The position numbers were made by a program, and so were the translations under genes. A model generated the notes under the pieces. That model was not told the origin of the DNA. It was given only the letters and a program-made list of their open reading frames with translations, and made no database searches. Shown piece by piece: positions 1 through 64,000 of a DNA stretch of 64,000 bases. The stretch is from the NCBI GenBank assembly GCA_021776825.1, contig JAJFFG010000051.1:17283-81282 (forward strand), given 5' to 3'. This stretch comes from Planctomycetota bacterium. GTDB lineage: Bacteria; Planctomycetota; JAJSAM01; JAJVHW01. How positions within the stretch are numbered: position 1 is the stretch's first letter; every line of letters begins with the position of its first letter.

Positions 1-265
1 ACGATCGTCGTCCTGCAGGAGCGCCGCCAATGCGGGCACCTTGTCGGAAGCGACGGCCGCGAGCTCCCAGGCGGCGCGCGAGCGCGCCTCCCAGCCAGCC
101 GCTGCGGTCTTGCCACGACGCGGCTTCGCCGCGGCCGCGTGATCGACCTTCCGGAAGGCCACGAGAGCCTCCTCGGCGCTGGCCGGCAGACGTGGAACGG
201 CGTCCGGTTCGGCCGCCGTTGCGGTCAATGCGAGGGCGGCGGTGACGAGCACGATCAGGGTGCGC
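1..265 (-). CDS. partial CDS (N-terminal part, continues beyond window start): secreted hypothetical protein with signal peptide
   Basis: Reverse-complement of 1-265 translates from ATG (rc of 263-265) as MRTLIVLVTAALALTATAAEP... with no stop before the window edge. Hydrophobic signal-peptide-like N-terminus. Not in the ORF track because it runs off the edge. Confidence 0.4.
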
Positions 266-501
266 ATGGAGATCTCCGAGGCGTTCCGATTCAAGGAGTC
301 ATCGGAAACCTGGCATCGTCGGGTTGAATCGCCCACCCGATGTCCTCTCCCCTCGTCTTCCCGATCTTCCCGCTCGAAGCGGTGCTGCTCCTCCCCGGGG
401 CGCTGCTCCCGCTGCACATCTTCGAGGCGCGCCTGAACTGAGAGGCCGCCCTCGTCGGCGACACGCGTCGTCACAGTGCCCCCGTCGGGGTAGAGTCCGG
501 C

Positions 502-1875
502 GTGCCCCACGAGACTGCGGCGGACCCGACGCTCCCCTCCGCACGAGGCGCGGTTCGGAACACGCTCGCCATCCTCGGCGGTCAGTCCGCCGGCATGCTC
601 GTCCGCACGCTCGGCACGCTGCTGCTGATCGCGCTGCTCCCCCGCGATGCGTACGGCGTGCTCACGGCGGCCATCGCGTTCGTGGACCCGATCCGATTCC
701 TCGCCGTCCTGAACCTCGACACGATCGCCATCCGCCAGGCCACCGTCGCGCCGCGCGACGCCGCTCGGATCGTCGGGACGCTCCTGCGGCTGCGTCTCGC
801 GCTCGCTGGTGTCGCGTTCCTCCTCGCAGGCGCGGCGGGGTTCCTCATTCGCGGCGCTGCGCCCGGCGGCGGCGTGGTCATCGTGTGCGCGGCTCTGCTC
901 CTGCTCCCGCAGGGGTTCCAGGGACCGTTCGAGGTCGCGTTCCAGGCTCGACAGCGCATGCGTCGCATCGCGGCGGTCCCGGCGCTCGCGGGCAGCGTGA
1001 ACCTCCTCGCCTTCGTCTGCCTGTGGAGGCTCGACGCACCGATCGCCTTCTACATCGCTGCGCCCGCGCTGGGCGACGCGGTCGGGTGCGCGGTCACGTG
1101 GCGCGTCCTCCGTCGCGACCTGACCGAATGGAACAAGTCGGCCGAGTTGAACAAGTCGGCCGAATCGAACGAGTCGGAGGTGTCGGAGGTGTCGGCCAGG
1201 GAGACGCGACTGGCAGGCGATGCCTCGATCGCGCGCGCCATGGTGCGCGACGGACTCCCGCTCGCATACGTGGGGCTCTTGACCGTGCTGTACACGCGCA
1301 TCGGGTTCTACCTGGTGGAGTGGAGTCATGGACTCGGCGACGTCGCGGACCTCGGCGTCGCCGTGAAGCTCTCGATGCCGTTGCTCCTGATCGGGTCGGC
1401 ACTCTCCGTGTCCGCTCAGCCCTACGCGACGAGGCTGGCCACGGAGGGGCGCTTCGACGACCTGCGACAGTTCTTTCGAACGACACTCGTCCGCGTGATC
1501 GGGACGCTGCTCCCCGTCGCCGTACTCGCCGCGCTCGTCGCGGAGCCCATGGCGCAATGGCTGAAGCCCGAGTACACCGGGGGCGCCCTGGCATTCCGCT
1601 GGCTGGTGTTCGGGGCGCTCTGGATGCTGGTCTGCCAGTTCTCCTCCGCGTGTCTGATCGCTCTCGAGCGCTATCGCGTCATCGCGTTGATGACGACGTT
1701 CAACCTGGTGCTCTTCCTCGCTCTCGCCATTCCCCTGACACCGTTGCTCTCCGCCGAGGGCGTCGCGGTGTCGACGTTCGTGATGGAGCTCGTCAACGCC
1801 GTGGTTCAGGTGACGATCGTCTTCTGCCTGCTCGGCCGCGGCGTGCCACGACTCGGCGCAGGACGCGGCGCATGA
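502..1875 (+). CDS. polysaccharide biosynthesis membrane protein, Wzx-like flippase (MOP superfamily)
   Basis: 457 aa, about 12 predicted hydrophobic segments, typical Wzx/MATE-like composition. Stop overlaps the start of the downstream GT4 gene (ATGA at 1872-1875). Contains an internal NKSAE/SEV low-complexity insertion encoded by a tandem DNA repeat around 1130-1200. Confidence 0.55.
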   Translation: MPHETAADPTLPSARGAVRNTLAILGGQSAGMLVRTLGTLLLIALLPRDAYGVLTAAIAFVDPIRFLAVLNLDTIAIRQATVAPRDAARIVGTLLRLRLALAGVAFLLAGAAGFLIRGAAPGGGVVIVCAALLLLPQGFQGPFEVAFQARQRMRRIAAVPALAGSVNLLAFVCLWRLDAPIAFYIAAPALGDAVGCAVTWRVLRRDLTEWNKSAELNKSAESNESEVSEVSARETRLAGDASIARAMVRDGLPLAYVGLLTVLYTRIGFYLVEWSHGLGDVADLGVAVKLSMPLLLIGSALSVSAQPYATRLATEGRFDDLRQFFRTTLVRVIGTLLPVAVLAALVAEPMAQWLKPEYTGGALAFRWLVFGALWMLVCQFSSACLIALERYRVIALMTTFNLVLFLALAIPLTPLLSAEGVAVSTFVMELVNAVVQVTIVFCLLGRGVPRLGAGRGA

Positions 1876-3068
1876 GTCGAGGATCGCCGCCGCGCCGCTA
1901 CGCCCTGGACGCCTCGCCGTTGCTCGGACGACGCACCGGCATCGGGCGCTACGTCGAGGAGCTGGTCGATCACTTCGTGCCGCTCCTGTGCGAGGACGAG
2001 CGGCTGACGCTGTTCGCCGGGACCTTCCGCCAGAACCCGCTCTTCGGGATCTCGCACGAGCCCCTGACCCGTCGCGCGCGCGCTGACCGACGCGTGCGAG
2101 TGCGCCGCTCGTGGCTGCCCTTCAGCGTGCTGCGGACAGGCTGGAACCTGCTCGACTGGCCGGGCGTCGATCGTCTAGCCGGGCGCCCGCACGTCTTTCA
2201 CGGGACGAACTACAGACTCCCACCACCCGGGCGAGCCGCGGGGATCGCGACGTTCCACGACATGGCGGTGCTGCGGTATCCGGACACCGTCCCGCCGGCC
2301 TTCCGTCAGTGGTTCCGCACGACTGTCGACGCCGCGGCACGTCGCGCGAGCTGGATCGTGGCCGACTCGGACGCCTCGCTGCGCGACACGCTCGAGCTGA
2401 CGGACGCCGACCCCGAGCGCATCACGTCGATCCCGCTCGCGGTCAGTGAGGCTTACCTGGTCCCAGGTGACCGTGATCAGGACCGGCGCCACATCGCGGA
2501 GCGCTACGGGATCACCCAGCCGTACGTGCTGTATGTCGGGACGACGCATCCTCGGAAGAACCTGCCACGGCTGTTGGACGCCTTCGCGAAGGCACGTGCC
2601 GCGGTGGACCTGCCGCATCGTCTCGTCCTCGTCGGCGACAAGGGCTTCGGTTCGGGCGACGTGCAGACCCGCGTCGCGCGCCTCGGCCTCGCCGACACGG
2701 TGTCCCTGCCCGGGTACGTCCCGGAGGACGACCTGCCGCGCTTCTATCGTGCGGCCGACCTGTTCGCGTTCCCGTCGCTGTACGAGGGCTTCGGGTTCCC
2801 CGTCCTCGAGGCGATGGCCACCGGCTGCCCCGTCGTCACGTCGTCGGTCTCGTCCCTGCCGGAGGTCGCCGGTGACGCGGCGCTGATGGTCGATCCGCTC
2901 GACGTCGACGGCATCGCCGAACGGATCGAGCAGGTTCTGACGCGACCCGAACTCGCCGCCGAACTCCGCGAGCTCGGACGTGAACAGGCGGCGCGCTTCT
3001 CGTGGCAACGGACCGCCGAGGCACACGTGGCCCTCTATCGCCGCCTCGCAGAGGAGAGTGAAGCGTGA
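1872..3068 (+). CDS. glycosyltransferase family 4 (GT-B fold, RfaG/WbaZ-like)
   Basis: C-terminal GT4 signature EGFGFPVLEAMATGCPVV...SLPEV. Forms the C-terminal third of the 914-aa ORF 324..3068, whose upstream part I reject. Confidence 0.85.
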   Translation: MSRGSPPRRYALDASPLLGRRTGIGRYVEELVDHFVPLLCEDERLTLFAGTFRQNPLFGISHEPLTRRARADRRVRVRRSWLPFSVLRTGWNLLDWPGVDRLAGRPHVFHGTNYRLPPPGRAAGIATFHDMAVLRYPDTVPPAFRQWFRTTVDAAARRASWIVADSDASLRDTLELTDADPERITSIPLAVSEAYLVPGDRDQDRRHIAERYGITQPYVLYVGTTHPRKNLPRLLDAFAKARAAVDLPHRLVLVGDKGFGSGDVQTRVARLGLADTVSLPGYVPEDDLPRFYRAADLFAFPSLYEGFGFPVLEAMATGCPVVTSSVSSLPEVAGDAALMVDPLDVDGIAERIEQVLTRPELAAELRELGREQAARFSWQRTAEAHVALYRRLAEESEA

Positions 3069-4195
3069 CGCGCCTTCACCTGGCGTTCGACGGGCTCACG
3101 ATCACCGCGCGCCCCGCCGGCGTCGGCAGTGCGGCACGAGAGATCCTGACGGGCCTGCTCGCTCTGCCCGACGGGCCGCGCATCACCGCAACGCTGCCGC
3201 GTGGGACCAGCCTATCGGCCGCCGCGCTGGGGTCCGACCGCCTCTCGGTCATCGAGGCTCCGGTCGACGGCCCCGACACGCCGCGCGCCCTGCTGCAGCA
3301 GCATGTGCGCCTGGCTCGACGACTCGCGGCGACGCGCCCCGACGCGTATCTCGGGCCGGCGTTCGTCCTACCGCTGCATCCGGTCCGGGCCCCGATGGCG
3401 GTCATCGTCTACGACGCCGCGTGGCGACGCTTCCCCGCGACGAAGACGCGCCGCTTCCGCGCGTACATGGATCGAGTGGTCCCGTCGTCCATGCGTCGCG
3501 CTGCCGCGGTCATCACGTGCTCGCGCTTCACCGCGGGCGAGTGTCGCGAGCTCGCACCCGACCTTCCGAACGAGCGACTTCACGTCGTGCCGCTCGGCGT
3601 GCCACCGCGTCCCGCCACCGCCGATCCCGGTAGCGTCCTCGAGGAGCTGGGCATACGTCGGCCATACGTCCTGGCCGTCTCGAACTTCGATGCGCGCAAG
3701 AACCTCCCGCGTCTCATCGATGCGTGGCGGACGCTGCGCGACATGTTCGCGTTCGAGACGACGCTCGTCCTCGTCGGCCACCCGGAGCGGGCGGCGCTGC
3801 TCCGCGCCGAGCGCGAGGTCGGTCCTCACGAACGCGTCGTGACCCCCGGCTACGTGAGTGACAGCCGGCTCGGGGCGCTGTACGCGGGAGCCGGGCTGGT
3901 CGTCGTGCCCAGCCTCTACGAGGGCTTCGGGTTCCCGGTGCTCGAAGCGTACGCCGCGGGAGCGCCCGTGGCGTGCGCGGAAGCGGGCAGCCTGCCGGAG
4001 GTCGCCGGCACGGCGGCGCTACTGTTCGATCCGACGGACGTGGCCGGCATGGCCCAGGCGATCGCCGAGGGACTCCGACCGAGCGCGGCGCGACAGCATC
4101 GCGTGGAGACCGGTCGTGAGATCGCAGCGAATCACTCTTGGGAGTCGACGGCGAGCGGCGTGCTCGACGTGCTGCGCGCGATCACTCGGGCGTGA
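3065..4195 (+). CDS. glycosyltransferase family 4 (second paralog)
   Basis: GTG start overlapping the previous stop (GTGA). Motif EGFGFPVLEAYAAGAPV...SLPEV. Confidence 0.85.
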   Translation: MTRLHLAFDGLTITARPAGVGSAAREILTGLLALPDGPRITATLPRGTSLSAAALGSDRLSVIEAPVDGPDTPRALLQQHVRLARRLAATRPDAYLGPAFVLPLHPVRAPMAVIVYDAAWRRFPATKTRRFRAYMDRVVPSSMRRAAAVITCSRFTAGECRELAPDLPNERLHVVPLGVPPRPATADPGSVLEELGIRRPYVLAVSNFDARKNLPRLIDAWRTLRDMFAFETTLVLVGHPERAALLRAEREVGPHERVVTPGYVSDSRLGALYAGAGLVVVPSLYEGFGFPVLEAYAAGAPVACAEAGSLPEVAGTAALLFDPTDVAGMAQAIAEGLRPSAARQHRVETGREIAANHSWESTASGVLDVLRAITRA

Positions 4196-5717
4196 AGACC
4201 ACGCCGGTGTTCAGCGCGTTCGACGCCTCTTCCGTAAAGCCGCCTGCGAAGAGAATGCGGCCATCGCGCAGCGCGGTCGCCGTGTGCTGGGAGCGCGACT
4301 TCTCGAGCACGACTTGCGTCCGAACGACGCGACCGGTCCCGGTGCCCGAGAAGTCCGGCAAGTAGAGATCCATGGACGACAGCGCAATGAAGTTGTCGCC
4401 CTGCTTGTCGAACCCACCGACGATCAGGACGCGGTTGCTCGGTAGCCGCGTTGCGGTCGCAAACGTGCGCCGCACGAAGCTGGCGCCGCCGGCATCGAAG
4501 AAGCGCTCCTGCGTGGAGTCGTAGAGCTCGAGCTTGCCCTGACCGCCGTCGGCGATCAGCACGGCGCCACCCTCGAGGTACGTCGCGGTGTGGAGCGAGC
4601 GCAGCCCGGCTGTGGGTGGACTGGTCGTGAACGTGAACGTCTCGCCTGACGGGTCGAAGAGCTCGGCCGTCGCTCCACTGGGACTTCCCGGCGGGTCGCC
4701 GCCGACGATGAGCACACGCCCGTCGTCCAAGAGCGTCATCGTGTGGCCGGCGCGGCGCTGGTTGGGACGACTGCGCGTGACACGCCACTCGCCGCGAGCC
4801 ACGTCGTAGATCTCGGCATCCAGGCTGAACTCGGCTCCGTTGGCGCCGTAACTCAGCCCGCCCATCACAAAGATGCGACCATCCGCCAGGTTGATGGCTC
4901 GGATGAAGTCACGCTCCTCGAGCATCGGTGGACCAGGCCGGAACGCACGCGCCGAGGGATCGTAAATCTCCGTCGAGGCGAGTGAGGAGGGAGCGGCGAT
5001 GGGGCCTCCGAACCCGCCGAGCAACATGACGGCTCCGCCGAGTTCGGCCGAGGTGTGGAACGCGCGCGGATCGATCAGCCGTGACCCGACGGCCCGGAAC
5101 TCGTCGGAAGCCGGGTCGAAGACGTCGGCGGTGTCCGTGATCTGGACGAAATCGGTCTGCCCACCCGCGAGGAGCACGGTGCCGTCGCGCATGCGCGTCG
5201 CCGTGTGGGCCGCACGGCCCTCGAACATCGCGCTCGTGAGCGTCCGGAACTGCTCCGGATGGAGGAAGGCAAACTGCTCGAAGGTCGGGTCGGTGAAGAA
5301 GTTTGCCTGCTTCTCGCGCTTCAGCACGCGGCCGTCGACGGACTGTATGCCGAAGCGAATGCGCACCTGGTAGTCGGTTCCCGGCTCGAAGAACGCCGTC
5401 GGCGAGAGGACGAGGACGCGATCGTTCTTCTCAAACCGCGCGTTCCACGATCGCGCCGTGCCGTTCAGACGGCAGAGGTGGATGGTCGACGGCGTGATGG
5501 AGGCGCGGTTGACGGGCCGCGAGAAGCGGATCCGGACCTCGGTCGTCGGGTCGACGAACTTCTTCCCGTGCCGCGGCTTGATGCGCTTGACCTTGATGAA
5601 GCGCTGCCGCTTCGCGGTCGGCTGGGAGCCGTCATCGGCGTGCGCCAGGCGAACGTCTGCGAACGCCAACAGCGCGAACGCTGCCAGAAGAGTCGCGATC
5701 CCAGTCCTGATCCTCAC
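4182..5717 (-). CDS. secreted Kelch-repeat beta-propeller protein with N-terminal Ig-like domain
   Basis: Signal peptide MRIRTGIATLLAAFALLAFA. Repeated GG-x-D/Y-x-W-like blades (VLLAGGQ, VMLLGGFGG, IFVMGGLSY, VLIVGGD, VLIADGGQ, VLIVGGFD, ILFAGGF) typical of Kelch/galactose-oxidase-type propellers. Confidence 0.7.
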   Translation of the reverse strand: MRIRTGIATLLAAFALLAFADVRLAHADDGSQPTAKRQRFIKVKRIKPRHGKKFVDPTTEVRIRFSRPVNRASITPSTIHLCRLNGTARSWNARFEKNDRVLVLSPTAFFEPGTDYQVRIRFGIQSVDGRVLKREKQANFFTDPTFEQFAFLHPEQFRTLTSAMFEGRAAHTATRMRDGTVLLAGGQTDFVQITDTADVFDPASDEFRAVGSRLIDPRAFHTSAELGGAVMLLGGFGGPIAAPSSLASTEIYDPSARAFRPGPPMLEERDFIRAINLADGRIFVMGGLSYGANGAEFSLDAEIYDVARGEWRVTRSRPNQRRAGHTMTLLDDGRVLIVGGDPPGSPSGATAELFDPSGETFTFTTSPPTAGLRSLHTATYLEGGAVLIADGGQGKLELYDSTQERFFDAGGASFVRRTFATATRLPSNRVLIVGGFDKQGDNFIALSSMDLYLPDFSGTGTGRVVRTQVVLEKSRSQHTATALRDGRILFAGGFTEEASNALNTGVVFTPE

Positions 5718-5819
5718 CCGAACAGCATAGCGCGGTCGGGCGTCCCGTGGGGACCCCGGTCTCCCGGAAACGCAACTTCGACCGAGGTCTCCGCCACCTC
5801 CGGGTGAGATCCGGCCGGG

Positions 5820-6512
5820 CTACGCCACCGGGGCGTCGAGCTCAGAGGCCTCGGCCTCCGCTGCCACGGCCGCGTCGGTGCTCACGGCCAGCTCGGCCTC
5901 GGGCATCGGAACCGACTCGACACCGTCAGCGTCGGACGAGACGTGTCGATCGAGGCGCTCGGCGGCGTCGAGCGCAGCGTGCGAGAGCGTCAGGAGCTCA
6001 GCGGTCGGCGCGCTACGCTCGACCGCGGCGATCACGGCGCGAGCGGACTCCAGCGTCATCTGGTTCATGCGGGTGACGCGCACCTGATCCTCGCGCAGCG
6101 CCTGGACCGTGACCGTCATCGCCTCGGCGACGTCGAGCATGTAGTCGCCCTCGCGGAACGTCACGCGCTCTGGGAAGCGACGCTGTGCGATCTGCGCCAG
6201 CACGGCCTTGACGCGATAGACGGGTCCGGCGAGGCGGTGCGTGAGGAAGACCCCGTGCACAGCCATGGCCACGAACGTCAGCGTGAGGGGCACGACGACG
6301 AAGCTCCCGAACGCGCGCAACTGCGAGACGGCCTCGGCGTACGCCGGGTCGCCGATCTTGGCGAACACGAGGTCGCTCATGGCGGCCGCGTTCGAGCCGA
6401 GCGCGAAGAGCACGATGTAGAAGTAGAGCCAGCTGACCAGATGCAGGCCGAGCCCGAGCTGGAGCTTCGGATCCACGAGCTTCTGACGACGTCGATGAGC
6501 AGTCTTGGACAT
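5820..6512 (-). CDS. membrane protein with two TM helices and a HAMP-like linker, no output domain
   Basis: Likely start MSKTAHRRRQKL (ATG rc at 6510-6512). The upstream part of ORF 5820..6968 is another frame of the downstream gene's tandem repeats and is rejected. TM helices LHLVSWLYFYIVLFAL and FVVVPLTLTFVAMAV, then a HAMP-like LAGPVYRVKAVLAQIAQRRFPERVTFREGDYMLDVAEAM segment. Confidence 0.45.
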   Translation of the reverse strand: MSKTAHRRRQKLVDPKLQLGLGLHLVSWLYFYIVLFALGSNAAAMSDLVFAKIGDPAYAEAVSQLRAFGSFVVVPLTLTFVAMAVHGVFLTHRLAGPVYRVKAVLAQIAQRRFPERVTFREGDYMLDVAEAMTVTVQALREDQVRVTRMNQMTLESARAVIAAVERSAPTAELLTLSHAALDAAERLDRHVSSDADGVESVPMPEAELAVSTDAAVAAEAEASELDAPVA

Positions 6513-6660
6513 GAGGGGACTCCGCGGTGCCGTGTCTCGCATCGGCACGATCCTCACCATCGCTTGAGCCCATCGACCCTGGCGGTGGGTGGCGGCCTCG
6601 CCGCCGCACGCGATCCGCGGCAGGCGATCCGCGGCAGGCGATCCGCAGCGACGTGTGCCG

Positions 6661-8004
6661 TCAGCGATCGTCGGCCGGGGGGACCGGCGCATCGTCGTCG
6701 GGAGTCGGCGCAGGCTCGTCGGGAGTCGGCGCAGGCTCGTCGGGAGTCGGCGCAGGCTCGTCGGGGCTCTCGCCAGCAGCATCGTCCCCCCCCTCCGGGG
6801 CGGCATCATCCGGCGCGGCATCATCCGGCGCGGCATCATCCGGCACGGCATCATCCGGCACGGCATCATCCGGCACGGCATCGGCTGGCGCGCCATCGAC
6901 CGGAGCCCGGCGCTTGGCACGGACCTTCTCGAGCCGGTCCTGGATGCGCTCGCCCTCCTCGACCTCACCCAGTTCGAAGAGGAAGCGGCCCAGCGAGCTC
7001 ATGATCGTCTCGTCCTCAGGAGAGAGACGGTGCGCCCGGCGCAGGATCTTGACGGCCTTGTAAGGCTCGCCGCGCTCCTTCTGGATCATGGCCAGGAGGA
7101 ACAGCCCGGCGGGCGCATCGCGACGGACGGCGAGGTAGCCCTCGGCGGCGCGCTCGCACTCGTCGAGGCGCCCCATCCGCAGGAGAACGCGGGCCTTGGC
7201 GACGAGCGTGTCGTCGAACGGGATACGTGTCGCTGACGCCTTCAGGATCGATCGGTCGAACGCATCGAGAGCGTCGTCCAAGCGCCCCATGTCGTTCAGG
7301 ACCTGACCCAGCGTGTGCCAGGCGCGGGCGGCATCGGGGTGCTCCTTGACGACGCCGAGGAGGATCTCCTCGGATCGCTTGCGCTCGTCGCGATGCCGAT
7401 GCGCGTCGGCCAGGTTGATCTTCGCGGCCACCTCGTCGCCGTGACCCGGTACGAGTTCGAGCGCAATCCCGATGTCCTCGATCGCCTCGTCGAACCGCGC
7501 GGCCTCGATCAGCATCCCCGCTCGGTTCACGAGCCCGCGGTAGTACCAGCGCCGCGCCATCTCGACGTCGAGGCCGACGGCCTCGGCGCCTTCGTACGCC
7601 TCCTTGAACATGTCGTGCGCGAGCGCGAAGTCACGATCGACCCACCGCAGCCGGCCGATGGCGAACGCCAGTCGCGCATCGCCCTTGCCGCCGCGCGAGA
7701 CGGCGTGCCGGATCAGATCCTCGGCCACCCGGTAGTGGCGAGACGTCTTGGTCAGGCCACCCGGGCGGGCGACGCCAGACTCGATCGCGAGGATCGCGGC
7801 ATCGGCCAGCTGGCCCATCGCGCTGGCCTTGATGGCAGCGCACGCGAACAGTTCCTCGACGGCCTCATCGACACGACCGGCCGCCAGAAGCTCGTCCGCA
7901 CGTGCTTGATGCCAGGCGAACCACTCGTCGGAGGTCTCCTCTCCCGCGTACGTGGGCGTGGCGAGGGACGCGAGGACGATCAGCAGCAGGGGGGCGATGC
8001 GCAT
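6661..8004 (-). CDS. secreted TPR-repeat protein with C-terminal acidic Pro-rich tandem repeats
   Basis: Signal peptide MRIAPLLLIVLASLATPTYA and multiple TPR-like helical repeats. C-terminus (DDAVP/DDAAP)x6 and (DEPAPTP)x3 is encoded by 15-bp and 21-bp DNA tandem repeats at about 6700-6900. Confidence 0.75.
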   Translation of the reverse strand: MRIAPLLLIVLASLATPTYAGEETSDEWFAWHQARADELLAAGRVDEAVEELFACAAIKASAMGQLADAAILAIESGVARPGGLTKTSRHYRVAEDLIRHAVSRGGKGDARLAFAIGRLRWVDRDFALAHDMFKEAYEGAEAVGLDVEMARRWYYRGLVNRAGMLIEAARFDEAIEDIGIALELVPGHGDEVAAKINLADAHRHRDERKRSEEILLGVVKEHPDAARAWHTLGQVLNDMGRLDDALDAFDRSILKASATRIPFDDTLVAKARVLLRMGRLDECERAAEGYLAVRRDAPAGLFLLAMIQKERGEPYKAVKILRRAHRLSPEDETIMSSLGRFLFELGEVEEGERIQDRLEKVRAKRRAPVDGAPADAVPDDAVPDDAVPDDAAPDDAAPDDAAPEGGDDAAGESPDEPAPTPDEPAPTPDEPAPTPDDDAPVPPADDR

Positions 8005-8030
8005 GGCGGCAGTCTACGGGACACCGCGCA

Positions 8031-9011
8031 TCACGGGATCCACGCCCGGGCGCGATACCACGCGGCCGTCTCGCGCAGTCCGTCATCCAGGGTGCGAGCC
8101 GGTTCCCAGCCTAGGTCCCGCCGGGCTCGGGAGACGTCGCACGCCCAGCCTGACGCCGTGAACTCGACGGCCTTGTCGCGCGAGAACTCGGGCACGCGGC
8201 CTCGAATCCGCGCGATCTCCTCCGCGACGACGCCCACGGCCTGGATGACGCACTCGGGGACGCGCACTGTCACGCCACGTCGACCGACCGCATCGGCGAT
8301 CTTCTCCAGCACGGCGTCGATCGGCAGGCTGCCTGGATTGGCGAGGTAGTACGTGCGCCCGGCGGCCGACGGCGCCTCGAGGGCCTGCCGCAGACCGACG
8401 GCGAGATCCGCGCCGTGCACGATGGAGACCCGACGCGGGCGCGTGCCGATGCGAAGGCGCACGCCGCGCGCCGCCGCTCGAAACAGGTCCAGGATGCCGC
8501 GGTCCCATGGCCCGTAGACCGCCGGCGGACGGATGACGGTGAGCTCGACCTGACCGGGCAGCGCGCGTCGGGCCGCGTGCTCCCCGAGCAGTTTCGTGAG
8601 GCCGTAGCGGCTGACGGGACGGTCGTCGTCCTCCTCCGACACGCCCCGATCGACGCTCGGCCCGCCGGCTGCCAGCGACGAGACCAGGAGGAAGCGTCGC
8701 ACGGTGCCCGCGGCCGCGCAGGCAGCCGCCAGGCGTGCCGCCCCACCCTCGTTCACCGCCCGCATTGCCTCGAACGAGCGTGCCGTGATCAGCCCAGCGA
8801 CGTGAACCACGGCGTCGCAGCCCTGGAGCGCGTCTCGGAGGAGCAACGTCGAGGAGAGGTCTCCCACGACCAACTCGTGACCGGCGGCCGCCAGGTGCTC
8901 GGCGCGAGGCTCCGACCGCACGAGGCAGCGCAGATCGTGCCCCGCCCGCGCCAGCTCGTCGGCGGCGTGGCGGCCGACGAACCCCGTCGCTCCGGTGAGC
9001 AGCACCTTCAT
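8031..9011 (-). CDS. NAD-dependent epimerase/dehydratase (extended SDR); candidate CerR-like ceramide reductase
   Basis: Rossmann motif MKVLLTGATGFVGRH at the likely start, and a YxxxK-type catalytic region. Divergently adjacent to an Spt-like gene. Confidence 0.75.
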   Translation of the reverse strand: MKVLLTGATGFVGRHAADELARAGHDLRCLVRSEPRAEHLAAAGHELVVGDLSSTLLLRDALQGCDAVVHVAGLITARSFEAMRAVNEGGAARLAAACAAAGTVRRFLLVSSLAAGGPSVDRGVSEEDDDRPVSRYGLTKLLGEHAARRALPGQVELTVIRPPAVYGPWDRGILDLFRAAARGVRLRIGTRPRRVSIVHGADLAVGLRQALEAPSAAGRTYYLANPGSLPIDAVLEKIADAVGRRGVTVRVPECVIQAVGVVAEEIARIRGRVPEFSRDKAVEFTASGWACDVSRARRDLGWEPARTLDDGLRETAAWYRARAWIP

Positions 9012-9262
9012 CGAGCCTCGCGACCTCCTGGACATGTGACCCTGCGCGCACGGGCATTCGAACGTCTAACGCCGCCCCGTCCAAGGCCTGCAGTCAGGCG
9101 GCTTCCTCAACGCCGCACGAGCCTCCAAACACATTGACACGCAATCGCGACGCTCCCTACCCTCCGTCCGCGCCTGACCTTGCGTGCGTCGCAGTGACGC
9201 ACCGCCGCCGCGAAGACCGCTTCGGCCACCGTCGCAACGGGCGCACAGCGAGAGACCGCCCG

Positions 9263-10452
9263 TGGATCTGTTCGAGAAGTGCAACCGTTTCGATCGCGCG
9301 AACGCGCTGAAGCGGCAGGACCTCTATCCGTACTTCCTCGAGATCTCCGAGAACCACGCGGAGGAGGTCGTCTGCGAAGGCCGGTCGATGATCATGATCG
9401 GCTCGAACAACTACCTCGGGCTGACGCATCATCCGCGTGTCAAAGAGGCCGCTGTCGAGGCCGTCCGACGCTACGGATCGGGATGCACGGGCTCGCGCTT
9501 CCTCAACGGGACGCTGGACCTCCACAACGAGCTCGAGCGGCGACTGGCGCGTTTCGCCCGCAAGGAAGCGGCGCTGACCTTCTCGACGGGGTTCCAGGTG
9601 AACCTGGGCGTGATCTCCACGCTGGCCGGCAAGAACGACGTGATCCTCTGCGACCGCGAGAACCACGCGTCGATCTTCGACGGTTGCCGGCAGTCGTACG
9701 CGACGCTGCGCAAGTACCGCCACAGCGACATGGAGGACCTCGAGCGCCAGCTCGCGATGGTCCCCGAGCACGCGGGCCGCATGATCGTCACCGACGGTGT
9801 CTTCTCGATGAAGGGCGACCTCTGCGACCTGCCGAGCATCGTGCGACTCGCGCGCAAGTACGGCGCGCGGATCGTGCTCGACGATGCCCACGGCATCGGC
9901 GCTCTGGGTGTGGGCGGCCGCGGCACGGCGGAGCACTTCGGGCTCGAGGACGACGTCGACCTCGTCGTCGGGACGTTCTCGAAGTCGCTCGCGTCGCTCG
10001 GCGGCTTCGTCGCCGGCCAGGCGAACGTGATCGACTACGTGAAGCACACCGCCCGGGCGTTGATGTTCTCGGCGTCGCCGGCGCCGGCCTCCGCTGCCGC
10101 CACGCTGGCCGCGCTCGACATCGTCGAGAACGAGCCAGAGCGTCGCGCACGCCTCTGGTCGAACGTGCGTCGGATGTGCAAGGCGTTCCTCGAACTCGGC
10201 TACGACGTCGGAATGAGCAAGTCGCCCATCATCCCGATCCCGGTCGGGGGAGACGTCGAGACCTTCCGCTTCTGGCGACAGCTCCACGAAGAGGGGATCT
10301 TCACGAACCCCGTGGTGTCGCCCGCGGTGGCGGCCGGCGAGGGGCTTCTGCGCACGTCGTACATGGCGACGCACACGATCGAGGAGCTCGACCGCGTCAT
10401 CGAGGTGTTTGCGCGCCTCGGGCGAGCGGCCGGGCTCCTGCACGTCGCGTAG
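9263..10452 (+). CDS. alpha-oxoamine synthase, serine palmitoyltransferase (Spt)-like PLP enzyme
   Basis: Motifs GSNNYLGL and DDAHG. The PLP-lysine motif VGTFSKSLASLGGFV is the Spt form (GTFSKS, versus GTLGKA in KBL or GTLSKA in BioF). C-terminal RERLWSN-like region. Probable GTG start at 9263 (VDLFEKCNRF); the ORF track's maximal start is 9184. Confidence 0.85.
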
Positions 10453-10455
10453 GCG

Positions 10456-11592
10456 ATGCACCCCGAGCTCGCCGCGATCCCGATCGGCCGCGGCCGGGCC
10501 GAGCGCGCGCGCTTCTGGCGCTCCGGACTCCCGCCGTACGAGGGCGACCGGCACCACGTGGTCCCGCTGCTCATGGACTGCCACGCACGGTGGCACCCGG
10601 AGCACCCGTTCTTCCGGCACGCCGAGACGCAGCACTTCGTCCTCACCGGACCAGGCCGCCACGATGGGCGCATTGCCGCGACCGTGGACCGTGCCAACGA
10701 CGCGCTGGGCGAGGCGCATGTCGGACTGTTCGGCTGGTTCGAGTGCACGCAGAGTCCGAAGCGCGCCGAGTGCTTACTCGACGCCGCTGCGGCCTGGCTC
10801 CGCGAGCGCGGCTGCACGCGGATGCGCGGGCCCGTCTCGTACACGACCAATGGCCTGAGCGGGCTGCTCGTCGAGGACAACCACCCGGGCCCGCCGACGC
10901 TCGACATGCCCTACAACCCGCCGTGGTACGCGGAGCTCCTGGAGGGCTGGGGGCTCGAGAAGGCCCAGGACCTGGTCTCCCTGCGCCTCGACGTCGGTGC
11001 TGCGCCCGACCCGCGCCACGTACGGGTCACGGATCGCGCGCTGGCGCGAGGCGGGTTCTCGATCCGGCACGTCCGCGCCGATACTGCTGGGTTCGCCGCC
11101 GACGTCGAGCACGTCCTGCGCATCTACAACGGAGCCTGGGAGCAGAACTGGGGCTTCGTGCCGCTCACCGCGGGCGAGATCCGACACGAGGCGAAGACGC
11201 TGAAGAGTGTGCTCGTCCCGGAGCTGATGCTCTTCGTCGAGAAGGACGGAGAGCCAGTGGCGTTCTCGCTCACGCTCCCCGACCTCAATCAGGCTCTGCG
11301 CACGATTCGCGGACGCCTCTGGCCGTGGTCCGTGGTGCGGTTCCTGCGAGCGCGGAAGCAGATTGACCACGTCCGCGTCATCACCCTCGGCGTCCTGCCG
11401 GAGTTCCGGCGCAACGGGCTCGACATGGCGCTCATCGTTCGAACCCACCTGGCGGCGTATCCGCGCGGGGTCCGGAGCGCCGAGTGCGGTTGGGTCCTGG
11501 ACGACAACGACGCCATGATCTCGGCCATCCGACGGGTCGGCGGAGAGATCAGCCGAACCTATCGGGTGTACGAGCGCGACCTGTCACATTGA
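10456..11592 (+). CDS. GNAT-fold N-acyltransferase-like protein (candidate bacterial ceramide synthase)
   Basis: 378 aa. Only a 3-nt gap after the Spt-like gene, same strand. C-terminal acyl-CoA N-acyltransferase-like region (VITLGVLPEFRRNGLDMALI). Family assignment is from motif resemblance only. Confidence 0.45.
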   Translation: MHPELAAIPIGRGRAERARFWRSGLPPYEGDRHHVVPLLMDCHARWHPEHPFFRHAETQHFVLTGPGRHDGRIAATVDRANDALGEAHVGLFGWFECTQSPKRAECLLDAAAAWLRERGCTRMRGPVSYTTNGLSGLLVEDNHPGPPTLDMPYNPPWYAELLEGWGLEKAQDLVSLRLDVGAAPDPRHVRVTDRALARGGFSIRHVRADTAGFAADVEHVLRIYNGAWEQNWGFVPLTAGEIRHEAKTLKSVLVPELMLFVEKDGEPVAFSLTLPDLNQALRTIRGRLWPWSVVRFLRARKQIDHVRVITLGVLPEFRRNGLDMALIVRTHLAAYPRGVRSAECGWVLDDNDAMISAIRRVGGEISRTYRVYERDLSH

Positions 11593-11764
11593 CAGCCAAC
11601 GAGCCGAATCAAGTAGCCCCGCGCAGGGGGTCCGGCTAACCTGCGCCCCGCCCGAGGGCGTTCGGATTCGGACGCGGCACCGGGGCGCCACCCGACGTCC
11701 TGCGTGCGTGATCGCACATCTGGCGTCAGGCCGCTCCATCCGCTTCGACGCGTGAACGAGCGCC

Positions 11765-13591
11765 ATGCAGGAACGCTCGGGAGAACGACGGTTCACGCAC
11801 ACGGAAGGACCAGGCGTGGCGACCAGATCCAAGGCAGCGAAGTCGAAGGCAGCGAAGACGGGGCCTTCGAAGGCCGCGCGAGCGGCTCCAGCCCGCAAGA
11901 CGTCGACGAAGCCCACCGCCAAGAAGGCCCCATCCAAGAAGGCCACGTCGAAGAAGGCCCCATCCAAGAAGGCCCCATCCAAGAAGGCCACGTCGAAGAA
12001 GCCCGTGGCGAAGAAGTCCGCCGCCAAGCGGGCGACGCGCAACGCCCCGGCGAAGAAGGCCCCCGCGAAGAAGGCCCCCGCGCGAACGACCTCAGCGCGG
12101 AAGCCGACCGCGAAGAAGGCCCCGGCGAAGAAGATCACGGCGAAGAAGTCCACCGCCAGGAAGACGCCGGCTAAGAAGGCTCCGGCCAAGAAGGCCGCGT
12201 CGAAGCGCCCGGCTGCCAAGAAGCCCACCGCCCGCAAGGCTCCCGCACGGACGTCCACGACGAAGCGCTCGGCCACCAAGAAGCCGACGAAGTCGTCCGC
12301 GCGGAAGCCAGCGAAGAAGACCGCCAAGAAGCCCGCGGAGCGCACCGCGTCGACCAAGCCGGCCACGAAGTCGACGACGCGCCGCACGACATCGAAGAAG
12401 GCGCCCGTCAAGAAGACCACCGCGAAGAAGGCGGCGACCCGGAAGGCGCCCGCTAAGAAGGCGACCATCAAGAAGTCGCCGGCCAAGAAGGCGCCCACGA
12501 AGAAGGGCTCTGCGAAGAAGCCCGCCGCCAAGAAGTCCACAGGTAGGAAGACGGCGACGAAGCCGGCTGCAAAGACCACCGTGGCAACGAAGAAGACAGC
12601 GGCCAAGAAGGCCGCACCCAAGACGAAGAGGAGCACCCAGTTGGCCGATAGCCAGACCGGGTCCTCGGCGGAAACCGCCGGGGACCTCAGTACGAAGAAG
12701 TCCAAGTCCGCCTCGTCCGTCGCGACCGCGACGAAGACGGCGGGCGCGCGCCCGAAGCGCAAGCGTGAGCGCAAGCCGAAGCCGCCCGCGAAGACCATGA
12801 ACGCGCCCGAGCCGGTGCGCGACATCCTCCTGTCGATGGACATGCCCGACGTGCGCCGGGCGCGGACGGCGAACCAGCGTCGCCAGGCCTCCCGCGGCCA
12901 CCTCAAGCCGGCCCACACGGATGACCTCGCACAGGACGACATCACGGCGCCGCGTGAGCCGCTCGACGCGACGCTCATCATGAACACGCTGGCCGTCGAC
13001 GTGCAGCCGCGCATCGAGGATCACTACGACTACACGGTGCTCGAGGAGTTCAGCGAGTCCGACGAGTGCCCGCGCTCGACCCGCATGGTCAACACTGGCT
13101 GCGGTGGTGGCGAGGCAGCCGTCTTCTTCGCGAAGCGTGGGTTCCACTGCGTCGGGATCGATCCCGATCGCGGCGACGTCGGCCTCGCCCGCGAGCGTGC
13201 GTGGCTGGCCGGAGTGGACATCGACTTCATGGTCGGTGACCTCTTCGAGACCCCCAACCTCCTCCCCGGTGGTTCGTTCGGGCTCGCTGTGGATCGCGGC
13301 GCGTTCCACCGCATCGAGGAGCCGCGCGAACGTCAGCGCTACCTGGCGAACATTCGTCGGCTTCTCTCTGAGGGCGGCGTGCTGCTCCTCAGCGCCGGGT
13401 ACTTCCCGGTACGCTCCGAGAAGGGTCAGAGTCGCTCACGCCGCACCGGCGAGACGATCCTGCTCGCCGAGGAGGGTGGAGTCGTCGTCGGCGAGATGCG
13501 CACGGCGGGCTTCGCGTTGCTCCACCGCGTGCTGAGGCAGACGGCGGACTCGGGCGAGTTCGGCGAGCTGGTCCTCTACCTGCGGAAGTAG
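11765..13591 (+). CDS. fusion protein: histone H1-like Lys/Ala/Pro-rich repeat domain (about 300 aa) plus C-terminal class I SAM-dependent methyltransferase
   Basis: N-terminal (A/P/T)KK(A/P) repeats (AKKAPAKK, SKKAPSKK and similar). C-terminal Rossmann MTase motif I VNTGCGGGEAAVFFAKRGFHCVGIDPD and post-I acidic motif DFMVGDLF. Confidence 0.7.
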   Translation: MQERSGERRFTHTEGPGVATRSKAAKSKAAKTGPSKAARAAPARKTSTKPTAKKAPSKKATSKKAPSKKAPSKKATSKKPVAKKSAAKRATRNAPAKKAPAKKAPARTTSARKPTAKKAPAKKITAKKSTARKTPAKKAPAKKAASKRPAAKKPTARKAPARTSTTKRSATKKPTKSSARKPAKKTAKKPAERTASTKPATKSTTRRTTSKKAPVKKTTAKKAATRKAPAKKATIKKSPAKKAPTKKGSAKKPAAKKSTGRKTATKPAAKTTVATKKTAAKKAAPKTKRSTQLADSQTGSSAETAGDLSTKKSKSASSVATATKTAGARPKRKRERKPKPPAKTMNAPEPVRDILLSMDMPDVRRARTANQRRQASRGHLKPAHTDDLAQDDITAPREPLDATLIMNTLAVDVQPRIEDHYDYTVLEEFSESDECPRSTRMVNTGCGGGEAAVFFAKRGFHCVGIDPDRGDVGLARERAWLAGVDIDFMVGDLFETPNLLPGGSFGLAVDRGAFHRIEEPRERQRYLANIRRLLSEGGVLLLSAGYFPVRSEKGQSRSRRTGETILLAEEGGVVVGEMRTAGFALLHRVLRQTADSGEFGELVLYLRK

Positions 13592-13713
13592 GCATCGGCG
13601 TCGCGGGGCGTCTCGGAGACCGGCTGGAGTTACGGCTCGGGCTGGCCTTCTGGTGCGTCACCGCGACGACTGCATCCCTGACCGGCGCCGGGGCGGCGTT
13701 CCTGCCGTACGCG

Positions 13714-14484
13714 GTGCCGGTGGTGGTGCTCATCCTGCTCTGGCCGCGGCTACGCACGCTGCGGCTCGCGCCCGCGGTGCTTGACTGGCTGCCGCTCCCG
13801 TTCGTCGTCCTGACGTACGAGATGCTGCACGCTGTCGTGCCACGGTGCTGGAGCGCGACCATCGATCCATGGCTGCGCCAGGCCGACCGCGCGTTGCTCG
13901 GCGCGGACGCCGCCTCGTTGCTCGAGCCGTGGGTCGACGCGGGTCTGACGACCGCGCTCTCCACGGCCTACGCGAGCTACTACGTCCTGCCGGTCGGTCT
14001 CGCGATCTGGTGCTGGCGACGGAACCGCGTCGCGTTTCGATGCCTCATCGTGGGCGAGGTGGGCGCACTCTTCATCGGGTACCTCGGGTATCTCTTCCTC
14101 CCCGCCATCGGCCCGCACCTGTTCTTCGAGCCGGGCACGTTCGCCGCCGCGCTCGACGGCGACTTCATCGGGGAGCTCATTCGCTCGCTGAACGGCGCGC
14201 ACGACGGGCGCTATCCACGGGACGCCTTCCCGAGCCTGCACACGGCGAACGCCGTGACCGCCGTGATCGTCGCCTGGCGACACGAGCGCCGAGCGCTCGC
14301 CGTCGTCGCCCCGCTCGCCGCGGGAATCATCGCCGCGACGGTGTACCTGCGATTCCACTACGTCATCGACGTCGCGGCCGGAGCCGCGCTCGCCGTGGCC
14401 TGGCAGGCCTGGGTGCCACGGCTGGTCGCGAGCGAGACTCACGCGACGTCCACTGTCCCTTCGCCGGAGCGCAGCACGACATGA
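13714..14484 (+). CDS. PAP2-family (type 2 phosphatidic acid phosphatase / sphingolipid phosphotransferase-like) membrane protein
   Basis: PAP2 motifs: PSLH (PSGH-like) in DAFPSLHTANAV and the SRxxxxxHxxxD-like YLRFHYVIDVAAG. Multiple TM segments. The N-terminus may extend upstream, since the frame is open from 13594. Confidence 0.7.
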   Translation: MPVVVLILLWPRLRTLRLAPAVLDWLPLPFVVLTYEMLHAVVPRCWSATIDPWLRQADRALLGADAASLLEPWVDAGLTTALSTAYASYYVLPVGLAIWCWRRNRVAFRCLIVGEVGALFIGYLGYLFLPAIGPHLFFEPGTFAAALDGDFIGELIRSLNGAHDGRYPRDAFPSLHTANAVTAVIVAWRHERRALAVVAPLAAGIIAATVYLRFHYVIDVAAGAALAVAWQAWVPRLVASETHATSTVPSPERSTT

Positions 14485-15656
14485 ACCCCGCGTCGACCTC
14501 TCCCGCCCTCGCCGGTGCACTGGTGCCGCTCCAGCGCCGTGACGCGGGGAGTGGTGCGAAGATCGGAGCGGCGATCCTCGTCCGGCTCGACCACGCTCAG
14601 GCGTACGCACCGCGGGCGGTGACGGCCGTGGCGGCAGCTGCGGCTGACGGAGTCGAGCGGCTCTCGGCCTACGGAGCCGGATGGGCCGCGGATGTCGCCG
14701 CCGTCGCTGCTGCGCGCGACATCCCGTGCACTGCGGTGATCGAGGAGGACGCGCCGACGACGTACGTGACGCTCCTCGCCGCACTGGGCGCGGAGATCCA
14801 GCGTGGGCCCGGCGACGTGCCGGGGAGCACGCTCGTCGATCCCGCAGAGGGGCTGGACCCGCCCGCCGAGGACGTCGAAGGAGATGTCCTCGTCGGCTAC
14901 GGCCGCGCGCCGGAAGGGGCCGCCACGCGCCGTGTGGGGGTGACGGTCTCGGGCACCTCATCGAGCGGCCTGTTCCCGGCATCGCGGATGGACGCCGCGG
15001 ACGAGCTCATCAGCGTCGACGCGCGCGAAGCGATCGCTGCGGCGCGCGCGGTGGCGCGCGACGATGGCCTGCTGGTCGGACCGGCCTCGGGTGCCGTTCT
15101 CGCGGTGGCTCGGCGCCTCGCGGGCGAGATCGCCGACGACATGCGCGTCATCGCCGTCCTCCCGGACGGTGGCGCCGCCGCGCTGGCGACGATCCACGAC
15201 GAGGCCTGGCTGCGTCGACACGGGCTGCTCGCCGACACTCCGGCCCTGACCGCCGCCGACCTTCTCTCGCGCAAGGGCGGCGGGCCCCAGGACATGGTGA
15301 TGCTCGCACCCGACGCGAGCGTCGATCATGCGATCCGGATCATGCAGGACCTCGAGGTCTCGCAGATCCCGATCGTCGATGAGGGCGAGGTCGTGGGCAC
15401 GATCCGCGAGGATCAGGTCATCGACCTCCTCCTGCACACGCCGGAGCGCAAGGACGGCCCGGTGGCGGACGTCATGGACGATCCGCTCCGCGAGATCACG
15501 CCCGACGCGGATATCGAAGACATCCAAGCGATGATCGTGGCCGGCGGCTCCGCCCTGATCGTGCGGTGGCCCGACGGCCGACGAGAGATCCTCACGAAGT
15601 ACGACCTGATCCACGGACTCGCGCGCGAGTCCGGCGACCGAGACGAGGAACGATGA
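14481..15656 (+). CDS. cystathionine-beta-synthase-like protein (fold-type II PLP domain plus tandem CBS domains), probably catalytically degenerate
   Basis: ATG at 14481 overlaps the PAP2 stop (ATGA). The C-terminal half carries two CBS-domain-like segments. The N-terminal CysK/CBS-like fold lacks the conserved SVKDR lysine (replaced by AQAYAPRA). The upstream part of ORF 13845..15656 is rejected. Confidence 0.6.
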   Translation: MNPASTSPALAGALVPLQRRDAGSGAKIGAAILVRLDHAQAYAPRAVTAVAAAAADGVERLSAYGAGWAADVAAVAAARDIPCTAVIEEDAPTTYVTLLAALGAEIQRGPGDVPGSTLVDPAEGLDPPAEDVEGDVLVGYGRAPEGAATRRVGVTVSGTSSSGLFPASRMDAADELISVDAREAIAAARAVARDDGLLVGPASGAVLAVARRLAGEIADDMRVIAVLPDGGAAALATIHDEAWLRRHGLLADTPALTAADLLSRKGGGPQDMVMLAPDASVDHAIRIMQDLEVSQIPIVDEGEVVGTIREDQVIDLLLHTPERKDGPVADVMDDPLREITPDADIEDIQAMIVAGGSALIVRWPDGRREILTKYDLIHGLARESGDRDEER

Positions 15657-16813
15657 GCGACCACGACGACCAGGGGTTCGGAACGCGCTGCATCCACGGC
15701 GGACAGAAGCCGTGCGAGGCAACCGGGGCGATCATGCCGCCCGTCTACATGACCAGCACGTACGTGCAGAGCTCGCCCGGCGTCAACCAGGGCTACGACT
15801 ACTCGCGCACGATCAACCCGACGCGCCGCGCGCTGGAGCGCAACCTGGCGTCGCTCGAGGGTGGTCGGCACGGGCTCGCCTACTCGAGCGGGATGGCCGC
15901 TGCCGACTGCGCGGTGCACCTGCTCTCGCAGGGCGATCACATCGTCGCGTGCAACGACCTGTACGGCGGCAGCTACCGTCTGCTGCGCGCCGTGTACGAG
16001 CAGCTCGGGATCGAGTCGACGTTCGTCGACACAACCGACGAAGCCGCGTTCCGCGAGGCCTTCCGCCCGACGACGCGCATGGTCTGGATCGAGACGCCGA
16101 GCAACCCCCTGCTGCGGATCACCGACATCGAGCTCTGCACGTCCATCGCGCGCGCGAGCGGCGCGCTCTCGGTCGTCGACAACACGTTCGCGACGCCGTA
16201 CCTGCAGCAGCCGCTGGGACTCGGCGCGGACATCGTCCTGCACAGCACCACCAAGTACATGGGCGGCCACTCCGACGTCGTCGGGGGCGCGCTCGTGGTG
16301 AACGACGATGCGCTCCACGAGCGGCTCCGCTTCCTGCAGAACTCCGTCGGCGCGGTGCCCGGACCGATGGACTGCTTCCTCACGTTGCGCGGCGCGAAGA
16401 CGTTGCACCTGCGCATGCAGCGTCACGCCGAGAACGCCTCGCAGATCGCTGCCTGGCTAGAGGCGCACGAGGCCGTCGACACGGTCATGTACCCGGGCCT
16501 GCCGTCGCACGCGCAGCACGCGCTCGCGATGCGGCAGATGAAGAATGGCGGCGGGATGGTGAGCTTCGAAGTGCGCGGCGGGCTCGACGCGAGTCGCATC
16601 GTCGCGGAGCGCGTGCGCCTGTTCGCCCTGGCCGAGAGTCTGGGCGGCGTCGAGTCGTTGCTCGACCACCCGGCGATCATGACGCACGCCTCGATCCCGG
16701 TGGCCGAGCGTCACGCAGCGGGTCTCACCGACGGACTACTGCGTCTCTCGGTCGGGGTCGAGGACGTCGCCGATCTGATCGGAGACCTCACGCAGGCTCT
16801 CGCGGAGATCTGA
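15652..16813 (+). CDS. cystathionine gamma-lyase / gamma-synthase family (Cys/Met metabolism PLP-dependent enzyme)
   Basis: ATG at 15652 overlaps the previous stop. PLP-lysine motif HSTTKYMGGHSDVVGG. Family-typical N-terminus GTRCIHGG. Confidence 0.85.
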
Positions 16814-16903
16814 TTCGAGTCCTCGCGGAAAAGCGCTTCCTCCCGTCGCGATCTCGATCCGTCTCACGGAGACAGGGATGGCAGGGGACTCCGGGAGGGT
16901 GCC

Positions 16904-18160
16904 ATGCGCAACACGTTGAGGTTCACTGCGTTCGTCGCGGGTCTGCTACTCGTCTCCGCCTGCTCGGGCGGCTCGTCGGAACGAGGTGCCGCCCCGGATG
17001 GGAGCGGGATGCCGAGCGCGACCGAGGTCGCGCAGCTCGACGAACACCGCTCGCTCGGCGAGCCCGTGTCGATCGACAACCTGACCGTCTGGCCCGTGCA
17101 CACGGACGCCCCGCTCGAGATCGGCGAGTTCCTGACGCTCCAGGAGGCGCAGGCCGACGGCGTCGCGGCAGTTCGCGAGGTCGGCGGCAGCGCTCCGGGC
17201 GAGGCGCCGAACGGATCGAGCTCGAATCGCAGCGGCCGTCAGGTCGACAACCATCTCGCGAACGGCTCCGCGACGGTCAACACGCTCGTGGTCGAGAACT
17301 CCGGCGACAAGCCGATCCTGATCTGCGCCGGCACGATCGTGAAGGGCGGCAACCAGGATCGCCAGATCGGGCAGGACCTCGTCATCGCTGCCGGGAAGAC
17401 GGTCCCCGTCGGCGCGTTCTGCGTCGAGCAGGGCCGCTGGACGAACGTCCGCGAGGGCGTGGCGAACGACGGGACGTTCGCGGCCATGAACGTCGTGGCC
17501 CCGATGAAAGTGCGCACGAACGCCCAGTACGAGAAGGACCAGGGCAAGGTGTGGGAAGAGGTCGCGGCGGCACGCGTCGTCGCGTACCGGATGAGTGGCG
17601 GGGGCGGTGAGAGCACTGCGGCGCGCCGCTTGGCCTTCGAGTTCGAGGCCGACCCTCAGGCCGACGACATCCAGGTCCAAACCGCCAGTTTCGGCGGCGG
17701 CACGAGCTTCGTCGACGCCCTTGAGAAGGCGGACGGCTCCGTGCAGAAGGCGCGATCCCAGCGGACCGACGCGATCCGCGCGCACTTCGCCGAGCTAGCG
17801 GGCGACGACGCCCCCATCGGCTTCGCGTACGCCATCAACGGCAAGCCCGTCACCGTGCGCGTGTTCGCGCACCACCGTCTGCTCGAGCAGAACCTCGACC
17901 CGTTCCTGAACGCCATGGCGCTCGAGGCCGAGGCCGCGGAGGAGCAGGAGTTCACGCCCTGCACGGCGCACGACGTGGTGACGATGGTCAACGAGATCAA
18001 CGTGGCTGCCGAGCAGCGCGAGGAGACGAAGGCCGCCAACTGGAACGGACTCCGTCAGAACGACCGCGGCTTCAACGGGAACTGCTACTTCGGGGACGGA
18101 GACGCTGAGGACGCGGAGTTCCTCTACATCCCGGTGACCCAGGACTGGACGTCTCGGTAA
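16904..18160 (+). CDS. hypothetical lipoprotein
   Basis: Lipoprotein signal with lipobox (MRNTLRFTAFVAGLLLVSAC). Coding-like composition, no recognisable domain. Confidence 0.55.
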   Translation: MRNTLRFTAFVAGLLLVSACSGGSSERGAAPDGSGMPSATEVAQLDEHRSLGEPVSIDNLTVWPVHTDAPLEIGEFLTLQEAQADGVAAVREVGGSAPGEAPNGSSSNRSGRQVDNHLANGSATVNTLVVENSGDKPILICAGTIVKGGNQDRQIGQDLVIAAGKTVPVGAFCVEQGRWTNVREGVANDGTFAAMNVVAPMKVRTNAQYEKDQGKVWEEVAAARVVAYRMSGGGGESTAARRLAFEFEADPQADDIQVQTASFGGGTSFVDALEKADGSVQKARSQRTDAIRAHFAELAGDDAPIGFAYAINGKPVTVRVFAHHRLLEQNLDPFLNAMALEAEAAEEQEFTPCTAHDVVTMVNEINVAAEQREETKAANWNGLRQNDRGFNGNCYFGDGDAEDAEFLYIPVTQDWTSR

Positions 18161-18164
18161 GTTC

Positions 18165-18339
18165 GATCCGTCGTCGGCGCGGGTGGGTCACCCCGCACAC
18201 AGTCGCGTGGCCCGTCGGTCGCAGCCTTGCGTGGCCTCAATCCACGCGTCACCGACGGCGCCTGCGCGAAGCGCAACCTCCGCGCCCCGGGTTCGGATTC
18301 GGGTGGGTGTCGTCTCCTCCAATCCAACGCGATCGCTAC
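18165..18339. repeat. truncated copy of composite repeat (unit tail plus GC stem-loop connector)
   Basis: Contains cggtcgcagccttgcgtggcctca and gcgcaacctccgcgccccgggt, shared with the loci at 21313, 43323 and 55036. Confidence 0.6.
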
Positions 18340-18630
18340 GTCAACGGCGGCGTAGGGGCGGACCCCCTGGTCCGCCCCGCCCGCTGGGGTTGCTCGCGCC
18401 ATGCGGGTCCGATGGCGCACTGCGAACGACCGGCGCGACGCGGACGGCCATCGGACGACGGCGCCGAACCCGATGGACTTCCCTGTGCGTCGGCGTCATC
18501 GGGTCGCGACGGGGATCGCCCGTGACGGACCGATCCACCCCCCCAGCGGTCGCTCGCTGACCGCCATCCACCCGCCTCATCCGGGCGACGCGTGTCGGCG
18601 GGGCGGACCGGGGGGTCCGCCCCTACGGGC
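18340..18630. repeat. MITE-like element copy A (about 290 bp) with about 22-bp terminal inverted repeats containing nested palindromes
   Basis: 5' end GTCAACGGCGGCGTAGGGGCGGACCccctGGTCCGCCCC. 3' end GGGGCGGACCggggGGTCCGCCCCTACGGGCGG. The ends are inverted with respect to each other, and each holds its own palindrome. Confidence 0.7.
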
Positions 18631-18687
18631 GGTCCCGGAAGTTCCCGACGCCGTCCGGGCGGCATACCCGATCGAACGGTGTCGCAA

Positions 18688-18880
18688 CTCAACGGTCCCG
18701 TACGGGCGGATCTCCTGATCCGCCCGCGCCCGCTGGGGTCGCTCGCTCTGGGCGGGTCCGACGGCGCTCGGCGGACGACTCGCGTGATGCGGACAGCCGT
18801 CGGTCGATCTGATGGCGGCTCGACGTCGGGGCTCGATCCCTCGATGACGCCGTCGGCGCCCCCGCCTACCCCTCGTCGGG
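18688..18880. repeat. MITE-like element copy B (partial, 5' TIR of the GATCTCCTGATC variant)
   Basis: Starts CTCAACGGTCCCGTACGGGCGGATCTCCTGATCCGCCCGCGCCCGCTGGGG. Core is homologous to copy A (gcccgctgggg...gggtccgacggcgc...gatgcggacagccgtcgg). Confidence 0.6.
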
Positions 18881-19456
18881 CTTCGGCCGATCCACGCCCA
18901 CCCAGCAGTTCGCCGAATCGAGCGCGCTCGCCCCGGCCTGCTTGGCGTAGAGGAAGAGCTGCATCCGGTACGCCACGAGCGTCTTCAACACCATGTCGAC
19001 GAACCCCTGGCCCTGCTTGCACGCAGTCCCCCACGGCATGGTCCGATCCGTCTCGAGCGCGTCGGCAACCTCGATCCCGTCGAGGATCTTCTCGAGCGCA
19101 TCCATCTGCGCGTCCATCGCATCGCAGAAGCCCTCGGGCGTAACCGCCTGTGCGCGCTCGTTGTGCTCGGGCCCGTGATCCCAGTTGTCGTTGACCAGGT
19201 TCACGGCGGGCAGCCACGCCGAGATCGCCATGTACTGCAGCAGTTCCCGCATCGACCGTTGCCCGTCAGTGGGACGCCAGTCCATCTGTCCTTCGGGGAT
19301 CTTGGTCGAGAGGTGCTTGATGATCTCCACCTCGTGACGCATCGAGGCGAGCAGCTGTTCCTTCGTGATCAACGGGGCCTCCGGGAGCAAGCAGAATGGT
19401 CGCGACGAGCGTCCAGCATACAGCGCACCGTGACCAGGCCCCGCGGCTCCCGCCAA
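18866..19456 (-). CDS. DinB/YfiT-like four-helix-bundle protein (hypothetical)
   Basis: Coding-like 196-aa ORF. The probable true start is MRHEVEIIKHL (ATG rc at 19340-19342), giving about 158 aa. Weak resemblance to the DinB_2 family. The stop abuts repeat copy B. Confidence 0.4.
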   Translation of the reverse strand: MAGAAGPGHGALYAGRSSRPFCLLPEAPLITKEQLLASMRHEVEIIKHLSTKIPEGQMDWRPTDGQRSMRELLQYMAISAWLPAVNLVNDNWDHGPEHNERAQAVTPEGFCDAMDAQMDALEKILDGIEVADALETDRTMPWGTACKQGQGFVDMVLKTLVAYRMQLFLYAKQAGASALDSANCWVGVDRPKPDEG

Positions 19457-19493
19457 CGTTGCACCGCTCCCGCGCCTCCCCCACCCTCTGCGG

Positions 19494-21311
19494 ATGAGCG
19501 CCGACTCCGCTCCGCTACTCGTCGATGTCGAGCGTCCGATGCGCCGCCTGTTCCGCTACCTGCGGCCCATGCGAGGTCGACTGACGTTCTCGGTCGTCTC
19601 GAGCGTGCTGAACAAGGTCTTCGACCTGATGCCGCCGCTGCTCGTGACGTGGTTCGTGGACGTTGCGCTGCGCGAGTCGCCAGAGTGGCTGTCGGCCATC
19701 TCCGGAGAGGGTATCCAGCCGGAGCTGATCGCTCTGGGCGTCCTCACCGTGATGATCTTCGCGGGCGAGAGTCTGTTCCAGTGGATGTACAGCTGGGGGT
19801 TCATGACGCTCGCGCAGAACCTGCAGCACCGCCTCCGTGTCGACGCCTACGACCGCATGCAGGAGCGCGAGCTGCGCTTCTTCGAGGAGCACCGGTTGGG
19901 CCGGACGCTCTCGATGCTGAACGACGACGTCAATCAGCTGGAGCGCTTCCTCAACGCGAGCCTCAGCGATCTGGTGCAGCTCACCGTGCTCGTGCTGTTC
20001 GCGGGCACGGTGCTGCTCTCGACGGCGCCGACGCTGGCGCTGATCGGGCTCGCGCCGGTGCCGCTGATCATCTGGGGCAGCCTCCGATTCTCGAAGCTGC
20101 TCGAGCCGCGCTACGCGCGAGTCCGCGCCGCGGTCGGTGAGCTCGCCGCGCGCCTCGAGAACAACATCGCTGGCATCCTCGTCATCAAGAGTTTCACCGC
20201 CGAGGAGCACGAGAGCGCCCGCGTCGAAGAGGTCTCCGACGACTACCGCCGCGCCAATCACGACGCGATCCGGCTCTCGGCCGTCTTCGTCCCTCTGATC
20301 CGCATGGCCATCGCCGTCGGCTTCGCCGGGGCCCTCGTCGTGGGCGGAACGTGGGTGGCTTCCGGCGAGCTGAAGGTGTCGGTCTTGGTGCTGTTCGGGA
20401 TGATGATCCAGCGCATCCTCTGGCCGATGACGCGGCTCGGAACGACGTTCGACGAGTACCAACGCGCAGCGGCGAGCGCTCGGCGCGTCTTCAGCCTCCT
20501 CGACACGCCGTCACAGGTGGTTGACCCCGCCGAGCCGCTGGAGCTCACAGCCGTGCGCGGCGAGATCGCGTTCGACGACGTCGTCTTCGACTATCACCGC
20601 GGCGAGAGCGTTCTGCGCGGGCTGTCGTTCCGGGTCGCTGACGGTGAGACCGTCGGCGTCGCCGGCCCGACCGGAGCCGGCAAGTCCACGCTGATCAAGC
20701 TCCTGCTCCGCCTCTACGACGTGACCGGTGGAGCCGTCCGCATCGACGACACCGATGTGCGGGGCGTGCGTCAGCGAGACCTCCGGCGTCAGATCGCCGT
20801 GGTGACGCAGGACGTCTATCTGTTCCACGGGACCATCCACGAGAACATCGCCTACGGTCAGCGCGCGAACGGCGTGACCGAACCGACGTTCGAAGAGGTC
20901 CGCGCCGCGGCACAGGCGGCGCATCTTCACGAGTTCGTGGCGACGCTGCCCGACGCCTACGAGACGGTGGTCGGCGAGCGCGGCATCAAGCTCTCCGGCG
21001 GGCAGCGCCAGCGGCTGAGTCTGGCGCGCGCCATCCTGAAGGACGCTCCCGTACTCGTGCTGGACGAGGCGACGAGCTCCGTCGACACCGAGACGGAGCG
21101 CCAGATCCAAGAGAGTCTGCGCAGTCTGGCCGCGGGACGGACGGCCATCGTCGTGGCGCACCGACTGAGCACGATCCGTCACGCAGATCGCATCCTCGTG
21201 CTCGACGACGGCCGCGTCGTCGAGGAGGGTCGCCACGACGATCTGGTGGCATCCGGCGGGCTGTATGCGGATCTGTGGAACGTGCAGTCGGGGAACATTC
21301 GGCCGGAGTAG
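19494..21311 (+). CDS. ABC transporter, fused permease/ATP-binding exporter (MsbA-like type I exporter)
   Basis: Six N-terminal TM helices. NBD with Walker A GPTGAGKST, ABC signature LSGGQRQRLSLAR, Walker B VLVLDEATSSVD and an H-loop. Confidence 0.9.
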   Translation: MSADSAPLLVDVERPMRRLFRYLRPMRGRLTFSVVSSVLNKVFDLMPPLLVTWFVDVALRESPEWLSAISGEGIQPELIALGVLTVMIFAGESLFQWMYSWGFMTLAQNLQHRLRVDAYDRMQERELRFFEEHRLGRTLSMLNDDVNQLERFLNASLSDLVQLTVLVLFAGTVLLSTAPTLALIGLAPVPLIIWGSLRFSKLLEPRYARVRAAVGELAARLENNIAGILVIKSFTAEEHESARVEEVSDDYRRANHDAIRLSAVFVPLIRMAIAVGFAGALVVGGTWVASGELKVSVLVLFGMMIQRILWPMTRLGTTFDEYQRAAASARRVFSLLDTPSQVVDPAEPLELTAVRGEIAFDDVVFDYHRGESVLRGLSFRVADGETVGVAGPTGAGKSTLIKLLLRLYDVTGGAVRIDDTDVRGVRQRDLRRQIAVVTQDVYLFHGTIHENIAYGQRANGVTEPTFEEVRAAAQAAHLHEFVATLPDAYETVVGERGIKLSGGQRQRLSLARAILKDAPVLVLDEATSSVDTETERQIQESLRSLAAGRTAIVVAHRLSTIRHADRILVLDDGRVVEEGRHDDLVASGGLYADLWNVQSGNIRPE

Positions 21312-21312
21312 G

Positions 21313-21737
21313 GCGGGGCCGGATGAGGTCACGTCGATTGCGAGCAGTCGGTTGGTGACGCGCTTCGGGACATGCGGCAATCGCCGTGCCCACGGTGTCT
21401 CTGGTCGGCTCCGCGGCCGCGTCACCTCGCTAGCGAGCGCGTTGCCCCTCGGTCGCACCCTTGCGTGGCCTCCACTACCCGCGTCACGGCGCGGGGTCAC
21501 GCCGATTGCGGGCGGTTCGTTGGTGACGGGCATCGGGGCCTGCGGCAATCGCCGCGCCTCCGTTGTTGTTGGTCGGCTCCGCGGCTGCGTCTGCTCTCAC
21601 GCAAGAGCAGACCCCTCGGTCGCAGCCTTGCGTGGCCTCATTCCCCGCGTCACGGCGCTTGCGCTGACGCGCAACCGCAGCGCGCAGGGCTAGGATCCGG
21701 GTCGGCCTCGCCCCCGCCAACCTCACGCGATCGCTGT
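21313..21737. repeat. tandem array of about 169-bp hairpin units plus GC stem-loop connector (composite repeat, plus orientation)
   Basis: GTCACGnCGATTGCG at 21328 and 21497; GCGGCAATCGCCG(T/C)GCC at 21374 and 21543, so period 169 bp. Connector CGCGTCACGGCGCTTGCGCTGACGCGCAACCGC at about 21645-21680. Confidence 0.7.
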
Positions 21738-22073
21738 GTCAACGGCGCCGTAGGGGCGGACCCCCTGGTCCGCCCCGCCGACGCGCGCCGCACGCACGAC
21801 TCGGGTGGATGGCGCACCGCGGACGAGGACCGTCGTGTGTTCGGCGACCGGCCGACGGCGCGGTCGCGGCGAGGCGGATGGGAAGCCATCCGGATTGACC
21901 GACGACCGTGCGCATCAAGTCATCGTTCGCTGAGCGCCCGCGTGCCCGAGTCCTCCGCGCGCGCCCCAGTCGGCGGGGTGGATCAGGAGATCCACCCGTA
22001 CGGCAGTTCGGGCACCGATCCGCGAGGTCCTCGTAGGGGCGGGCCCCCGGGCCCGCCCCTACGGCGCCGTTGA
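21738..22073. repeat. MITE-like element copy C (336 bp) with perfect 22-bp TIRs
   Basis: 5' GTCAACGGCGCCGTAGGGGCGG and 3' CCGCCCCTACGGCGCCGTTGAC are exact reverse complements. Nested palindromes GGGGCGGACCccctGGTCCGCCCC and GGGGCGGGCCcccGGGCCCGCCCC. Confidence 0.75.
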
Positions 22074-22079
22074 CCTAGC

Positions 22080-22490
22080 GTGTCCGTGGGATCGGAGGAG
22101 ACGACACCCATCCGGATCCCCACCCGGGGCGCGGAGGTTGCGCGTCAGCGCAAGATCCGTGACGCGGGTATGGAGGCCACGCAAGGCTGCGACCGGGGGG
22201 AACCGCTCTCGCGTGCGAGGTGACGCAGCCGCGGAGCCGACCAGAGACAAACGAGGGCGCGGCGATTGCCGCATGTCCCCGATCAGCGCCCGCCGATCCA
22301 CGGGCCCGCAATCGCCGTGACCGCCACGCAAAGGCAATGGAGGCCACGCAAGGGTGCGACCGAGCAGGCAACGCCCTCGGCAGCGGGGTGACGCACCCGC
22401 GGAGCCGACCAGACAACAAACTAGGGCGCGGCGATTGCCACATGCCCCCGACGAACGCCCACCCACCGGGCGCCCAGCAATCGCCGTGAC
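22080..22490. repeat. inverted (reverse-complement) copy of the connector plus tandem hairpin-unit array
   Basis: ggcgcggcgattgccgcatgtccccgat is the reverse complement of the unit atcggggacatgcggcaatcgccgcgcc. gcgcgtcagcgcaag...cgtgacgcggg is the reverse complement of the connector. Confidence 0.7.
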
Positions 22491-23912
22491 CTAGTTCCTC
22501 TGCAACTCCGCCGGGGTCATCGACACGCCTTCGGGCGGCGTGTCCTTGTTCTTGTCCCACCACTTCTTCGCGGTGCGCGCTCGGCGGCGGCGCTCGGCGA
22601 GGGACTGGTCCTGCGTGACCTCGAAGTCCTGCTGCGTGATGTTGCGCAGGGCGAAATTCGCCTGCTGCGCGACGTACGCCTCCTTGTCCTCGAGCGCCTC
22701 GATCAGGTACGGCGTGGCGAACCACGACTTCAACATCGAGAGCGAGCGGGCACAGGCGCGCCGCACCAGGAAGTGCTTGTCGTTCACAAGAGCCCAGGCG
22801 AGCGCCGGCGTGGCGGCGGGATCGCCAATGCGGCCGAGTTCGTTGGCGGCCGGGAAGCGCACGCCGTCCTCACCGGACTCGAGCAGGTCCTTCGAGAGAC
22901 GCACGACCTCCTCGTTGACCTCGGGAACCACTGGCTGGTCGTCCCGCGGCTGGTCGTCCACTCTTGTTCGCTCGGGAGTCGTGTCGGTCTTCTTGACGAC
23001 GACCTCGGGTCGCGTGACGGTCGCGTTCGCACGCGAGACGACATCGTCGATCCGCTGCTGCAGTCCCTTGAGCTCGCCCTCCATCCGTGCGACGCGCTGG
23101 TCGAGTCGCACGTCGTCCCGAGCCAGGTCGGCGCGCACGCCGGCCAGATCGGTCCGGAGTTTCCCGATCTCGTCGGCGACGTCGCCACCCACGGCCTCGG
23201 CGAACTTCTTGAGTTCACCGGTGATCGCGGCGCGATCGTCGTCGCGCTGCTTCGCGATCTTCGCGATGCGCCCGTCCATCTCGGCGCGGAGTGCGGCGAC
23301 CTCGTCGCTCGGAGTCGGACCGCCCGCCATGCGTTTCTGCACCATCGGACCGATCACGTAGCCGATGCCGCCAGCCAGCGCTGCAACGATGAGGAAGACG
23401 GCCAGCACGCGCAGACCACCGCCGCCCGACTTCGACGACGAGACGGCGCGACAACTCTCACAGACGACGCGGTCGCCCTGGACGAGTGCCTTGCCCGTCA
23501 CGACATGACTGTGCGGCACGACCGCTGAGCAGACGTTGCACCGCGTCGGCTTGACGGGGTCCTCCGCCTCGATGTCGGCAGCCATCTCGGCCTCGACCGC
23601 CTCACGACGCGCGGCCCGCTTGCCGGGATCAGCCTTCGTGCACACGGCGCAGAGGAGCGAGCCGTACTCCTTTCGAGCACGACCCGAGCGCTGGTCCGAC
23701 GCAGGGACCGACACGCGGCAGTTCGCGCAGAAGAGAAGCTCGAGCTCGGTGCCGTCGTCGGTGGCCGGCGCGGTCTCCGCTGGCTTCGCGTCGGCCGCTC
23801 CGTCGCGATGCTCCGAGCAGAGGTTCTTGCCGCCTTCGCCCATGGCGAGGCCAGACTCGACCTCCACGTTGGGGATCGACACGCCACACACACTGCAGAA
23901 ATGGAGTTCCAT
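22491..23912 (-). CDS. membrane protein: three N-terminal CxxC zinc ribbons, one TM helix, coiled-coil region, C-terminal HEAT/PBS-lyase-like repeats
   Basis: Probable start MELHFCSVCGVSIP (ATG rc at 23910-23912), with GGAGAG 7 nt upstream. CxxC pairs: CSVC...CSEH, CANC...CAVC, CNVC...CESC. TM helix LRVLAVFLIVAALAGGIGYVIG. C-terminal segment DPAATPALAWALVNDKHFLVRRACARSL is HEAT-like. Confidence 0.6.
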   Translation of the reverse strand: MELHFCSVCGVSIPNVEVESGLAMGEGGKNLCSEHRDGAADAKPAETAPATDDGTELELLFCANCRVSVPASDQRSGRARKEYGSLLCAVCTKADPGKRAARREAVEAEMAADIEAEDPVKPTRCNVCSAVVPHSHVVTGKALVQGDRVVCESCRAVSSSKSGGGGLRVLAVFLIVAALAGGIGYVIGPMVQKRMAGGPTPSDEVAALRAEMDGRIAKIAKQRDDDRAAITGELKKFAEAVGGDVADEIGKLRTDLAGVRADLARDDVRLDQRVARMEGELKGLQQRIDDVVSRANATVTRPEVVVKKTDTTPERTRVDDQPRDDQPVVPEVNEEVVRLSKDLLESGEDGVRFPAANELGRIGDPAATPALAWALVNDKHFLVRRACARSLSMLKSWFATPYLIEALEDKEAYVAQQANFALRNITQQDFEVTQDQSLAERRRRARTAKKWWDKNKDTPPEGVSMTPAELQRN

Positions 23913-24420
23913 CAAGGTCTCTCCGTGGCCTGCCATTCTAGCCCCCGTTCGCAGCCTGGCGCGTTCGTCGTCGGGAAACCGCGGTGCGAGGCCCCGTGCC
24001 CACGACCGCGAGTCCGATCTCGATCGCCAGAAGGGCCGCAAGGGGCGTGCCCGCCGCGAGCGCTATCGCTCGCGAGCGACCACGAACGCGCCCGGCAGGG
24101 AGCGCGAGGAAGTTCGCCGTGGCGTGAAGGTCGCGCGAACAGGTTGCGCGCGGCCGGGAGTTCGGTCAGATCGAGTCGTGACGAGCCCGGTCTGTCAGAA
24201 GGCGCCACGTCGGCCATCTGAACGGTGACCATCTGAACGGTGAATATCTGAACAGTGACCATCTGCACGGCGGCAGACGGAGCCGCTGCGGGCCGCGGGT
24301 CGGGACACGATGCGCGGAGACACCGTGCGTTGAGACACCGTGCGTTGAGACACGGTGCGTTGAGACACGGTGCGTAGAAGTACCGTGCGTCGAAGTACCG
24401 CGCGCCGCGAGGGCGCGGCG

Positions 24421-24501
24421 CTACATCACGAAGAAGGCGACGACCACCATCACGATCGCGACGAGAACGGGCAGCTCGGATGCAGCCTGGCGAACGGACA
24501 T
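24421..24501 (-). CDS. possible small hydrophobic peptide (26 aa)
   Basis: Reverse-complement ATG..TAG ORF: MSVRQAASELPVLVAIVMVVVAFFVM. GAGG is upstream of the ATG. Too short to validate. Confidence 0.2.
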   Translation of the reverse strand: MSVRQAASELPVLVAIVMVVVAFFVM

Positions 24502-24626
24502 CTCGACCTCCTGTCGAGAGCCTCAGATCGCGGCCTACCGGGGCCACGGCCTCTCGACACGGGGAGCCTACGATGAGGGAGGGACACCGATTCCCAGTCG
24601 CCGTCATGCGCAGGCTCGGGAGGCTC

Positions 24627-24950
24627 TCAGGAGAGCGCCGTGGGAGGTCGCGGGCTCGGACTGGGGTCGTCGGTGACCCGCTTCTTCATGAGGCGGCCAA
24701 CCTTGAACTTCACGACGCGCTTGGCCGGGACATCGACTTTCTCGAGCGTGCGGGGGTTCTGGGCGCGCCGTGCAGGGCGTCCCTTGATCTCGAACACCCC
24801 GAACTCGCGGAACTCGAGACGGTTGCCCTTGGCCAGCTCGTTGATGATCTCGTCGAGGAAGCGCTGCAGGATGTCCTTCGTGACGACCTTCGTCTCTCCG
24901 GTCTGCGATGCGATTCGTGCGACGAGTTCCTTCTTGGTGATCGTGGCCAT
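24627..24950 (-). CDS. HU/IHF-family nucleoid-associated DNA-binding protein with Pro/Ser-rich C-terminal tail
   Basis: MATITKKELVARIASQTGETKVVTKDILQRFLDEIINELAKGNRLEFREFGVFEIKGRPARRAQNPRTLEKVDVPAKRVVKFKVG is the canonical HU/IHF fold sequence. The upstream part of ORF 24627..25061 is rejected. Confidence 0.85.
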   Translation of the reverse strand: MATITKKELVARIASQTGETKVVTKDILQRFLDEIINELAKGNRLEFREFGVFEIKGRPARRAQNPRTLEKVDVPAKRVVKFKVGRLMKKRVTDDPSPSPRPPTALS

Positions 24951-25061
24951 GCTCAACTCCGCGGTGTCCGGCGGCTCGGCCGGGCGCCTTGGCGGCCCCC
25001 TCACGTTTCGACTTATCTCCGCTCTCCAACGAGAGTTAGAAGAACGTAGCCAAGTGGCCAC

Positions 25062-25958
25062 ATGGGAATCAAGCGCGAATCCGAGGTGGACGTGACGGAG
25101 CCCCGCCCTGAGCCATCACCCGCACGGGCCGGCGACACCGTCCGGACCCAGGTCACGTCTCGCTGGGAACGCGTGTTCCCGGACGAGACCACGCGCGACC
25201 GTCTCGCGCGACTGCGAGCATCTTACGAGGCGCTCCCGGTAGAGACCTGGGCGACGAGTCGCACCACGGACACGTCGGTGATCGAGGTCGGCGCACTTGG
25301 GCGCATCGTCCGTAAACGGTGGAGATTTCACGAGTTACGGGATCGTCTCCGCGGCATCGGGCGGACGACGGCGTGGGCCGACTCGCCAGCGGCCCGCGAG
25401 TTCGCCAGCCTCCAGGCTGGGGCGGACGTGCACGAGCAGGACGCCTCCGGGCTTCGGTACCCGCGACCGCTCGCAGTCCTCGAACTGCGTCAGGGGGGGC
25501 TCCTGATGGACTGCCTCCTGCTGCTCGAGGAGGTCGCGGGCGCCCGCGATCTGGCGACATGGCTGCGCGCGACGGATCGGCGGCGCGCGAGACGAGACGT
25601 CCTCGCTCAGCTGGGCCGCAGAGCGGCCGGCATGCACGCCCTCGGCATCGTCGACGGCGACTTTCATCTGCGTAACCTGCTCGTGGACCCCGAGTTGAGG
25701 CTCTGGAAGGTCGATTGTCGGCGTCTCCGGACGCGGGCGCTCTCGCGACGTCGGCGGGTCTACGATCTGGCCAGCGCCGACGTCGGCCTGCGCGTGCTCG
25801 CGTCGCGCACGGAGCGCGCGCGGGCTCTGCGCGCCTACGCTGACGGTCTCACACGGGCCGAGCGACACGCGCTCGCGAGACTCGTCGAGAGACTCCGCGC
25901 TCGGCTGGCTCCCGACGAAGAACGGCGTCTTCCGCCGATCGACGCGTCCGGCGACTGA
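25062..25958 (+). CDS. lipopolysaccharide kinase (Kdo/WaaP) family protein
   Basis: Kinase-like catalytic motif VDGDFHLRNLLV (the family's GDxHxGNxL). Divergent from the HU gene. Start uncertain. Confidence 0.6.
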   Translation: MGIKRESEVDVTEPRPEPSPARAGDTVRTQVTSRWERVFPDETTRDRLARLRASYEALPVETWATSRTTDTSVIEVGALGRIVRKRWRFHELRDRLRGIGRTTAWADSPAAREFASLQAGADVHEQDASGLRYPRPLAVLELRQGGLLMDCLLLLEEVAGARDLATWLRATDRRRARRDVLAQLGRRAAGMHALGIVDGDFHLRNLLVDPELRLWKVDCRRLRTRALSRRRRVYDLASADVGLRVLASRTERARALRAYADGLTRAERHALARLVERLRARLAPDEERRLPPIDASGD

Positions 25959-26099
25959 CCAGCGGCCCGTTTGGGACAGGGTGAGGAACAACGTTTCCAC
26001 TCGATCGTTCTCTCTCGATAACGATCGTTCTCTGGATCCCGACGGCTAGGGGGGGAAGTCCAGTGGTACGGCGTGTGCAAAAGGAACGGTGCGATCCCC

Positions 26100-26537
26100 T
26101 CAAAAAGGCGGCGTCAGGAGAGTCCCAAGCGGGGCCCTGGCGCCGTCGATCGTTTGGGGCCGGCCTACCGGGCTCACACGCACGGTCGCGCGCCCGGTAC
26201 GCCGGCCCCTCGACGGAGTGGTACCCGGGACGACACAGTGAGGAACACGGCGCGACGCGCTACGCACGCAGCACGAAGCGGCGAACTGGGCCGGAGTCGT
26301 CGACGTCGAACGCATCGGGGTCGGCGCAGCACGCGCGGAAGTAGGCCAGCGAGGCGGCGGGTCGAGGGTCGTGGTGTCGCTGAACCCGTCGAAGGTGAGG
26401 CCAGTCGCCGTGACGCGGAACGTGTAGCGGAACACGAGGCCGCGCTCCGGCACGAGCGCTCCCGTCCAGACGAGCTCCTTCAGCGCGTGTCCCTCGGGCC
26501 ACGGGTTCCCCGGGAACCAGATGCGGCCGTTCACGAC
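26100..26537 (-). CDS. hypothetical protein (only the N-terminal roughly 70 aa look protein-like)
   Basis: The frame continues downstream of the LAB_N gene: NGRIWFPGNPWPEGHALKELVWTGALVPERGLVFRYTFRVTATGLTFDGFSD, followed by an R/S/P-rich tail that may be spurious. Confidence 0.2.
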   Translation of the reverse strand, partial: VVNGRIWFPGNPWPEGHALKELVWTGALVPERGLVFRYTFRVTATGLTFDGFSDTTTLDPPPRWPTSARAAPTPMRSTSTTPAQFAASCCVRSASRRVPHCVVPGTTPSRGRRTGRATVRVSPVGRPQTIDGARAPLGTLLTPPF

Positions 26538-26836
26538 GGTGGTGCCTCGGCCGCGCGACGCTTGCGGTACACGAGCACGAGGTTCCGCGTGTAGACGACG
26601 AGGCCGAACATCTGGCCGAGCACCGCGGGCGGGGATGCGATCTGGATGAAGTAGACGAGCGAGATCGCGCCGCCGACGAGCGAGCACCACCAGAACCCGA
26701 TCGGGATGACGCTCTCGCCGCGACGCTCCGACACGACCCACTGCAGTGCGAAGCGCGTGAAGAAGATGCCCTGCCCCACGAAGCCGAGGATGTGGATCGG
26801 GTCCTGGAGAGCCCCGAGGAGCTCGCTCCAGTTCAC
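26531..26836 (-). CDS. lipid A biosynthesis N-terminal (LAB_N) domain small membrane protein
   Basis: About 101 aa, three hydrophobic helices (ILGFVGQGIFFTRFALQWVVSE...IGFWWCSLVGGAISLVYFI...). GTG start overlaps the stop of the upstream GT2 gene. This family characteristically partners GtrB/ArnC-type GT2 enzymes. Confidence 0.65.
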   Translation of the reverse strand: MNWSELLGALQDPIHILGFVGQGIFFTRFALQWVVSERRGESVIPIGFWWCSLVGGAISLVYFIQIASPPAVLGQMFGLVVYTRNLVLVYRKRRAAEAPPS

Positions 26837-27576
26837 GACTCCTCCTCGCCAACCGACACGACCCGGTAGCTCAGCCGCCGACGCTGCATCCACCGGATCG
26901 CGCGGAGATCGACCATCCCTCGAAAGACGCGGTTCCACACGCCGTACTTCGAGGTGCCACCGCGTCGTGGACGGTGTCGCACGGGGACCTCGACCACCGA
27001 GAAACCCGCCATCTCGGCGAGCGTCGGGAGGAAGCGGTGCATGCCGTCGAACGGGAGGAAGGCATCCCGCACGTCGCGGCGGAACGCCTTCAGCGGGCAG
27101 GTCACGTCCCGGATCGAGCTGGAGGTCCGGAGGTTTCGGAACGAGTTGGCGACACGCGACGAGGCCCGTTTGACGAACGAGTCGTGGCGCTCGCGTCGCC
27201 AGCCGCACGCCATGTCCGCGTCGCCGCGGCGCACGACGTCCACCAGGCTGGGCAGATCCCGCGGGTCGAGCTGACCGTCGCTGTCCATCATCGCCAGGAT
27301 CTCGCCACGCGCAGCGCGGAAGCCACAGTGCAGGGCGGCCGAGAGCCCGTGGTTGCGATCGAGACGCAGCACTCGCACAGTGGGATGGAGCCGCGCGAGC
27401 TCGTCCAGTTGCGCGGAGCTCCCGTCCTGCGAGCCATCATCGACGAACACGACCTCGTACGCGGGCGCGAGGTCCTCGAGCACCGGCAGGATCTCGTCGA
27501 GCAGCGTGCGCAGCGACTCGCACTCGTCGTAGACCGGCAGCACGAGACTGAGTTCGACGTCGTCGCGACCGCTCAT
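26833..27576 (-). CDS. glycosyltransferase family 2, polyprenyl-phosphate hexose synthase (ArnC/GtrB/DPM1-like)
   Basis: Start MSGRDDVELSLVLPVYDE (ATG rc at 27574-27576). DxD region VVFVDDGSQDGS. The upstream extension of ORF 26833..27885 is rejected. Confidence 0.85.
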   Translation of the reverse strand: MSGRDDVELSLVLPVYDECESLRTLLDEILPVLEDLAPAYEVVFVDDGSQDGSSAQLDELARLHPTVRVLRLDRNHGLSAALHCGFRAARGEILAMMDSDGQLDPRDLPSLVDVVRRGDADMACGWRRERHDSFVKRASSRVANSFRNLRTSSSIRDVTCPLKAFRRDVRDAFLPFDGMHRFLPTLAEMAGFSVVEVPVRHRPRRGGTSKYGVWNRVFRGMVDLRAIRWMQRRRLSYRVVSVGEEES

Positions 27577-27730
27577 CACACTCCATTCTCGTCCGCCGCG
27601 GACCGGCCGCGTCAGTCTACGTCGGCCGCTCCACGGCGAACGTACACTCCCGCGATGCGTCTCAGCGTCCGCGTCGCGATCGGCTCTCCGGGCGGAGTGA
27701 GGAGCCCGGCGTCGTGAGGAAGCCAACGTC

Positions 27731-28957
27731 GTGAGATCCGATCGTCGCTTCATCGCGGGTGTCGTCCTGCTGGCGCTCCTCGTGCGGTCGATCGCGCTCG
27801 GTCGGGACGACCTGTGGGCGGACGAGATCCACACGCTGCAGGCCATCGAGCTCGACTGGCGAGCGATGATCGTCGAGCGGTTCACGCAAGGTCACGTGCC
27901 CGGCTACTTCGCGATCGCGAAGGCGTGGTCCATCGCGGCCGGAACGTCGCAGGCCGCCCTGCGAGGGCCGTCGGTCGCGTTCGGCGCCCTGGCGATTGTG
28001 CCCCTGTTCGCGGTCGCGCGTCGCCTGTCTCCGTCCGCCGGCGCCGCACGGTGGACGGTCGTGCTGCTCGCGGCCCACCCGCTGCTGATCGAGTTGTCCC
28101 GCGAGGCGCGCATGTACCCGCTGCTGCTGCTGGTCGGGGCGGTCTTCGTCGCAGCGACTCTGCGCATCCTCGACGGCGGCGCGGGCTGGGCGTGGCTCTT
28201 CCCAGCAGCGATCGCCGGCCCGCTCATCCACCCCACGTGGGCGTTCATGCTCGTACCGCTCCTTGCCGCCGTGCTCTGGAGTCGCAGCGACGGAGAGCCG
28301 CGCCGCCGCCGTGGCATCGTCCTCGCCTGTCTTCTCAGCGCCGCCGTGACCGTCGCGGTGCTGCTCCCGGTCGACGCCCAGACTGGTCAAGAGCTCCTCC
28401 GGCGCCCGTGGTGGCGAGAGATCGGCGTGTTCGTCGTACGGCTTGTCGCCGGCGCCGGTGTCCGCGAACACTTCCTCCTCTGGTACGCACTGCTCCTGGC
28501 TGCCTCGACCTGGTGCGCGGTGCGCGGGTGGTCGCTGCTCGATGCACGCGCACGCCGTTTCGCCGTCTGCCTCGGACCGGGGGTCGTGGCTGCGGGGGGG
28601 TTCGCGTCCGTGTTCGGGCTGACGCTCGGCCCGATGCGCTACGTGCAGTTCGCGACGATCGGGATGTGCTTGGTCATCGGGGCCGGTGCGTCGACGGGTC
28701 GCGCGCGCTGGCTGCTCGTGCCGGCGCTGGTGCTGGTGCTCGGTCTGCGCTTCGTGCCGGCGCGTACGGCATGGAGCACCGCGCTCGCCGGCGTCGATCC
28801 CGCGCTGCCGCTCGTCTTGGTCGATCCCTCGGCGCGGATGGTGGCCGAGCACTACGCAGGGCGTCCGGTCTCGATCGGAGATCCACCGGCGGGCGCGGCG
28901 GCGTGGATCGAGCTCGCGGCGAACGCGGACGAGGTGCGGGTCATCGAGCGTCCCTGA
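27731..28957 (+). CDS. GT-C fold membrane glycosyltransferase, ArnT/PMT-like (GT39/GT83-type), paralog 1
   Basis: About 11 TM segments. N-terminal periplasmic-loop DE motif LWADEIHT. Divergent from the GT2 gene. Confidence 0.7.
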   Translation: MRSDRRFIAGVVLLALLVRSIALGRDDLWADEIHTLQAIELDWRAMIVERFTQGHVPGYFAIAKAWSIAAGTSQAALRGPSVAFGALAIVPLFAVARRLSPSAGAARWTVVLLAAHPLLIELSREARMYPLLLLVGAVFVAATLRILDGGAGWAWLFPAAIAGPLIHPTWAFMLVPLLAAVLWSRSDGEPRRRRGIVLACLLSAAVTVAVLLPVDAQTGQELLRRPWWREIGVFVVRLVAGAGVREHFLLWYALLLAASTWCAVRGWSLLDARARRFAVCLGPGVVAAGGFASVFGLTLGPMRYVQFATIGMCLVIGAGASTGRARWLLVPALVLVLGLRFVPARTAWSTALAGVDPALPLVLVDPSARMVAEHYAGRPVSIGDPPAGAAAWIELAANADEVRVIERP

Positions 28958-28984
28958 GGAGTTCCGACGCGCGACGCCTCGGCT

Positions 28985-30565
28985 TCAGCGTGGGCCGCGG
29001 CGGAGTTCCCAGATGCGGATCACGTTGCCGCCTTCGCCGTACTCACCAACCCGCGAGACGCGTTGGTTGCCCTCCGCGTGGAGCGCCAAGTAGAGCTGAC
29101 GCTGCAGCGCGAGTTCCTCCGACCTCGGGTGATCCGGTGGGATCGCGGACCGCACGAAGCGGTCCGACCATGCGCTCGCTTCGACGAGGAACACACGCCC
29201 CGTGGCCTCCGCCAGCGCGTCCCAGTCGGGAACCGGTGTACGGACCACGCGCGCTCGGGGCAGCCGCCGCCAGTGATCGTCGAGCACGTCGCGCGCCCGA
29301 GCATCCACGTGCGGTCGCTGCGACCACGGCACGGCGTCAACATCCACGACGACGGGAACGTAGTCGGGGGCCAGCCACACGGTGTCGCCCGGCTGCAGTA
29401 GATCCCGGAGGTACTCGCCTGCGGCGGCGCGTCCGTCCGACGCCTTCGTCGCGAACGCGTCGCGGGCCTGGATTCCCAGAATGGCGAGGAGCGCCATCCA
29501 CGCCACGCCTCGCAACCAAAGCGGTTCGGCCAACGACGTCCCGTCGTCACGCCGCGGCTGTAGCACGCCGTACGCCACGGTCGAGAGCAGCGGCAGCAGG
29601 TAGTGGGCCGACTTCTTCTCGATCCCCCAGAGCAAGACAAGCGCCCCGACAGCCCCCCACACCCACGGCTCCCGCAGCATGCGTCGCTGCCGGACGAGCA
29701 CGGCCACGGCGACCGCCGCGGCGAGGAACACGATCCCGTCGGGCACGAGCCGCTCGATCAGCCAGACGCCGTCGATGCCCCAGTCCACAAGGTGACCGTC
29801 CACGCGGACATGCGCGTTCTCGGCGAGCAACGCCTCGAGATGCGCGCGTCCCGCGACGAGCCACGACGGAGCGCCGACGACGAACCCGATCAGTCCGCCC
29901 ACGGCGAGCCGACCCGCAACGCGAGCCCGCCCGCGGAGATCGTTCGCGAGAAGCAGGGGCGCTGCGATCCACGCGAACCCGACCGTAGCGGCGGTCGCCT
30001 TTGCGGCGAACGCGAGCCCGAACGCGAACCCCGCCCGGCCCGGTCGCTCGGCGTCCCACTGCGCGAGCGCAACGACAGCGAGGAGCGAAACGAGCACGTC
30101 TGGCACCGCGAACGCGCCGTAGCGCAGGAACGGCGGCCACAGGAGGAGCCCGACCACCAGCAGCGCCCCCACGGCGGGCGTCCGACTCCCCGCGGCCCGG
30201 CGCAAGAGCAAGCGAGCCAAGACGACGTACGCGACCAGCGACGGGACGCGCGTCCACCAGACCAGTCGCTCCGGCGTGGCGAACCAGTCCACGAAAGCCT
30301 GGACGACGATCGACTGACCGTCGCTCCACGCCTGCAGCGCGATCCCGAGCGCGGCGAACGGCGCGGCGAGGTACGAGTAGAGGGGGCCGTACGCGAAGTG
30401 GCCCGGAACGAGCGTCCGGCCCTGCGCGAACGTGAACACGTTGCGGCTCGTCGCCAACTCGTCTGAGAAGACTGGTTGGTCCCATGCGCCGAACAGCATC
30501 ACGCCGACGGCGACCAGCAGCACGTCGACCCAGCGGTTCCGCAGTCGCTGCAGCGGCTCGCTCAC
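28985..30565 (-). CDS. GT-C fold membrane glycosyltransferase, ArnT/PMT-like, paralog 2
   Basis: Probable GTG start VSEPLQRLRNRWVDVLLVAVGVMLFGAWDQPVFSDELATS (DE motif). Many TM helices. The 5' extension of ORF 28985..31327 is R-rich and rejected. Confidence 0.6.
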   Translation of the reverse strand: MSEPLQRLRNRWVDVLLVAVGVMLFGAWDQPVFSDELATSRNVFTFAQGRTLVPGHFAYGPLYSYLAAPFAALGIALQAWSDGQSIVVQAFVDWFATPERLVWWTRVPSLVAYVVLARLLLRRAAGSRTPAVGALLVVGLLLWPPFLRYGAFAVPDVLVSLLAVVALAQWDAERPGRAGFAFGLAFAAKATAATVGFAWIAAPLLLANDLRGRARVAGRLAVGGLIGFVVGAPSWLVAGRAHLEALLAENAHVRVDGHLVDWGIDGVWLIERLVPDGIVFLAAAVAVAVLVRQRRMLREPWVWGAVGALVLLWGIEKKSAHYLLPLLSTVAYGVLQPRRDDGTSLAEPLWLRGVAWMALLAILGIQARDAFATKASDGRAAAGEYLRDLLQPGDTVWLAPDYVPVVVDVDAVPWSQRPHVDARARDVLDDHWRRLPRARVVRTPVPDWDALAEATGRVFLVEASAWSDRFVRSAIPPDHPRSEELALQRQLYLALHAEGNQRVSRVGEYGEGGNVIRIWELRRGPR

Positions 30566-30702
30566 TCGGCCCGGTCTCGCGGAACTCTCGTCGCGACGGC
30601 GCGCGCAGGCGACGCGCGCGTTCGCGGGGCGAGCGCGACGACGGCGCAGCGGCAGAGTAGTCTCCGACTCATGAGTTCGGGACGAGCGTAGCGGCAGGCG
30701 GA

Positions 30703-32175
30703 ATGGAGTCGAACAGCGGAACTTCGTCGCAGCCCGACCGCTCCGGGCGGGATCGCCTCGTTCGCGCGAGCTGCAACGTCGGCGTGTTCGGTCTCGCCCT
30801 CGGGATCGCGCTGTATGGGCTCGGTCGAGCGGACCTCTGGCACGACGAGGCCGCGTCGCTTCACTTCGCACGGCTCTCGCTCTCGGAGCTGCCGGGAGAG
30901 CTCGCGCGGCGGGACAACCACGGGCCGACGTACTTCGCGTTCCTGCACGCCTGGGCGTCGGTATTCGGCGAGGGCGCGTTCGCTGCGCGTCTGCCCTCAG
31001 CGCTCGCTGCGGCGCTCGCTTGCGTCGGGACGACGTGGATCGGGCAACGGATCGCCGGGCTTCGCGCCGGAGTCGCCGCTGGGGTCCTCCTCGCCACGAG
31101 CCCGATGCACCTCTGGCACGCGCAAGAGGTGCGCTTCTACGCACCCGCTCTGATGCTCGTGACGGCCCAGGTGGCTGCGGCGATGACGCTCTGTGATCGA
31201 CCGACGCGACGGAGAGCAGCGGTGCTCGGCGCCACCGCCCTACTGGGCTTCTCCACGTTCTACCTGGTCGGGCTGGTGTCGATCGCGATCGCCGCCGGCG
31301 CGTTCCTCGGGCGCGACGACGCCGCACGCGCCAGTCGGCGGCACGTCATCGGCGCGTTCGCGGGCGCGGCGGCGGTCGGCCTGCTCTGGGTGCCGTCGCT
31401 GATCGAGCAGTCGCGTCACGCGCTGCGGTTCCTGTCGTGGATCCCCGATCGACCGATCGGACAGTTCCTCGTGGACGTCGGTCTGGAGGCGGTCGCCGGC
31501 GAGGGTGGCGCAGGCATCCTCCCTTCGATGGCGATCATCGCACTCTGCCTCGCGAGCGCCGTGTTCGTCGCGGCCACGATCCGACGGCGGCGGCCCGACG
31601 ATCTGCTCATCACCTTCTGGCTCGTCCTGCCTCTTGTCGTGGTGCTCGTTCTCTCGCTGCGGCAGTCGTTCCTGTTGGTGCGCTACCTCTACATCGCGCT
31701 GCCGGCGCTGTACGTTGCTGCGGCCGCGGGGATCGCACTCCTGTCGCGTCGACGACCGGGACGTCTCGGCGGATGGGCGCTCGCCGCCGTTGGTGCCGGA
31801 CTCGTGCTCCCTGCGCAGGGTCTGGGTCTGCTCGATCAGCACAGCGCCCCGAAGCGCCCCGAGCGCTGGCGGGAGGCGGTCGCGTGGGTCCGTCCGCAAC
31901 TTCGCGCCGGCGACGTGCTGGCGGTGGCTCCGCACTGGGACCTGTACACGCTGGAACTCCACTTCGACGGCGCCGGGCCATTCGTCGCCCTGCGGGCTGA
32001 CGAGGACTCGCTCTCCTCGCTCGGCAACGATGCGCGTCGTCTGTGGGTGCTGCAGTCGTTCGACGAGGGGGAGCCGACGCGGATCGCCCTGCGCGAGGAC
32101 CTGACCCTCAGCGACGAGCGCACCTTCGGCACGCTTCACGTCGACCGGTTCGAGTTGGCGCGAGACGACCGTTGA
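30703..32175 (+). CDS. GT-C fold membrane glycosyltransferase, ArnT/PMT-like, paralog 3
   Basis: DE motif LWHDEAASLHFA after the first TM. About 12 TM helices. Confidence 0.7.
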   Translation: MESNSGTSSQPDRSGRDRLVRASCNVGVFGLALGIALYGLGRADLWHDEAASLHFARLSLSELPGELARRDNHGPTYFAFLHAWASVFGEGAFAARLPSALAAALACVGTTWIGQRIAGLRAGVAAGVLLATSPMHLWHAQEVRFYAPALMLVTAQVAAAMTLCDRPTRRRAAVLGATALLGFSTFYLVGLVSIAIAAGAFLGRDDAARASRRHVIGAFAGAAAVGLLWVPSLIEQSRHALRFLSWIPDRPIGQFLVDVGLEAVAGEGGAGILPSMAIIALCLASAVFVAATIRRRRPDDLLITFWLVLPLVVVLVLSLRQSFLLVRYLYIALPALYVAAAAGIALLSRRRPGRLGGWALAAVGAGLVLPAQGLGLLDQHSAPKRPERWREAVAWVRPQLRAGDVLAVAPHWDLYTLELHFDGAGPFVALRADEDSLSSLGNDARRLWVLQSFDEGEPTRIALREDLTLSDERTFGTLHVDRFELARDDR

Positions 32176-33695
32176 ACGAGCTGGCTCCGCTGCTTCGCCT
32201 TGGTCCAACGCTCGTCGCCGCGCTCGCGATCTGGGCGCTCACGACGGCGTGGCTCTCGTGGTGTGGGCGCACCGGGCGCGACCGACTCGCGTTCTGGCCG
32301 CTCGCCGCCGTCGCGAGCGGCGCTGCGCTGTTCTGGGCGGCGCAGGTCGGGGTGGACTGGGACGAGTCCGAGCACCTGCACGCCGCGTGGCGCGTCGCGG
32401 TCGGTGAGCGGCCGTTCGTCGACTTCTGGCAGCACCACTCGCCGACACTCTGGTTCGTGACGTCGCCACTCGCCGGAGCGCTCGGCGAGTCGCCGTGGCT
32501 CATTCCGGTCGCAAGGGCGCTGAGCACGATCGCGACCATCATCGCGGCCTGGATCGCATGGCGTCTCGCCCGGCGACTGCATGGCGACGTCGCGTCGCCG
32601 TCACGGTTCGTGTTCCTGTTCGCTGCGGGCGCGATCACGTGGCAGTTCGCCTGGCTGCGGCCGGACGTGCCCGCCCTGCTCTTGCTCCTCGGTGCCGGTC
32701 ACGCGTGCGTCGACGTCGCCGAGGGTCGCCGCCGCGGCGCGCTGCTCGCGGGAGCGATGCTGGCACTCGCGTGGGGCTTCGCGCCGAAGCAGTTGGCCTT
32801 CGCCGTGCTGCCGCTGGGCGCCATCGTCTTGGGCGGGATCGGTCCGGGCAGGCGAGACCGGCTCCCGCATCGGCTCGGAGCCTTCGGGATCGGCCTCGTC
32901 CTCGGCGCCGCGCCCCTCGTCGGCGTGCTCCTGCAACAGGACCTCGCCCACGCGTTCTGGCAGAACGTGGTCCGCTTCAACGCGCAGCACGTCGGACCCG
33001 GGTTCCCGTTCGGACCAGCGTGGCTGGTGCTCGGGACCGCGGCGGCCGTTGCTGCGTGGCGGCGGTCGGATCGCTCAGCTGCGGGCAGCGTACTCGTCGT
33101 TGCACTGGCTCTCGTCACGCTCGGTTCCGTGGTCGCCGTGCAACACACGGCCCGCTACCACCTGGCGCCGTGGATGGTGCTGGTCGCTGTGCTTGCGTGC
33201 GGTGCAGACGTTCCGGCCGGACTGGGCGGACTGGGCGGCCGCGTCCGACCCGCCGTGATCGGCCTCCTCTGCGCACTGCTTCTCGTGCCCGGTCTCCGGC
33301 AGGCCTGGAACGCGCGCGGCGAACTCTCCCAGGACATCGCGCGGCGCACGGAGTTGCTCGCGGTCTCGCGCGGCGAGAGCGTCCTGTGTGTCCATCCCGA
33401 CCATCCGATCGCTCGGCCGGACGCGACGCGCCTGCACTCGACGTGGCAGCTGCGCTTCACGCGGCGCAATCAGCTGACGCCGCTGGAACCCGACACCGGC
33501 GCGGGGTTCCTGGACCGCATGCGCGCGGCCCGCCCTGCTGTCGTCGTCACCGAGATCGATCAGGTGCCGATCGCCGAAGCCCTTGCCGCGCGCGGCGTTC
33601 TCTCCGAGGCTGAGGCGCTGGAGCTGAAGACGCTCCTCAGCAGTGCCTACGCGCTGCGAGTCGTCGCAGGCCGGACGTTCTACGTTGCGGAGTAG
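32172..33695 (+). CDS. GT-C-like polytopic membrane protein, paralog 4
   Basis: TTG start overlapping the upstream stop (TTGA). DWDESEHLHAAW acidic loop motif. Many TM helices. The upstream part of ORF 32043..33695 overlaps paralog 3 and is rejected. Confidence 0.5.
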   Translation: MNELAPLLRLGPTLVAALAIWALTTAWLSWCGRTGRDRLAFWPLAAVASGAALFWAAQVGVDWDESEHLHAAWRVAVGERPFVDFWQHHSPTLWFVTSPLAGALGESPWLIPVARALSTIATIIAAWIAWRLARRLHGDVASPSRFVFLFAAGAITWQFAWLRPDVPALLLLLGAGHACVDVAEGRRRGALLAGAMLALAWGFAPKQLAFAVLPLGAIVLGGIGPGRRDRLPHRLGAFGIGLVLGAAPLVGVLLQQDLAHAFWQNVVRFNAQHVGPGFPFGPAWLVLGTAAAVAAWRRSDRSAAGSVLVVALALVTLGSVVAVQHTARYHLAPWMVLVAVLACGADVPAGLGGLGGRVRPAVIGLLCALLLVPGLRQAWNARGELSQDIARRTELLAVSRGESVLCVHPDHPIARPDATRLHSTWQLRFTRRNQLTPLEPDTGAGFLDRMRAARPAVVVTEIDQVPIAEALAARGVLSEAEALELKTLLSSAYALRVVAGRTFYVAE

Positions 33696-33782
33696 CCGGG
33701 CTCGGTCACGGCGCGCGCGAAGGATCTCGGCGCTCCGATGACAGAATCCACCGCACTGGCACGGCCGCCACCCGTTGGTGAG

Positions 33783-35996
33783 ATGGAGACCCCCATGCGC
33801 CCCTCGACCGCCTCGATCGCCGCCGCTCTCCTCCTTGCCGTCGCCGCCTGCGGGACGCCACGCGCCGAGGAGGCGCCGAGCGCGACGAACCCGGACGCCC
33901 CCGTGACGGTCGCGGAGCCGGTCGCCGAACCGATCAAGATCGTGTTCGAGCCTCCGTTCACCGGGCCGTACGTCGACATCGACACGCCGGTCGTCACCAC
34001 GGCGCCGCAGCCGCATCCCGTGCGGCGATTGACGACCTCCGACCGTGTTCTCGTGACCGCGACCGATTGGGGCTTGCACGACGATCGCGAGACCGAGGGC
34101 ACACGTCCGTTCCGCCTGCTGGTGGTCGATGCCGTGACCGAGGCGGTGGTACCGGACGCCGAGATCCGCTTCTTCCGGGTCTCCGACCGCGGTCCGGACT
34201 GGCGCCAGCAGCTCCCCGCGCGGCTGTACGCGGACGAGACCGGCACGGTGAACGTCGACGTCGCGCTCGATGCGCGTGTCGCCATGGTCGCCCGCGCTCC
34301 GGAGTGCCTGCCGGTGACGGCGATCCTCGATCCACTGGCCGGCGTGCGCACGCGAGAGGGTCTGCTCGGTCGCGGCCTGGTCGTCGGGCCGTCGGGTGAG
34401 TCGGCGACGCTCTTCGTCGGCGGCGGCGGGCGCCTCCACGGAGTGGTCACGGACGAGGACGGCCTGCCGCTCGCCGACGCCGTGGTGAGGATCTCGCCGC
34501 CGGACGAGACGCAGCGACAGCCCTGGCGACACGGCTACCTCGTCGACGCCGATGCGAAGCGCTTCCTGTCCCCCATGTGCACAACGGACGCGGAGGGCGC
34601 GTACGACCTCCGCGGGGTCGCGGTCCCGGGCCGCTACGTCGTCCTCGCCGGGCGGGCCCACGATGCGACGGGGCGCTCCGCTGAGACGCTCTTCCTTCCG
34701 GAAACCGACGAGGCCTGCGCGGACGTCCGACTCGAGCCGAGGTCCATGCTGATCGTGCGCGTCATGGACGCCGACGAGACACCGCAGCCGGAGGCGTGGA
34801 TCGAGCTGCAGGCCACGTGGGGCCCGAAGACTCCGGACGTCAGCGACGGTGCCGCTACCGGAGAGTGGCGCTACGGACCGCTGCTCGCAGGCGAGTACCG
34901 CATGTCGGTCAACGCGCCGGACCTGGTCGGAGAACGCCGTGTCGTCACCGTCGACGGGCTCCGAGAGAGCACGCAGACATTCCTGCTGAACCGCGGCGGC
35001 GCGCTGACTGGTCGCCTCACGAACCCCTCCGGCACGCCGATCTCGGGCGTCGAGGTCCGCTTCACGAACCGCAGCTCGCGGCACTCCGCCAAGTCCGACG
35101 ACGACGGCCGCTTCTCGATCCCGGGCGTCTCCGCGGACCCCGGCACCGTGCAGATCTTCACCCCGCCGGGACATCGATCGTACCTCCGACGCAAGGTCGT
35201 CCCCACCGGCGACCCGCTCGAGATCACGTTGGAGCCGCTCTCGTCGATCCGCGGACGCGTGCTCCCCGTGCCGGCCTGCGGCACGGTCACGTACTCCGGT
35301 CCGGGCGGCTCCCGCACGGGCTGGAAGACGCGCGAGATCGCGGTCGACGACGACGGCACGTTCCTTATCGATGGCATCGACGGGGTGCGCGCGTTCGACA
35401 TGCTGCTCTGGCCCGGCGGCGGCGCGTGTCACATCCTGCGTGGCACGAAGCTTACCTCCGGCAAGACACTCGACATCGGCACGATCGACGGCTCCCCCGA
35501 GGCGCGCCTCACGGGTCACGTTGTCGACGAGAACGGAGAGCCGCTCCCCGGCGCGACGGTGTTCCTCGAGCAGTTCCCGGTGGCGCAGCGCGTCCGCACG
35601 CGGACCGACGCGGACGGCTCGTTCACGCTGCCGCTGAACGCGCGAGGCGACGGGCTGCTCGTCGTCAAGGCCGACGGCCTGCCCACGACCCACGTGCCCC
35701 TCGCCGTCGATCCCGATCGTCGACGTGTGTCGCTGCAGGTCCTTCCGGGCGGCACCGTCGCCGGCACGCTCCCCACGACGGGCAGCGGGCGGCAGTCCTC
35801 GTACATCGAGTTCCGGCGCAAGGCGGGCCCCGGGCGCTGGGTCGCGAACGCGACCGCCGGGCTGGGTCTCTACGAGGTCCGGCTCCCCGCGGGCACGTAC
35901 ACCACGCGTGGACGCATCAACGGCAAGTGGGTCGCCGGCGACGAGGTCGAGGTCCGGAGCGGCGGAAAGCACGTCGTCTCGATTAAGGCGCGCTGA
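33783..35996 (+). CDS. lipoprotein with repeated carboxypeptidase-regulatory-like (CarbopepD_reg/Big-like) beta-sandwich domains
   Basis: Start METPMRPSTASIAAALLLAVAACG (lipobox). Repeated G(R/V)V-x-DE-x-G-x-P-L-x-GA-x-V motifs (GVVTDEDGLPLADAVV, GRLTNPSGTPISGVEV, GHVVDENGEPLPGATV). Confidence 0.65.
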   Translation: METPMRPSTASIAAALLLAVAACGTPRAEEAPSATNPDAPVTVAEPVAEPIKIVFEPPFTGPYVDIDTPVVTTAPQPHPVRRLTTSDRVLVTATDWGLHDDRETEGTRPFRLLVVDAVTEAVVPDAEIRFFRVSDRGPDWRQQLPARLYADETGTVNVDVALDARVAMVARAPECLPVTAILDPLAGVRTREGLLGRGLVVGPSGESATLFVGGGGRLHGVVTDEDGLPLADAVVRISPPDETQRQPWRHGYLVDADAKRFLSPMCTTDAEGAYDLRGVAVPGRYVVLAGRAHDATGRSAETLFLPETDEACADVRLEPRSMLIVRVMDADETPQPEAWIELQATWGPKTPDVSDGAATGEWRYGPLLAGEYRMSVNAPDLVGERRVVTVDGLRESTQTFLLNRGGALTGRLTNPSGTPISGVEVRFTNRSSRHSAKSDDDGRFSIPGVSADPGTVQIFTPPGHRSYLRRKVVPTGDPLEITLEPLSSIRGRVLPVPACGTVTYSGPGGSRTGWKTREIAVDDDGTFLIDGIDGVRAFDMLLWPGGGACHILRGTKLTSGKTLDIGTIDGSPEARLTGHVVDENGEPLPGATVFLEQFPVAQRVRTRTDADGSFTLPLNARGDGLLVVKADGLPTTHVPLAVDPDRRRVSLQVLPGGTVAGTLPTTGSGRQSSYIEFRRKAGPGRWVANATAGLGLYEVRLPAGTYTTRGRINGKWVAGDEVEVRSGGKHVVSIKAR

Positions 35997-36043
35997 CCCG
36001 AATCGCAGACGCCGGGGACCGACCGGCCTCGTAGGCTCCGTCC

Positions 36044-37513
36044 ATGCGACGACGGCTCATCGGCTTGGCGGTTGCGCTCGGAGGCCTCGCGGTCGTCGGC
36101 GATGCGCTCGCCGTGGATGCCGAGACCCGCAAGCTGGCGCGCTCGGACGACTGGTCGGAGCGAACCGACGCCGCGATACTGCTCGCGACAGAGGGCACGC
36201 CGGAGGCCGTGAAGTTGCTGCGCAAGCTCCTCACCGACGACCAGCCCTACGTCCGTGATTGGTCCGTCTACTACTGCGACCGGCTGAAGAACGAGGCGGG
36301 GATCGCCGCGCTCGAGCCGCTGACGCGGTCGCGTCACGAGTGGGCGCGGCTCAACTGCGCATCCGCGCTCGGCCGCACGGAGTCGCCGTTCGCGGCGCCA
36401 CTGCTGACGCAGATCACGCTCAACGACCGATCCGCCGGAGTGCGGGCGGCCGCGATGACGGGCCTGGTCCAGCTGAAGAAGCAGGTCGATGTCGACAGCG
36501 TGCTGATGGAGGCATTCCAGAACACCGACGCCGACGTTCGCGCGGCCGCGGTCGTGGCCCAGGACAAGCTGCGCGGGGCGAGCGCGAAGGTCATGGCACT
36601 CGCCGCGTGCGACGACCCAGACGAGGGCGTGCGATGTGTCGGAACGTGGCTGCTGCGGCGTGTCGACCGATCGGCGCTGCTCGCACGTCTCGGCCAGACG
36701 CACAAAGGCGACCGATGGCGCAGTCGAGTTCAGCTCGCAGAGAACGCGACCTTCCTCCGCGCGCGGGAGTCGATCGACGTGCTCGTCGCGCTCCTCGACG
36801 ATGCGAACCCGCGTGTGGCGTCACAGGCGCATCGCGGGCTGCGCCGTCTGAGCGGCACGCGTCTGGGCCGCGACCGGGATCTGTGGGACAGCTGGTGGAA
36901 GGCGAACCGCGCCGGGTGGACGGTGACCAAGGAGATGCCACCCGCCCCGTCGGTCGAGGCCGGCGACACGTTCGCGCGCTACCACGGAATGGAGGTCGAT
37001 TCCGCCGGCGTGCTGTTCGTGCTGGACGCCTCCGCGAGCATGTACGGGCGGCTGGACGAGGACGCCACCGAAGGTCCTTCCAGGTGGGAACTCGCGACGA
37101 CCGAGCTGTTCGCCACGCTCGATCAGCTCCCAGACGGACTGCCCGTCAACGTCGCGCGCTTCCACGAGGATGCCAAAGCAGCCTTTCCGACGCCGCGAGC
37201 TCTCAGCAAGTCCACCCGAAAGGCGCTGCGGGCCTTCATCGAGGGCACCGAGCTCGAGGCGGCGACCAACCTCTACTCGGCACTCCGCCTGACGCTCCGC
37301 ATGAAGGGCATCGACACGGTCTTCATCCTGTCGGACGGCGACTCCACGCACGGCGAGATCGTCCGCGACGACCGCATCGCACCGATCTTCTGGCGCGCGA
37401 ACCGGAGCCGAAAGCTCGCCGTGCACACGATCGCGTTCGGCGCGGACCAGTCCGGGAGCGAACTGCTGACGCGACTTGCAACGAACAACGGCGGCCGCTT
37501 GGTGAAGAAGTAG
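36044..37513 (+). CDS. secreted HEAT-repeat protein with C-terminal von Willebrand factor A (vWA) domain
   Basis: Signal peptide. HEAT/PBS-lyase-like repeats (DWSERTDAAILL, DRSAGVRAAAMTGL, DADVRAAAVVAQ, DPDEGVRCVGTWLL, NPRVASQAHRGL). The vWA MIDAS-containing segment VLFVLDASASM...TNLYSAL...VFILSDGD. Confidence 0.7.
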   Translation: MRRRLIGLAVALGGLAVVGDALAVDAETRKLARSDDWSERTDAAILLATEGTPEAVKLLRKLLTDDQPYVRDWSVYYCDRLKNEAGIAALEPLTRSRHEWARLNCASALGRTESPFAAPLLTQITLNDRSAGVRAAAMTGLVQLKKQVDVDSVLMEAFQNTDADVRAAAVVAQDKLRGASAKVMALAACDDPDEGVRCVGTWLLRRVDRSALLARLGQTHKGDRWRSRVQLAENATFLRARESIDVLVALLDDANPRVASQAHRGLRRLSGTRLGRDRDLWDSWWKANRAGWTVTKEMPPAPSVEAGDTFARYHGMEVDSAGVLFVLDASASMYGRLDEDATEGPSRWELATTELFATLDQLPDGLPVNVARFHEDAKAAFPTPRALSKSTRKALRAFIEGTELEAATNLYSALRLTLRMKGIDTVFILSDGDSTHGEIVRDDRIAPIFWRANRSRKLAVHTIAFGADQSGSELLTRLATNNGGRLVKK

Positions 37514-37531
37514 CGGCGGCGTTTCCGCGCT

Positions 37532-40500
37532 CTACCGGTCGAAGAGGCCGTGCTTCTCCATCTTCTTCCGCAGCCACACGCGGGAGATGCCGAGGTCCTT
37601 CGCAGCGCGGGTCTGGTTCCCGCCGGTGTGATCGAGGGCCTTCTCGATCAGCGCGCGCTCCATCTTCTCGAGGTTCTCCTTGAGCGTGCGGCCGGCCTCG
37701 GGGCGCACGAGTTCGGGCTCGGGGCCAGCACGCTCGCCCTGGATGGCGAACGAGAGGTCCTCGAGCGTGACGCGGTCGTCGGAGAGCGTCAGCGCCTTCT
37801 TCACCTCGTTGTCGAGCTCGCGGACGTTCCCGGGCCAGGCGTAGCCGGCCATGGCGTCGAGGGCGTCCGCGTCGAACGCCTTGCGCGTCAGGCCGAGCTC
37901 GATCGCGGCGCGATCGGCCATGTGCTCGATCAGCAGCCGGATGTCGCCGTCGCGGTCGCGAAGCGGCGGCATCGCGATGCTGATGACGGCGATGCGGTAG
38001 TACAGGTCCTCGCGGAACGTGCTCTCGCCCATCATCTTGCGCAGGTCGCGATTGGTGGCCGAGATGACGCGTACATCGACCTTCTTCACGTCCTTGCCAC
38101 CGACGGCGCGCACCTCGCGCTCCTGGAGCACGCGCAGGAGCTTCTTCTGCATGTCGAAGCTCATCTCCCCGATCTCATCGAGGAAGATGGTGCCGCCGTC
38201 GGCCGCACTGAAGAGACCCTGCTTGTCCTCGTGCGCGCCGGTGAACGAGCCGCGCACGTGGCCGAAGAGTTCGCTCTCCATCAGCGACTCGGTGATCGCG
38301 CCGCAGTTGACGGTCACGAACGGTCCCGCCTTGCGGCGCCCGTACTGGTGCAGCGCGCGCGCGATCAGCTCCTTGCCCGTGCCCGACTCGCCGTGCACGA
38401 GCACCGGGACCTCGGTGTCGACGACCTTGTCGACGAGTAGGAGCACGCGGTGCATCTGCGGGGACTCGCCGATGAGCTCCGTATACGGGTACTTCGTGGC
38501 GCGCTCCGCGAGGGCCCGCGACGCCTGCTCGAGCTCCGCACTCTTCTGCTCGAGGTTGTGCTCGAGCTGACGGTTGAGCTGCTGCATGCTCTCGGCCTGC
38601 CGCAGGTTGCGGATGGCGAGCGCGGCCTGGTCACCGAGCGCCGTCAGGAACTGCAGGTCGCCGGTCCCGAACTGACCGTTGCGGGCCGGGTTGTCGAGGT
38701 AGAGAGCGCCGATCGTCTCCTCGCCCAGACGGAACGGCACCGAGATGATCGACTTCAGTTCGAGGCGCTCGACGCTCTCGAACTCGCTGAAGCGCTGATC
38801 TTCGGTCGCGTTGTCGGTGAGGATCGGCTGGCCGCTCTTCATCACGCGCGTAACGAGCGTGCGGCTGACCTTCAGCTCCGGCTTCGGGACCTCCTCGCGG
38901 CGGAAGTTGCGCGCCGTCTGGAAGGAGATCTTCTTCGCGTCGTCGACCAGGATCAGGAATCCGCGCTCCGCGCCCGTCGCCTCGGTGGCGACGTCCATGA
39001 TGGTGTCGAGCAAGCCGCGCACGTCGGTGGCCAACGCGAGCTTCTTGTTGATCTCGAGCAGTTTGAACAGGCGTTCCTGGTCCATTTCGTCCTCTCGAGC
39101 GGCCTCCGGCGTCGCGTCCGACCCTGAACCAACAAGCAGCGCCATCTCATCCGCGAGCCGGTCCAAGCGCTCCTTCTTCGCCCCCGCGGCACGCGTCCCT
39201 CGTAGCGCCGGCGGCAGCGAGGCCTGGAGGTCGTCTTCACACTGGATCGCCTCCGCCAGCGCGGTGCTCGCGCCGTCGCGATCACCGGCGGAGAAGCGAC
39301 CCCGCGCCAGAGCGTACGCGGCGGTGGCGCGGTAGTCACGACGCCCTGCCGCGTGGACGTATCGATGGAAGCGTTGGAGGGCTGCGAGAGCCTCGTCCGA
39401 GGCCTCGCGATCGGCATCCAGACGCCCCCGGACGAGGTCCACCCGAGCGCGCAGATCGGCCGGCCCGTGTTCCGCGGCGATGTCCTTGGCAGCCCGCCAC
39501 GACTTGATCGCCGTGCCGCGGCGATTGCGGGCGTGATCCGCCAGCGCCGTCTCGAGCATCACTTCGGCGAGGCCCGCCCGATCGCCGGCCTCTTCGTGCA
39601 ATCGAGCCGCGGCCTGGAGATGTGCCTGCGCTGCGTCGCTGTGAGGATCCAGGCGGCTCTCGAGACGACCGAGCAGCATCTCCGCTACCGCCTGGTGGCT
39701 GCGCAGTGAGGCCGAGGCGGCCCGCGACAGCGCCCGTATCAGAAGCGGCCGAACGCCCACGAGGTCGTCGGCAAGCAGGTGGATGTCGGCCATCTGGATC
39801 AGGAACTGCACCTCTCCGCGGGCGTCGCCGAGCGCGCGCAGGCGGCGCGTCGCGGTGTGGAGCAGTGTCAGGGCGGTCCCAAGGCGGCCACGAGCGCGAT
39901 ACAGTCCGGCGAGGTTGCCCGTCGTCACGGCGATCCCGGCCAGGTCACCGATACGACGGCGCAGAGCGAGACTCCGTCGCTGCAGTTGCTCGGCTTCCGT
40001 GAAGTCGCCGTGCTCGGCGCGCAGGTTCGCCAGATTGCCGAGCGTCTGGGCGACGCCCTGCAGGTCCTTGGCGCGGCGTGCCAGTCGCAGCGACTGGCGA
40101 TAGCTCGCAGCAGCGTCAGCCGCGCGCCCCTGCTGGGCGGAGACCACACCCAGATTGTGCAGCGCGGTCGCCATGCCACGCCGCCGCCCGAGCGCACGAC
40201 ACGCGGCCAGACAGCTCTCGTGGAACTGCCGCGCGCGTCCGAGTTCGCCGAGCTGGAGGTACACGTTGCCGAGCAGGGTCAGGAGCGTCGCGCGCTCGGC
40301 GCCACGCCCCTCTCCCGCCAGCGGCAGTGCTCCACGGACCGTCTCGATCGCGCCGCGCAGATCGCCCAGGCCGCGCTGGGCGCTCGCCATTCGCGCGAGC
40401 AGTTGGAGGCGTAGGTCGCCCCTCTCGGCCGGATCGAGCGAGGTCCCCGGCTCTTCGATCAGGTCGAGTGCGCCGCGGCAAGCCGGCTCGACATCGGTCG

Positions 40501-42916
40501 CCTGCCCCGCCGAATCGAGGGCTTCGACGAGACCGAGGAGCAGGCGCACGCGTGCCCCGGTGTCGGTCTCGGCATCGAGGAGGTCGCGATAGACGTTCGC
40601 CGCAGCAGCCGGACGCCCCGAGCTGACGAGGAGCTCCGCCAGCGAGCGACGCACGTGCGGCACGCGCGGGTCCGACTCGTCGAGGGTCCGCAACGCCTGC
40701 CGGACGCAGTCGGCCGCACGTCCCGGCTCGCCGTCGCCACGCAGCCGACGCGCAGCGGAGGTGGCTGCCTGGAAGCCCTTGTCCGGGTCGGTTCCGCGCG
40801 CGACGTGATACGCCCGTCGGATCTCCGTCGCCGCCCCATGCCCGACGATGCCCCGCGCGAGCAGGTCATGGAGTTTCGCCCGCCCGCGCGGCGACAGCAT
40901 CTTCAGCGCCGCCTGGCCGATGACGGAGTGCACGACGGTGACACCGCTCCCGTCGCCGGTCGGCGTGATGAGGCCCTCGGCTTCCAGCTCCGCGAGCAAC
41001 GCCGCGGTCTCTGCGCCGAGGTACATCCCCGCGCGAGTCCGTGCGAGCGGCAGCTCGTGCCCGGCGACGATCTGGAGTGCCGCGCGCTCCCGCTTCGGCA
41101 GCGCTTCGAGACGCACACTCACGGCATCGGTGAGGCTCGCCGGCAGTCGCGGCGCCGCCTTCGTGTCGACGATCCAACGGATGCCGTCGTGACGCAGTCC
41201 GCGTCCCTGCACGAGCTGACCGAGGAGCTGCTCGGCGAACAGCGGGAGCGCACCACCGTGGGCATGGACGACCTCAGCCACCCACTCGGCGGGCGCCCGG
41301 GGACCGAGGATGCCGGCGACCATCTCGGCGACGCCCGCGGGCCCCAGCGTCCGCACGGGCATCGAGAGCACCAGTTCCTCGGTCGTCATCGCGGCGAGCG
41401 TCTCGACGATCTCCTCCGCGACCGGGACGCCCTCGGTGAACGACGCCACGGTCATCAGGAATGGCGCCTGGCCGGCGGCGTGGCTCTCGGTGATGGTGCG
41501 GGCGATGGCTCCGAGGACCCGGAGCGTCATCGCCGTGGCGTTCTGCAGGTCCTCGACGACGAGCAGGATGCCGCCGCACTCGACTGCCCGTTCCAGGAGG
41601 AAGCGTGCGGCCGTCTCGGCGCCGCTCTGGTCACCCTTGGCCGCCAGGAGGCTCGCCACAGCGCGTCCGCGCCGCTCGATCGCCGGCGAGTCCGCGGGCG
41701 CCGAGCGCAGGACTGCATCGATCAGCGTGCCGAGAGCGGGCAGCGGTCGATCGCGTTCCTCGGAGCACGAGGCCGACACCGTCGACCACCCCGCCGCGAT
41801 CGCGCGCAGACGCATCTCGAACAGCAGGCTCGACTTGCCGACGCCGGACTCACCCTGGACCAGCACGAGACCGGCGAGATCTGGAGTCGGGCCCTCGGTG
41901 GCTGCGGTCGCGGCACCGGAACGCGCCTCGACCAGGTGACGCTCCAGACGCGCCAGCTCCGCCTCGCGCCCCGCGGGTTCGGGAGCGTGCGGCAAGGGGC
42001 GTGGGGATCGCCGGAAGCCGTCGGGACCGAGGGCGGCCTCGAGTTCTTGGAGCGCCACCTCCGCCGACTCGAAGCGTCGCTCGGGGCGTGGGTGGAGAAG
42101 CACGCGCAGCCAGTCTCGCGGTAGCGGGATGTCGCCGTCGGGCACGTCGTCGGGACCGAGCGTCGCCACGGGCGGGAACTGACGCCCGAGGACGAGCTGC
42201 AGCAGGACCGCGCCCGCCGCCCACAGATCGGAGCGAGCGTCGGCGGGCTCCCCAGCGAGCACCTCCGGAGCCACGTACGGCAGCGTGCCGCGCGGCGGAA
42301 CGTCACAGCCTTCGCGGACGGCGAAGCCGTAGTCGAGGAGGACCACGCGTCGACCGCGGGCGACGACGACGTTCGCCGGCTTCACGTCCTGATGGAGCCA
42401 GCCATGGCGGTGCAGGTGACCCAGCACGTCGAGCAGGCCTCGCGCGACGTGTGCCGGGTCCTCGTCCTCGGTCGGCGTCTCCGACTCGACGTAGTGCATG
42501 AGGATCCACGGCCCGCTCTCGGGCTCGCGTCCGATCTCGACAAGCCGCGGCACGCCGCGATGCACGATCGAGGCCAGGACCCGGGCCTCGTGGAGCAGGC
42601 GCTCTCCGGCCTCCGCGGACGGCAGCGGACCGTCCTCGCCGAGAGTGCCGACCGTCTTCAGCGCACGGAGCACGCCGCCCCGTCTCAGATCCCGCACCAG
42701 AACGACCTGCCCGCCGCCGCCAGAACCGAGCGGGCGGACGACCTCGAATCGCCCACGCAGGCCGTCGGGAGGAGACCCCGCGGGCTGATCGGTCTCGGTG
42801 GTCGGCGGGGCCTGAGGGCTCTGAGATTCCACGCGTGCGTTCGCAGCGGCACCGTAGGTTGAGCGCTTCATCCTACGACGCGAACCGCATCTCGGGCGCG
42901 CCCCCTGGAGACGCAC
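37532..42916 (-). CDS. multidomain regulator: Ser/Thr protein kinase - AAA/NTPase (STAND-like) - TPR repeats - GAF - sigma-54 interaction (EBP) domain - Fis-type HTH
   Basis: Single open frame of 1794 aa. Kinase motifs GSGGGGQV, LHQDVKPANVVV, DYGFA. P-loop GESGVGKSSL. Multiple TPR-like repeats. GAF segment IMDVATEATGAERGFLILVDD. Sigma-54 EBP Walker A GESGTGKELIARALH with the GAFTGA-type GSFTGA loop, ESELFGH and Walker B IFLDEIGE. C-terminal HTH NQTRAAKDLGISRVWLRKKM. The true start may be the ATG at 42869-42871 (MKRSTYG). Confidence 0.85.
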   Translation of the reverse strand: MRLQGARPRCGSRRRMKRSTYGAAANARVESQSPQAPPTTETDQPAGSPPDGLRGRFEVVRPLGSGGGGQVVLVRDLRRGGVLRALKTVGTLGEDGPLPSAEAGERLLHEARVLASIVHRGVPRLVEIGREPESGPWILMHYVESETPTEDEDPAHVARGLLDVLGHLHRHGWLHQDVKPANVVVARGRRVVLLDYGFAVREGCDVPPRGTLPYVAPEVLAGEPADARSDLWAAGAVLLQLVLGRQFPPVATLGPDDVPDGDIPLPRDWLRVLLHPRPERRFESAEVALQELEAALGPDGFRRSPRPLPHAPEPAGREAELARLERHLVEARSGAATAATEGPTPDLAGLVLVQGESGVGKSSLLFEMRLRAIAAGWSTVSASCSEERDRPLPALGTLIDAVLRSAPADSPAIERRGRAVASLLAAKGDQSGAETAARFLLERAVECGGILLVVEDLQNATAMTLRVLGAIARTITESHAAGQAPFLMTVASFTEGVPVAEEIVETLAAMTTEELVLSMPVRTLGPAGVAEMVAGILGPRAPAEWVAEVVHAHGGALPLFAEQLLGQLVQGRGLRHDGIRWIVDTKAAPRLPASLTDAVSVRLEALPKRERAALQIVAGHELPLARTRAGMYLGAETAALLAELEAEGLITPTGDGSGVTVVHSVIGQAALKMLSPRGRAKLHDLLARGIVGHGAATEIRRAYHVARGTDPDKGFQAATSAARRLRGDGEPGRAADCVRQALRTLDESDPRVPHVRRSLAELLVSSGRPAAAANVYRDLLDAETDTGARVRLLLGLVEALDSAGQATDVEPACRGALDLIEEPGTSLDPAERGDLRLQLLARMASAQRGLGDLRGAIETVRGALPLAGEGRGAERATLLTLLGNVYLQLGELGRARQFHESCLAACRALGRRRGMATALHNLGVVSAQQGRAADAAASYRQSLRLARRAKDLQGVAQTLGNLANLRAEHGDFTEAEQLQRRSLALRRRIGDLAGIAVTTGNLAGLYRARGRLGTALTLLHTATRRLRALGDARGEVQFLIQMADIHLLADDLVGVRPLLIRALSRAASASLRSHQAVAEMLLGRLESRLDPHSDAAQAHLQAAARLHEEAGDRAGLAEVMLETALADHARNRRGTAIKSWRAAKDIAAEHGPADLRARVDLVRGRLDADREASDEALAALQRFHRYVHAAGRRDYRATAAYALARGRFSAGDRDGASTALAEAIQCEDDLQASLPPALRGTRAAGAKKERLDRLADEMALLVGSGSDATPEAAREDEMDQERLFKLLEINKKLALATDVRGLLDTIMDVATEATGAERGFLILVDDAKKISFQTARNFRREEVPKPELKVSRTLVTRVMKSGQPILTDNATEDQRFSEFESVERLELKSIISVPFRLGEETIGALYLDNPARNGQFGTGDLQFLTALGDQAALAIRNLRQAESMQQLNRQLEHNLEQKSAELEQASRALAERATKYPYTELIGESPQMHRVLLLVDKVVDTEVPVLVHGESGTGKELIARALHQYGRRKAGPFVTVNCGAITESLMESELFGHVRGSFTGAHEDKQGLFSAADGGTIFLDEIGEMSFDMQKKLLRVLQEREVRAVGGKDVKKVDVRVISATNRDLRKMMGESTFREDLYYRIAVISIAMPPLRDRDGDIRLLIEHMADRAAIELGLTRKAFDADALDAMAGYAWPGNVRELDNEVKKALTLSDDRVTLEDLSFAIQGERAGPEPELVRPEAGRTLKENLEKMERALIEKALDHTGGNQTRAAKDLGISRVWLRKKMEKHGLFDR

Positions 42917-42917
42917 G

Positions 42918-43328
42918 ATGCCCTTGGCGAAAGAACCCGCTCACCCGCTCGACAAGCGCGAGCTCCTCCACGCCGATCCTCCGGACGCGAAGCGCATCGA
43001 TGCGGTGGCGTCGAAGCTCCTCGACGAGGGCCGTGAGGGCGAGTCCGTGGAGTACATCGAGGTGACGCGCAACGCGGAGCTCATCGCGCGCCTCACCACC
43101 GCCGCGAAGAAGAAGGGCTCGCCCTTCCTGCTCGAGCAGTCGCAGCGCCTGTCCGGCGAGATCCAAGACGAGACGGCCTGGCGCGACATTGCCGACGCTG
43201 CGCAGCGAGCGGAGCGTCATGTCGACGTCGTGCGCGCGTACTCGGCCGCCGGGCTCGAGGCAGAGGCCGAGGAGTACCGGGTGGTGAACTGCCCGGACTA
43301 CGACCCGTTCAAGCCCCATAACAAGTAG
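42918..43328 (+). CDS. hypothetical protein
   Basis: ATG with GGAG 7 nt upstream. Divergent from the megaregulator gene. 136 aa with no recognisable domain. The stop TAG at 43326-43328 abuts the composite repeat. Confidence 0.5.
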   Translation: MPLAKEPAHPLDKRELLHADPPDAKRIDAVASKLLDEGREGESVEYIEVTRNAELIARLTTAAKKKGSPFLLEQSQRLSGEIQDETAWRDIADAAQRAERHVDVVRAYSAAGLEAEAEEYRVVNCPDYDPFKPHNK

Positions 43329-43934
43329 CGGTCACGGCGATTGCGGCGGGCGTCGAAGGTGGGCGCGCGTCGACACAGTGGCAATCGCCGCGCCCGCTAG
43401 TGCTGTCTGGTGTGTGCTCGGACTCGTCACGCGTCACGCGAGGGAAACCGGCGCCGGTCGAGGACCTCCGCGCACACATTCCCCGCGTCACGGCGCGGGG
43501 TCACGTCGATTGCTGGTCGTGGGTTGGTGACGCACATCGGGACATGCGGCAATCGCCGCGCCTCCCATGTTTCTGGTCGGCTCCGCGGCTGCGTCACCTC
43601 TCACGCGAGAGCAACCCCCTCGGTCGCAGCCTTGCGAGGCCTCATCTCCCGCGGGGGCGGTCACGATCTCCCGCGGGGGCGGTCACGGCGATTGCGGGCG
43701 GTCGGTTGGTGACGCCGATCGGGGCATGAGGCAATCGCCGCGCCCTCGTTGTTGAGTGGCGTGTGCTCGGTCTCATCACGCGTCACCCGAGGGCAATCGG
43801 CGCCGGTCGAGGACCTCCGCGCACACATTCCCGCGTCACGGCGCTTGCGCTGACGCGCAACCGCCGCGCCCCGGGTGAGGATCCGGGTGCCGGTCGCCTC
43901 CTCCCGTCCAACCGGTCCATTACCTCAACGGCGC
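43323..43934. repeat. tandem array of three about 180-bp hairpin units plus GC stem-loop connector (composite repeat)
   Basis: GTCACGnCGATTGC at about 43323, 43500 and 43681, each followed about 45 bp later by GCAATCGCCGCGCC. Connector CCGCGTCACGGCGCTTGCGCTGACGCGCAACCGCCGCGCCCCGGGTG at about 43835-43880. Confidence 0.7.
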
Positions 43935-44205
43935 CGTAGGGGCGGATCTCCTGATCTGCCCCGCCCGCTGGCGTGCGCGCGATCGATGCGGGTCCGATGG
44001 CGCTCGGCGCGCGGCTCCCGTGATGCGGACGGCCATCGGTCGACCGCGCCTCACTTCGGCGATCCGCCCGATCGTGATTCGTGCGCATCGCCGTCACCGG
44101 TCGGACGCGCCAGCCACCACCGTCGCCCGCGCGATCCGTCGTCGGCGCGGGTGGGTCAGGAGACCCACCCCTACAACGCCGTTGACCAGGCGAACCCCGT
44201 CGTAC
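43935..44205. repeat. MITE-like element copy D1 (GATCTCCTGATC variant)
   Basis: 5' CTCAACGGCGCCGTAGGGGCGGATCTCCTGATCTGCCCCGCCCGCTGG. 3' GGGTGGGTCAGGAGACCCACCCCTACAACGCCGTTGAC. Confidence 0.65.
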
Positions 44206-44214
44206 GGGCGGATC

Positions 44215-44345
44215 TCCTGATCCGCCCCGCCCGCCGGGTCACGCGCGGTCAACGCGATCCGATGGCGCTCCGCGGACGATCCCGCTCATGCGGACGGCGA
44301 CCGGTCGAGGGCGTCGCAGGCGATCGGCCGCGCAACCGACGCCTC
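44215..44345. repeat. partial tandem second copy (D2) of MITE-like element
   Basis: CGTACGGGCGGATCTCCTGATCCGCCCCGCCCGCCGGG followed by core-homologous sequence. No 3' TIR is seen before the next gene. Confidence 0.5.
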
Positions 44346-44347
44346 TC

Positions 44348-45472
44348 CTACCACCCGCGTACCGGTCTCCACTCCCCCACCACGTCACCGCCCCGCGCCA
44401 CATGAAAGCGCTCGAACAGGGCCGCCGTCAGGCACGAGTGGTTCGGGACGATACGGAGGCGACGACCGACACGCAGGCTCGCGAGGGCCGCGGCGTCGCC
44501 ACGCAGCTCGCCGTGCTCCTGCGAGAGCGACGCGAGTGTCAGGCCTGTGTCCGCACCGCTCTCCGCGTCGAGCACAGCGCCGTACCCGCCGTCCCAGCCG
44601 GACACGTGCGTCGCGCCCGCGTCCTTCGAGAATGCCGTCGCTCCGCCGTCGACGATCGCTGTGCCGCGTGCTGGGTACGCGCCGATCACGGTCACGATCA
44701 CCGACAGCGCACAGTCCTCCGGCGCGCACGAGTCGATGGCGGACTGATAGCGGTCGAAGAACACGTAGTTTCCCGGGCGCACCTCCGTGATGCCCGACAG
44801 GTCGTCGATCACGGCCATCGTCGGGGTGGACCCGATGCTCACCTCCGGTACGTCCAGGCCCTCGGCCCGCAACCGCTCGGCGAACCCGACGGTCACGTCG
44901 CGCTCAGCGGCGGCGACGACGGCGATCGCCTCGCGTCCGGCCGCGTAGTACGCGTGTCCGCCGTGTGCGAGCACGCCACGGAACTCGATGCCACGCGCGT
45001 CGGCGAGTCGCCGCGCGAGGCGCGGCCCAACGGCGCCATCGGGCGCAACTCCGGCGCGGTGGTAGCCGCAGTCGAGCTTCAGGTAGACGGGGACGTCCCG
45101 CGCGGCCGAACGCCCCGCGTGCGCCACGGCATCGGCCGCCTCGTCGGAGTCCACGAGCAACGCGAGCCGTCCGACTTCCGCTCCCAGAGCCACGGCAGCG
45201 GCCGCCTTCGCTGGGGCGAGCGGCACCGCGTACGTGATGTCGGCGAAGCCAGCCGCTCCGAACGCGCGCGCCTCGGCCAGGGTCGACACCGTGATCCCGC
45301 CGAAGTGGCCCTCCACGGAGAGAAGCGCCGCCTCCACGCACTTGTGCGTCTTCACGTGGGGACGCAGGCGCGTTCCGAGTCGGGACATCCGCTCGGACAT
45401 GTGCGCGCAGTTGCGCTCGACGACGTCGAGGTCCACGACGGCTACGGGAGTCGGGAGATCGGTCACGCTCAC
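44348..45472 (-). CDS. alanine-racemase-fold PLP enzyme (DSD1 / D-threonine aldolase / D-serine dehydratase-like family)
   Basis: Probable GTG start VSVTDLPTPVAVVDLDV. PLP-lysine motif LRPHVKTHKC typical of the DSD1/D-TA family. C-terminal beta-domain. The 5' extension of ORF 44348..45853 overlaps the divergent gene and is rejected. Confidence 0.7.
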   Translation of the reverse strand: MSVTDLPTPVAVVDLDVVERNCAHMSERMSRLGTRLRPHVKTHKCVEAALLSVEGHFGGITVSTLAEARAFGAAGFADITYAVPLAPAKAAAAVALGAEVGRLALLVDSDEAADAVAHAGRSAARDVPVYLKLDCGYHRAGVAPDGAVGPRLARRLADARGIEFRGVLAHGGHAYYAAGREAIAVVAAAERDVTVGFAERLRAEGLDVPEVSIGSTPTMAVIDDLSGITEVRPGNYVFFDRYQSAIDSCAPEDCALSVIVTVIGAYPARGTAIVDGGATAFSKDAGATHVSGWDGGYGAVLDAESGADTGLTLASLSQEHGELRGDAAALASLRVGRRLRIVPNHSCLTAALFERFHVARGGDVVGEWRPVRGW

Positions 45473-45524
45473 CACGAAACGGTAGCGCCGGCGCTCACGC
45501 GACCCGGGCCGGAATCCCGATGGG

Positions 45525-46118
45525 ATGCTGATGAGCCCGAACTCGAACTCTCTGCGCGAGAATTCCCTGCGCGATCCGGCTTGCGGCCTGACGGACGTCC
45601 ACGGCGTCGCGATGGCGTACGCGGTGGCGGTCACGCCGGTCGAGAGCGAGCTGCCACAGCGCACGCTACTCATGCGGGCACGCGGCAAGGATTGGCTCCC
45701 GGTGCTCCGGCTCAACGCCAAAGGACAGCTCGTCGCGCGTGAGGACGACGCACGGGCGCTCGTCGATGATCTCGGTGTGAGCGGTCCATTCTGGGCGGTG
45801 TGGCTCACGAACCTGATGGTCGGGTGCCTGGTGCTCTTCGGATGCCTGTGCATCCTGGCGCCGTTCGCACTGCTGACCGCCCCCCTGGCGAGCGCGACCT
45901 GGGCGGTCTTCTCCGCAGCGGGCGTGTTCTTCGGGCACTCGGTTCAGACGACCTTCCGCAACCACGTCGCGGTCTCGCTCCAGCGCACGATCGACGATCT
46001 CGAGATCTCGCTCCGCGCGGGCCTCCTCGAGCGCGCGACGCTCGATGCAGCGTCGCCCACGCCGCGGAGCGTCGACGCGGACCCCACTCACGCGCCAAGC
46101 CCTGCCCCAACTAACTAA
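45525..46118 (+). CDS. hypothetical membrane protein
   Basis: Hydrophobic helices (FWAVWLTNLMVGCLVLFGCLCILAPFALL, WAVFSAAGVFFG). Alternative start MAYAVAVTPV at 45612. Confidence 0.4.
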   Translation: MLMSPNSNSLRENSLRDPACGLTDVHGVAMAYAVAVTPVESELPQRTLLMRARGKDWLPVLRLNAKGQLVAREDDARALVDDLGVSGPFWAVWLTNLMVGCLVLFGCLCILAPFALLTAPLASATWAVFSAAGVFFGHSVQTTFRNHVAVSLQRTIDDLEISLRAGLLERATLDAASPTPRSVDADPTHAPSPAPTN

Positions 46119-46210
46119 CCAGCAGCCTCGAGTTGCTCGGCGCCCCGGGCGGACCCCTCGTGTCGCTTTCAAGAAGTTGAGGCCGCAAGTTAGTTAGTCA
46201 GGGCAGGGCT
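46098..46210. terminator. bidirectional intergenic hairpin between convergent genes (21-bp near-perfect inverted repeat, about 60-nt loop)
   Basis: GCCCTGCCCCAACTAACTAAC (46098-46118, includes a stop) pairs with GTTAGTTAGTCAGGGCAGGGC (about 46188-46208), with one mismatch. Confidence 0.5.
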
Positions 46211-46220
46211 GAGAACGGGA

Positions 46221-47861
46221 CTACCGCAGTCGAGCGCGCAGCTTAGTGGCCACGGACAGCGTCGGCATGCGTTCGAGCGCCTCGTCCAGCAGCACCAGCG
46301 CCTCGGACTTGCGCTCCGTGCGCGCGAGGAGCACGGCCAGGTTGTACCGCGCGATGGCACCGGCCTCGGGCTTGCCACCCGCCAGCGCCACCGCCCGCCG
46401 GAGAGGGCTCTCGGCGTCCGCGTCGCGGTGCGCCTCGAGCAGGATCGCACCGAGGATGCGCACCTCCTCGTCGGGTCGCGCGAGGCGATCAGCGGCCGCG
46501 CGGAGAAGACGCAGCGATTCGTCGAGATCCGCCGCGTCGCCGGTGTCGCTCAGCGCCGCTGCCAGTCGCTGCGTCGCCCCGCGGCTCTCGGGGTAGCTCT
46601 GCAGCACGTTGCGGTTCCACGTGATCGCGTCGTTCCAGGCGAGCACACGCACGTGAGACAGAACCCCCAGGGTCGCCATCAGCAGGAACGTCACCACGAC
46701 GACGCCCGGCGAACGAACGCGGTCGAAGACGCGCTCGAGTCCCTCCCCGGCCAGCAGGTAGACGAACAGCGCCGGCAGGTAGACGAAGCGGTCGGCAACG
46801 ATCGCCCCGATCGGCACGATCTGTAGGACTGGCACGAGCATCAGCGCGAACGCGAGGAGTGGGAATCCCACCTTCGGTCGCGAGCGTAGGAACGCGATGC
46901 CCAGACCGACGCACGCGGCGAGCAACGCCAGTCCCAGCGCGGCCTGCGGACCGAGCCCACCCAGCGCCGGCTGGAATGCCGCGTCAGGTCCGTAGTCGCC
47001 GCACAGTCGTGCGGGGAGGACGATCTGCGACATCATGATCGAGACGGCGCGACCGACGCCGAGCAGGCGATCGCCGACGGCGACCTCCTTCCACGCGACG
47101 CCAACGTCGGCCGGCAGCGCGTTCTCCAGCACCGCGGCGCGGGCGGCCAACCAGATCGCGATCGGCGCCGCAAATGCGGCCAGCCGCGGTCCGTGACGGC
47201 GACCGAGCAACTGCCGCGGCGGGAGACCGCGGTATGCCACGACGCCGAGAAACGTCACGACGGGCAGCATCACGGCGCTCGCCTTCGCGAAGAGCGAGAG
47301 CGTGAAGCAGAGGAGCGCCGGCACGAGCAGCATCCGGCGTGCAGGCGCGCGAAGGAGCAGGATGCCGGCGGCGAGCCCGAACGCCGTCGCGAGCAGGTCT
47401 CCGCGGCCGACGATCCACGCCACGGGCTCGACCGCGAGCGGGTGCACCGCGAACAGCGCAGCGCCGAGCATCGGAGCGCCGAGCTTGCGCCCGGTGAGGT
47501 GCGCCAGGAACAGGTACGCCAGTCCGGCGTTCAACGCGTGGAGCAGGAGGTTCGTCAGCTTGAACCACGCCAGGTCGACGGCCTCGGGCGTGCTGCCGGA
47601 CAGGAACCAGTCGACCGCCAACGACGCATTGACGAGCGGCCGGTACGTCTCGTGGCGTGTCAGCCCGCCGAACACCGAGTCGCCGAATGCAGTGAGGACC
47701 GAGGAGAGGCTGCGCAGGCGCTCGTCGTGCAACAGGAGGGTCGCGTCGTCCCAGACGGGAGCGTCGCCCCCCATCGCGCCGAACTGAGCCAGCACCGCCA
47801 GAGCCGCCGCGATGACGAAGCCCGTGAGCGGAGCGCCGGGGGAGAGTCGGGGTGGGGTCAC
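46221..47861 (-). CDS. polytopic membrane protein with C-terminal TPR repeats (TMTC/DUF1736-like GT-C-type glycosyltransferase candidate)
   Basis: Probable GTG start near 47861 (VTPPRLSPGAPLTGFVIAAALAVL). Acidic loop VWDDATLLLHDERL. About 10 TM helices, then a TPR-like C-terminus (LRRAVALAGGKPEAGAIARYNLAVLLARTERKSEALVLLDEALE). The Arg-rich 5' extension is rejected. Confidence 0.55.
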   Translation of the reverse strand: MTPPRLSPGAPLTGFVIAAALAVLAQFGAMGGDAPVWDDATLLLHDERLRSLSSVLTAFGDSVFGGLTRHETYRPLVNASLAVDWFLSGSTPEAVDLAWFKLTNLLLHALNAGLAYLFLAHLTGRKLGAPMLGAALFAVHPLAVEPVAWIVGRGDLLATAFGLAAGILLLRAPARRMLLVPALLCFTLSLFAKASAVMLPVVTFLGVVAYRGLPPRQLLGRRHGPRLAAFAAPIAIWLAARAAVLENALPADVGVAWKEVAVGDRLLGVGRAVSIMMSQIVLPARLCGDYGPDAAFQPALGGLGPQAALGLALLAACVGLGIAFLRSRPKVGFPLLAFALMLVPVLQIVPIGAIVADRFVYLPALFVYLLAGEGLERVFDRVRSPGVVVVTFLLMATLGVLSHVRVLAWNDAITWNRNVLQSYPESRGATQRLAAALSDTGDAADLDESLRLLRAAADRLARPDEEVRILGAILLEAHRDADAESPLRRAVALAGGKPEAGAIARYNLAVLLARTERKSEALVLLDEALERMPTLSVATKLRARLR

Positions 47862-47947
47862 GATCGGAGTCCCAGAACGACCACGACCCGCGTCAGACGC
47901 GGGTCGTGGTGATGCAGTCGGTGCGAGCAGGGCGAGCGGTGCCCGTC

Positions 47948-50569
47948 CTAGTCGTCCTTCTTCTCGTCGTCGTCCCCGTCGTCCCCGTCGTCGTCGTCGT
48001 AGTCGCCGCCGCCGCCGTCTTCCTCGTCCGGCTCCCAACGTCCCTCAGGGGGCGTCGTCAGGGGCGTCTCCCACTGACTCGAACCGCGCTTGCGGCCGAC
48101 CTTGCGGCGGAGGAGGAGGTTCCAGTACCAGTCGAACTCCTTCTGCACGTTGCCGAAGTCGTCCGGACCGGCCACACCGAGCGCCTTGGCGAATGCCTCG
48201 GGCCCGTGCTCCTGCTGGAACACACGCTCCTGGTAGTCCAGGAGGTTCCCTCGGTACTTGCCGTTGTCGTAGTACCACATGAAGTGGATGAGGCCCCACG
48301 CCTGGGCGTAGAAGATGTTCGCCATGAACGTGGGGTTGTGCGGCAGGAGCTCCGCACTCTTCTGCAGCAGCTCACCATTGTGATTCGGCTCGAGCAGATC
48401 GCTGATCGTCCACCAGCCGCCGTTCGCACTCTGTGACTCGTTGCGACGGTGGCGCCGCGCCTGAGCGATGCGCTCGAGCAGCAGGCGGTTGTGGAACCAC
48501 TCAACGCCTTCGAGGTCGTAGGACTTGTCCTCGGCGATCTCGACCGCGCCCATGAACTCCGCCATGCCCTCGTCGAACCACATCGACTTGCGAGGCGCGA
48601 CCGGGTCGTCACCGTCGGTGAGCGGCGTGCCGCGGAGGATCGCACCGTACTCGTGCTGGAGTTGGTGCGTGCCCTCGTGGAACGTCACCTGGTCACTGCC
48701 CTTCTGGATGTGACCGTCGGCGCAGTAGATGGCGTCCTTCTCCTGCAGCGCCTCGTCCCCGAGGTAGTGCACGATGTGCTTCTCGGTCGGGCTGTAGTAC
48801 GCCCGGATGAAGCCCGAGATGCCGGAGTCCTGGCGCCGGTGCCACTCGTCGAACGTCGTGCGGTTCCAGAGGATCAGGACCTTCAGCAGGCGGTTCTTAT
48901 CGCGCAGCTCGGGCATCCCGTAGCGCTCGGCGAACAGCTCGCGATAGCGGTGGTTCAACTCAGAGAAGATCTTGGCGTCACGCTTGATGAAGAGCTGCGC
49001 CTTCTTCGACCGATCCTTGTTGGCGCTGTCGACGTCGATTCCGCGCTTGACCACGATCGGGTGGTCGGCCGTGTAGACCTCCCACTCCTGGAAGATCACG
49101 TACGGGTCCGAGTAGCGCGAGATGACCTCGAGATCCTTGAAGAGGTCGTTCTTGCGGATCCAGTCGCGCGCCTTCTCGACCTGCACCATGCGCGGGTCGT
49201 TGTCGAGCGAGTCGCTGCGCACGCGAACGGCGTCGACGAGCGTCTGGAGCTGCTTCAGCTTCTTCGCGTCGACCCACTTCGACGAGTCCTCGAGCGCGGC
49301 GAGCGCCTCGCGGACCTTCCCCTCGTTCTCGTCGGCGAATTCGAACGCCTTCGGACACTCGTCCATGCACGTCTGCAGGAGATCGAGCCCGTTGGCGTGG
49401 CCGAGCGAGACGTGCGCCCACTCGCAGTCCTTGTCCTGGTCGAGGGCGGCCTTCGCGATGCGCTTCACGCCCTCCTTGGCGGCGGCGCTGCTCTTGAAGT
49501 CGTCCTTCGCGTAGAAGTCGAGCAGTTCCTTCAGCGCGACGACGCTGCCCTTGTTCGCAGCGAGCTTGCGCGTGATCTCGTCGCTCGCCGCCTGCAGATC
49601 CAGGGCGAGGAACTTGCCCTCGGGTGTCGTCGGCGCGGGCGTGTTCGCACCCGCCGTCGAGGTCCCGCCGGTCCCGGCTCCCGGAGCCGTCCCCGTCTCG
49701 GTCGTGCCGTCCGGGTTCGTGACGCCAGGCGGGTTGCCGTTCGGGTTGGCACTCTCGCCGCCGCCGTCGTCGCCCATCATGACGAAGCCGACGACGCCGG
49801 CGATGAGGACGACCGCGCCGATGCCGATGAACAGCGGCGCCTGAGACTTCTTCTGCGCTGGGGCCGCGCGACCGCTCGCAGCGGGCTTGCGACCGCCGCC
49901 CTTCGACGACTTCCCAGCCGCGCCGCGCTTCGAGCCCTTCTGCGCCTTCTTCTGAGCGGGCTGCTGGGCTTGCTGCTGCGCCTGCTGCTGGGCGGCTCCG
50001 GCGCGCTGCGCCGGTGCCGCCTTCTGCGCACGCTTCTGCATGGCCTTGGGGAGCTGAGCCTGCGGCTTCGCGGCGCCGGCCGGAGCAGCCCCGGCTGAGC
50101 GCTGCTGACGGGCCTCGTTCATCGCCTTGCGCATCTGATCCGGCGATAAAGCGACCGTCGGCGGCGGCGCGACGCCACCGCGCGGCGTGCCCGGCTGGAT
50201 GGGCGTCCGCGCAGGCTTCTTGCCAGGCTGGATCGCCTTCTTCCCAGGCTGGATCGCCTTCTTTCCAGGCTGGACAGGCTGGCGTCGGGCAGCGGGAGCA
50301 GCCTTGGGCTTCGGGGTCTGCGTGTCGCCGACCTCTTGCGAAGCCTGCAACGCCTTCCGCATCTGCGCCGGGCTCAGCGCCACGGTGGGCGGCGGCGCGG
50401 TAGAGCCAGCTCGACGGCCGGACTGACCGGGCTGGATCGGCTGGACGACGGGCCCCGCGGCCGGCACCTGGAGCACGGTGCGGCAGCTGCCGCACACGAA
50501 GCTGGTGCCCGCCGTCATCGTGGAGACGTCGAACTGGGAGTTGCACTTCTGACAGGTGATCAGCCGCAT
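47948..50569 (-). CDS. membrane protein: N-terminal MJ0042-type CxxC zinc ribbon, Lys/Pro/Gln-rich repeat linker, one TM, large extracytoplasmic domain with HExxH motif, poly-acidic C-terminus
   Basis: Start MRLITCQKCNSQFDVSTMTAGTSFVCGSCRTV (GAGGAA upstream). Repeats (QPGKKAI)x3 from a 27-bp DNA tandem repeat at about 50200-50290. TM LFIGIGAVVLIAGVVGFVMM. FHEGTHQLQHE is an HExxH...E gluzincin-like motif. Tail DEEDGGGGDYDDDDGDDGDDDEKKDD. Confidence 0.6.
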   Translation of the reverse strand: MRLITCQKCNSQFDVSTMTAGTSFVCGSCRTVLQVPAAGPVVQPIQPGQSGRRAGSTAPPPTVALSPAQMRKALQASQEVGDTQTPKPKAAPAARRQPVQPGKKAIQPGKKAIQPGKKPARTPIQPGTPRGGVAPPPTVALSPDQMRKAMNEARQQRSAGAAPAGAAKPQAQLPKAMQKRAQKAAPAQRAGAAQQQAQQQAQQPAQKKAQKGSKRGAAGKSSKGGGRKPAASGRAAPAQKKSQAPLFIGIGAVVLIAGVVGFVMMGDDGGGESANPNGNPPGVTNPDGTTETGTAPGAGTGGTSTAGANTPAPTTPEGKFLALDLQAASDEITRKLAANKGSVVALKELLDFYAKDDFKSSAAAKEGVKRIAKAALDQDKDCEWAHVSLGHANGLDLLQTCMDECPKAFEFADENEGKVREALAALEDSSKWVDAKKLKQLQTLVDAVRVRSDSLDNDPRMVQVEKARDWIRKNDLFKDLEVISRYSDPYVIFQEWEVYTADHPIVVKRGIDVDSANKDRSKKAQLFIKRDAKIFSELNHRYRELFAERYGMPELRDKNRLLKVLILWNRTTFDEWHRRQDSGISGFIRAYYSPTEKHIVHYLGDEALQEKDAIYCADGHIQKGSDQVTFHEGTHQLQHEYGAILRGTPLTDGDDPVAPRKSMWFDEGMAEFMGAVEIAEDKSYDLEGVEWFHNRLLLERIAQARRHRRNESQSANGGWWTISDLLEPNHNGELLQKSAELLPHNPTFMANIFYAQAWGLIHFMWYYDNGKYRGNLLDYQERVFQQEHGPEAFAKALGVAGPDDFGNVQKEFDWYWNLLLRRKVGRKRGSSQWETPLTTPPEGRWEPDEEDGGGGDYDDDDGDDGDDDEKKDD

Positions 50570-50770
50570 GACTGGGGGTTCCTCGCGGTCTCTTCGAGGT
50601 CGCTCGATCCCTCCCGTCGCGGGAGGGCCGGACAGTCTAGTTTCCCTGGTGGCGGTTGTCGCGGACTCCGACGCGCCCGGACGTCGCCCGCGTGCCCGGG
50701 AACCCTTGCCGGAGCGTGCCGCAAGCGACACACTCGGAGCCGGTGCGTCAGTTGCGCGCCTCCACCGCCA

Positions 50771-51750
50771 TGCGATCCCCCCCGCGCCGTCCCCTCTCTA
50801 CGCTCGTCGCGGCGCTCGCGATCGCGGCCGTGGTGCCGGCGGCGGCGCAGGACCGTGAGTCCCCGCGCGTCGCGCTGTTCGAGATCGGCGAGGGGCCGCT
50901 GCAGAAGGCGGCGTCGGCCGGCGTCCGCGACGGGCTCCGGCTCGCCGAACTCGAGCCGACCCTGGACCTGGTCGTGGCCCCCGGTGATGAGGCGCGCGAG
51001 GCGCTGGCCGAGCTGGCGTTCGAGCCGCTCGACGTCGTCATCGCAGTCGGACCTCGGGCGGCGATGGCGTTGCGGGACGCGCGCCGAGCGAATCCCATCG
51101 TGTTCACGGGCGTGCGCCATCCGGAGGCCCTCGAGCTCCCCGGCCGCTCCACGGTCTGCGGTACGGCCGGAGGCGTGGACATCGACGAGGTCCTCCGCAC
51201 AGTGCGTCGAGCGGCGCCGAGGGCGCGCACGTTCGAGATCTTGTATCGCGCCGACGATACCGAGGGGGCCTGGTTCGCAGAGCGGCTCGCCACGGCAGCC
51301 GAGGACTCACCGCTCACCGTCACGACGATCGAGTGCTCGCCCTACGACCGCACCGGGCTCGTCGCGATCGACGGCGTCTCCGTCGGGGGCGCGCAGCAGG
51401 AGGCGGACGTGGTGCTCATGACCGGGGGATTCAGCCCGCGGCAGGTCGAGACCATGGCGGAGTGCATGGCAGCCGACGGTCACGCGCTGATCGGCTCGCG
51501 GCGTGACCACCTGCTCGCTGGATGCGGGGTCGTGATCCGCACGGACGCGCGCAGGCTCGGCACCCACGCGATCGCCCTAGCGAGGCGCGTGCTCGACGGC
51601 GAGGCGCCGTCGGAGATCGGCGTGCACCGCCCCCGCCGACGACTGGTCGAGGTCAACCTCGATGCCGCGCGGCGGCTCGGCTGGGAGATCCCGCTGCCGG
51701 TCGTCGCGGGAGCCGACCACGTGATCCCTGCGCTGGGAGGACGACGATGA
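50771..51750 (+). CDS. ABC-transporter-type periplasmic substrate-binding protein (YhfZ/PF04392-like), frequently HK-associated
   Basis: Signal peptide MRSPPRRPLSTLVAALAIAAVVPAAAQ. Periplasmic-binding-fold composition. Stop overlaps the HK start (ATGA). Confidence 0.6.
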
Positions 51751-53246
51751 GCGATCCAGAACCGCTGGCGGATCGAGAGCGCCAAGCGGACGAAGTGCCG
51801 CTGCGGCGTTCGCTACTGATGCGGACGACCGTCGCGCTGGGCCTCGGTCTGGCGCTGGCCGCGCTCGTGCTCGTCCTGCTGTTCCAGCCGTACCTGAAGT
51901 CGGAGTTCCAAGACCGCAGCGGCGCCCTCCTGAGCGATCAAGCGCGCCGCGCGCGGAACGCCGCACAAGCGGACGCGACGGACGCCGGCACGTGGGTCCG
52001 CGAGTCAGTAACGCAGGCCCTGACGGCGTCGTCCGACGCCGTCGCCGATCTCCCGCTGGAGCTGGTCACGAACAACGCCGACGGCGTGCGCGCACTGGCG
52101 GACGAGCAATTCGCGGTGCTGCGCACCGACTCTCAGGGCAACCTCGACGCCCTCGCCGCTGAGATCAGCGAGCGCACGGAAGCGCGTCTACGACGCGAGG
52201 CCGGGCGCGTCGCGGAACGCAATGCCGAACGAGCCGAGGAGTTCGGTGCCGGAACATCTCGCCGGGCCGCCGCGCTGATGATCTCGCTGCTCGCCGCCCT
52301 GTTCCTCCTGCATGGCGCCTTGCTCTACCGCAGTGTGCTCTCCCCCATCCGCCGCCTCAGCCAGGCCACGCGCGACGTCGCCCACGGCGACCTCGAAACG
52401 CGACTCCCCGTCGCGGGCGACGACGAGGTCGCTCGTCTCGCCGGCTCGTTCAACGCAATGACCGCGAGCCTCGCCACGGCGCACTCAGATCTCGCCACGC
52501 TGAACGCCGAGCTCGAGGAGCGCGTCCGGAAGAAGACCGAGGAGCTACGCGAGAAGGATCGCGCCCTGCGCCATGCCGAGCGCATGGCGTCTCTCGGCAC
52601 GCTCGCGGGCGGCGTCGCCCACGAGTTCAACAACCTGCTCGGAGGCATTCTCGGCTGCGCCGAAGATGCAGCCCGCGAGGACGACCCCGACGAGATGCGA
52701 GCGACGCTGGCGATGATCGAGCGCACCGCGCGTCGCGGCACGGCGATCACCGCGAACCTGCTGCGTTTCGCGCGGCCCGGGACCGGCTCGATGGAGACGG
52801 TCGACGTCGCGCATCTGCTCGATGACGTTGCCGGGCTGATCGAACCCGAGGCCGTCCGTCTGGGGGTGACGGTTCACGTCACACGCGGCGCGGCGCTGCA
52901 AGTCCGGGCCGAGGCATCCGGGGCGCATCAGGTGTTCCTCAACCTCGCCACGAATGCGCTGCACGCAATGCCGGACGGTGGCGAGCTGACGCTGTCTGCT
53001 GAGCAACGCGGCGACGAGATCGGCGTGAGTGTGGCGGACACGGGTCGCGGCATCGCGGCCAAGGATCGCGAGCGGCTGTTCGAGCCGTTCTTCACGACGC
53101 GCCCCGAGGGCACCGGACTCGGGCTCTCGGTCAGCTACGGAATCGTGAACGCGCATGGCGGGCGCATCGAAGTGGAGAGCGAACCCGGTCACGGAGCCAC
53201 GTTCCGCGTGTGGCTGCCGGCCGCGGACAACGGAGGCCGCTCATGA
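51747..53246 (+). CDS. sensor histidine kinase (TM - HAMP - HisKA - HATPase_c)
   Basis: H-box HAERMASLGTLAGGVAHEFNNLL. N-box NLATNALHA. G-boxes DTGRGI and GTGLGLSVS. HAMP LSPIRRLSQATRDVAHGDLETRL. Confidence 0.85.
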   Translation: MSDPEPLADRERQADEVPLRRSLLMRTTVALGLGLALAALVLVLLFQPYLKSEFQDRSGALLSDQARRARNAAQADATDAGTWVRESVTQALTASSDAVADLPLELVTNNADGVRALADEQFAVLRTDSQGNLDALAAEISERTEARLRREAGRVAERNAERAEEFGAGTSRRAAALMISLLAALFLLHGALLYRSVLSPIRRLSQATRDVAHGDLETRLPVAGDDEVARLAGSFNAMTASLATAHSDLATLNAELEERVRKKTEELREKDRALRHAERMASLGTLAGGVAHEFNNLLGGILGCAEDAAREDDPDEMRATLAMIERTARRGTAITANLLRFARPGTGSMETVDVAHLLDDVAGLIEPEAVRLGVTVHVTRGAALQVRAEASGAHQVFLNLATNALHAMPDGGELTLSAEQRGDEIGVSVADTGRGIAAKDRERLFEPFFTTRPEGTGLGLSVSYGIVNAHGGRIEVESEPGHGATFRVWLPAADNGGRS

Positions 53247-54010
53247 TCGAACGTCGTTCCGTGGTGCTCGTCGTCGACGACGAGGAGAGCATGCGCTACT
53301 TCCTCGCGAAGACGCTGCGCCGCGAGGGGTATGAAGTGATCGAGGCCGAGGACGGCCCTGCCGCGCTCGCTGCCGCGAACGCTCGTCCACCCGACGTCGC
53401 GTTGCTCGACGTGCGCATGCCGGGCATGGACGGCGTGTCGCTCATGCGCGCGCTGCGTTCCACGCTGCCCGGGCTGCCGGTCGTGCTCATGACTGCGTAC
53501 GGCTCCGTCGAGAGCGCACTCGCCGCGATGAAGCAGGGCGCGAACGACTACGTCACGAAGCCGTTCCGCGTCGACGCCATCCGCACGACGGTCGCCAAGG
53601 CACTCTCCAAGTCAGAGCGACCGGAGCCGCTGCGCACCGTCCGAAACGTACCGACGGTCGACGAGCCGCCCGTGCCGCGCCCGCTGCCCGAACCGACGAC
53701 GCCGCCCCGCTCGGCCGCCAATGTCGAGGTCCCGGAGCGATCACTGGCCGCATTCCTGCGCGAACGCACCGAGGCGCGCGCGTTGCCGGCTCCGGTGGAG
53801 AGCGCGGCGGGCGACCTCGGATTGCGCGACGTCGTGCGTCTGACCGAACTCGTGTACGTCGACGAGCTGTTGCGACTTACTGGAGGGAACGTGAGCCGCG
53901 CGGCAGAGATCGCCGGGATCACGCGCCCGAACATGCACCGCAAGGTGATCGACCTCGGACTCACCGCGGACGCGTACCGCGGCAACGATGACAACGGAGG
54001 ATCGCGATGA
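53243..54010 (+). CDS. response regulator: REC domain plus C-terminal Fis-type HTH (no AAA domain)
   Basis: Start MIERRSVVLVVDDEE with GGAGG upstream, overlapping the HK stop. Phosphoacceptor region VALLDVRMPGMDG. C-terminal HTH_8-like NVSRAAEIAGITRPNMHRKV. Confidence 0.85.
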   Translation: MIERRSVVLVVDDEESMRYFLAKTLRREGYEVIEAEDGPAALAAANARPPDVALLDVRMPGMDGVSLMRALRSTLPGLPVVLMTAYGSVESALAAMKQGANDYVTKPFRVDAIRTTVAKALSKSERPEPLRTVRNVPTVDEPPVPRPLPEPTTPPRSAANVEVPERSLAAFLRERTEARALPAPVESAAGDLGLRDVVRLTELVYVDELLRLTGGNVSRAAEIAGITRPNMHRKVIDLGLTADAYRGNDDNGGSR

Positions 54011-55035
54011 AGCCCAAGGTGTTCCTGTCTCTGGTCGCGGCGCTCGTCGTCGCGGTGGTCACGGTGACGTTCCTCTGGCCCCGGCAGGAGGGCGTCACGC
54101 TCTACTGCGCGGTCGACGACGTGCACGCGATCCCGATCCTCGACGCGTTCGAGGCGCGCACGGGCATCCACATTCATCGCAACTTCGACACCGAGGCGAA
54201 CAAGACGGTCGGCCTGGTCGCGAAGCTGCGCGAAGAGCGCGCGAACCCGCGTGCCGACGTGTTCTGGAACAACGAGATCATGCACACGATCCGCCTGGCT
54301 CGGGAAGGCGTGCTGACTCCGTACGCGTCCGACTCCGCGAAGGACATCCCCGATGCCCTCAAGGACGCCGACGCGCTCTGGACCGGGTTCGCTGCGCGCG
54401 CGCGCATCCTGATCGTCAACACCGAGCTGCTCCCCGACCAGGCTGAGCACCCGACGTCGATGCAGGACCTCCTCGCCGAGCCGTGGAAGGGCCGCACGTC
54501 GTTCGTGCGTCCACTGACGGGCACGACGTTGACCCACGCCGCCGTGCTCTACACCGTGCTCGGTGACGACGGCGCGCGCGACTGGTTCAAGGGCATGCAC
54601 GCGAACGGCACCGTGTTCCCGAGCGGCAACGGTCAGCTCGCCCGCGCGGTCGCCGGCGGTCAGTCGACGTTCGGGTTCACCGACACCGACGACTTCGAGA
54701 AGGTGCGCCGCGATGGCCGGCCAGTCGCGAAGGTCTACCCCGATCAGGGCGAGGGCCAACCTGGCACGCTGCTCATCCCGAACACCATCGGTCTCGTGAA
54801 GGGCGGCCCTCGCCCCGACCTGGGCCAACAGCTCATCGACTTCCTCCTGTCGAGGGAAGTCGAGGCGATGCTCGCCGCCGGCGACAGCGCTCAGATCCCG
54901 GTCCGCAGCGACGTCGCTCGCCCCCCGAGCGTCATCGGACCGCCGACGTTCCGGACGATGGTGGTCGACTGGAATGACGTGGTCGAGAACTTCGATCAGC
55001 GGCTGGGGGAGTTGGAGGCCCTCTGGCGGCCCTAG
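54007..55035 (+). CDS. extracellular solute-binding protein (iron(III)/SBP family 1-like)
   Basis: ATGA overlap with the RR stop. N-terminal TM/signal MKPKVFLSLVAALVVAVVTVTF. Periplasmic-binding-protein-like sequence. Confidence 0.7.
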   Translation: MKPKVFLSLVAALVVAVVTVTFLWPRQEGVTLYCAVDDVHAIPILDAFEARTGIHIHRNFDTEANKTVGLVAKLREERANPRADVFWNNEIMHTIRLAREGVLTPYASDSAKDIPDALKDADALWTGFAARARILIVNTELLPDQAEHPTSMQDLLAEPWKGRTSFVRPLTGTTLTHAAVLYTVLGDDGARDWFKGMHANGTVFPSGNGQLARAVAGGQSTFGFTDTDDFEKVRRDGRPVAKVYPDQGEGQPGTLLIPNTIGLVKGGPRPDLGQQLIDFLLSREVEAMLAAGDSAQIPVRSDVARPPSVIGPPTFRTMVVDWNDVVENFDQRLGELEALWRP

Positions 55036-55279
55036 TCACGCCGATTGCGAGGCGCGTCGCAGGTGGGCGCGCCTCGGCTGAGAGGCAATCAGCGAGCCTT
55101 GCGTTGTTGTCTGGCGTGTGCTCGGTCTCGTCACGCATCTGACGAGGGCCATCGGCGCCGGTCGAGGACCTCCGCGCACACACTCCCCGCGTCACGGCGC
55201 CTGCGCTGACGCGCAACCGCCGCGCCCCGGGCGGGGATACGGGCGGGCTGGGTCTTCTCCGATCCCACGGGTCCGCTCT
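55036..55279. repeat. single hairpin unit plus GC stem-loop connector (composite repeat) directly after stop codon
   Basis: GTCACGCCGATTGCG...GGCAATCAGCG, then CGCGTCACGGCGCCTGCGCTGACGCGCAACCGCCGCGCCCCGGGCGGGG. Confidence 0.65.
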
Positions 55280-55572
55280 GTCAATGGTGCCGTAGGGGCG
55301 GATCTCCTGATCCGCCCCGCCCGCTGGGGTGGCGCGCGCTCGATCGGGGCGGATGGCGCTCTGCGGACGATGTCGGTGATGCGCGCGGCTCCCGGTCGAG
55401 GGCGTCGGCGCCGATCGGCGATGCGACGACTGGCGTCATCGGGTCGCGACGGTGATCGCCCGTGGCCGTCCGATCCACGGCCGTCGTCCGCTGTCCGCCA
55501 CTCACCCGCCGGGTCCGAGCGACGCGCGTCGGCGGGGCGGATCAGGAGATCCGCCCCTACGAAGCCGTTGAG
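55280..55572. repeat. MITE-like element copy E (293 bp) with inverted ends each holding the GGGGCGGATCaggaGATCCGCCCC palindrome
   Basis: 5' GTCAATGGTGCCGTAGGGGCGGATCTCCTGATCCGCCCC. 3' GGGGCGGATCAGGAGATCCGCCCCTACGAAGCCGTTGAG. Confidence 0.7.
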
Positions 55573-55600
55573 CTGTCGTTCCCCTGATGGCATCGACGGA

Positions 55601-55963
55601 TCACAGGCTGTCCACAATCCACACCGCAACCGTCACGAACGGCGGCAACAGACCCGCCAGCGCGGCAACGCCGACAAGACGTCGCTCGACGTCCGACAGA
55701 CCGCGCTCCTTCTGCGCGTCGCGACGCAGCGTGACCGTGGCGGCCACCGGTCCGCAGAGCCAGATCAACGTCACGGCGATGCCCAGGCTGCCTCGCTCGC
55801 CCACCGTGCCGCCGAGGATGATCGCGCACGCGGCGACGGCGGCTACGCAGAGGAGCAGGCAGGCCGCACCAAACCGCACCCGCAGCCACAGCGAAACGAG
55901 CGCGGTGTGGACCGACGCCGTCGCCGGTTTGCGCGGACGGGGGACGGGGGTGGGAACGGCCAC
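55601..55963 (-). CDS. hypothetical small membrane protein
   Basis: 120 aa, three hydrophobic segments. Weak call. Confidence 0.3.
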   Translation of the reverse strand: MAVPTPVPRPRKPATASVHTALVSLWLRVRFGAACLLLCVAAVAACAIILGGTVGERGSLGIAVTLIWLCGPVAATVTLRRDAQKERGLSDVERRLVGVAALAGLLPPFVTVAVWIVDSL

Positions 55964-56023
55964 GAACGGAAGACTACCACTCGCCTCGGATCCGCTGAGC
56001 GACAGCCACTCTCGTCGCCCGCG

Positions 56024-56722
56024 TCAGACCGACCGCGCCGTCACAAACTCCGCTAGCGCCGTCCGCTGCACGGCGGTCAGGCCCGCACGCGGACGACGCT
56101 CGCAGATCAGTGCCTCCGCTTCGGTAGCATCCGCGACTCGTTCGAGAGTCACCAACAGCGCCGCCACGAACGTGGCGCTGCGACCGTGACCCATCGCGCA
56201 GTGCACGTACACCGTTCCGTCGCTCATCTCGCGCTGGAGCCAGGCCACGCCGCGCTCGAGGTCGACGGCCGTCGGTGCCTTCGTGTCGAGCAGCGGAATG
56301 CAGAGGTAGCGCTGCGTGCGCCGGAGAAACGCGATCTCCGAGAACTCACACGTGAGGTCGAGCACGCCGGAGAGCCCGTGCTTCGCAAGCGCCGCCTCGT
56401 CGCGGGCGTACAACCGGGCGCCCAGCACGACGCCGTCGGCGACCTCGTCGAAGGCGTTCTCGCGTGTGAACAACCGGTACCCAAGCAGGAGGAGATGGTT
56501 GAGCGCGAAGTACGGCCAGAACAGCACGTACGTCGCGGGCGGCAGGCGACCGTCACGCCGCTTTCGGAAGATCCGAGCGCCGACCCCTGAGTACGCCAGT
56601 GCGACGCCGAGGAATGCGATGGCGACGCTGGTGAGAATGACCCGCTCCGCCATCGTCTCCGCGAGGAGCGCCATGAGGCCGACCGTGGCGCCGAAGACGG
56701 AGAACGCTAGCGCGAACTTCAT
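56024..56722 (-). CDS. membrane-anchored dual-specificity (Cys-based) phosphatase
   Basis: Two or three N-terminal TM helices, then a DSP/PTP domain with CX5R active site VHCAMGHGRSAT. Confidence 0.7.
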   Translation of the reverse strand: MKFALAFSVFGATVGLMALLAETMAERVILTSVAIAFLGVALAYSGVGARIFRKRRDGRLPPATYVLFWPYFALNHLLLLGYRLFTRENAFDEVADGVVLGARLYARDEAALAKHGLSGVLDLTCEFSEIAFLRRTQRYLCIPLLDTKAPTAVDLERGVAWLQREMSDGTVYVHCAMGHGRSATFVAALLVTLERVADATEAEALICERRPRAGLTAVQRTALAEFVTARSV

Positions 56723-56731
56723 CGAGTGAGT

Positions 56732-57184
56732 CTAGTCGAGTCGAGAGCGCGGCTCGCTCGGCTCGCTCACCCGCGTCCGAACGTCCCCGGCGCCCAGGAG
56801 GCCAGGAGGCCAGGAGGCCAGGAGAACGAGCAGGGGCACGAGGCCGGCGATCGCGACGAGGCGGACGAGGGTGCGTTCCAATCCGACCAGATTCCGGGAC
56901 CGCAGCGCGCGATAGCGCAGGAGCAAGGCCGCCAGCAACACCAGCACATCGAAGGACACCGCTGCGCCGAACACCATCGCGTGGACGGCCAACTCGACAT
57001 CCGGCGGGGTGGGCTGGCCGGCGACGATGAACGACACGATCGACGCGACAGCGACCGCGATGAGGACGATGCCCACGTACACCACGTAGCCCGAGCGCAC
57101 CGTCACTGGCGCGATCGTCGCCCCGACCGTGGCCGTCGCCGGTCGGCGAGGGTCATGCGCCGCCGCCGGTTCGTCGTCACTCAC
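56732..57184 (-). CDS. hypothetical membrane protein
   Basis: 150 aa, 3-4 TM segments. Contains an in-frame GGAGGCCA x3-4 DNA tandem repeat at 56800-56830. Confidence 0.35.
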   Translation of the reverse strand: MSDDEPAAAHDPRRPATATVGATIAPVTVRSGYVVYVGIVLIAVAVASIVSFIVAGQPTPPDVELAVHAMVFGAAVSFDVLVLLAALLLRYRALRSRNLVGLERTLVRLVAIAGLVPLLVLLASWPPGLLGAGDVRTRVSEPSEPRSRLD

Positions 57185-57247
57185 GCCCTCGACGATAGCC
57201 GATCGAAGTCGAAGCCGGGTTGGCGAGGGACTCCCCCACGACTCCGC

Positions 57248-58048
57248 CTACATCTCCAGGTCGAGCTCTCCGCTGAAGTAGTGGCTCGTGTTCTGCGCGC
57301 TCGTCAGCGGCGACTCGGCGGGGTTGTCCACCACCCCGACGATCCAGCCGTCGTAGCGGATCATTCGAAGCGTGTCGGCGACGCCGCGTAGATCGATGCG
57401 GCCGCGGCCCGGATCCACGAACTCGTCACCGCTGATCGAGTCGTCGTCCTCGCGACGCAGATCGCGGATGTGTACGACACCCAGACGGTGCTTCTGGGTC
57501 AGCAGGAACATCGTGGGGTCGAAGCCCATCTGCTCCAGGTGCGCCGTGTCGGCCGACAGCGAGAGCAGAGAGGGGTCGGTCTCACGCATGAGGCGCGCGA
57601 CGCCCTCGCGAGAGTTGAACGGGCAGTGCCGATCCGGCTCGTAGCAGAGTTTCACCCCGACCTCGAGACCGATGGCGCCAACGCGATTCAGCAGCGCGGC
57701 TGCCCGCTTCGTGTCGGCGTCCGCATCGCCGGTGCCCTCACCGCCGTAGTAGATGGCGTAGTCGCCGCCGGCCGCCTTCACCCACTCGAGCAGTCGCCGC
57801 CACTCGAGCTCTTCGGCCTCGTGGAACTCCTCGTTCGTCAGGAGCCCGCCCGAGTGGATGCCGGCAAGCGGGACGCCCGTGATCTCGAGGATGTCCTTGA
57901 ACTCCTCGGGACGGTCCGCGAACACGTGCGAGACATCGGCGTAGACCTCGATGCCGCCGAAGCCGCATCGGGCAAGGCCATGCAGTGCGGCCAGGAGGTG
58001 GTCGCTGCCCCACGCACTCGCGTGGAATCCGATCCGCGGGTTCCCCAC
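57248..58048 (-). CDS. sugar phosphate isomerase/epimerase (xylose-isomerase-like TIM barrel)
   Basis: Probable GTG start VGNPRIGFHASAWG. Typical TIM-barrel family segments (GFGGIEVY, LEVGVKLCYEP, HLGVVHIRD). Confidence 0.65.
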   Translation of the reverse strand: MGNPRIGFHASAWGSDHLLAALHGLARCGFGGIEVYADVSHVFADRPEEFKDILEITGVPLAGIHSGGLLTNEEFHEAEELEWRRLLEWVKAAGGDYAIYYGGEGTGDADADTKRAAALLNRVGAIGLEVGVKLCYEPDRHCPFNSREGVARLMRETDPSLLSLSADTAHLEQMGFDPTMFLLTQKHRLGVVHIRDLRREDDDSISGDEFVDPGRGRIDLRGVADTLRMIRYDGWIVGVVDNPAESPLTSAQNTSHYFSGELDLEM

Positions 58049-58062
58049 AGTTCGCTTCGGCT

Positions 58063-58869
58063 CTACTTGAAGAGCTTCTTGTTGGCCGAGACCCAGGCCT
58101 TCCACTCGCGGTGCGTGCGGAACTCGTTGCCCGTGATCTCTTTCAGCGCCCAGCGGATGTACCCTTCCGTCTCCTGCCAGATCTTGTACCGCTTCTCCCA
58201 GTACGAGGCCGGGGGGTTGTTCTCGGAGTTCGGATTCTCGGGATACGGCTCACGTATCTGAGCCACGAGCATCGGAACGGACTTCATGTACTTCATCTTG
58301 CCGAAGTACATCGTGGCGCTCTTCACGAGGCCGGGAGCCCAGCTGGCGGTCATCCGTCGCTCGTTCGTGTAGAGCGGCCGGAAGTGATCCTCGAGGACCT
58401 TCTCCTCGTGACCCTCGATGGCGAACTTCGCAAAGTACGTGATGCACGCCGCGCCCAGACTGCCGTTGATGCCGCCACCCTGACTCTTCGGCTTCTTCTT
58501 CTCCGCGCGCTTGAAGGCCTTCTTGATGGCCTTCTCCTGGTCGTGCATGCCGTTGGCGACGGCAGCGAGCACCGCCGACTCGAGCACCCGCGCGTTCTTG
58601 CTCGCGAGACCCGCGAGGATCACGGGGACGAACTTCTCGTGACTGCGACGGCCCATGTCGTGCAGCGCCGCTGCGAGGAGCTCGGTGTCCTTCTTGCCGG
58701 CCTTCTCCACCGCATCGAGGAGCTGCGTCACCTCGTCGTCGGTGGCGGGGAGCACCGCCTCGAGCGTCGGCTCCTCGGGCTCGTTGCCCGCCGACGCATC
58801 GGGTGGGTGGACGAGCAACGTCAGGAGTCCAACCGCCATGAGTCCCAGGATGGTGACCGTGGTACGCAT
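58063..58869 (-). CDS. secreted hypothetical protein (HEAT-like N-half, Lys-rich C-half), locally reduced GC
   Basis: Signal peptide MRTTVTILGLMAVGLLTLLVHPPDASA. Local GC is about 58-60% versus about 70% in the flanks. Confidence 0.5.
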   Translation of the reverse strand: MRTTVTILGLMAVGLLTLLVHPPDASAGNEPEEPTLEAVLPATDDEVTQLLDAVEKAGKKDTELLAAALHDMGRRSHEKFVPVILAGLASKNARVLESAVLAAVANGMHDQEKAIKKAFKRAEKKKPKSQGGGINGSLGAACITYFAKFAIEGHEEKVLEDHFRPLYTNERRMTASWAPGLVKSATMYFGKMKYMKSVPMLVAQIREPYPENPNSENNPPASYWEKRYKIWQETEGYIRWALKEITGNEFRTHREWKAWVSANKKLFK

Positions 58870-58878
58870 GAACCCAGT

Positions 58879-59655
58879 CTACGTCGTCGGTGGGTCCTCG
58901 CGCACGTCCGCGCCGTTTCGAGAGGCGCGGCGAGCCCGAAGTTCCAGCGTGAGCTTGCGTCCGCGCTGCCAGACCACAAAGAGCACGACCCCCAGGACAC
59001 CCAGCCCCGCAGCCTGGAACTCCCACGAACGGCGGAGCTCCTCGGTGAAGATCGCGCTGAACGTCTCGGCGAACGCGGCCATCGTGGAACAGCCGATCGC
59101 AGCGCCCGTCGCGATGGCGATCAGGGTGCGGATCGGAGACAGACCGAGCAGGCGCCCGAAGATGCTCCCCCCGATCGCTCCCGTGCCCGTGAGCGGGAAC
59201 ATCACGAACACGATGACGCCGAAGAACGTCACGCGGCCGAGCCAACTGCGCTTCTCCAGCATGTAGAGGCCGTGCTCGGCGAGATCCTCGATCGTCGTGC
59301 CGACCCGTGGCAGCCGGTAGAGGCGCGGCAGGTTCAGGACGAGGAGCGTTGCGACCGTCACGTCCAGGTAGGCGACGAGGCCGGCCCACTCCCAAACCGA
59401 GAACGGGCTGTCGCCGCTCACGCCGGCCAGGATCGCGAACTTCCCGAGCACCGTGAACACGAGGACGGACGAGACGACCAGGCTCCACGCCGTCTCCGGC
59501 CCGCGCAAGACGCCGGCGACAATCAGCAGACCGATCGAGACCGCGATGGGCGCGATGAACGTGGCCGCGGCGATCTTCCCGGCGTGCCGGTGTCCGGATC
59601 GAGACTCCTCGTCCTCGAGGAGGCGGCGGATGTCGGGAGGGCCTGGAGGAGTCAT
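58879..59655 (-). CDS. small polytopic membrane protein (COG2426-like putative small multidrug export protein)
   Basis: Probable start MTPPGPPDIRRLLEDEE (ATG rc at 59653-59655). 5-6 TM helices. Confidence 0.45.
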   Translation of the reverse strand: MTPPGPPDIRRLLEDEESRSGHRHAGKIAAATFIAPIAVSIGLLIVAGVLRGPETAWSLVVSSVLVFTVLGKFAILAGVSGDSPFSVWEWAGLVAYLDVTVATLLVLNLPRLYRLPRVGTTIEDLAEHGLYMLEKRSWLGRVTFFGVIVFVMFPLTGTGAIGGSIFGRLLGLSPIRTLIAIATGAAIGCSTMAAFAETFSAIFTEELRRSWEFQAAGLGVLGVVLFVVWQRGRKLTLELRARRASRNGADVREDPPTT

Positions 59656-59815
59656 GAGTCGTCGGGTGGGGCCGGGCATTGTCCCCAAACACCCGAGGCC
59701 GCCCAGTTCTGCCGGGAGCTCCCCTTGCACGCCTCCGTCTCGCCGCGAACGGCTCGACGGAGGCGGCGATCGGTTGCGCCGGGCCATCGCGCCGCGCCGT
59801 CGATATGATCCCGCC

Positions 59816-60289
59816 ATGCCGCCGCCGCCGATCATCGATCCGGAGCTCTGGGACGTGGGCAACGTGCTCTACGGTCCCGAGGAGATCCGCGCCACCAACC
59901 AGCAGCGCTTCGAGATGGAGCAGCTCGACGCCGTCAGCTACTTCGACATGGAGGTTGGCGAGATCGTCGGCTGGAAAGACGTCGCCGCCGACGAGTTCTG
60001 GGTGCCCGGCCATGTGCCCGGTCGCCCGCTCATGCCCGGCGTGATTCAGATGGAGTGCCTGGCGCAGCTCATGAGCTTCGCCACGACCCGGGTGATCGAG
60101 GACATCGGGTTCGTCGGCCTGGCCGGCATCACCGACGCGAAGTTCCGCGCAACGGTCGAGCCCGGTCAGCGCTTCGTGCTGCTGGCGAAGAAGATCGAGC
60201 TGAAGCGACGACGCGCCATCTACGACGCCCAAGGCTGGGTCGACGGCCGCCTCGCGATCGAGTGTCGGATCACCGGCGTCCGCGTCTAG
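59816..60289 (+). CDS. FabA/FabZ-like hotdog-fold 3-hydroxyacyl-ACP dehydratase
   Basis: Active-site region FWVPGHVPGRPLMPGVIQMECLAQL (His ... conserved Glu). Confidence 0.8.
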   Translation: MPPPPIIDPELWDVGNVLYGPEEIRATNQQRFEMEQLDAVSYFDMEVGEIVGWKDVAADEFWVPGHVPGRPLMPGVIQMECLAQLMSFATTRVIEDIGFVGLAGITDAKFRATVEPGQRFVLLAKKIELKRRRAIYDAQGWVDGRLAIECRITGVRV

Positions 60290-60580
60290 CCCGACCTTCT
60301 CACCACGTCGCCACGCCTGACACGTCGCGGGGACCACGATCTCTGCGTTGACACAGCTCGTTGGGGGGATGGGCCACGACCACGCCGCGTCCGCCTTGAT
60401 CTCGCGGCCCCCGCTCGGTCAGGACACTCTGTCTTCGGTCCAACACCAGTTCTCACGTCGACCATCCCTTGTAGTTCCTGCCGTCCGGCCGCGGGCCGCG
60501 CCGACGTGGAGAGAAGGCCCGGCGAGGCGCAGGTCCTCCGACCGGGGTCACTCGTGCTCGTTCTCGTGTTGCTCGCCGTG

Positions 60581-62431
60581 TTAGTGATCGTCGTGCTCGT
60601 GGTCGTCGTACGTGGGGTCGAGCTCGACGTGGGCCTCCCCCGACGCCAGCAACGCGTGCGCTCCACGCCCGGTTTCCCCAGCCATCACGCGCAGCTTCAC
60701 GCCACGCACGCCCGGCGGCAGGCCACGCAGAGTGAGGTGACCGAGTGAATCCGTGCGTCCCCACGTCGAACCGGAGCCCGCTCGCGCATCGAGCGAGAAC
60801 GCGCCGACGCTGACAATCGCATCAGCCACCGCCCGCCCGCGCCGCGTGACACGCACGTCGAGAATGGCACCGACGTGCGCCGGATCGACCTCGACCCGCA
60901 GCGTACCGGCCACCGCACCCTCCAGCACCTCGAACGGAGTCTCGCCCCAGCGCTCCCCGTCGCGCACAGCAGCGCGATACGAACCGACGATCATCGACTC
61001 ACCTAGAGCGACCGAAGCGCCATCGGCCACGTCCCGGAACGCCCGCAGGACACGGTCGCCATCCAGGACCATCAGTTCGACCGGCGCGCCGGAACGAGAT
61101 CGCACGGTCACCGTCGGGCCCCCGGCGACCACGACACGAGCGGGAGGCGCCACCTCGACCTGGATCTCGGCGACGGCGGAGTCGACGAGCGCCTCCCCCG
61201 TCGCGAGCACCTGTGCAGTCGGCAGCAGCGGATGGCGCGAGATCGAGTACATGAGCGACCCCACGGGAAGACCGCGCAGCACAGCAACGCCATCGGCATC
61301 GAAGGGGACCGGGCCGAGCGTCGCGAAGACGGGCACGCCATCGCGGCGCGTCGATGAGCTCGCCAGAACGTGCACGCCGGAGAGATCCGAGACGCCCGAG
61401 AGTCGAAGCGTGAGCTGGGTCGGCGCGACGGCGAGGTCACCCACGTCGTGTCGGCCGATGCCGAGGTTCCGGAACTCTCGGTCCAGCGTCCACGCATCGG
61501 ACGAGCGTGAATCGAACGCGCTGACGCGGATGAACGACAGCGGCTCGAGCGCCACCGTGCGAAACGCGCCGTCGGCGCGCGTGCGTACCCACGAATCCGC
61601 CTCGTAGCGTCGCACGCCGTTCGAGTGCCCAGCCACGAGACAGTGCACCTGCACGCCGGCAAGAGGTTGCCCGGCGTGATCGACCAGGCGACCGATGACC
61701 ACGACGCCTTCACGCAGCGAGAGGGACAGTTCCGCGGTCTCTCCCGGAGTGACCTCCACGCGCTCGACGACCTCCTTGCGGTGGTCCGGATGCCGAACCT
61801 CGAGCGAGTAGGCGACGCGCGGGTCGAGGCCGCGGATCAGCAGGACTCCGTTCGCGGCCGTCACGGCCTGGCGCTCCGTCTCGCCGAACACGCCGCCGGT
61901 GGGCCGCTTCTCTGGCAGCACAGCCAGTGTGGCGCGTGCGCCCTCGACCGGCGCTCCGGCGCTCGTTGCCTGGACTCGCAGCGCGGCGACCGCGACCAAC
62001 GTCAGCCGGATCGGGTTCACCGGCGCCAACCCCGGACGGAGCCGCAATCGGTCGCCGATGCAACCATCGGCCTCGAGTTCGAGCGAGAACCCGTCCTCTG
62101 TGCTGGCGACTGCGTGTGTGACCGTTCGCGCACTGCGGCCGGCGATGCTCGTCGGTCCCTCACCGGCGTCGACGACCAACGTCCATTCGAGCTCGGGAGC
62201 GTCGGGCTCGAGCACGACCTCCACCTCGATCTCGATCGCCTCGTCGGTGTCCACGCGACGTGTCTCGGCTGGCGGGAGTCCGCGGGCTGGAGACTCCGCA
62301 GCGCGCCCCCCCGGCCCCCCGGGGTTGCTCACCGATCCGCACGCCCTGGCCGCGAGCAGGGCGACGAGGAGCACGACGGCGAGACCCCCGCAGCCCATGA
62401 CCCAGCGTCCGATTCTCCGCCGACCTGTCAT
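60581..62431 (-). CDS. secreted protein with carboxypeptidase-regulatory-like beta-sandwich repeats and His/Asp-rich C-terminus
   Basis: N-terminal TM/signal. Repeated beta-sandwich-like segments. C-terminal DPTYDDHEHDDH. Confidence 0.6.
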   Translation of the reverse strand: MTGRRRIGRWVMGCGGLAVVLLVALLAARACGSVSNPGGPGGRAAESPARGLPPAETRRVDTDEAIEIEVEVVLEPDAPELEWTLVVDAGEGPTSIAGRSARTVTHAVASTEDGFSLELEADGCIGDRLRLRPGLAPVNPIRLTLVAVAALRVQATSAGAPVEGARATLAVLPEKRPTGGVFGETERQAVTAANGVLLIRGLDPRVAYSLEVRHPDHRKEVVERVEVTPGETAELSLSLREGVVVIGRLVDHAGQPLAGVQVHCLVAGHSNGVRRYEADSWVRTRADGAFRTVALEPLSFIRVSAFDSRSSDAWTLDREFRNLGIGRHDVGDLAVAPTQLTLRLSGVSDLSGVHVLASSSTRRDGVPVFATLGPVPFDADGVAVLRGLPVGSLMYSISRHPLLPTAQVLATGEALVDSAVAEIQVEVAPPARVVVAGGPTVTVRSRSGAPVELMVLDGDRVLRAFRDVADGASVALGESMIVGSYRAAVRDGERWGETPFEVLEGAVAGTLRVEVDPAHVGAILDVRVTRRGRAVADAIVSVGAFSLDARAGSGSTWGRTDSLGHLTLRGLPPGVRGVKLRVMAGETGRGAHALLASGEAHVELDPTYDDHEHDDH

Positions 62432-62525
62432 CCGTGCCCCCTCTCGGCTCGCCCGCCGATGTCCGTTGAGGCGGAGCGGCGCACTCGGCGCCGCTCCGCC
62501 GTGTCTCTCCTTCGCCGACCCGCGG

Positions 62526-63398
62526 CTACGGCGCCGGGAACGTGTTGTGGTTCAACACGCGCATCGTGCGCCCGCACATCCCGTCGCACGTCGCGTCGAC
62601 GATGGCATGCCAGTAGATGTTGTCGATGTCCCCGACCGCAACGTCCAGCATGTCGAGGTCGAGTTTGAACGCACAGTCCGTGGCTGTGTGCAACTGGAGT
62701 GGGGTCTTGCCGCCCTTGCCGATGTCGAAGTCCTTCACGATCTGCGTCTCCGAGCCACCGGTCGAGGCCTTCAGCGTCAGCGTGATGCCGAACGCCTGGA
62801 CCTGAACCGTCGAGCTCGAGGAACTGTGATCGTCGTCGATCGACACGCCGCCCGCAGCGTCCGAGTGGACGATGCTGGGCGGGTTCACGGTGCTCGGGAT
62901 GCCGGCCCAGAACTGCAGCCGCCCCATCACCTCGCACACCTCGTCGGCGTTGAGTGACGCAGAGGCACGGAACTCCTGACGCACGTCGGCCTCGATGTCC
63001 TCGAGCGGTGCCTCGCACGCCTGGACACGCGAGACCGTCCAGATCGCACCGCCGGAGATGGCGCCGGATACAGCCCCGAAGCCCCAGTCACGCGAGTACG
63101 CGTCGAGATCCATGTGAATCTTCCAGACGCCCGCGTCTTGCAGAACCCGCCAAGACCACACCTTCAAGGGATCGAACGCGTCGACGGTCGTGTCGTTCAC
63201 CGTGTCGTAGTAGTCGGTCAGCGGGAACGTCCACGTGGACGACTCCCCGGCCAGGTACTCCAATGGTGGATCACTCGTCAGCACGGGCAGCAGCGCCCAC
63301 TGACAGACGGACTCCTCGCCGCCCTCGTGAGCCAGAGCGGGAGAGGGGAGCGCAAGGGCCGCGAGCGCGGCGGCGAAGAGAGCATGGCGAAGTCGCAT
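62526..63398 (-). CDS. secreted hypothetical protein (Cys-containing)
   Basis: Start MRLRHALFAAALAALALPSPALA with a perfect AAGGAGG RBS 5 nt upstream. The upstream part of ORF 62526..63482 is rejected. Confidence 0.6.
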   Translation of the reverse strand: MRLRHALFAAALAALALPSPALAHEGGEESVCQWALLPVLTSDPPLEYLAGESSTWTFPLTDYYDTVNDTTVDAFDPLKVWSWRVLQDAGVWKIHMDLDAYSRDWGFGAVSGAISGGAIWTVSRVQACEAPLEDIEADVRQEFRASASLNADEVCEVMGRLQFWAGIPSTVNPPSIVHSDAAGGVSIDDDHSSSSSTVQVQAFGITLTLKASTGGSETQIVKDFDIGKGGKTPLQLHTATDCAFKLDLDMLDVAVGDIDNIYWHAIVDATCDGMCGRTMRVLNHNTFPAP

Positions 63399-63771
63399 CG
63401 AACCTCCTTGAACGGGGCGCTCCGGCTGTGCTGTGCACGCCAGAACGCGATCCCGGCCAGACCATGGCTCCCACCCAATCACCCCGGCCGACCGTCGGCG
63501 CGGGGATCGCCCGTTAGTAGGACGGTCTCAGAGTCGCGAACGTGACATCCGGTTGCCCGTGAGTTCCGGCTCATCCACGGCCAGATCCGGAACCTGTTGA
63601 CATGAAACGACTTATGAGAATCGGTGCGCGCGACGAGGGACGCAGGCGGTGGTGATTGCGGACGAGACTCGGCGGGCGGCACACGTTCGTCGACGCACCG
63701 AGCGCGTGCGTGCCCCGCAATCGCGCCAGATTGCGCCGGCATGCGGCGGCGCGAGCGCCTGGAGGCCGGAT

Positions 63772-64000
63772 CAGCCCGAGGCGCGGTGCGGATCGAACGG
63801 CGAGAGGTCGCGGCGTCCCTCTCCGGCGACGAGCTCGCGGACGATCTCCGCGGTCACCGGCGCCAGCATGATGCCGCTGCGGTAGTGCCCCGTCGCCGCG
63901 ATCAGACCCGGCTCGACGTGCCCCAGCACGGGAAGGTGGTCCGGTGTGTCCGGTCGCAGGCCGGCCCACGCTGTCTCGACCGGTGCGGAGGCCAGCCCGG
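63772..64000 (-). CDS. partial CDS (C-terminal end): FAD-dependent oxidoreductase of the DAO/glycine oxidase (ThiO-like) family
   Basis: The reverse complement translates to ...WAGLRPDTPDHLPVLGHVEPGLIAATGHYRSGIMLAPVTAEIVRELVAGE...*, the conserved DAO-family C-terminus. Confidence 0.5.

Follow-up and report, generated by a model that had tools for sequence, protein, structure and literature searches.

Sigma-54 transcription depends obligatorily on enhancer-binding proteins (EBPs) as its switches, and what a cell can sense is set by the regulatory parts of these proteins. We know of no characterised EBP that is controlled by an NLR-like ATP switch together with Ser/Thr phosphorylation. The giant regulator encoded in the 64-kb stretch of DNA analysed here (the window) resembles several described systems in part. 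With EBPs of the NifA, NorR and FhlA type it shares a GAF domain, Walker A and B motifs, a GAFTGA-type loop, sensor II, and a Fis-type HTH, and its C-terminal ca. 500 amino acids align end to end with NifA; unlike NifA, it carries ca. 1290 extra N-terminal residues (kinase, STAND and TPR regions) and has no nif context. PknK of M. tuberculosis, cited as a MalT-related STAND kinase (PMC4381067, PMC1262709), is built alike, with a Hanks kinase at the N-terminus, then an AAA_16 P-loop domain and a MalT-like TPR sensor. PknK stops after the sensor, as an orthologue would, whereas the giant protein goes on to GAF, AAA+, and HTH domains; MalT ends in a LuxR HTH where the giant protein ends in a GAF domain and a complete sigma-54 activator. 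A further difference is that its kinase is non-RD. The identical domain order is found in a database family of 1500-1800 aa named 'sigma 54-interacting transcriptional regulator'. EBPs are also known paired with small RNAs, as in LuxO/Qrr and GlrR/GlmY. For an EBP gene adjoining its sigma-54-dependent sRNA, the precedent is pxr, located downstream of nla19 (PxrR) (PMC5568312). The present locus is similar to nla19/pxr in that an EBP gene lies near a short candidate RNA gene with a -24/-12 promoter and a candidate upstream enhancer; it differs in that this RNA has no similarity to Pxr and is convergent with the EBP gene, not downstream on the same strand. Unlike the EBPs of nla19/pxr, LuxO/Qrr and GlrR/GlmY, this one is not a response regulator.

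The maximal open reading frame of the regulator (37532..42916, minus strand) begins with GTG and encodes 1794 aa, without an internal stop. Codon bias is even throughout the frame (GC3 0.86, GC2 0.49) and similar in the neighbouring genes, and collinear full-length orthologues of 1753-1792 aa, 57-68% identical end to end, occur in 9 independent assemblies. The regulator is one single uninterrupted gene, as the first-pass annotation had proposed. The same annotation placed its start at ATG 42871, as does the NCBI-style gene call (P0001). However, two orthologues (P0003 and P0005) begin at a homologous (G/T)TG-GAA-TC ('MES...') with stop codons immediately upstream, and ATG 42871 itself falls within a TAnnAT element that is conserved and non-coding; the gene probably starts at GTG 42832, at neither 42916 nor ATG 42871, and its probable extent is 37532..42832 (minus strand, 1766 aa). 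With this start, the shared promoter region of ca. 47 bp that was first suggested becomes an intergenic spacer of about 85 bp.

All motifs quoted in the first reading are present in the translation (HRHGWLHQDVKPANVV, DYGFA, GESGVGKSS, GESGTGKELIARALH, ESELFGH, GSFTGA, and DEIGE), and Pfam recovers each of the domains named there in the same order: kinase, P-loop NTPase, TPR, GAF, EBP, and HTH. Numbered on the 1794-aa frame, the matches are Pkinase (57-246, E 6e-22; 78.7 bits against a cut-off of 31.7), AAA_16 (315-475, E 5e-14; 53.6 bits against 32.6), TPR_MalT (851-1139, E 1.5e-12) with TPR_12 (E 1e-20), GAF_2 (1296-1435, E 1.5e-19), Sigma54_activat (PF00158; 1481-1647, E 2.9e-72, model positions 1-167 of 168), AAA_lid_14 (1653-1731), and HTH_8 (1749-1788, E 1.4e-13), of which the last three constitute a complete EBP module. 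The STAND-type NTPase (AAA_16; 40817..41974, minus strand) has a Walker A motif, GESGVGKSS, and a Walker B motif, LLVVEDLQ, with G340-S347 and D441 invariant across the 9 orthologues. After the P-loop domain come predicted helical and winged-helix-like domains, and then a TPR/MalT-domain-III-like superhelical sensor region (39122..40816, minus strand). The earlier count of about 10 TPR-like repeats was too low: the structure model has ca. 29 stacked helices (about 14 helical hairpins) over residues ~676-1262, and the fold matches the sensor of MalT domain III. A P-loop NTPase with Walker A and B motifs joined to such a sensor is typical of the MalT clade of STAND proteins. The GAF domain (38606..39031, minus strand), a putative small-molecule sensor, is recognised by Pfam and by alignment to NifA; the GAF, AAA+ and HTH region as a whole aligns to residues 93-504 of the solved NifA structure 9qq6_C.

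The sigma-54 activator AAA+ domain with its lid (37724..38476, minus strand) carries Walker A GESGTGKE, Walker B FLDEIGE, and sensor II GNVRELDN, and is followed by a Fis-type HTH_8 DNA-binding domain (37553..37672, minus strand). Walker A and B are those of an EBP, and the motifs are conserved in the orthologues and across the best 120 database homologues. The sigma-54 contact loop reads GSFTGA (38234-38251, minus strand). Its Ser-for-Ala exchange had been singled out as unusual, but GSFTGA is a listed natural, activation-competent variant of the GAFTGA loop, known from Desulfovibrio vulgaris EBPs with mapped targets (PMC4641369) and also from EBPs of Cereibacter sphaeroides (PMC11999139); it occurs in 8 of the best 120 homologues, and the nine orthologues are divided between GSFTGA (5) and GAFTGA (4). 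The protein is not NifA, since its score against the NifA equivalog model TIGR01817 (382.5 bits, E 3.5e-114) is below the cut-off of 528.85 bits. It is encoded by the sole EBP gene in the window, and a single EBP gene is likewise found in each of the four 25-kb orthologous loci that were scanned. No rpoN gene is located within the window.

The fusion of a kinase to an EBP, first regarded as exceptional, is a widespread database architecture: PF00069 and PF00158 occur together in ca. 117 of the best 120 homologues, which span the Myxococcota, Planctomycetota, and Acidobacteriota (named sources are Polyangiaceae, Sorangium, Sandaracinaceae, Planctomycetes, and Thermoanaerobaculia). Judged from these 120, the family comprises more than 100 database clusters in at least three phyla. 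Several members are labelled 'PknK' by JGI, a label based on similarity. The kinase-AAA_16-TPR chassis is found without the EBP as 'PknK' in Archangium and Pyxidicoccus, and elsewhere with adenylate cyclase or Trans_reg_C/BTAD outputs, which shows that outputs are swapped as modules. Within this family, the window protein is one of at least nine orthologues, and the divergent 136-aa gene and the RNA described below are confined to this group; more distant paralogues lie in other contexts, for example beside pilMNOPQ. Contig searches gave no match with the single protein, and with an alignment they were dominated by generic EBPs through the motif WPGNVREL. In the literature searched we found no paper describing the kinase-EBP fusion and no experiments on any family member. 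Kinases with sigma-54 activator domains attached are reportedly listed in the papers on the myxobacterial kinome and on the So ce56 genome. The best explanation of the gene, which we hold with rather better than even confidence, is that its product is a cytoplasmic protein that integrates signals within one polypeptide, a genuine sigma-54 EBP governed by a PknK/MalT-like module and a GAF domain and belonging to a large uncharacterised family.

Both neighbours of the gene are as first described. The convergent one (36044..37513, plus strand) is a HEAT/VWA open reading frame with a signal-peptide-like N-terminus, in keeping with a secreted protein. The divergent one (42918..43328, plus strand) encodes a 136-aa protein without a Pfam match that has an all-helical, TPR-like solenoid fold and an invariant C-terminal tail, CPDY(D/E)PFKP(L/H)(G/N)K. 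It adjoins the EBP gene in 9 of 9 orthologous loci, and the protein could be a partner, ligand, or substrate of the giant regulator. The divergent intergenic region (42833..42917) holds two elements conserved at the DNA level: the TAnnAT-like GTA(C/G)GAT, which overlaps ATG 42871, and A(A/C)(A/C)CTACG-N19-(G/T)TGGAATC. No sigma-54 site is present between the two genes; the (G/T)TGGAATC element was considered as such a promoter and ruled out by its GG-N9-GC spacing.

The search for sigma-54 promoters that the first-pass annotation had recommended was uninformative as a count, with 16 matches to TGGCAC-N5-TTGCW across the window against 14.4 expected, and only conservation across loci singled out two promoters. 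The sigma-54-type promoter P1 (GGGCACGCCCCTTGCG; 24037..24052, minus strand) is situated 125 nt upstream of a HEAT_2 repeat protein gene (22491..23912, minus strand; 473 aa, MELHFCSVCG...), which is syntenic with a 474-488-aa HEAT_2 gene of the orthologous loci. The P1 element recurs at the syntenic place in loci L001, L083, and L084, and as GGGCATGCGGCTTGCG in L002; it was not found in L090. Between P1 and P2 are a syntenic HU-like gene (24627-~25000, minus strand) and an equally syntenic Kdo/WaaP-like kinase gene (25062-25958, plus strand). P2 (TGGTACGGCGTGTGCA; 26064..26079, plus strand), also of the sigma-54 type, follows ca. 105 nt past the stop codon of the latter, and its -24 GG and -12 GC are invariant across the loci. 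Upstream lies a candidate enhancer (26002..26029, plus strand) composed of CGATCGTT (26002-26009) and, at 26020-26029, the perfect palindrome AACGATCGTT. This palindrome occurs once in the 64-kb window and upstream of P2 in every orthologous locus that includes the region. It is a candidate binding site for the HTH of the giant EBP; it could also bind a different factor.

Behind P2 we find a candidate sigma-54-dependent small RNA of about 70 nt (26090..26156, plus strand; 3' end not defined). Its 5' end, GCGAUCCCCUCAARAAGG, is conserved and single-stranded, and a GC-rich hairpin of 17 bp comes next; covariation was assessed on 7 sequences. P2, the palindrome, and the RNA occupy the syntenic position in the window and in L001, L002, L083, L084, and L090. 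A reading of the RNA as a 5'-leader was rejected because no conserved open reading frame follows it. The region 25900-26500 gave no Rfam match, Pxr included, at E <= 1; a strict terminator scan of the window detected no canonical U-rich terminator after the RNA; and a search within the loci for mRNAs complementary to its 5' end returned only noise. A pattern scan of metagenomes added just two genuine copies, of which one is truncated, besides a chance match. The RNA is a candidate for a conserved structured RNA not described before, and for a direct target of the giant EBP.

From synteny we infer a link between the EBP and these promoters, with P2 and AACGATCGTT as the most likely local target and P1 possibly another, which makes the 473-aa HEAT_2 repeat gene a candidate target as well. 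The block of EBP gene, RNA, Kdo, HU, and HEAT genes is retained in every locus that is long enough, down to 57-63% protein identity, and in L001, L002, and L091 the RNA is only ca. 0.1-0.6 kb from the EBP stop codon (123 nt beyond it in L091), across a gap without a same-strand gene call (in L002 a 78-aa ORF is called on the opposite strand, 15400-15636). These arrangements, and the lack of a second EBP within 25-64 kb, weigh against the most serious alternative, which we consider possible but rather unlikely: a functional EBP with its targets elsewhere in the genome, where P1, P2, and the RNA obey another activator and the synteny is merely inherited gene order. In its favour, the RNA and the EBP gene are separated in the window by 11.4 kb filled with glycosyltransferase and other genes, insertions in the block are also seen in L084, P1 shares no recognisable enhancer with P2, and EBP-rich relatives with large genomes have many EBPs (Minicystis rosea has 104 sigma-54 regulators, PMC8436480).

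A second question is whether the Hanks-type Ser/Thr kinase domain (42017..42748, minus strand; residues ~57-300) phosphorylates at all. Its closest solved relative is PknB, and it has a G-loop GSGGGGQV, the beta3 Lys in RALK, the alphaC Glu in HEAR, the catalytic loop HQDVKPAN, DYG, VAPE (the APE motif), and DLWAAG with the subdomain XI Arg. The Hanks-type catalytic residue set is therefore complete; the kinase is non-RD, because HQD has no Arg before the catalytic Asp. Catalytic loops in the orthologues begin HL, HT, HN, HH, or HQ, and HRD is found in just one. Among the best 120 homologues many have HGD, HLD, or HMD, and one subgroup (HGDFTPAN with DLSCA) lacks the catalytic-loop Lys or the DFG Gly; since some paralogues have such degenerate motifs, the design of the family does not depend on kinase activity. 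One might then suppose, from the missing HRD Arg, the DYG in place of DFG, and the relatives just named, that the domain is chiefly a scaffold or pseudokinase and the protein a STAND/GAF-regulated EBP without phosphotransfer. We think this improbable for the orthologue group, where K72, E95, D162, K164, N167, D180, and G182 are invariant across all 9 members, as are the G-loop glycines and the APE region. Kinases of the non-RD type are catalytically active elsewhere. A coupling of phosphosignalling and transcription activation within one protein is plausible.

Far less probable is an anti-phage or conflict STAND system (Avs/NLR-like) with the kinase or the EBP as effector: a STAND NTPase, a repeat sensor, and a non-RD kinase would suit it, and PADLOC returns PD-T4-6 and mad6 for the kinase and RtcR_PspF for the EBP part, but these matches are generic to kinase, TPR, and EBP domains and leave the STAND/TPR core uncovered, the sensor is MalT-like, and the gene sits in conserved chromosomal synteny among housekeeping-type neighbours, not in a variable island. 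That the long frame arose artificially, when a frameshift or the assembly ran a PknK-like kinase gene into a NifA-like EBP gene, is scarcely credible: each half is known elsewhere as a separate protein, but the frame runs on unbroken with an even codon bias, the same domain order recurs in more than 100 database proteins, and the collinear orthologues of 9 independent assemblies discount it.

For the one-polypeptide signal integrator, a mechanism may be drawn by analogy with MalT as a STAND protein (PMC4381067) and with the GAF-containing EBPs NifA and NorR. At rest, the STAND module would be closed and monomeric, and GAF and linker would keep the AAA+ domain inactive. Binding of a ligand or partner by the TPR sensor would, with ATP, open the STAND module and lead to multimerisation, which would raise the local AAA+ concentration until an active ring forms at the enhancer and remodels the sigma-54 holoenzyme through the GSFTGA loop. 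A small molecule could provide a second input via the GAF domain. Kinases gathered in the oligomer might lock or tune activity by autophosphorylation, or act on separate substrates, which would give the protein a second output. The most likely local output would be the novel ca. 70-nt small RNA, transcribed from P2 with the AACGATCGTT enhancer, and possibly the HEAT-repeat gene from P1; the conserved 136-aa TPR-like product may serve as partner, ligand, or substrate. Only tentatively do we go further and envisage a self-contained, undescribed unit, in which the STAND-gated kinase-EBP would bind AACGATCGTT and induce the ca. 70-nt RNA, and the 136-aa partner would control the TPR sensor, for example via its invariant CPDY(D/E)PFKPLGK tail. 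The exposed CCCCUC 5' end of the RNA could then mask ribosome-binding sites.

The regulatory region of this giant EBP amounts to a whole PknK/MalT-type STAND kinase. If the integrator reading is true, a second ATP switch, NLR-like and coupled to Ser/Thr phosphorylation, would drive assembly of the AAA+ activator ring; and if the self-contained unit exists, a single pathway would combine NLR-like oligomerisation and Ser/Thr phosphorylation with transcription activation and riboregulation. The comparison of loci yields a testable system with candidates for an enhancer, two promoters, a small-RNA target, and a protein partner. As the family is large yet unstudied, one characterised member would annotate many genes.

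The minus-strand ORF at 37532..42916, here called kinase-EBP (EBP: enhancer-binding protein, a sigma-54 activator), reads from a GTG start through 1794 aa without interruption in the translated window, and its codon-position GC (GC3 0.86, GC2 0.49) is like that of the neighbouring genes in a window of ~70% GC. A Pfam domain search recovered every domain named in the first-pass annotation, in the same order: Pkinase (residues 57-246 of the 1794-aa frame), AAA_16 (315-475), TPR_MalT (851-1139) plus TPR_12, GAF/GAF_2 (1296-1435), Sigma54_activat (1481-1647; E 2.9e-72, full-length model match), AAA_lid_14 (1653-1731), and HTH_8 (1749-1788). In a comparison with solved structures the C-terminus aligned with ZraR, FleQ, NtrC1 and PspF, and the combined GAF, AAA+ and HTH portion with NifA 9qq6; the N-terminus resembles PknB, and the repeats the LGN/Pins TPRs. 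A frameshift or assembly fusion as the source of the long ORF is excluded for practical purposes, because eight proteins from independent assemblies align collinearly with the window protein at 57-68% identity over 97-98% of its length; one contiguous gene, as had been proposed, is thus confirmed. Across these nine orthologues (the window protein and its eight full-length relatives) the kinase retains its G-loop GSGGGGQV, beta3 Lys (RALK), alphaC Glu (HEAR), the Asp, Lys and Asn of the catalytic loop HQDVKPAN, DYG, the P+1/APE segment GTLPYVAPE, DLWAAG, and an Arg in subdomain XI, all of them invariant. At the HRD motif the Arg gives way to Q in the window protein and to L, T, N or H in orthologues (R in one), which by motif places the kinase in the non-RD class. 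Both STAND motifs, Walker A GESGVGKSS and Walker B LLVVEDLQ, are kept among the orthologues; residues 290-1290, modelled with AlphaFold2 on 32 aligned sequences (mean pLDDT 87.8), form an alpha/beta NTPase, helical domains and ~14 helical hairpins in the model. All EBP motifs are present: Walker A GESGTGKE, ESELFGH, GSFTGA, Walker B FLDEIGE, and sensor II GNVRELDN. In kinase-EBP one polypeptide thus unites an intact kinase and an intact STAND P-loop with a MalT-type sensor, a GAF domain and a full EBP module.

A database search retrieved 205 homologues at E <= 1e-20. Among the best 120 of these, Pkinase (PF00069) and Sigma54_activat (PF00158) occur together in ~117, so the fusion, earlier presented as exceptional, is not unique; nearly all add GAF and HTH_8, most AAA_16/TPR, with lengths of 1400-2000 aa. 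Their named sources include Polyangium, Sorangium, Sandaracinaceae, Polyangiaceae, Planctomycetes and Thermoanaerobaculia. HGD, HLD or HMD prevail at the HRD position in this set (P0001-P0120), and a subgroup with degenerate kinase motifs (HGDFTPAN in 15, DLSCA/DLGCA) probably represents pseudokinase versions of the same architecture. The S-for-A exchange in the GAFTGA loop, earlier held to be notable, proved ordinary: GAFTGA occurs in 100 and GSFTGA in 8 of the best 120 homologues, the nine orthologues divide into five with S and four with A, and GSFTGA is listed among activation-compatible variants, being carried by two D. vulgaris EBPs with assigned target operons, DVU2394 and DVU3220 (PMC4641369), as well as by C. 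sphaeroides EBPs (PMC11999139).

Homologue labels are generic only ('sigma 54-interacting transcriptional regulator', 'PknK', 'Nif-specific regulatory protein'). Since the PADLOC matches are all generic, an identity as a defence STAND was rejected. With NCBIfam the C-terminal ~500 aa come closest to NifA, but at 382 bits against an equivalog cut-off of 529, so kinase-EBP is not NifA; nor is it a PknK orthologue, given its extra output domains. The kinase and STAND half, used as a query, found the same chassis without an EBP in the ~1200-aa 'PknK' of Archangium and Pyxidicoccus, and also fused to adenylate cyclase (PF00211) or Trans_reg_C/BTAD. To judge from these domain combinations, the EBP is therefore one of several interchangeable outputs on a PknK/MalT-like sensor-kinase scaffold, and by analogy the protein would work like a GAF-EBP bolted to that scaffold. 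Fusions of kinases to sigma-54 activators are reportedly mentioned in the 2007-2008 Sorangium genome and kinome papers. Our literature search found no paper describing the fusion in the searchable library, and it is absent from a 2005 survey of kinase architectures in prokaryotes (PMC1262709). Kinase-EBP is one member of a large, catalogued, uncharacterised architecture family.

Alignment of the upstream region (window 42833-42917) with those of four orthologous loci (L001, L002, L083, L084) revealed three blocks conserved at the DNA level: GTA(C/G)GAT, TAnnAT-like and in the window of the form gtcGTAGGATGaag; A(A/C)(A/C)CTACG; and, exactly 19 nt downstream of the second, (G/T)TGGAATC(T/C)C. 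In L002 and L083 the annotated start (MES...) is the (G/T)TG of the third block; stop codons occur immediately before it, and it is preceded by no canonical start. The L001 copy of this block is not in the reading frame of the gene. On these grounds the blocks are non-coding or start-site elements. The ATG at 42871, previously preferred as the start, falls inside the first block, and the window gene most probably begins at GTG 42832 (MESQSPQ..., 1766 aa), so that 85 bp separate it from the divergent ATG at 42918. The earlier interpretation thus stands for the architecture, but not for the loop, the start codon or uniqueness. The first block resembles a -10 hexamer and also a half-site (ACGATC) of the palindrome discussed below; the gene may be autoregulated.

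The divergent 136-aa ORF (42918-43328, +; GC3 0.87) is a genuine gene. Its 13 database homologues all measure 135-139 aa and, with one exception, are unnamed or 'hypothetical'; the exception, P0132, bears the automatic JGI label 'anti-sigma factor ChrR (cupin superfamily)', which the all-helical model does not support. That model confidently shows a TPR-like eight-helix fold; the C-terminal tail, CPDY(D/E)PFKPLGK, is invariant and disordered, and may serve as a ligand for a TPR groove or as a Tyr/kinase site. A divergent copy adjoins every orthologue examined (window, L001, L002, L083, L084, L090, L091, L092, and the JGI contig of P0006) and is absent beside the distant paralogues P0011 and P0030, whose loci we examined. 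It is a conserved gene and a candidate partner of kinase-EBP. The loci share two-component/ABC-binding genes, an unknown gene of ~820-930 aa and a TPR protein on the divergent-gene side, and a Kdo/WaaP-like kinase, HU, HEAT_2 and an ABC exporter beyond the kinase-EBP 3' end. Compared with orthologous loci, the window holds an insert of ~11 kb (26833-37513) between kinase-EBP and the Kdo-HU-HEAT block, encoding a GT2 glycosyltransferase (-), three paralogous PMT_2 (dolichyl-phosphate-mannose-type) glycosyltransferases (+), a CarboxypepD_reg/Big_1 protein (+), and a HEAT/VWA protein with signal peptide (+). Elsewhere in the window, 11756-13591 (+) joins a long Lys/Ala/Pro-rich repetitive N-terminus (HC2 histone-H1-like and extensin-like matches; repeated CCTTCTTGG units on the opposite DNA strand) to a SAM methyltransferase domain; 16814-18160 (+) encodes an ARPP-1 domain protein (ARG and rhodanese-phosphatase-superfamily-associated; E 3e-48); and 56024-56731 (-) a dual-specificity phosphatase (DSPc), possibly a counterpart to the region's Ser/Thr/Tyr kinases.

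TGGCAC-N5-TTGCW-like sites occur window-wide at chance level (16 against 14.4 expected). Requiring GG/GC and comparing loci left two sites at syntenic positions, and sigma-54-type promoters are thus kept near the kinase-EBP gene. P1 (GGGCACG-N4-CTTGCG; 24037-24052, -) lies between HU and the HEAT_2 gene (22491-23912, -), 125 nt upstream of its ATG at 23912; it has the same place in the window, L001, L083 and L084, takes the form GGGCATGCGGCTTGCG in L002, and was not seen in L090. The adjacent HEAT-repeat protein begins MELHFCSVCG (zinc-ribbon-like). Besides P1, a conserved sigma-70-like -10 element, GGGGG(C/T)TAGAATGG, sits nearer the start codon, which suggests dual promoters for this gene. 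P2 (TGG(C/T)ACG-N4-(C/T)(C/G)GC; 26064-26079, +) follows the stop of the Kdo gene by ~100 nt, a position it keeps in the window, L001, L002, L083, L084 and L090, directed at the 3' end of kinase-EBP; its invariant columns are exactly TGG.ACG......GC. Some 35-40 nt upstream of its -24 element stands the perfect palindrome AACGATCGTT, found once in the 64-kb window and once each in L001, L002, L084 and L088, in L083 as one exact copy plus a one-mismatch copy elsewhere in the locus, and in L090 twice, one copy being at the P2-upstream place. A second CGATCGTT lies ~2 helical turns farther upstream.

About 11 nt after the P2 -12 GC, at the expected sigma-54 transcript start, begins a conserved block of ~70 nt (candidate RNA, 26090-26156, +), 90% identical among loci with flanks that do not align; downstream of it we found no protein-level or DNA-level conservation across loci. 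Palindrome, promoter and RNA form a unit (26002-26156, +) that recurs in L001 (15703-15840), L002 (15808-15955), L083 (16478-16613), L084 (20423-20559), L090 (15348-15476) and L091 (13462-13530), all on the minus strand, and in L088 (1818-1953, +). The RNA is predicted to fold into a single-stranded 5' end, GCGAUCCCCUCAARAAGG, and a 17-bp hairpin (window MFE -46.6 kcal/mol, z = -2.7). With a covariance model trained on six copies, each orthologous locus gave a single hit and the surroundings of distant paralogues gave none; the model also picked up diverged copies, at 60.7 bits in L091, 123 nt past the EBP stop codon, and at 33.7 bits in L090, where CAUUUUC follows. In an alignment of seven sequences, pairing holds in 99% of cells, with compensatory double changes at three pairs, a level matched by only 2/500 shuffles (slid registers give ~50% pairing), which is supportive and not conclusive since the alignment was model-fitted. 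A terminator scan found no canonical U-tract in the window copy, so the 3' end is undefined. We consider the RNA a candidate new sigma-54-dependent sRNA; with no Rfam match at E <= 1, it and its candidate enhancer, the palindrome, appear undescribed. Read-through from P2 into the plus-strand genes of the insert (all but GT2) is conceivable. In L084, 15457-20281 (-) downstream of the RNA encodes a 210-aa Frankia_peptide-like protein (PF14407, weak), a TP_methylase and a 1111-aa protein, perhaps a RiPP-like cassette that was inserted at the equivalent site.

Across the window, L001, L002, L083 and L084, EBP signature motifs occur in no protein other than kinase-EBP; P2, the RNA and P1 are the candidate targets of this activator. 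LuxO/Qrr1 and GlrR/GlmY are known neighbour pairs of EBP and sRNA. In Myxococcus, too, an EBP gene stands beside its own sigma-54-dependent sRNA gene, pxr adjoining nla19 (PMC5568312). By analogy with MalT, a precedent for STAND multimerisation (PMC4381067), a sensor-bound ligand or partner together with ATP would open the NOD and allow multimerisation. This would nucleate an EBP ring at the enhancer, and the clustered non-RD kinase domains might trans-autophosphorylate or phosphorylate substrates, as PknK does. The GAF domain would be a second input, as it supplies input in NifA and NorR. By itself the kinase-EBP gene is nothing unusual in high-GC bacteria rich in EBPs and kinases; the conserved set of EBP, candidate partner, enhancer and sRNA opens an unstudied class of sigma-54 activators to concrete tests.
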